Shown here: positions 1 through 21,896 of the stretch, in pieces | Layout of the letters: each line of letters begins with the position of its first letter | How positions within the stretch are numbered: the first letter of the stretch is position 1 | Notes under the pieces: generated by a model | What the model was told of the DNA's origin: nothing | Database searches by the model: none | The model's input: only the letters and a program-made list of their open reading frames with translations | Assembly (NCBI GenBank): GCA_015520605.1 | Contig: WAPT01000017.1 | Coordinates: forward strand, 1 to 21,896 | Length of the DNA: 21,896 nt | Reading direction: 5' to 3' | Source of the DNA: Nanobdellati archaeon | GTDB lineage: Archaea; EX4484-52; WAPT01 | Position numbers and translations under genes: made by a program

Positions 1-1495
1 CATTATCTAGAAATGCTCCGTATTCTCCCAGCCTTATCTTGTACAGATTTTTCACACTTTCCAGTTTTTCTTTGAATGTTTCTAGCATCTTTAGCTCCTT
101 CTTGACTTTATTATAGTCATGCTCTGCGTAGTCCTTTAGTTCCCCATACACTTCTGTCATGTCTATCATATCGTTTTTCATTGTTAGGACATTACTTATC
201 TTCTTCTTGGATTCTTCGTGTTTTCTCTTCTCTTTATCGTAGGCCTCTTTTGCTTTATTCATTTCCCCCTCGCTTTCCTTTAACTTCGCTCTATACTCTT
301 CGGTTAATCTCGTAATGTCCATGCACGCTTTTTCTATTTCATTCAGCTCGGTCTCAAGCTTTGAGATAATATTTTCCATTTCTTCCCGTTTATTCTCACA
401 GTCCATTAGAAAGTTTTTACCATACCGTATTGCGTTTTCTATTCCCAAAAGGGCTTTCGCCAAATCTTCATCCAAGTCTGGAATTACTACTGCTCCTTCT
501 GCTTTTTTATATTCTCTATATGCTTGTGTTTTAGCGAGAAGATCCAGAGTTGCGTCGCCAGACTTTTTCATTTTTTCTCTGTAATTGTTTTTTGAATTAT
601 GGTGCCAATCTTGCATAAGCTGAGTAGCTCTTTCTCCATATCTCTGTAGTTCTTCCTCAGCTTTGGTTATCAAGTCCGTGAACGAATCCAGAAGGTATTT
701 TTTAAGTGTGGTTTTCATGGGCTGCTGAGAATAAAGGTTTTTATCTTCGTGCGGTTTTCGTTCAACCTTGTCTTGATATATGCTCTTCTGTGTTTCAGTA
801 TCGGGTTCGGATTTTTTATATTGCTCTTTTTTCTCTTCATCGACTTCACCTTTTACTGTAGATTCTTCTTCATCCTTTTTTTCCTCAGTTTTTACGTGTT
901 CTTCTTTCTTTTCTTCTTCTTCTATTTCACCGTGTTTGATATATTCATCTTCAGACTTACTGGGGGTTGTTTCCGTGTATGGTCTTTCTCCCGTACCATA
1001 TAGGGCCGCTAAGTAATTACAACCCACAATACTACCTTCAAGACCAACGTTGCTGCCCACCGCATATATATTATGTCCTGCTCTTTCTAACCCTTTCTCA
1101 GCGATTTCCTTAATTATATCTCCATAGTGCTTAGCTACCTCGGCTATATATTGAACTGCTGTTGTATCTGGCCCGGTAGTTGATGATTGGGTAGATGGTT
1201 GAGTTGGTAGTTGCTGCGATGATTGTGTGGAGGGTTGGGTGGAGGATTGTTGTGGTGAGGTAGTTGGTGGAGTAGTTGAGGTTTGTGTGGAGGATTGAGC
1301 GGGGGGTTGTTCTTCTTCTCGGGTAGCCGCACCTTCACTTTCTCTCCATTGGACTCCAAGTAAAGGTCTGGGACCGCTTTTCTCGTATTCTTTGGCAACA
1401 TCCTTATTGGTCTTAACCCTTATGAACGCCAAACCCGTTAGAAAGCCTACAATTCCCAATAAAGAAATTAAGATTAAAGAGGTTGTTAAAAACAT
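1..1495 (-). CDS. Membrane-anchored coiled-coil protein, 3' end beyond the window (>=498 aa): N-terminal TM, Q/S/T/P-rich linker, acidic linker, long K/E-rich helical region
   Basis: Not in the ORF track. I read the minus frame from ATG at 1495 to position 2 with no stop: MFLTTSLILISLLGIVGFLTGLAFIRVKTNK...QSSTQTSTTPPTT...EEMENIISKLETELNEIEK... A TATA-like element lies about 25-32 nt upstream. The F-rich and S-rich plus-strand ORFs here are its antisense shadows. Confidence 0.85.
   Translation of the reverse strand, partial: MFLTTSLILISLLGIVGFLTGLAFIRVKTNKDVAKEYEKSGPRPLLGVQWRESEGAATREEEQPPAQSSTQTSTTPPTTSPQQSSTQPSTQSSQQLPTQPSTQSSTTGPDTTAVQYIAEVAKHYGDIIKEIAEKGLERAGHNIYAVGSNVGLEGSIVGCNYLAALYGTGERPYTETTPSKSEDEYIKHGEIEEEEKKEEHVKTEEKKDEEESTVKGEVDEEKKEQYKKSEPDTETQKSIYQDKVERKPHEDKNLYSQQPMKTTLKKYLLDSFTDLITKAEEELQRYGERATQLMQDWHHNSKNNYREKMKKSGDATLDLLAKTQAYREYKKAEGAVVIPDLDEDLAKALLGIENAIRYGKNFLMDCENKREEMENIISKLETELNEIEKACMDITRLTEEYRAKLKESEGEMNKAKEAYDKEKRKHEESKKKISNVLTMKNDMIDMTEVYGELKDYAEHDYNKVKKELKMLETFKEKLESVKNLYKIRLGEYGAFLDN
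1175..1297 (-). repeat. Low-complexity, roughly 12-nt-period repeat encoding QSST/QPST-like units
   Basis: Translates as QSSTQTSTTPPTTSPQQSSTQPSTQSSQQLPTQPSTQSSTT. Confidence 0.8.
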
Positions 1496-1581
1496 GTTTG
1501 TGTATTTGCTTTTATGCTGTATATAAAATTTTCGATAAAACTTAATATATGAGTTAGTCTAAATAACAAACTCATGAGTTT
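1496..1581. promoter_or_regulatory. Back-to-back TATA promoters for two probably leaderless divergent genes, plus a 14-bp palindrome over the 1574 start codon
   Basis: TTTATATA on the minus strand at 1520-1527 and TTAATATA on the plus strand at 1542-1549, each about 25-32 nt from an ATG. AAACTCATGAGTTT at 1568-1581 is a perfect palindrome. Confidence 0.55.
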
Positions 1582-2299
1582 CGAAATATATGATTTCGTG
1601 TTTTATCAATTATTGCAGTTTGACCCTACCTCAACACTCTTAACTGGAAATCTGGTGCATGACCTACTCTACGGGATCTTAATCCCAACTATCTTTTTGT
1701 TTTTCCTGATCGATGCCTTCGCGGAAATAATATTTCGAGGAAAGTTAAGACATCTTGTTTCTATGGCCGCTCTAGGTGTCATCTTGACAAGTGGTTGGTA
1801 CCCCCCCATAGCTGAAATCACATCTAGATTCTTCATTTTTTTATTGATACTGAGTATTCTATTGTGGTTTAGATTTAGAATTAGTGGAGAAAATGGTATA
1901 TTTGAAGTGGAGGTCGATAAGGACTTTATCAAGGGACATTTAAAGTGGAATGATAAAAAGATAAAGTGGAATGATAAAAAGACAGAGCTAGAGAATGCGA
2001 TACGTCTGGCTCTCGGTAATAGGATAGCACTGGAAGAAAATGCTTTAGGGATAAGGCGTTTGCATGCGACCGCGTTTTTGGCAATTGAAAACGAATACAG
2101 GACGAACATAAATATAGCAAAATCGATCATAAATAAGTTTGGAAAACGTGCAAAGAAAGCCGTAAATGAAACATTGGATGCTTGGGTCAATGATCCACGA
2201 AATCCACAAATTACTCAGGGATTAATAGATCATTTCGGAAGTAGGAATGCTGCAGCAAATGCAATCGCACAATTGGTAAAAAGAGACCTCGGCTTATAA
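1574..2299 (+). CDS. Hypothetical membrane protein (about 3 N-terminal TM helices, soluble helical C-terminus)
   Basis: 241-aa ORF with hydrophobic segments LLYGILIPTIFLFFLI, LVSMAALGVILTSGWY and FFIFLLILSILLWF; TATA element at leaderless spacing. Confidence 0.8.
   Translation: MSFEIYDFVFYQLLQFDPTSTLLTGNLVHDLLYGILIPTIFLFFLIDAFAEIIFRGKLRHLVSMAALGVILTSGWYPPIAEITSRFFIFLLILSILLWFRFRISGENGIFEVEVDKDFIKGHLKWNDKKIKWNDKKTELENAIRLALGNRIALEENALGIRRLHATAFLAIENEYRTNINIAKSIINKFGKRAKKAVNETLDAWVNDPRNPQITQGLIDHFGSRNAAANAIAQLVKRDLGL
1941..1982 (+). repeat. Perfect in-frame 21-bp tandem duplication (KWNDKK twice)
   Basis: TAAAGTGGAATGATAAAAAGA at 1941-1961 and 1962-1982. Confidence 0.95.
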
Positions 2300-2314
2300 G
2301 CTCTAAACAAAATC

Positions 2315-2809
2315 TCACCTTGTCCTCTCCAGAATCCTGTACACAGCCCTCTCTATCTCCTTCGGGTTTCTTATATGCTCGAACTTATGCGTCTCTCCGG
2401 GGATCTGAAAGACTATCTCTCCAGTGCCGAGAAGCCTCTGCCAGAAGCTCTGGTAAACGGAAACCCTGATAAGCTTGTCAAGAGGTATGGTCTCTATCCT
2501 TATTCTCTTTGTTTGAGGATCTCGCTTCGTTATCAGAATCCTTTCATTGGTCAGGGCTATTTTTTCCTTGTTTCTTTTGAACTCGATGTAACCGAATGCT
2601 GAGAGAGCTGCCATCAGGAAAAGAAGAGCAAGATGCATTCTCATCATTCCGAAAAACGGCACGACACCGCTCACTTTTCCTCCGAAAATCAAGATCAACA
2701 CGGAACTGATAAAGCACACCACGGCCACGATTAACTCTTTGAAAAAGTATATATGAGATGTTTTGGCCTCGTGAATAAGAACCTCTCCAGGCAAAAGATC
2801 CCATTTCAT
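2315..2809 (-). CDS. Membrane protein with bacterial PH (bPH_2/DUF304-like) domain
   Basis: LLPGEVLIHEAK, two TM helices, then ALTNERILI...IPLDKL..VSVYQSFWQRLLGTGEIVF...FEHIRNP, the typical bPH_2 pattern. ATG 2809 is preferred over TTG 2833 because a TATATA element lies about 26-33 nt upstream of it. Confidence 0.8.
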   Translation of the reverse strand: MKWDLLPGEVLIHEAKTSHIYFFKELIVAVVCFISSVLILIFGGKVSGVVPFFGMMRMHLALLFLMAALSAFGYIEFKRNKEKIALTNERILITKRDPQTKRIRIETIPLDKLIRVSVYQSFWQRLLGTGEIVFQIPGETHKFEHIRNPKEIERAVYRILERTR

Positions 2810-2845
2810 AATTGAGTAATGTTGCTGGCCCAAAATATATATGTT

Positions 2846-2875
2846 TGCTTCACCTTAATTGTTTATGGTGAAGCA
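2846..2875. promoter_or_regulatory. 9-bp inverted repeat covering the tpiA Shine-Dalgarno site
   Basis: TGCTTCACC (2846-2854), 12-nt spacer, GGTGAAGCA (2867-2875); GGTGA is 6 nt before the ATG. Confidence 0.55.
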
Positions 2876-2877
2876 GG

Positions 2878-3549
2878 ATGGAGAGCGACAGACCGATAAT
2901 CGGGATAAACCTTAAGGCATACTCAACGGCCATAGGTATGAACGCGGTAAAGATAGCTAAAGCCGCTGAAGATGTGAGCAAAGCATATGGATGCGAGATC
3001 TTATTATGTGTGATGCCCACGGACCTGAGAATGATAAAGGCAAGTGTTTCCTCCATTAAAATCTTTGCGCAGCACATGGATCCCGTGGAGGAGGGCGCTT
3101 TTACAGGACATATAACCCCTGTGGCCTTAAAAGACGCTGGAGCTGATGGTGTTATGCTCAACCACTCCGAAAAGAGGTTGAGGCTTGATCATATAGATAA
3201 GTGTGTGAGTCTTGCCATTAAGTACGGCCTGAAAACCCTGATTTGCGCAAACACCCCGCTTGAAGTCAAGGCCGTGGCGTGTTTCGACGTAGATATGGTG
3301 GCCGTGGAGCCTCCAGAATTAATAGGAGGTAAGGTGTCTGTCAGCACGGCAAAGCCGGAAATTGTGAAAAGTACTGTGAAGATGGTCAGGGAGGTCAATC
3401 GGTACACCAAAATTCTGGTGGGGGCCGGGATAAAGAACAACCTGGATGTGAGAAAAAGCATGGCGCTTGGTGCTGATGGTGTGCTTCTGGCGTCAGCAGT
3501 AGCAAAGTCTCAGGACCCCAGGAAAGCCATTGAGAATCTGATTCCCTGA
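2878..3549 (+). CDS. tpiA: Triosephosphate isomerase, archaeal short type
   Basis: 223 aa; INLKAY (catalytic Lys), FAQH, LNHSE (catalytic His), AVEPPELIGG (catalytic Glu), GAGI, GVLLASA; GGTGA SD. Confidence 0.97.
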   Translation: MESDRPIIGINLKAYSTAIGMNAVKIAKAAEDVSKAYGCEILLCVMPTDLRMIKASVSSIKIFAQHMDPVEEGAFTGHITPVALKDAGADGVMLNHSEKRLRLDHIDKCVSLAIKYGLKTLICANTPLEVKAVACFDVDMVAVEPPELIGGKVSVSTAKPEIVKSTVKMVREVNRYTKILVGAGIKNNLDVRKSMALGADGVLLASAVAKSQDPRKAIENLIP

Positions 3550-3755
3550 GGAGATTCGTGCGGGAAACTTTTAAATCCTGATCGTTTCTCCGGATTGCTT
3601 CTCACCTACCGCCACCACAATCGTCTGATCCCTGCAGGATGTCGCCATCTCAAAACTTTATCGTAACGTCAGCGGACATCATTTGATGGTTATATGGTTC
3701 GGATTCGCATAAGTTTATAAAGTTCAGAACACAGGAAAGATCGGGGTGATCAAAA

Positions 3756-4169
3756 ATGTCGGTGATAGGGCTGACTATAGATAAAATAGACGCCGAAAGG
3801 AAAGGTTCTGCTCCGAGCGTTAAGATTAAGATAACACCATCCATAACCAATGTTGAAAAGTCAAAACTTGAGGGATTAGTCGAGAAAGCGAGGGACGTTC
3901 TCACCGTGAGGTTCAGTTTCGAAGCTGAATACGATCCTGATGTGGGCCACATAAAAACGGAGGGCACGCTCATTTATCTGGGAGATGCGGATAAGCTCTA
4001 TAAAGAGTGGCAGAAAAACAAGAAGCTACCGGAAAACATCAATGCTGAAATACTCAACTTTGTGCTTCGACAGGTCACTCCAAAAGTCTTCTTCATTGCG
4101 AATGAACTGCAGCTGCCGCCGGTACTGCCTGTTCCCAGAATTCAGCCTAAACCCTCTTCACAAGAGTGA
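3756..4169 (+). CDS. Conserved archaeal hypothetical protein (possibly SecB-like fold)
   Basis: 137 aa; GGGGTGA SD; pattern VIG..I..I.AER / F.F...Y.P..G.I..EG / W.K.KKLP / L.LPP..P.P.I that I recognise from an uncharacterised archaeal family. The fold assignment is tentative. Confidence 0.8.
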   Translation: MSVIGLTIDKIDAERKGSAPSVKIKITPSITNVEKSKLEGLVEKARDVLTVRFSFEAEYDPDVGHIKTEGTLIYLGDADKLYKEWQKNKKLPENINAEILNFVLRQVTPKVFFIANELQLPPVLPVPRIQPKPSSQE

Positions 4170-5061
4170 CTCTGTTGATTCTGCCCACTCTCTCTCTTTT
4201 CACTATTCCTCTCTCCTCAAGCTCGGCAAGAAGTCTTGAGACCTTCGCTTTCGAGAAGTTGGTGGCCTTGACTATATCCCTCTGTTTCACAGGTTTCCCC
4301 CTCTCCTTAAGAAAGTTAACGATGATTCTCTCGTCTTCCGTCAGGACATCCATAACGGCTTCGCTTTTCCTTCTGAGAAACAGGGCAATCACGCCCAAAA
4401 GGACGAGAATTCCGACATAAAGCATGTACTCCATGTAAGAAGTTGCTCGCTGTGCTCCTACATACTCGTAGAGAGCGCTAAAAGTCAGAGTCTCGCCCAT
4501 TCGTGGCGAGGGTATGTCCCACGTGATAGTCACGTGTCTTCCATCGCTACCTATAACACCATTTTCAGGGTAATATGCCCGTGTGCTTCTGTTGCTTTTG
4601 AGAAGAGCGTATCCTTCCGGAAGGTACAGCACGAGGGTGAAGTGCTTTGTTGGCTCTCTTATCGCATAATTATAAGTAAAGCGATAAACATCGTTACTAA
4701 CCCTGGATGCAAGTTTTCCCGCGAGAATTCTGAACCTTGCGGTGTAGTTGTAGAGAGGTATGCTGTTGTTTTCTCTGATGCACGATACATACACCCCGTA
4801 TGGTCTCGGGTGTGTGGAACAATTGAGCCTTTTTTTTCCATGATATGCTTCGACATAGATCACCTCTCCCATAAAAAAATATGGTAAATCTTTTGTCGTA
4901 AGTTCCTCATATCTTACGGTGGCATCCACAACCGCAGCTCCGTCAGGCTGGAGATAGACATCGACTTTGTGGTTGCTTACTAATGATGCCTCCGCGCCAC
5001 CACATATTAGAAAAAACATCAAAATGCATGAAATAATAAAAAGGGCAGATACGTACCTCAT
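4147..5061 (-). CDS. Membrane-anchored protein: signal peptide, extracellular beta domain, TM helix, C-terminal winged HTH (COG2512-like)
   Basis: Signal ending GAEA; TM YMLYVGILVLLGVIALFL followed by RRK; C-terminus LTEDERIIVNFL...VKQRDIVKATNFSKAKVSRLLAELEERGIVKRERVGRINRV. Overlaps the convergent gene by 23 bp. Confidence 0.88.
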   Translation of the reverse strand: MRYVSALFIISCILMFFLICGGAEASLVSNHKVDVYLQPDGAAVVDATVRYEELTTKDLPYFFMGEVIYVEAYHGKKRLNCSTHPRPYGVYVSCIRENNSIPLYNYTARFRILAGKLASRVSNDVYRFTYNYAIREPTKHFTLVLYLPEGYALLKSNRSTRAYYPENGVIGSDGRHVTITWDIPSPRMGETLTFSALYEYVGAQRATSYMEYMLYVGILVLLGVIALFLRRKSEAVMDVLTEDERIIVNFLKERGKPVKQRDIVKATNFSKAKVSRLLAELEERGIVKRERVGRINRVTLVKRV

Positions 5062-5504
5062 TTTGAAATCACCACACCACCCAGTCCCGCCTGTGCGTAT
5101 TTATGAAGGAGGTCAGCGATACTAACGAGGGCATTTTGAATATCAGACGCTTTCAACTTTATTTCATCTGGTGCGAGTACTTCTATAGCTGTAGGAGCAT
5201 AATTCATCACAAAATTTACAAGGGACTCAAAACCTTTAACAAAAATTATTGCCTCATAAAGACACGAGTACATCTTATTCACACCCCTGAGTTTCAACGA
5301 GTGTGGTGCGGTTACTTCACTTACATCTGCAAAATTTTCGTCAACTACTCTAATCATGCTTTCATCCTTCATCTTTGAGACATGCTCCCTAAGGGCTTCA
5401 ATCGCGTAATCTTTATCGTTGCTCTGAACATCAAATAGAATCCATAACTTAATCCATCCAGCCCCTATCAGATTTTTTTCCTCTCCTTTGTCTATTTTCT
5501 CCAT
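5058..5504 (-). CDS. Conserved archaeal hypothetical protein
   Basis: 148 aa; GGTGA SD; ATGA overlap with the next gene; motif FESLVNFVMNYAPTAIEVLAP resembles an uncharacterised archaeal/DPANN family. Confidence 0.85.
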   Translation of the reverse strand: MEKIDKGEEKNLIGAGWIKLWILFDVQSNDKDYAIEALREHVSKMKDESMIRVVDENFADVSEVTAPHSLKLRGVNKMYSCLYEAIIFVKGFESLVNFVMNYAPTAIEVLAPDEIKLKASDIQNALVSIADLLHKYAQAGLGGVVISK

Positions 5505-5606
5505 AAAATCACCCTATGAAACAGTTAAATCAGTTTTAGTGCTCTTTGAAACAATTTTTTTCAGTAGAGGTTTTTAAATTTATTTTGTGTTTTTAGACGA
5601 ATAGGC

Positions 5607-5623
5607 AAAAAAGAAAAAGAAAG
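5607..5623 (-). terminator. Probable oligo-T archaeal terminator of the DUF5667 gene
   Basis: The minus strand reads CTTTCTTTTTCTTTTTTG about 30 nt after the stop at 5653. Confidence 0.45.
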
Positions 5624-5652
5624 CAGGACAATAACACCCATGAAGACTAAAC

Positions 5653-7203
5653 TCACATAGGTTCATTGTTTCCTTTCTTAAAGTGCGGTGATGCGGAGAT
5701 GTTTCCAGCTGTCATGTTCTCCATAGTGGTGTTGGTACTGTTACCTACCTCTGTCTCGTTCCATTTCTTTGTTTCGTTTATTTTAGATTTAATCCTGTGT
5801 CTAAGCCCTGTTCTCATTTTGTTCTTCATGCGCTTCAGAGTTTCCTCTCTTTGACCAAGATTTTTCCGCATAAGTTCCTTTCTGACTTCCTGCACAACTC
5901 TCATTATATCTTCAGCCGTTATGTTTCCTTTCTCTTTCTTTATTTCCTCCAGTCTCTCTCTTATTTCTCTCGCCATTCTTTCCTGCTCTTTTTCTTTTAT
6001 TTCCATTCTCCCGACCGGTGATCGTAGCATTGGCGCCATCCCGAATATTTCTCCGAGTTTTCTTGTGTTCATTATTTCACAGTCCCTTCCCGTCACAATG
6101 AAATTTTCAATTCCGTGTCCTGTGCTGCATCTTACAATGTAATTGCCTCTGATCATCGTCACAACTTCGCAGGCATTTTCTTCATTAACATGGGCCTCAA
6201 CAAGTTTTTCCGCATCTTCCGGACCGCATGCCAGTTTTTCCATCTTTTGCCTAATTTCTAGAATTCTGTAAATTGTTCTTCTACCCGGTCTCGCAGCTGC
6301 CATATGTGCCACTCTTTCGCTTTCCTTTGCAAGTTCCCAAGCCGTGAAATATTTCCCGTTGTTAAAGCTTTCCTGCGCCTGTGAGAGCAGGTTCTTAGCT
6401 GTGTTAAGGAGTCTCTTCGCATAATTCAATCTTTCGTTGCTTACATTCCTCGTTTCCATTTTTGCAATCAGATTTTCAACCAATGCTATCGTTCTATTTG
6501 CTTTCGTTATTTCATGCTGGGCTCTGAATTTAATGTTTTTCTTCAGAAGTCCATTCTCGATGTGTTCCAATGTTCTGTTTATTTCTTCACTGTTCATGTT
6601 GTATCGATGTTCCAGCATTTTTATGATCATCCCCCGCCTCATCTCCACTTTTTCTTCTCTTTTCTTTAACCCTTGCCTGAGCTGTTCAAGCATCTGCAGT
6701 ACTTCCTGCCTTGTCTTGTTGTTCTGCAGTGCGATTTCCGCTATATCCTCTGTGTCCATGAGTTCTTCTTTCTGTGCCTCGAGTTGTATGAGTACCTGCT
6801 CTATCATCTCCATCTCTTGTGTATCGTTATTCATCTTTGCTCTTTCCAAATCCTTCTCGAGCTCATTCATTATAGTATCATAGTTCTTTATCGCCTTTTC
6901 CATCGCGGAGGGATCGCCCTTTGCTGCCATCAACTTTGCCTCTTTCAATCTCACATCCGCGAGTTTTAGCATCAGCTCTGTCCTTTTCATCTCATTTCTT
7001 GTGAGAGCAAGCTTTACTCTCTCTATCAGCCCGACCTTGAGTATATATAGTGGGTTATCTGGGGTAATACCTACGTTTTCTGTCCGCTTTAGTACAGTAA
7101 GGATGTTCTGTCCTGTCGTGTTCTGCGCAAGTGCTTTTGCCGGGATTAATACCAGACCCAACAGCAATATCAAACCGAGTATAGTCGAAAGTCTCATTTT
7201 CAT
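5653..7203 (-). CDS. Secreted DUF5667-domain coiled-coil protein
   Basis: Signal peptide ending ALA; GITPDNPLYILKVGLIERVKLALT...LADVRLKEA is the DUF5667 signature; long helical E/K/R body. GGTGA SD at 7209-7213 favours ATG 7203 over GTG 7212. Confidence 0.85.
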   Translation of the reverse strand: MKMRLSTILGLILLLGLVLIPAKALAQNTTGQNILTVLKRTENVGITPDNPLYILKVGLIERVKLALTRNEMKRTELMLKLADVRLKEAKLMAAKGDPSAMEKAIKNYDTIMNELEKDLERAKMNNDTQEMEMIEQVLIQLEAQKEELMDTEDIAEIALQNNKTRQEVLQMLEQLRQGLKKREEKVEMRRGMIIKMLEHRYNMNSEEINRTLEHIENGLLKKNIKFRAQHEITKANRTIALVENLIAKMETRNVSNERLNYAKRLLNTAKNLLSQAQESFNNGKYFTAWELAKESERVAHMAAARPGRRTIYRILEIRQKMEKLACGPEDAEKLVEAHVNEENACEVVTMIRGNYIVRCSTGHGIENFIVTGRDCEIMNTRKLGEIFGMAPMLRSPVGRMEIKEKEQERMAREIRERLEEIKKEKGNITAEDIMRVVQEVRKELMRKNLGQREETLKRMKNKMRTGLRHRIKSKINETKKWNETEVGNSTNTTMENMTAGNISASPHFKKGNNEPM

Positions 7204-7238
7204 CACGCTCACCTTTTATTATTGTTCTGGACACCTGA

Positions 7239-7300
7239 ACGAACTCTTGACGAACTCTTGATAAAATAGTTTTTTATTCTTAACAATATATAACAATATA
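7239..7300. repeat. Two short perfect tandem repeats in a divergent intergenic region
   Basis: ACGAACTCTTG twice (7239-7260) and TAACAATATA twice (7281-7300). Confidence 0.9.
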
Positions 7301-7360
7301 TATTTAACATTTATGTAGCAGGGGGGCGGCAGGGCACAGGACATCAATGTTGGCGAGATA

Positions 7361-7816
7361 ATGACCCGTAATCTGCACGGATGGTCCATGAGAATTGTGC
7401 TGGCGGAAAACATGCTAACGGCCATGATGGTCCTTCCAGCCATGACACTCCTCGTGCTCTTCTACATAGCTCAGAGGTTGTGGAGCAATGCTGTTATTTT
7501 CGGCGTGTTGTTGTTTCTGGCATACAGATGGTTTGCTCCACTTTTCTGCGCTACAATACTCATGTTAAAATACAGTATGATCGTCTCAGATCACTACGAT
7601 CCGCATTCCGTTCAAGCGAGAGGCTGCACGGTTCGGGAGAGAAAGTTCCTCGGTATCAAATACTACGATGTCACGTGCGATGCACCGCAGACATTCTTCA
7701 AGGCCATACCAGTGAGGTTTATCCTCAACCACGGTAAATGCTGGCCGGCCGTTCTGAACATGTTTCCAAGGGGCGATATGGATGCTGAACAACTCATCAG
7801 AAAGGTTGTCTCATGA
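7361..7816 (+). CDS. Hypothetical membrane protein (about 2 TM helices, small soluble C-terminal domain); start uncertain
   Basis: 151-aa ORF filling the gap between two minus-strand genes; hydrophobic segments MLTAMMVLPAMTLLVLFYI and AVIFGVLLFLAYRWF; no family recognised. Confidence 0.6.
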   Translation: MTRNLHGWSMRIVLAENMLTAMMVLPAMTLLVLFYIAQRLWSNAVIFGVLLFLAYRWFAPLFCATILMLKYSMIVSDHYDPHSVQARGCTVRERKFLGIKYYDVTCDAPQTFFKAIPVRFILNHGKCWPAVLNMFPRGDMDAEQLIRKVVS

Positions 7817-7847
7817 ATCTGTCGGTTGAGGTAACTTCCGGTTCCGG

Positions 7848-8879
7848 TTATTTCAGAACCCTTTGTGTGTATTTGAGTCCCCTCAGATTGAGTTCAGCAC
7901 CACATCCGGGGCAGGTTGGAGGGTCAAAGCTTGCGAGATTTATGGCCTGTAACTCCATATATCCTCTTTCAATTACCAGTTCATTGCAGCTCGGACAGTA
8001 TGTGTTCAGCGCTTCTCTCACCATAACATTGCCAAGATAAACATATTTTATTCCCTCTTCCCTCGCAATCTCCTTTGCTCTCATCAACGTCCGCATTGGT
8101 GTGGGCGGCTCGTTTAGCATGTAGTCGGGATGATACCTTGTAAAGTGTAGCGGTATCTCGTCGCTTACGCTTGCAAGCCACTTGCACATCTCTCTTATCT
8201 CATCTTCGTTATCGTTTCTGTTGGGTATTATGAGGTAAGTGACCTCAACATGCATACCAAGCTTATGCAACAGTTCAACGGTTCTTTTTACCGGTTCAAC
8301 GCTTGGCGCCTTGCATATCTCTCTGTAAAACTCATCCCGAAAGGCCTTGACGTCAACGTTGACAGCATCGAGGTATTTTGCCGCCAGCTTTAATGGCTCC
8401 TCGTTTATGAACCCGTTGGTAACGAAAACGTTGTAAAGTCCCGCCTTTCTCGCAAGCTTCATTGTGTCGAGCGCGAATTCAAAGAACACCGTCGGCTCCG
8501 TGTAGGTATAAGAAATGCCCTGACATCCGGAGGAGATTGTCCTGTTCACAACCTCTTCGGGAGACATTTCAATACCCATTATTCTTGTGCTCTGTGAGAG
8601 TTCCCAGTTCTGGCAGTGCACGCAGTGGAAGTTACACCCGACGGTAGCGATGGAGAACGTGCGGGTTCCGGGAGCAAAATGATAGATTGGCTTCTTCTCT
8701 ATCGGATCGGCATGATAGGCTGCAACCCTACCATAAACGAGAGAGTATAATTTGCCGTTTATGTTCTTTCTTACACGGCAGTTTCCGACCTTTCCCTCCG
8801 GAATGATGCATCCAAATGGGCAGAGTTCGCACTTTACTGCATCATTTTCCTCCTTTTTCCAGAAAAGAGCCTCGTGCAT
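7848..8879 (-). CDS. amrS: AmmeMemoRadiSam system radical SAM enzyme (PflA-like family)
   Basis: CELCPFGC...GNCRVRKN, DPIEKKPIYHF, GCNFHCVHCQNW (CxxxCxxC), YTYTEP, FVTNG, LHFTRYHP, YVYLGNV, C-terminal CPSC/CPGC. Confidence 0.93.
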   Translation of the reverse strand: MHEALFWKKEENDAVKCELCPFGCIIPEGKVGNCRVRKNINGKLYSLVYGRVAAYHADPIEKKPIYHFAPGTRTFSIATVGCNFHCVHCQNWELSQSTRIMGIEMSPEEVVNRTISSGCQGISYTYTEPTVFFEFALDTMKLARKAGLYNVFVTNGFINEEPLKLAAKYLDAVNVDVKAFRDEFYREICKAPSVEPVKRTVELLHKLGMHVEVTYLIIPNRNDNEDEIREMCKWLASVSDEIPLHFTRYHPDYMLNEPPTPMRTLMRAKEIAREEGIKYVYLGNVMVREALNTYCPSCNELVIERGYMELQAINLASFDPPTCPGCGAELNLRGLKYTQRVLK

Positions 8880-8898
8880 GGGTTTTTATGGTTGAATT

Positions 8899-8943
8899 AA
8901 ATTTAAAAATAGCTGACCCTAACTCAGGGAAAATTTAAAAATA
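8899..8943. promoter_or_regulatory. Divergent promoter region with two identical 13-bp TATA-containing boxes
   Basis: AAATTTAAAAATA at 8899-8911 and 8931-8943; the first is about 23-30 nt from the amrS ATG. Confidence 0.5.
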
Positions 8944-8983
8944 TTGCTGTCAAAATTAATTTAACTACATAACGGTGGTAAAA

Positions 8984-10309
8984 ATGTTTGAAATGTTAAA
9001 ATTGTGCGATTATGAAAAGAAAAAGATTGCCAGAATTTTGACCGTGTTTGCTGGAATGATTATGTGTGTGACGTTCTTCGCTATGTGTTCTTCCTGTTCT
9101 TTTGCGCTACAGTTGAATATTCTCGATATAAGGATGCCGTCCGTAGTTGGAACCGGGACTTACACGTACGTTGATGTGGTCATAAAGAACGAAGGGGATA
9201 ACAAACTTTCCAACCTAACCGTGGAAGCCAGGTTTGGAAGCAAGGAGGGTATATCATCTCTTAAGGAAGTATTGCCCGGAGAGATCGCACAGATCAGGGT
9301 TGTCCTTGAAACTCCAGAAAAGGAAGGAGTGTATCCACTCACCATAAGTGTGAAGAAACGCGACGAAAATTTCGTATCAAAGGTTGTGTATGTCAGCGTC
9401 AGTCCTGTTGTCATAAAGTACGATTTGCCTCCTCAAGTTAGTGCTGGTGTGCCCTTTAAAGTGGAAGGGTATGTGTTTGTGGGCGACTCTCCGGCTGAGG
9501 GTTACGTTACAGTTTATGTGGATGGGAGTTATGCTTGTTCTTCAGAACTCGAAAAGGATGGAAAGTTTGAGTGTGTCGTTAGAGCTGACACCCCAGGATT
9601 GCACACAATGAAGATCAGCTATGAGAGAAACCACGTCACCACCGAGTTGTACGTGGTGGAGTGGAAAAATGGAAGAGAGAAAGGCAGATCACCAGAAAGC
9701 AAAAAAGAGAATATTAAAATGCCATTCTACGCCCTGCTATCGAGTAAAGAAGCGGATGTTGTGGCCGGTAATGGAAACATCGTGAGGTTATTCGTGTGGA
9801 GCGGTGAGCGATCAGGAGCGTTCAAAGTTGTTGTGGAAAACCAAAAGAGTTGCGCGAACATTTCAGAAATAATCGTTCCTGCTCCCGTAATTATGGGTGT
9901 TGGAGAGGAAAGGACTATGAGTATTTTTGTGAAGGGCATAACCCCGGGAGAGTGTGCTGTTAGGCTTGCGATCGAAGGGAACGACGAGAAGCTCTGGGAG
10001 GGGGATCTGAAAATAAGAGTTATGAGTCTGAGTGGTCAGTTCAAAGGTGAGGGTGCCATCGCCCCTTTTCAGCCGGGTGTGATGGGGATCGTATTGCTTT
10101 TTTCCGTTTCTGTTGCTGTTATACTCGTGTTTGTTATATCCGGGAAAAAAATAAAGAGGGATAGAAAGAAGATCACTGAGAGCGTTGCCGGGATAATCGG
10201 TACGTTAAGAGGTGAACGACTCAAACCCATCAAGCTGGATGCCGCTGTTAAAAAGAAAGTGAAGGACACTCAGATTTATGTTGCAAAGCCTGAGCAAGTG
10301 ATATATTAA
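8984..10309 (+). CDS. Cell-surface protein with CARDB/Ig-like domains and a C-terminal TM anchor
   Basis: N-terminal signal; VVIKNEGD...LPGE...TPEKEGVYPLTISV (CARDB-like); PGLHTMKI; TM GVMGIVLLFSVSVAVILVFVI followed by a basic tail. GGTGG SD favours ATG 8984. Confidence 0.8.
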   Translation: MFEMLKLCDYEKKKIARILTVFAGMIMCVTFFAMCSSCSFALQLNILDIRMPSVVGTGTYTYVDVVIKNEGDNKLSNLTVEARFGSKEGISSLKEVLPGEIAQIRVVLETPEKEGVYPLTISVKKRDENFVSKVVYVSVSPVVIKYDLPPQVSAGVPFKVEGYVFVGDSPAEGYVTVYVDGSYACSSELEKDGKFECVVRADTPGLHTMKISYERNHVTTELYVVEWKNGREKGRSPESKKENIKMPFYALLSSKEADVVAGNGNIVRLFVWSGERSGAFKVVVENQKSCANISEIIVPAPVIMGVGEERTMSIFVKGITPGECAVRLAIEGNDEKLWEGDLKIRVMSLSGQFKGEGAIAPFQPGVMGIVLLFSVSVAVILVFVISGKKIKRDRKKITESVAGIIGTLRGERLKPIKLDAAVKKKVKDTQIYVAKPEQVIY

Positions 10310-10387
10310 AATTAAATATATTAAAATTTTGCTGATATTCCAATCATTCAGTTATTACAAAAATTTGAAACTTAAAGGTGATGTTTT

Positions 10388-12355
10388 TTGATAAGGAGAT
10401 GTAGAAGCGATTCAAAAAGTTCAATGAACCTTACCACATATTTCGTGAGTTTTGTTTTTGTCCTTGCATTCGTGCTGATAACGCTGATGACATCCGCTGG
10501 TTTTGCATCGGCTCCGGATGTCGAATTCACACTTGCAACTCAAAGTATTAATCTGTGTCCATGTTCAACAAGCGTGGTTATAGGTAAGCTCATCAACAGC
10601 GAAAACACCAAAATCGAGACCAAAATAACCACCAATTATCCCTGGGCGATGGTGGCTCCCGATACCACTGTGCTTCATGAAATGAGCATGGAGCATGTTT
10701 ACATTTACATAACTCCTCCATGCGATCTTCAGCCCGGTACTTATGACGTGAAGGTAAGGGTTGAGGGTAAAGATGAAAGCGGATCCACCTTCACAGCGGA
10801 AAAAATCATAGAGGTTTATGTTCTTCCCTGTCACATAATAAGCATAGAGAGTGGCACATCCATAATAAAGGGATGTTATGGCGACACCAGAGTCATAAGT
10901 GTGAAAGTCAAAAATAGCGGAATAACCAGAGAAAATGTTAAACTTAAAGTAAAAGGTGGGTATGCAAACGTCAATGAGTTCGAAATAGCTCCGGGTGAAG
11001 AAAAAAACGTTATGGTCTCAGTCCCAATAAGGGAAAATGTCGACATGGTCAGGATCATTGCGAAGTCCACCACTTCCTATGCTGAAGCTCAGAAAGACAT
11101 TCAGGTAATGGGAAAGTCCTGTTACGCCCAAGAGGTTAGTGTGGTTGAAGTCCCGAAATATGTTTGTGCCGGCAGAGAGGCTGTGGTTAAAATACGGGTT
11201 AGAAATACCGGAACCGCAAAGGATCTTTTTATTGCGGAAGCCGATGACGGTAACATCACACCAGCCGAATTTGAACTGGATCCGGGAGAGAGTAGAATTG
11301 TGGAGTGGAGATTCGAGGCGAGGTCTCCTGGAGAGATTGTAAGGAGTTTCAGGATTATGAGCAAGGCGGGAATTGCAAGCAAAGAGGTCAGGGTTGCGAT
11401 AAAGGACTGTGGGGGTGTCGCAACGATAATCATACCTGAAACGCGTGAAATCTGCGCCGACGAGACTGCGAAATTCCTAGTCAGTGTCAAGAACATCGGT
11501 GTTGAAAAAGAGACCGTACGGTTGAAGGCCAGCGCAGGAATGCTCGCATCTCAGGAGTTTACCCTCGCTCCGGAGGAGGTTAAAATCACAACCCTAAAGG
11601 TTGTGGGGTCGGATCTCAAAGTTGGGAACAACACGGTCGTGGTTGTTGCCGAGGACAGCAGGGAGGATAAAGCTAATGTGAAAATCCACGTGGACTCTCT
11701 CGAAGAATGCTACGATTTTGCTGTAGATGCTGTGGGGAATAATGTAATGAGGATCAGTGCAGGCAACGCCACCATGTTTAGAATAAAGGTGGTGAACAGA
11801 GGCCTAAGAAAGCAAAATTTTACAGTGTATCTGAAAGCTCCTTCGTGGGTTGACCTCACGCCAACAAAATTCACCCTGGAACGCGGTGAATCCAGATATT
11901 TGTATCTCCACATAGCACCGCCATACAACACCACCATGAACATCTATCCGGCAAAGGTGATTATAAGGAACAGTAAGGGGTTTGAAAAAAGCTTGATAAC
12001 TTATATTGTTGTCGGAAACGTGAGCGAGAGTTTGATTCAGCTCCTGACAAGCCTTTCATCACCTTACAAAAATGCGGAAAAAACCACGACATCCATCAAA
12101 AAATCTCTGAAAAAAACGACCACATCATCAACCGCACGCTCTCTTCGCAGGGTTTTCATATCATTGATCATCGCTTTGGTGATTACCGGGATGCTGTTCC
12201 TCCTGTCGGAGCTAAGGGAAAGGTGGGAAAAAAAGGAAAAGGTAATGGAAAATACCGGGAAAGGGACTGCAGTAGAAAAGAAAAAAGAAGAGAGGGAAAG
12301 ACAGAAAGCTGATAGAGATATGGAAGAGATAAGAAAAATCTTGGAGAGTATATGA
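10388..12355 (+). CDS. Cell-surface protein with about five tandem Ig-like (COG1470/NEW3/CARDB-like) repeats, T/S linker, C-terminal TM and charged tail
   Basis: Recurring VxNxG...FxLxPGE units; TM VFISLIIALVITGMLFLL; GGTGA SD 6 nt before TTG 10388 (ATG 10424 is an alternative). Confidence 0.85.
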   Translation: MIRRCRSDSKSSMNLTTYFVSFVFVLAFVLITLMTSAGFASAPDVEFTLATQSINLCPCSTSVVIGKLINSENTKIETKITTNYPWAMVAPDTTVLHEMSMEHVYIYITPPCDLQPGTYDVKVRVEGKDESGSTFTAEKIIEVYVLPCHIISIESGTSIIKGCYGDTRVISVKVKNSGITRENVKLKVKGGYANVNEFEIAPGEEKNVMVSVPIRENVDMVRIIAKSTTSYAEAQKDIQVMGKSCYAQEVSVVEVPKYVCAGREAVVKIRVRNTGTAKDLFIAEADDGNITPAEFELDPGESRIVEWRFEARSPGEIVRSFRIMSKAGIASKEVRVAIKDCGGVATIIIPETREICADETAKFLVSVKNIGVEKETVRLKASAGMLASQEFTLAPEEVKITTLKVVGSDLKVGNNTVVVVAEDSREDKANVKIHVDSLEECYDFAVDAVGNNVMRISAGNATMFRIKVVNRGLRKQNFTVYLKAPSWVDLTPTKFTLERGESRYLYLHIAPPYNTTMNIYPAKVIIRNSKGFEKSLITYIVVGNVSESLIQLLTSLSSPYKNAEKTTTSIKKSLKKTTTSSTARSLRRVFISLIIALVITGMLFLLSELRERWEKKEKVMENTGKGTAVEKKKEERERQKADRDMEEIRKILESI

Positions 12356-12372
12356 AGGTTTAAAGATATGCA

Positions 12373-13665
12373 TCAAAAATCAAGCAGGCTACTCTGTCCC
12401 TTTGTTTTTCCTTTCGGGTTCTCACCTATCCATCCGGAAGCATTATTTTCGTATTCATCGTGAGATTCATCAAGCGTGATTTTCCCGTAAACTCCATCAT
12501 AACCCGGCACTACTTTCATCTCCTGTCTTCTGTTCTTTATTATGAGCCTGACAAGCGCCTCGTCTTTTATAACGTCCTTTAGCTTCTGCTCATCAACATA
12601 AAGAAGGACGTTAAATTCGTTGCCAAAAGCGCTGACTATTTCGAAGTATTTTGCCATAACTTGTTTAGTGTTCACGGATGTGTTGTAGTGAAGCCCTATG
12701 AGTTCAGCAAGCGGTACCAGCCTTATAAAGTCAACAGCGCTGCGTGGCTTCGCATTCTCCTCCCTGTCTGCGAGCTCCTCCACCCTGTGAAGCACTCCGA
12801 CTGTTAGCTTTTTCCCGCAGACCGGACAGATGTTGTTTCTTGCCATGGCTTGCTTGGGGTGCATGACCACCCCGCATTTTCTGTGGCCATCGTAGTGGTA
12901 CTTACCCTCCTCCGGATAGAACTCAACTGTGAAAAGAAATCCCCTTCTTGTTTTTATTACCCTGAAGAGCTCGTCGTAAGATAGTTCCTTCAGCTCAAAG
13001 ACGTTACACTCCCTTCCTATTCTCCACGGCCAGTAGCTGTGGCTGTCGCTGTTTGAAATGAGGGATATGTTATCAAGCTTTGAAACGCGCCAGTTCATTG
13101 CAGGATCGCTACTTAATCCCGTTTCTATGGCAAAAATTTCTTTGTATTTATCCTCAAACGCTCCCTCCATGCTATCAAAACCGGATTTTGAGCCAAAAAC
13201 ACCGAACCACGGGGTCCAGGCATGAGCTGGAATAATGTGCACTCTTTGATCGATTTCCTTGAGAAGTTCAACCATTTCAGCACAGCTCAAGTTTAAAGTG
13301 GGTCTTCCGTCCTGCTTCAGGTCTCCAAACCTTGAGAGCACATCGTTTACCTGCTCGGCAACCTCAAAACCTGGAACGAAAATAAGGTTGTGGATCGCTC
13401 TCTTCTTTCCTTCCCTCACAAAGACATTGTTCACTTCAGTCTGCAAAACAAAACAAAATTCGGAATCCGTTCTGAGTATTCCGGTATCGTCTTCCCTGAG
13501 GTTCTGTTTGAGTTCCTCAAGCCATGCTGGGTGTGTGAAGTCTCCCGTGCCAAGGAGGTTCAGACCCTTAATCCGGGCATACTTTTCAAGGTTCTTTATG
13601 CTCATGCCTTTGCTTGTACCCCTGCTGTATTTTGAATGGATGTGAAGGTCCGCAAACACCTTCAT
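12373..13665 (-). CDS. endoQ: Endonuclease Q (PHP-domain damaged-base DNA repair endonuclease with Zn finger and C-terminal PIP box)
   Basis: DLHIHSKYS, GTGDFTHP, PAHAWTP, ETGLSSD, SNSDSHS, GRE, GKYHYDGHRKC, CPVCG, GVLHRV, PGYDGVYG, terminal QSSLLDF. Confidence 0.92.
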   Translation of the reverse strand: MKVFADLHIHSKYSRGTSKGMSIKNLEKYARIKGLNLLGTGDFTHPAWLEELKQNLREDDTGILRTDSEFCFVLQTEVNNVFVREGKKRAIHNLIFVPGFEVAEQVNDVLSRFGDLKQDGRPTLNLSCAEMVELLKEIDQRVHIIPAHAWTPWFGVFGSKSGFDSMEGAFEDKYKEIFAIETGLSSDPAMNWRVSKLDNISLISNSDSHSYWPWRIGRECNVFELKELSYDELFRVIKTRRGFLFTVEFYPEEGKYHYDGHRKCGVVMHPKQAMARNNICPVCGKKLTVGVLHRVEELADREENAKPRSAVDFIRLVPLAELIGLHYNTSVNTKQVMAKYFEIVSAFGNEFNVLLYVDEQKLKDVIKDEALVRLIIKNRRQEMKVVPGYDGVYGKITLDESHDEYENNASGWIGENPKGKTKGQSSLLDF

Positions 13666-13955
13666 AAGAATACTCGCGCATACAAAAATCTAAATAACTA
13701 TCCCATTGAAAACACACCTCCCTCCACAAAAGCAAAGGCAAGACATCATGCACAATATAACATTCCGTGATGTGTTCCTTTGTCCTAAGTTGCCGAGGTC
13801 GTTAAATGATCTGATGCAAAGGATAAAGATTATAACATCATTAACTTTGTAAAAAAGAGTAAATTCTGGTACCATTCGTACCGTATTATAGAATATAGTC
13901 GGAGTTATCAAGGGTACGGTTCTTTCTTTTCGGAAGACTGGAAGTGTGCTTTAAT

Positions 13956-14870
13956 TTAGATCCCTGTGGGAATGCCTTCCTTTCCCTCAACTTGCAGGGT
14001 TGTCTGGACGTCCTGATAGTATTGATATCTGAGAGTTATAACGAGGTCGGCTGTCAACACGGGGGATGACAGGTCTGAGGGTAGTGAACACGAAACCGTG
14101 ATATCCTCAGATTTTCCCTGAGACAGATATATGTCAAAGTTTTTCTCGCAGCTGATTCCTGCAGAAGGTATACTGAGGCTCAGGTAAAGTTTGTTGAAAC
14201 TGCTTATCTCGCTTTTTCCATCGCACGGTCCCACATACCCAGAACCTGTGTTAGTTATGTGTAATTTGAGCACGAGCTTTCCGTCGCTGACCACAACAGG
14301 CTGTGTGTTCTCCACACTCACCCGAACGGGAGCATTGGAGTTCTCAATGGTGATCGGCTCCTCCCGTATCCCTTGATTCGCCATTCTTCTGAGATATTCA
14401 TTCTCGTTCATCAACAGCACCTTACCATAGGCTTTAGTTTCGTAGGGATAACATATCCTCGCCATTATATTGTACGAAAACACTTGGCCTGGAGGTAAAT
14501 CGCCAACAAACGTCAGCTTCCAGTATTCTGTCACCTCGCCTCCCGGTGTTCCCAAAGACTCATCTGCGGCCTCCAGACCAAAGGTAACTGGAGTATTTGG
14601 AACGATTCTAAAATCGCTAAGATCCACACCATAGATTATTATTTTTCCATTATTTATCGTTATGGTCCCCGAATTCTTTAAGGTGAGGAACAGTAAGGCC
14701 GTTTGTCCTTCGTATATCTTGTTGGGCTTCACAGAAAATTCCTTGATCACAACCCCTGTTCCTGCTAAATTTGTAACTTTCCCCACAGCTTGGATTTTAC
14801 CGGGCCCCACACATCCCGCGATTAGAACCAACAAAATCGGAATTACAGTTAGCATGTCTTTTTTTCTCAT
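13956..14870 (-). CDS. Putative lipoprotein, paralog 4 of the array
   Basis: MRKK, hydrophobic stretch, IAG-C20-VG; shared motifs LKNSG, ARICYPYET, NAPVRV, ITNTGSG, VSC, YQYY; TAATG coupling to the upstream gene. Confidence 0.88.
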   Translation of the reverse strand: MRKKDMLTVIPILLVLIAGCVGPGKIQAVGKVTNLAGTGVVIKEFSVKPNKIYEGQTALLFLTLKNSGTITINNGKIIIYGVDLSDFRIVPNTPVTFGLEAADESLGTPGGEVTEYWKLTFVGDLPPGQVFSYNIMARICYPYETKAYGKVLLMNENEYLRRMANQGIREEPITIENSNAPVRVSVENTQPVVVSDGKLVLKLHITNTGSGYVGPCDGKSEISSFNKLYLSLSIPSAGISCEKNFDIYLSQGKSEDITVSCSLPSDLSSPVLTADLVITLRYQYYQDVQTTLQVEGKEGIPTGI

Positions 14871-15748
14871 TATTCCCCACCCATAACGGTAAATACTGTA
14901 CTTCGGGTAACATAATATGTGTATGTCGCGATCGCTTTCAAAGTCAACTGGATTTTCGGAACATTAGAAGGAATGTTTTCTATAGTGCATTCGATGGTCG
15001 CTTCACTATTGGATAAATAAATGTCGGAATTCCTGATACATCTAACACTTCCTATGCTGGATTCCAAGATGAATCTTTTTATTCTGTTGGTGTTTTCAAA
15101 TGAAGGTGTGGCTTTTGAGGGGGTGCAGTCGGAACTTGCGGGAAATCCGTCGCCAATATTTTTTATTCTGAAGACCACATATAACTTTCCCTTGGAGGTG
15201 TAATACTTCGGAGCACCAACCATTTCTATGGAAATCGGCGATGTAGTTTGAGTTGAGCGTTTCATGAAAACATTTCCTCGCGTAACTAAAGACTCTTCAC
15301 GTGAGTAGACCACTACCGTTGCGAGGTAAATGGAACGGTAATCGTAGCATGTCCGGACGTACAAAGTATATTGCTGTTTCGTCCTTTCGGGTATGTCCGC
15401 ATTTGCTCGAAGTTCTTCAACTATCGTTTTTCTTTCTCCTGGAATGTCATTAACAGGATCCGCTGGGTTCAGCTCAAAACTCTCATGAATGGGATTAAGC
15501 CATGCCGGGCCATATACATATAGATATCCCGATGTTTTGTAGGTCCCGTCGTTTTCCAGATCAACTCTGAGAGTAAAATCATCACCCTTGAAAACTTCTC
15601 TCGGGACGATATCCACGGAATTCATCACCACGCCATCGACCGATGTTGCGGTCGCAGAATGTGATGAGATAGAACCACCTCTGCCGACACAGCCCAAGGT
15701 AAGTAGAAGCGCAAAAAAAATAATGGATACTCTTTTTCTCACCCACAC
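14870..15748 (-). CDS. Putative lipoprotein, paralog 3 of the array
   Basis: RKR, hydrophobic stretch, TLG-C20-VG; LENDG, VRTCYDYRS, TSPISI, IKNIGDG, IEC, YTYY. Confidence 0.88.
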   Translation of the reverse strand: MWVRKRVSIIFFALLLTLGCVGRGGSISSHSATATSVDGVVMNSVDIVPREVFKGDDFTLRVDLENDGTYKTSGYLYVYGPAWLNPIHESFELNPADPVNDIPGERKTIVEELRANADIPERTKQQYTLYVRTCYDYRSIYLATVVVYSREESLVTRGNVFMKRSTQTTSPISIEMVGAPKYYTSKGKLYVVFRIKNIGDGFPASSDCTPSKATPSFENTNRIKRFILESSIGSVRCIRNSDIYLSNSEATIECTIENIPSNVPKIQLTLKAIATYTYYVTRSTVFTVMGGE

Positions 15749-15780
15749 ACCACCTTGAAAATTAACAGGATAAGTCCGGT

Positions 15781-16743
15781 CTAACTCTGATCGGTATCCG
15801 TCATTGAATCCATAACGGTGATTCTGGTAGAGCTTGTTACATAATAGTTATAAAACGCTGTTGCCACGATATCGTATTCAGTTTTTGGTGCGCTTCCCTC
15901 GAAAGCATATGAACAGTAAAGTGTGCCCTCACCATTTCTCAGTCTTACAATACCATCCCCACAATCAATTAGTTTTCCGTCGATGGTGACCACCACTTTT
16001 ACCTTGCCTCTCTCCCTCACATCAGGATCCACAGTACAGCGGTAATCACGGGTTGTGGGGAAACCACCGCCAACATTTGTGATCTTGAACACAAGAGGTA
16101 TCTGGTTTCTTGATGGTCTGATGTTCGGTGTGCCAATAAGGGAAATGTGAATGGGGCCTGCAGAGTTCCTTATTGCTCCCTCGCTTTTTTCTGGGCCCTC
16201 GTACCGCAATTCATTCGAAGAGGTTACTGTTATCTTTGCTATCATTGTTGTTGAATACGGATAGCAGAGTCTCGCATAAAAGGTGTAATCGTTTGTCATT
16301 CCCTCAGGGAGATTGGGAGGCTCCATTTCCACATAAAACATCTTCAACGTACCCGGAATCCCCATCTCCGGATCCGGAGGTAAGAATTCTTCATTAGACA
16401 AAGAAAGGGTCATGAACTCATTTGTATCATCGACTGTGAACTCTCCCGGATTGGAAACGTACCACTCCTCTCCCTTTTTTGATTTATCTGTGGTCATGGG
16501 AGTTCCATAAATATATACTGTTGTGTTTCCCGGAATCCGTTTTGCTCCCACATTTTCTATCGATAAAGATAGCGTCGTGCTCTCATCATCATAAATCTTA
16601 TTCATGTCGAAGGAAAAATCCTTTATTACCGCCCCCTCTGTCATGGAATAGGATGTTGTATTGCTCCCACCGCCAACACATCCAGAAATAACCACAACTA
16701 TGGCAATTACCATAAGCAAACATGCGAGTTTTTTTATTTTCAT
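15781..16743 (-). CDS. Putative lipoprotein, paralog 2 of the array
   Basis: MKIKK, hydrophobic stretch, ISG-C22-VG; IENVG, ARLCYPYST, SAGPIHI, ITNVGGG, LYC, YNYY; GGTGA SD. Confidence 0.9.
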   Translation of the reverse strand: MKIKKLACLLMVIAIVVVISGCVGGGSNTTSYSMTEGAVIKDFSFDMNKIYDDESTTLSLSIENVGAKRIPGNTTVYIYGTPMTTDKSKKGEEWYVSNPGEFTVDDTNEFMTLSLSNEEFLPPDPEMGIPGTLKMFYVEMEPPNLPEGMTNDYTFYARLCYPYSTTMIAKITVTSSNELRYEGPEKSEGAIRNSAGPIHISLIGTPNIRPSRNQIPLVFKITNVGGGFPTTRDYRCTVDPDVRERGKVKVVVTIDGKLIDCGDGIVRLRNGEGTLYCSYAFEGSAPKTEYDIVATAFYNYYVTSSTRITVMDSMTDTDQS

Positions 16744-16803
16744 TTAGACTCACCTATGGTGAATGGAGATATGGGCTTCGTAATATATTGTGTTTTCTGA
16801 AAA

Positions 16804-16823
16804 AGTAATATTTAAATATTACT
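16804..16823. promoter_or_regulatory. Perfect 20-bp palindrome centred on a TATA-like box upstream of lipoprotein paralogs 2-4
   Basis: AGTAATATTT|AAATATTACT. Confidence 0.6.
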
Positions 16824-16961
16824 CTTGAGGTACACCACCCCCGTATTCTTTGTCGATCAGAAATTCTCTATAAAAACCGAAAAACTCAAACCTCATACAT
16901 TTCTGACGAAAACCTGTAAATTACAGGATTCTCTGTTTTTAAAATTTAAACACTGACACCA

Positions 16962-17975
16962 TCATGTGTAGGGTTTTATCTCTATTTTCTTTTCCATAAA
17001 TGTTGAATAAATATACTTCGCGGCCACATCAAATCTGTATGGTGTGAGAATTTCCACATTGGGGACTCTGAACTCACAGTAAAATCGGGAAGAATGCCTG
17101 CCATAGATCTTTAGCATTTCCATCGCGTTTTCTGTGCGCTTTACCGTGAGTTTATGTTCATTTTCGTTATTTTTGAACAACTCGCAGTTCTGTTCATTGA
17201 CAAAAAAATCTGGGGGGTACTTTACCATAAGGCTTAGAATTTCTGCTATACCATTCCCTAAGTTTTCCAAGGTGACGGGGAGTGAAAATGTGCCTCCTGC
17301 AGGATAGGGCTGATCCTCTGCATCCACCATCGCAACAACCGGCCCGAAAGTTGCTATATTGTTCCCTGCCATCGATAAGTCCCTCTTCGTGTAAATTCTC
17401 TGAGCAAGCTCTGTCGGGGATGCAAAGTAGATGTAAGCTGTTGTTTTTGCTTCGGAAATATAAGAAACCTTGAATTTGAATGTGCAATCGTAAGACATGC
17501 CGAAAATCTCTTTTTCGCTTGGTGCCGAGATCTTCCAGAAAAATACGGCAACATCTCCGGGTTTAAGCGGGTATACGCAAATCTTCTCTTTTTTACCATC
17601 GTAATTTATATCTACACTTTCTATTTTCAATTTTCCGGGGGACAGTATTCGAAACTCCTCGATTTTATACAGAGGTTCGCACACGCTGTAGAGGAGCAAC
17701 CCGCCGTTCAACTTGGACACACTACAACCATCGCCATTGCTAATGTTCACGAAGATATTAGCATTGGTCTGCCCTATGTTTTCGACCTCCATCCTGACAA
17801 GAATTGTTTCCCCTGGGTGGATATGTGTGGATGGGGCAATATCTAGTAACTTGATTTTTAAAAGCTCTGATTCCTTCACCTCTGTTTTCTTTGACCCAGT
17901 AGAAATGGGACCAACGCACTGAGACACCAAAACAATGAATGTTATTGAAAGCCAAATAAAAATCTTTTTATGCAT
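16962..17975 (-). CDS. Putative lipoprotein, paralog 1 of the array (more divergent, atypical lipobox)
   Basis: MHKK, hydrophobic stretch, VSQ-C20-VG; VENIG, FKVSY, FGPVVA, LENLGNG, FYC, KYIY. Confidence 0.85.
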   Translation of the reverse strand: MHKKIFIWLSITFIVLVSQCVGPISTGSKKTEVKESELLKIKLLDIAPSTHIHPGETILVRMEVENIGQTNANIFVNISNGDGCSVSKLNGGLLLYSVCEPLYKIEEFRILSPGKLKIESVDINYDGKKEKICVYPLKPGDVAVFFWKISAPSEKEIFGMSYDCTFKFKVSYISEAKTTAYIYFASPTELAQRIYTKRDLSMAGNNIATFGPVVAMVDAEDQPYPAGGTFSLPVTLENLGNGIAEILSLMVKYPPDFFVNEQNCELFKNNENEHKLTVKRTENAMEMLKIYGRHSSRFYCEFRVPNVEILTPYRFDVAAKYIYSTFMEKKIEIKPYT

Positions 17976-17986
17976 GTATCATAATT

Positions 17987-18820
17987 ATGCTGCATCTGAA
18001 ATATATATTTAATGAATACGTTATTCAACCACTATATCTGAATTCCGGATATAACATCGTGAACACAACAATTTATATTATTGTTTTTATGGTCGCACTG
18101 TTTTTAATCTATAAAGAATTATTTCTGAAAAAACGAATAATATTGAGCAATGAATTTCTTGTATCGCTTTCAGGCTGGATGGTGCTCGGGGGTGTGCTAC
18201 GGGTAATGAAAGATGCCGGGATCATCCACTCTCTGATCTTTGTCACGCCTTTCATTTACATCCTCATGTTTGTTTCCGTTCTCGTTGTTTACTTCATCAT
18301 GAAGTTCGCTCGTAAAAAAGGCGTAATTAAAAGCGAAGAGAGAGCATTACTATATACCGGATGGGCTCTGGTGTTAATTTCCATGTCTTTCTTAAAAATA
18401 AAGAACATTTTGGGGATGTCATATGCCCTAGGACTGTGGGGGGTTATGGGTTTATTTTTTTACATTATTTCCAGAAAAGTTAGACTGCTCGATGACGCGT
18501 GGAACTTTTTTGCACTACAAGCGCAGTTACTTGATGCGTGCGGGAGTTCTGTAGGTATAACATACTACGGTTTCTGGGAAAAACATGTGCTTGGACGCAC
18601 TTTAATAAAATTTCTGGAAGACCGTAGGTACTTCCTGATAAATGGTTCCGCCGCCTGGGTCATGATAGCTCTGAAGCTGATCACAGTACCTATAGCGCTC
18701 TGGCTCATAGACAGGTATGGTGAGAACGAACTGGAACGCAGATTTCTGAAACTGATCATAATTATTTTGGGTGTTGGCATAGGAACGAGAAACGTTCTTG
18801 CGATAGGGGTGTTCGGGTAA
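17987..18820 (+). CDS. DUF63 (COG1967) family multi-pass membrane protein; candidate AliA/AliB-like lipoprotein biogenesis protein
   Basis: GYNIVNT..Y, GGVLRVMKD, FVTPFIY, QLLD...S..G, EKHVL, LKL, LG.G.G.RN are DUF63 motifs as I recall them; about 8 hydrophobic segments. Confidence 0.85.
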   Translation: MLHLKYIFNEYVIQPLYLNSGYNIVNTTIYIIVFMVALFLIYKELFLKKRIILSNEFLVSLSGWMVLGGVLRVMKDAGIIHSLIFVTPFIYILMFVSVLVVYFIMKFARKKGVIKSEERALLYTGWALVLISMSFLKIKNILGMSYALGLWGVMGLFFYIISRKVRLLDDAWNFFALQAQLLDACGSSVGITYYGFWEKHVLGRTLIKFLEDRRYFLINGSAAWVMIALKLITVPIALWLIDRYGENELERRFLKLIIIILGVGIGTRNVLAIGVFG

Positions 18821-18836
18821 CTCCCAATGAGTTTAA

Positions 18837-21662
18837 TTATTTGCTGCACTCTGTTTTGCACGGATCTTCCGGCGACCAGTGACATTGCCCATTCTTGCAC
18901 TCGCATCTCTGTTCTATCACTTTCCATCCGTCCTTACAGGCACAGCACCACTTCCTTACGTTACCCTCATCTTTCTCAGTTTCGCATCTTTTGGAACCCG
19001 TCGGCATGAGTATATGATTGCCCAAATGTATCTCCTGAACTTTTTTACTCAATTTCAGAAAATCTATGTTTTTAGTTTTACTACTATTTGGGTATATCTC
19101 CGGATTCGCACATAGACACGGATATTCTATAGTGTAGTTGTCCTTCTTACAAAACTTCAGACAGAGACGTTCATGTTCGCCATCTGATTTATACCAGTCG
19201 TAAAGATAGAACGGAGGCTTTCTGCACATGCAACCCTTGTTCCCCACGACACCGTTATCCACGATAGAATTTGGGTCATAACGGTATGTACAGAACGAAT
19301 CCTGACAGACTTTGTTCGAAGGTAAAATTTTACCATAATTTCCTTTATACGGATTCAGATAATCAAAGTCTACCTTTGTTACATTCTTTATGAATTTTCT
19401 TACTTCCTGTGAGAGTATGTAACTCCCGTCACTTTTTTTATCGTCGGGGTTGAACCACAGAAAATACACCGGACAGACTTTATTCACGGGGTTTGAGGTC
19501 GATTGGCTGCATTTATCCTCTCCCTTAAGCGATTCATCTAACCGTAACTCATGTTTCTCTATAATGTTTGTTACGAATCTGTTTGCCCTTTTCATTAAGG
19601 TGTCGTAATCCAGTCCTCTATTGGATAACATATAATTTAGGGTGGAGGCGCACACACCAGTTTTACATTGAGAATTATCCTTACAGGGCATTCCCACATC
19701 GAGGTGGCACTCGTAGTTGTCCTTTTCGGGTTTATTTTTCATTGTCAGTTTCACGTACCCTCCGATGTTGCACACGCCTTTCTCATACTTAAATTCCATA
19801 TCATATATGTAGGACGAGTTGAGAACCAACGCTTGAGAAGATTCGAACAAAACGCTCACGAGCCCCACGGCTTCTGGAAGATTTATGTCGCTTCTCTTGA
19901 TCACTATGTTCTGATTGCACTTACTCCCCAACGGATCAAGCATTACATCCCCACACTCTACAGAATCGGCCCCGTAGTTTTTCAACGCGCAATACTTAAC
20001 TATTGCGGAGATCACCTTGATTATTGATTTCTTATCTGCCCTCACGGAACAAAGATACTTATTTTTACCCAGCGATTTTGAGAAAACACAGTTATTTTTA
20101 AGAACGGATTCGAATGTCGTTCCATTCTGCCTGTCCTTCGGTATGATGTTTTCGTTTATTTCCGTACACTTTTTGCTCTCAGGGGTCGCAACCACGGTAA
20201 AAGTCAGCGGTTTCTCGTATCTGAAAATGTACTCTATTTTGACCTTCACGACCTCCTCGGTGGATTGCAGAATATTCCCTCTGAACTGCACCTTGCAAGA
20301 AAAATATCTCGAATCTTTAGGCTGTATGCATCGTTTAGTGCTTTCCTTCATGATCTTGATCCTATCCTTCCCGTTTTTTAGATCAAGGGGTTCAAGGACC
20401 CGATAAACATTGTATCCGTCCTGACTCTCAACTTTCTTTCCCTCGACCTTCTTCCAACCGCATTCGGGTTTTATGTTTTTCGGAAGGTAAACGTATATCG
20501 CTTTTATGAACGCGTTGCCGTTTCTTTCGTTCACCACACCCACATAGAGTGTGAAGTTAACCGCGTTGTTTTCTACTGGAATGGGCTGGAGTTTGCTCGT
20601 TCTCAGTGTCACTTTGAAAGGTCCCGCGGAAGACACTGACAGCCTGTCTTCGGGCATTATTTTCTTTCTTTTGAGAAGTTCTAAGTAGTAGTCGTAATCT
20701 ATGAACTCTATTGTGGTGAGTCCTGTTACATTGTACTCGTATTCCAGAAAGGTCTTTAGCCTATAAGTACCGTCACAGTAAGGCGTGAGCAGCGTGAGAT
20801 CCTCGGTTATCATCTGGTTGGGACGGAGCGATGGTAGAGTTTTTACATACGCTCTTCCGAAGTATCTGCCCTCTTCACCTACCCGGGCACCACGCTTGTA
20901 AGCGAGATTACCGAGTACCGCTCCAAAACGAATCTGGCTTGAGGGTTTATCGCCCTTATTTTCTATGGTGAAGATTATGCTGGCCTCCTCATCACTGCTC
21001 GTTGACTTGTCAATTATCAGGGAGGGGTACGATTTCTCTGGTAGGATTTTGACTTTTTCTATTTCAACGCCCAAGCTTGTCTCTCCATTTTCCCGCTTTC
21101 CTTTTTTAACGAACTGTTTCTCGTACCATGCTTCGGGGTCTGTTAACGCCGTCCATGTGTCGTTGAAAAACGCGACTATCGCCTGCCATCCCGCCTGAAC
21201 ATTCTCACCCACACTGAGGGTTGTTCCGGTCGCTTCAGCCTTGGACTGAACGATAGGTCCCCACGCAAGCATCACGGGCATGCCCACCAGAGAATATATT
21301 CCAAGCAGTACCATGATTATTATGAAGCTTCCCTTCTCGTTGAGGTAAACGGATGCCAGAGCCGAGATACACAGAATGCTCAGGATTAAGTAAGAGATAC
21401 CGCCCAAGACCCCCGCAAAAAGGCCGTAGATGAAACTCACGAGCATTACGGCAAAAACCACACCCATACCCGCGATGGATCGCCACGAGGACTGTCTTAA
21501 GCGTTGTCCGATTAATTCCCGTCTCCTGTATATTTCAATCCCGATGAAGACCACCAGAATCGGTACGCTGATTGTTACTGTCAGAAAGATGTTGTTTTTT
21601 GTCAGTATGAACACTATTATGGCCGTCAGGGCCGAGATTATAGTTCCATAAACCACCGACAC
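18837..21662 (-). CDS. 941-aa membrane protein: about 5 N-terminal TM helices, one copy of the array domain, Cys-rich C-terminal region
   Basis: Hydrophobic N-terminal ~135 aa; GVEI..V.I.P, FTIENKG, LEYEY, SSAGPFKV, VVNERNG, FSC, EYIF match the four lipoproteins; 30 Cys in the last 443 aa; GGTGA SD 6 nt before the GTG. Confidence 0.88.
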   Translation of the reverse strand: MSVVYGTIISALTAIIVFILTKNNIFLTVTISVPILVVFIGIEIYRRRELIGQRLRQSSWRSIAGMGVVFAVMLVSFIYGLFAGVLGGISYLILSILCISALASVYLNEKGSFIIIMVLLGIYSLVGMPVMLAWGPIVQSKAEATGTTLSVGENVQAGWQAIVAFFNDTWTALTDPEAWYEKQFVKKGKRENGETSLGVEIEKVKILPEKSYPSLIIDKSTSSDEEASIIFTIENKGDKPSSQIRFGAVLGNLAYKRGARVGEEGRYFGRAYVKTLPSLRPNQMITEDLTLLTPYCDGTYRLKTFLEYEYNVTGLTTIEFIDYDYYLELLKRKKIMPEDRLSVSSAGPFKVTLRTSKLQPIPVENNAVNFTLYVGVVNERNGNAFIKAIYVYLPKNIKPECGWKKVEGKKVESQDGYNVYRVLEPLDLKNGKDRIKIMKESTKRCIQPKDSRYFSCKVQFRGNILQSTEEVVKVKIEYIFRYEKPLTFTVVATPESKKCTEINENIIPKDRQNGTTFESVLKNNCVFSKSLGKNKYLCSVRADKKSIIKVISAIVKYCALKNYGADSVECGDVMLDPLGSKCNQNIVIKRSDINLPEAVGLVSVLFESSQALVLNSSYIYDMEFKYEKGVCNIGGYVKLTMKNKPEKDNYECHLDVGMPCKDNSQCKTGVCASTLNYMLSNRGLDYDTLMKRANRFVTNIIEKHELRLDESLKGEDKCSQSTSNPVNKVCPVYFLWFNPDDKKSDGSYILSQEVRKFIKNVTKVDFDYLNPYKGNYGKILPSNKVCQDSFCTYRYDPNSIVDNGVVGNKGCMCRKPPFYLYDWYKSDGEHERLCLKFCKKDNYTIEYPCLCANPEIYPNSSKTKNIDFLKLSKKVQEIHLGNHILMPTGSKRCETEKDEGNVRKWCCACKDGWKVIEQRCECKNGQCHWSPEDPCKTECSK

Positions 21663-21674
21663 CGCATCTCACCT

Positions 21675-21896
21675 TTAGTCGTTAATTCTCATGAACAGAC
21701 CGATAAAGAGGGACGCGAGACCGTAAAGTACAAAAATCCAGATTGATGGAGAGTTCGGAACCCTTGTTGTGAGCGCACCGATCAACAGGAATGATAAAAA
21801 ATAAATTATGGATTCCGCCAGTCGTTCCCACGTAACAGATTTGATGGTGCTGGCTATCTTTTCTTTTCGGGAAGGGCTCGCTTGAACTTCATCTTC
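21675..21896 (-). CDS. 3' end of a membrane protein with two C-terminal TM helices (truncated by the window edge)
   Basis: Reads EDEVQASPSRKEKIASTIKSVTWERLAESIIYFLSFLLIGALTTRVPNSPSIWIFVLYGLASLFIGLFMRIND*; the stop is 12 nt before the next start and abuts its SD. Confidence 0.75.
   Translation of the reverse strand, partial: EDEVQASPSRKEKIASTIKSVTWERLAESIIYFLSFLLIGALTTRVPNSPSIWIFVLYGLASLFIGLFMRIND

Follow-up and report, generated by a model that had tools for sequence, protein, structure and literature searches.

The window analysed here, a stretch of 21,896 nucleotides, carries five minus-strand ORFs, A to E, all recovered where the initial annotation had placed them (Table 1). The DPANN-type origin suggested there was also borne out: the genome measures 863 kb and its nearest Atlas clusters are Aenigmatarchaeota. 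The five genes had been described as an array. They are indeed homologous and lie on the same strand, but the row is not uninterrupted, since a plus-strand gene encoding a DUF63 membrane protein separates D and E. This DUF63/AliA gene was absent from the initial annotation and is the most informative neighbour of the cluster.

Table 1. Coordinates of genes, intergenic features and parts of protein E
Feature	Position	Strand	Description
A	13956-14870	-	304 aa; predicted Sec signal peptide, lipobox LIAGC (Cys20), two-lobed module; A-type paralog; further Cys at 140, 216, 241 and 261
B	14870-15748	-	292 aa; predicted signal peptide, lipobox-like TLGC (Cys20), module
C	15781-16743	-	320 aa; predicted signal peptide, lipobox ISGC (Cys22), module
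D-C intergenic region	16744-16961	-	218 nt
Terminator-like hairpin	16913-16927		in the D-C intergenic region, followed by T-rich sequence
D	16962-17975	-	337 aa; predicted signal peptide, VSQC (Cys20), divergent module copy, six further Cys
DUF63 membrane protein	17987-18820	+	277 aa; AliA (arCOG02177) homologue by sequence
E	18837-21662	-	941 aa; predicted polytopic membrane protein, fifth module copy
E residues 497-941	18837-20174	-	Cys-rich C-terminal extension, 30 of the 35 Cys of E
E residues 195-496	20175-21080	-	fifth copy of the two-lobed module
E residues 1-145	21228-21662	-	five hydrophobic helices, predicted membrane anchor

The ATG of A overlaps the stop codon of B (TAATG), while the DUF63 gene starts 11 bp from the divergent start of D and ends 16 bp from the convergent end of E. 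Inspection by eye of the D-C intergenic region showed an SD-like GGTGAG 7 nt upstream of the C ATG and, beyond it, a TTTAAATA-like, A/T-rich TATA-like box. The hairpin listed in Table 1 is purely descriptive; a scan found terminator-like sites no commoner than in shuffled sequence (6 versus a mean of 7.4). Searches that included Pfam and NCBIfam recognised no type IV pilus genes in the window.

A two-lobed module common to the five proteins

The initial annotation had attributed a shared domain of about 290 aa to all five proteins. We observed by BLASTP, with the five proteins as the only database, that A, B and C are 26-27% identical to one another over their full length (E 7e-21 to 1.5e-27, the best value being that of B with C). 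In the same database, D matched A at E 5e-5, C at 1e-4 and B at 0.68, and E had no match to the other four (best E 0.045). Pairwise evidence alone thus covers three members. A profile built from A, B, C and 13 homologues of C, with no D inside (A1; the homologue search retained 14 proteins, C itself included, among 993 candidates), was then searched against all 4948 genome ORFs of at least 60 aa. It recovered D as two collinear segments at E 1.5e-11 and E only at 0.015, in sixth rank, behind an unrelated 162-aa ORF whose match is to the signal-peptide part.

Profile-profile comparison with hhalign tied in the two remaining members. The D subfamily (22 sequences) aligned with A1 over 291 columns (Prob 99.3%, E 2.4e-20), and the E subfamily (6 sequences) with a 111-sequence family alignment (A2) over 261 columns (Prob 98.5%, E 1.5e-15), so that E residues 195-496 lie opposite C residues 34-315. 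E and D also matched each other directly (Prob 96.9%, E 1.8e-10). The A2 profile recovers A, B and C at E 2.6e-73, 2.3e-64 and 6.9e-105, respectively. All-against-all and HMM comparison at the sequence level thus confirmed that the five minus-strand genes have one module of about 290 aa in common. The motifs listed initially occupy equivalent alignment columns (NxG, the C..YxY strand, (A/S)GP, NxGxG, the late Cys and the terminal YxY/F); NERNG of E falls in the NxGxG column, and the D-x4-5-PG loop is found at equivalent columns in A, B and C.

The domain had been left outside named families, and rightly so: no Pfam or NCBIfam family reaches its cut-off on the module proteins. The module family comprises 2716 representatives at E ≤0.001. 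Beyond the lipobox Cys it has four further conserved Cys, consistent with an extracellular location.

C, the best-conserved type, was chosen for structure modelling. The AF2 model (pLDDT 93.2, pTM 0.85) has two beta-sandwich lobes, stacked and rigidly linked by two strands of about 25 residues (150-174 and 287-311) that thread both of them, in agreement with the two strand-linked lobes anticipated from the letters. Among the matches listed, PDB fold searches returned a single lobe at a time (best Z 11.3, about 115 residues), and no match to the whole two-lobe unit appeared among those listed from PDB or BFVD (TM ≤0.26). The single-domain matches stretch over model residues ~36-313 yet align only about 115 residues; read from these alignment ranges, both chain termini of the modelled protein should lie in lobe 1.

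Lobe 1 superposes on CARDB (PF07705) and on similar single sandwiches such as CnaB-type pilin domains, cohesins, integrin calf domains and macroglobulin MG domains. Representative values are Z 11.2 with 8gsy (rmsd 2.4, 114 residues) and Z 8.5 with 3idu, a CARDB domain (rmsd 2.7, 98 residues). A CARDB-like 'L.L.v.NvG' motif is present in both lobes. In contrast to CARDB, the module has a second sandwich inserted and two continuous strands of about 25 residues running through both lobes. In two E-like relatives lobe 1 scores above the CARDB threshold (28.0 and 25.6 bits), whereas the window proteins remain below the gathering score of 22.7, the best being E (E941) with 12.4 bits (E 0.19). The lobe is thus CARDB-like in fold, and the window proteins are not filed as members of that family.

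Hydropathy analysis of E delineated five segments (1-19, 26-44, 60-78, 81-99 and 114-132), which correspond to AF2 helices 2-21, 25-52, 60-82, 85-107 and 109-145 modelled at low pLDDT, about 50. Of 22 E-like proteins compared, 17 have three to five such hydrophobic helices immediately before the module. This block is weakly conserved: in six sequences the invariant positions are limited to M1, I9, L94 and W134, none of them acidic or otherwise suggestive of catalysis. Ahead of the module comes a pair of conserved juxtamembrane helices (about residues 151-187), and the E-subfamily alignment (A3) shows W170, P176, W179, F184, G188 and R190 to be invariant. The module itself was modelled at pLDDT 80-90, with long strands 298-322 and 468-490 in the same pattern as in C. 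The C-terminal extension, confined to the closest homologues, contains a predicted alpha/beta domain (517-645, pLDDT 70-88) and a small beta domain (890-940), separated by residues 648-889 at pLDDT below 50; neither a Pfam or NCBIfam family nor a usable Atlas match was obtained for it.

Lipobox motifs and the neighbouring AliA homologue

The lipobox Cys is invariant in all 111 aligned family sequences. The archaeal lipobox consensus is [L/V/I][A/S/T/V/I][G/A/S]C following an N-terminal signal peptide, in the form given in PMC12462473. A and C fit this form as well as the bacterial consensus, and B and D depart from it at one or two positions; D orthologues mostly carry SGC or AGC. A crude regular expression detected a lipobox-like motif in 84/97 family ORFs below 550 aa (the window plus 40 in-phylum loci) and in 58/70 family ORFs outside the phylum. 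A to D represent 4 of the 11 raw lipobox candidates of the genome and four of its roughly six convincing ones.

The DUF63 gene product matches PF01889 over residues 8-272 of its 277 (E 2.4e-46; 159.6 bits, cut-off 25) and is the only such match in the genome; the control genomes of Haloferax volcanii, M. jannaschii and M. acetivorans were matched as well. PMC9426492 lists HVO_2859 as a 'DUF63 family protein', and in PMC12462473 this protein is AliA, hence DUF63 is the family of AliA. Judged by sequence, the gene is therefore an AliA homologue, of the archaeal lipoprotein-lipidating enzyme type. Two conserved arginines characterise the AliA type and histidines the AliB type (PMC12462473). Two Arg (GGxLR..D and GxRN) are kept in 10/10 DUF63 neighbours, as seen by eye in their alignment, and are candidates for the AliA-type pair.

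In Haloferax volcanii, AliA attaches archaeol to the lipobox Cys of lipoproteins by a thioether bond (PMC12462473). A to D resemble the AliA/AliB lipoproteins described there in their signal peptide, their invariant lipobox Cys and an AliA homologue, which is here an immediate neighbour. They differ in that their mature domain belongs to no described family, that the host is a DPANN archaeon in which lipidation is predicted from sequence, and that the set includes a polytopic membrane paralog.

The conserved AliA neighbours given for Euryarchaeota in PMC12462473 are GldA, an inositol monophosphatase family enzyme, a metal-binding protein and SpoIIM, and a module-type gene is not among them. 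According to the supplementary neighbourhood table of the same paper, AliA of an Aenigmarchaeota MAG has unassigned ORFs and an EndoQ-type gene as its neighbours, which is the layout of this window. A 276-aa member of arCOG02079, between AliA and EndoQ in an Aenigmarchaeota MAG, corresponds to our A-type gene in position and size. A 451-aa arCOG02079 member adjoins AliA in a Nanohaloarchaea genome, and this arCOG, whose name is an automatic description, occurs 15 times in the AliA neighbourhoods tabulated in PMC12462473. The cluster itself is not discussed in the available portions of that paper.

Distribution, gene order and age of the paralogs

We found the module in 41/42 genomes of the phylum and in 35/159 other sampled archaeal genomes, mostly small ones. 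An E-like gene was detected in only 25/42 phylum genomes, with E941 as a single-protein query. The recurring order is the membrane copy, AliA, D, C and then further copies: a C-type gene directly follows the D-type in 18 of 22 D-type cases, and an E-like gene lies directly upstream of the D-type in at least 15 of 22. Of the 36 in-phylum genomes in which DUF63 is matched, at least 15 have the DUF63 gene adjacent to family members, as do 8 of 20 loci taken from other phyla; in one family (f3) AliA is sited elsewhere. Adjacent family genes are no more than 30 nt apart in 22/78 pairs within the phylum and 34/50 outside. The conserved clustering looked for in related archaea was thus recovered by this genome survey for synteny.

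The duplications had been thought old and retained, and the trees agree. The D-type clade (22 sequences; FastTree support 0.975, SH-aLRT 96.5) spans 5-7 GTDB families. The A-type clade spans 4-6, with 20 sequences from 19 genomes and 4 families in one tree (SH-aLRT 99.7) and 25 sequences in FastTree (support 0.88). Both types are old clades. Support for the C-type clade is moderate (SH-aLRT 84.6), and the C-type is duplicated in one family. In both trees B groups only with its two same-genus orthologues, and neither resolves an old B-type clade. The cluster is real, conserved and, as far as we could find, undescribed in print, although its general kind is familiar.

A candidate envelope module and its alternatives

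DPANN archaea live attached to other cells, yet the construction of their surfaces seems to be little known. In DPANN-type archaea the locus forms a conserved set of cell-envelope genes. We propose, with evenly balanced confidence, that its AliA-dependent surface lipoproteins and the membrane-anchored paralog form one envelope module, a hetero-oligomeric scaffold or palisade. A to D would leave the cell through Sec; AliA would join archaeol to the lipobox Cys by a thioether bond, as in Haloferax volcanii, and a peptidase would then cut off the signal peptide. A lipid at the N terminus, followed by a flexible linker of some 12-15 residues, would tether each mature protein to the membrane. With both chain ends predicted in lobe 1, this lobe would sit near the membrane, with lobe 2, inserted between the long strands, pointing outward to give a short upright rod. 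E would offer the same rod from its five-helix membrane block via the conserved juxtamembrane helix pair. The old paralog types, fixed order and tight or overlapping junctions suggest that these proteins work together and not as five separate ones; most likely they would build a hetero-oligomeric scaffold or palisade, held at the cell surface by lipid anchors, for envelope structure or cell-cell contact. Co-assembly is argued from gene order, tight spacing and retention only. Also, a single AliA must serve other lipoproteins too, so that its position may reflect co-regulation and not a dedicated role.

The same paralogs could alternatively be independent AliA-anchored adhesins or ligand binders of a diversifying family, each acting alone on a different surface, polymer or host component, an explanation that we judge unlikely but worth serious consideration. 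The single-lobe matches listed include adhesin, pilin, cohesin and CARDB-type sandwiches, and identity between paralogs is low (≤26%, with 26-27% among A, B and C). Several B- and A-type relatives have extra C-terminal domains, extended forms reach 404-750 aa, and CARDB is present in 3/22 long family hits. Copy number per locus, 1 to 7 outside the phylum, and the C-type duplication are explained no less well by diversifying surface proteins that act independently than by a fixed complex. However, D- and A-type genes are single orthologues in fixed order across families, gene junctions overlap and a membrane-anchored copy is retained beside the array, features more in keeping with subunits that cooperate than with binders that stand alone.

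A fibre or pilus-like polymer seems improbable. By analogy with the type V pilus operons of Bacteroidota (FimA-E, Mfa1-5), which encode tandem paralogous lipoproteins of two beta-sandwich domains each with an anchoring member, cleavage of lipoprotein precursors would lead to polymers held together by strand exchange, E being the membrane anchor; archaeal threads are a further parallel. A tandem operon of paralogous two-sandwich lipoproteins with an anchored member is indeed found here, and the top Z values include Gram-positive pilin domains (8gsy, 11.2-11.3; EbpB, SpaD and BcpA, 9.5-10.1). Yet no type V pilin or archaeal thread is among the matches listed (50 per search, five PDB fold searches). 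The 111-sequence consensus has no conserved Arg/Lys from the lipobox Cys to the first strand or first conserved Gly, and thus no evident basic processing site. The model is complete, with no missing strand (pLDDT 93), and every copy keeps its lipobox and with it a predicted lipid anchor of its own. Archaea, besides, are not known to have an outer membrane.

It is very improbable that E, possibly with the paralogs, assists AliA in lipoprotein maturation, for example as an archaeal lipoprotein signal peptidase or handover factor: the adjacency of the E-like gene, AliA and the first lipoprotein gene is conserved and PMC12462473, in the portions available, identifies no such peptidase, but the E membrane block is weakly conserved with no invariant catalytic-looking residue, the Euryarchaeota AliA neighbours given in that paper include no such module, and what is conserved in E is the extracellular module that the lipoproteins also carry.

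The gene set provides a candidate basic scaffold or contact surface for these organisms and is encoded in nearly every genome of one phylum and about a fifth of other sampled archaeal genomes, almost all of which are small. The cluster sits on the only gene of the genome for a recently discovered archaeal lipidation enzyme, DUF63/AliA, and supplies concrete candidate AliA clients outside haloarchaea. Even without co-assembly, this large family, for which Pfam and NCBIfam define no entry, deserves definition, and its AliA linkage deserves mention. A far-reaching version of the proposal, which we regard as speculative and rather doubtful, would place the five paralogs together with AliA at the centre of a lipid-anchored, hetero-oligomeric envelope machine present throughout DPANN. 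Polytopic E would nucleate a ring or palisade with one copy per ancient lipoprotein type, assembled during AliA lipidation. It would serve these wall-less episymbionts as their principal surface scaffold or as a platform for host contact and, in some lineages, would connect to the cytoplasm; one E-like relative has a J-domain at its N terminus.

One module in five proteins

By pairwise sequence comparison alone, only A, B and C among the five minus-strand genes A to E would be called clearly related: their full-length identity is 26-27%, and their BLASTP E-values in a five-sequence database range from 7e-21 to 1.5e-27. With the same database, D matched A and C only at E-values of 5e-5 and 1e-4, and nothing significant was obtained for E, the large transmembrane (TM) copy, against the other four (best E-value 0.045). 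We then ran a profile of A, B, C and 13 C homologues (A1) against all 4948 genome ORFs of at least 60 aa. D was recovered with an E-value of 1.5e-11, in two collinear pieces spanning both halves, and E only with 0.015, slightly outscored by an unrelated 162-aa ORF via its signal peptide.

The kinship of A to E was settled by profile-profile comparison. The D subfamily (22 sequences from related genomes) matched A1 over 291 columns (Prob 99.3, E-value 2.4e-20), and the E subfamily (6 sequences) matched the 111-sequence family alignment A2 over 261 columns (Prob 98.5, E-value 1.5e-15), E residues 195-496 being aligned with C residues 34-315. E was also matched to D (Prob 96.9, E-value 1.8e-10), and E-like proteins of other genera match family HMM positions 27-307, nearly the whole model. 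Thus the common module of the five genes, proposed in the initial annotation, was borne out by BLASTP for A, B and C and by profile-profile comparison for D and E, and the motifs named there all fall in equivalent alignment columns.

The source genome (863 kb in 27 contigs, estimated 90.7% complete; the window is contig C17) holds exactly five members of the module family, A to E. The source organism is an archaeon. The window encodes an archaeal-type TIM, wHTH regulators and a radical SAM protein, and its closest Atlas clusters are 100% archaeal, with Candidatus Aenigmatarchaeota as the most frequent label. The initial annotation described the five minus-strand copies correctly and did not mention the plus-strand gene that intervenes between D and E.

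Coordinates of the module genes and of other genes of the window
Gene	Position	Strand	Product
Truncated ORF	2-1495	-	498 aa, cut by the window end
Candidate membrane-tethered regulator	4147-5061	-	304 aa
DUF5667 protein	5653-7212	-	
Envelope candidate	8975-10309	+	444 aa
Envelope candidate	10388-12355	+	655 aa
EndoQ-like PHP-domain protein	12373-13665	-	430 aa, Zn-ribbon-like CxxC pair
A	13956-14870	-	304 aa ORF
B	14870-15748	-	292 aa ORF
C	15781-16743	-	320 aa ORF
D	16962-17975	-	337 aa ORF
AliA homologue (DUF63)	17987-18820	+	277 aa ORF, between D and E
E	18837-21662	-	941 aa ORF

None of the five proteins scores at or above the cut-off of a Pfam or NCBIfam model, in agreement with the earlier statement that the module could not be assigned to a named family. 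This family without a Pfam or NCBIfam model is large: A1 retrieved 2716 representatives of 50% identity clusters at E-values ≤0.001, 1135 at 1e-10 and 200 at 1e-30. Among 22 longer family matches scanned, 19 were without a Pfam domain and three carried CARDB C-terminal to the module; the clusters of ten relatives, when looked up, bore no names, and a later homologue search added one protein only. For a phage or defence origin, PHROGs gave E-values of 0.0014 or worse only, and PADLOC returned nothing.

The module is conserved across the phylum and beyond. A1 was positive in 30 of 31 related GTDB species genomes, and A2 in 41 of the 42 genomes of the phylum, all 42 in one order (the single miss is 74% complete). 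When the sample was widened to 201 genomes, 76 were positive, namely the same 41 and 35 of 159 from other archaeal phyla; these 35 are nearly all small (0.6-1.4 Mb, one 2.1 Mb) and often have tandem copies. The E protein (E941), used on its own as query, recovered an E-like gene in 25 of the 42 phylum genomes. Two contigs from other phyla, G157:C19:38316-44671 (L056) and G115:C8 (L057), carry the lipobox module in six or seven same-strand tandem copies with many overlapping junctions.

Predicted fold and anchoring signals

The C model, obtained with A2, reached a mean pLDDT of 93.2 and a pTM of 0.85. It comprises a signal helix (residues 4-21), a lower-confidence linker (about 22-36) and a beta-rich body with two continuous strands of about 25 residues (150-174 and 287-311). 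Overall confidence of the E model (20 sequences) was low (63.2); its module (199-490), at pLDDT 80-90, showed the same pattern as C, with long strands at 298-322 and 468-490, and was accompanied by an extra alpha/beta domain (517-645) and an unmodelled Cys-rich stretch. Fold lists for E were filled by matches to the sandwich module, so residues 497-941 were scarcely probed; this part gave no Pfam or NCBIfam match and no usable Atlas match.

Foldseek against PDB and BFVD returned only tandem-Ig adhesins and similar proteins at TM about 0.2 (BFVD ≤0.26). By VIA-align (48,161 representative chains; Foldseek's top 997), the best match was 8gsy (Z 11.2-11.3, rmsd 2.4-2.8, 114 residues), followed by a CLIPPER adhesin domain, cohesins, integrin calf, CnaB-type pilin and macroglobulin domains, and a CARDB domain (3idu, Z 8.5). 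Each match comprised about 100-125 aligned residues, corresponding to one lobe, yet spread over model residues about 36 to 313. Because single-lobe alignments span the chain in this way, we infer that lobe 1 is a common beta-sandwich holding both chain ends, and that lobe 2 would be another sandwich, set in between the pair of long strands. The whole two-lobe unit matched no solved (PDB) or viral (BFVD) structure, and the best E-value in a profile search of PDB sequences was 0.56. The C model and the fold searches lend support to the suggestion, made from the sequence, that long strands connect a pair of Ig-like lobes. When the lobes were compared with each other for internal duplication, only a 20-column CARDB-like motif, 'L.L.v.NvG', was matched (Prob 45).

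A to D begin with a basic start and a hydrophobic stretch followed by Cys, in the contexts LIAGC (A), TLGC (B), ISGC (C) and VSQC (D). The sequences of A and C agree with the bacterial lipobox consensus, whose pattern B and D break at one or two positions; most D orthologues have SGC or AGC. This Cys is invariant in all 111 aligned family sequences. Lipobox-like motifs were found in 84 of 97 family ORFs shorter than 550 aa (window and 40 in-phylum loci) and in 58 of 70 family ORFs from 20 loci of other phyla, shares which are approximate since the ORF starts, to which a crude regular expression was applied, are heuristic. Genome-wide, the crude lipobox rule gave 11 candidates, four of them A to D; only two of the other seven were judged convincing. 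The mature domain has four further conserved Cys, which suits a position outside the cell; the disulfide pairs predicted for C are C160/C236 and C261/C277.

E carries five hydrophobic helices in place of the lipobox signal. A block of three to five such helices immediately precedes the module in 17 of the 22 E-like proteins inspected, and ahead of this TM block are cytoplasmic extensions whose length ranges from 0 to about 660 residues. The loop after the second helix is strongly basic, and the topology is therefore probably N-in, C-out. Within the E family, conservation is highest from the last TM helix to the module (residues 152-379, window 20526-21209). Its motif core is at about residues 165-208, and the invariant positions include W170, P176, W179, F184, G188, R190, G193, T195, E200, I201, K203 and P208; two helices are predicted for the conserved stretch between TM block and module. 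Among 30 in-phylum E-like, extended or neighbouring proteins scanned for domains, three had CARDB on lobe 1, one had a J-domain and none had a cell-wall-cutting enzyme domain. The J-domain protein, an E-like protein of 1265 aa (L025:1541-5335, G034), has this DnaJ domain (28.3 bits, cut-off 27.8) at its N-terminus, with about 450 residues between it and the TM block, which suggests that the cytoplasmic end of E-type proteins may recruit Hsp70 in some lineages.

Conserved gene order around the AliA homologue

The plus-strand gene between D and E matched PF01889 (DUF63) over its full length with an E-value of 2.4e-46, and it is the only such gene in the source genome. A table of PMC9426492 has the Haloferax volcanii protein HVO_2859 as a 'DUF63 family protein', and PMC12462473 gives it the name AliA (arCOG02177), the archaeal lipoprotein-lipidating enzyme. 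The PF01889 model also matches H. volcanii among the control genomes. By its PF01889 match, HVO_2859 being both DUF63 and AliA, the window gene is an AliA homologue. Two Arg are conserved in 10/10 DUF63 proteins aligned from module loci (two further rows proved non-DUF63 and were left out of this count); they may correspond to the AliA type. The AliA start is 11 bp from the divergent start of D and its end 16 bp from the convergent end of E, and the start codon of A overlaps the stop codon of B (TAATG). A promoter and terminator scan found sites no commoner than in shuffled sequence.

Opposite-strand AliA, either between E-like and D-type genes or directly beside D-type, occurs in at least 15 of 36 in-phylum genomes with a DUF63 match and in 8 of 20 loci from other phyla (19 genomes); a polytopic family member adjoins the array in 5 of these 20. 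Family f3 genomes have the AliA gene elsewhere. In two of their loci a 287-288-aa non-DUF63 ORF (L037:9271-10131 and L038:3593-4456) is found in an AliA-like position beside a short (405-aa) E-like gene.

Trees were computed for 106 module sequences from 40 in-phylum stretches, each covering 230 HMM positions or more; shorter matches, including E941, were dropped. The D-type clade comprised 22 sequences in FastTree (support 0.975; 25 sequences from 23 genomes and 7 families at 0.89) and 22 from 21 genomes and 5 families by IQ-TREE fast SH-aLRT (96.5). Corresponding values for the A-type clade were 25 sequences, 22 genomes and 6 families (0.88) and 20 sequences, 19 genomes and 4 families (99.7), and for the C-type clade 33 sequences with weak support and 31 sequences, 22 genomes and 3 families (84.6). 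B clustered only with two same-genus orthologues in both trees, and in the tree drawing, read without a support value, large TM-anchored copies lie outside the clades holding A, B, C and D. D and A types are old and in fixed order. The supposed old, retained duplications are supported for these two types by multi-family clades, and not for B, with its same-genus orthologues only.

C-type follows D-type directly in 18 of 22 cases, then one or two more copies, and an E-like gene lies directly upstream of D-type in at least 15 of 22. Adjacent family pairs are at most 30 nt apart in 22/78 cases in the phylum and 34/50 outside, as counted with heuristic start codons. The clustering of module genes is conserved, as the D-then-C order within the phylum and tandem arrays in other phyla attest.

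The accessible part of PMC12462473 does not discuss the cluster. Its Supplementary Data 6 shows unassigned ORFs flanking AliA in an Aenigmarchaeota MAG, and the published MAG table places 'Endonuclease Q' (arCOG04881) in the same position by the lipoprotein genes; an EndoQ-like neighbour is thus present in both that MAG and the window. The window protein matched TIGR00375 with an E-value of 2.7e-63 but at 214.6 bits, below the curated cut-off of 326.6.

Possible roles and neighbouring genes

The conserved gene cluster is real and undescribed in the literature found, and it belongs to a broad class already familiar, that of archaeal surface lipoproteins whose ectodomains are beta-sandwiches. 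The literature search, with bioRxiv supplements and subscription journals outside its reach, found no paper on the cluster or family, nor the two-lobe module, the membrane-anchored paralog or the fixed arrangement around AliA.

Combining these observations, we consider the chances evenly balanced for a reading in which the products act jointly as a lipid-anchored surface scaffold or contact platform. In this reading A to D would be exported through Sec, anchored by archaeol in an AliA-dependent manner and displayed as two-lobe rods that stand upright on lobe 1, and E would be the integral-membrane member. The main rival, surface lipoproteins or adhesins acting independently, is favoured by a copy number that varies between loci (1 to 7), by the additional C-terminal domains that some relatives carry and by the adhesin-like single-lobe folds, and we hold it to be possible, if rather unlikely. 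A fibre resembling type V pili or threads, for which there is neither a processing site nor a fold match among the matches listed, is improbable, and a role in lipoprotein maturation itself still more so, the TM block of E being without conserved catalytic-looking residues.

The 444- and 655-aa proteins are additional envelope candidates, perhaps of S-layer type. In both, a signal or anchor at the N-terminus leads into a beta-rich body, which gave weak Ig-like or 'choice-of-anchor T' matches, and the chain closes with a hydrophobic helix and a basic tail. Orthologue-sized genes (645-693 aa) with similar Pfam traces adjoin module arrays in related genomes. The candidate regulator starts with a signal or TM segment, has one more TM helix and ends in a winged helix (DUF7343, E-value 4.7e-17, MarR-like); it looks like a membrane-tethered transcription regulator. 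The truncated ORF, which gave no Pfam match, combines a TM helix at its N-terminus with a low-complexity stretch rich in Ser, Thr, Gln and Pro and a long charged region, probably a coiled coil, and the signal-peptide protein with DUF5667 (E-value 4.8e-19) contains long charged helical regions.
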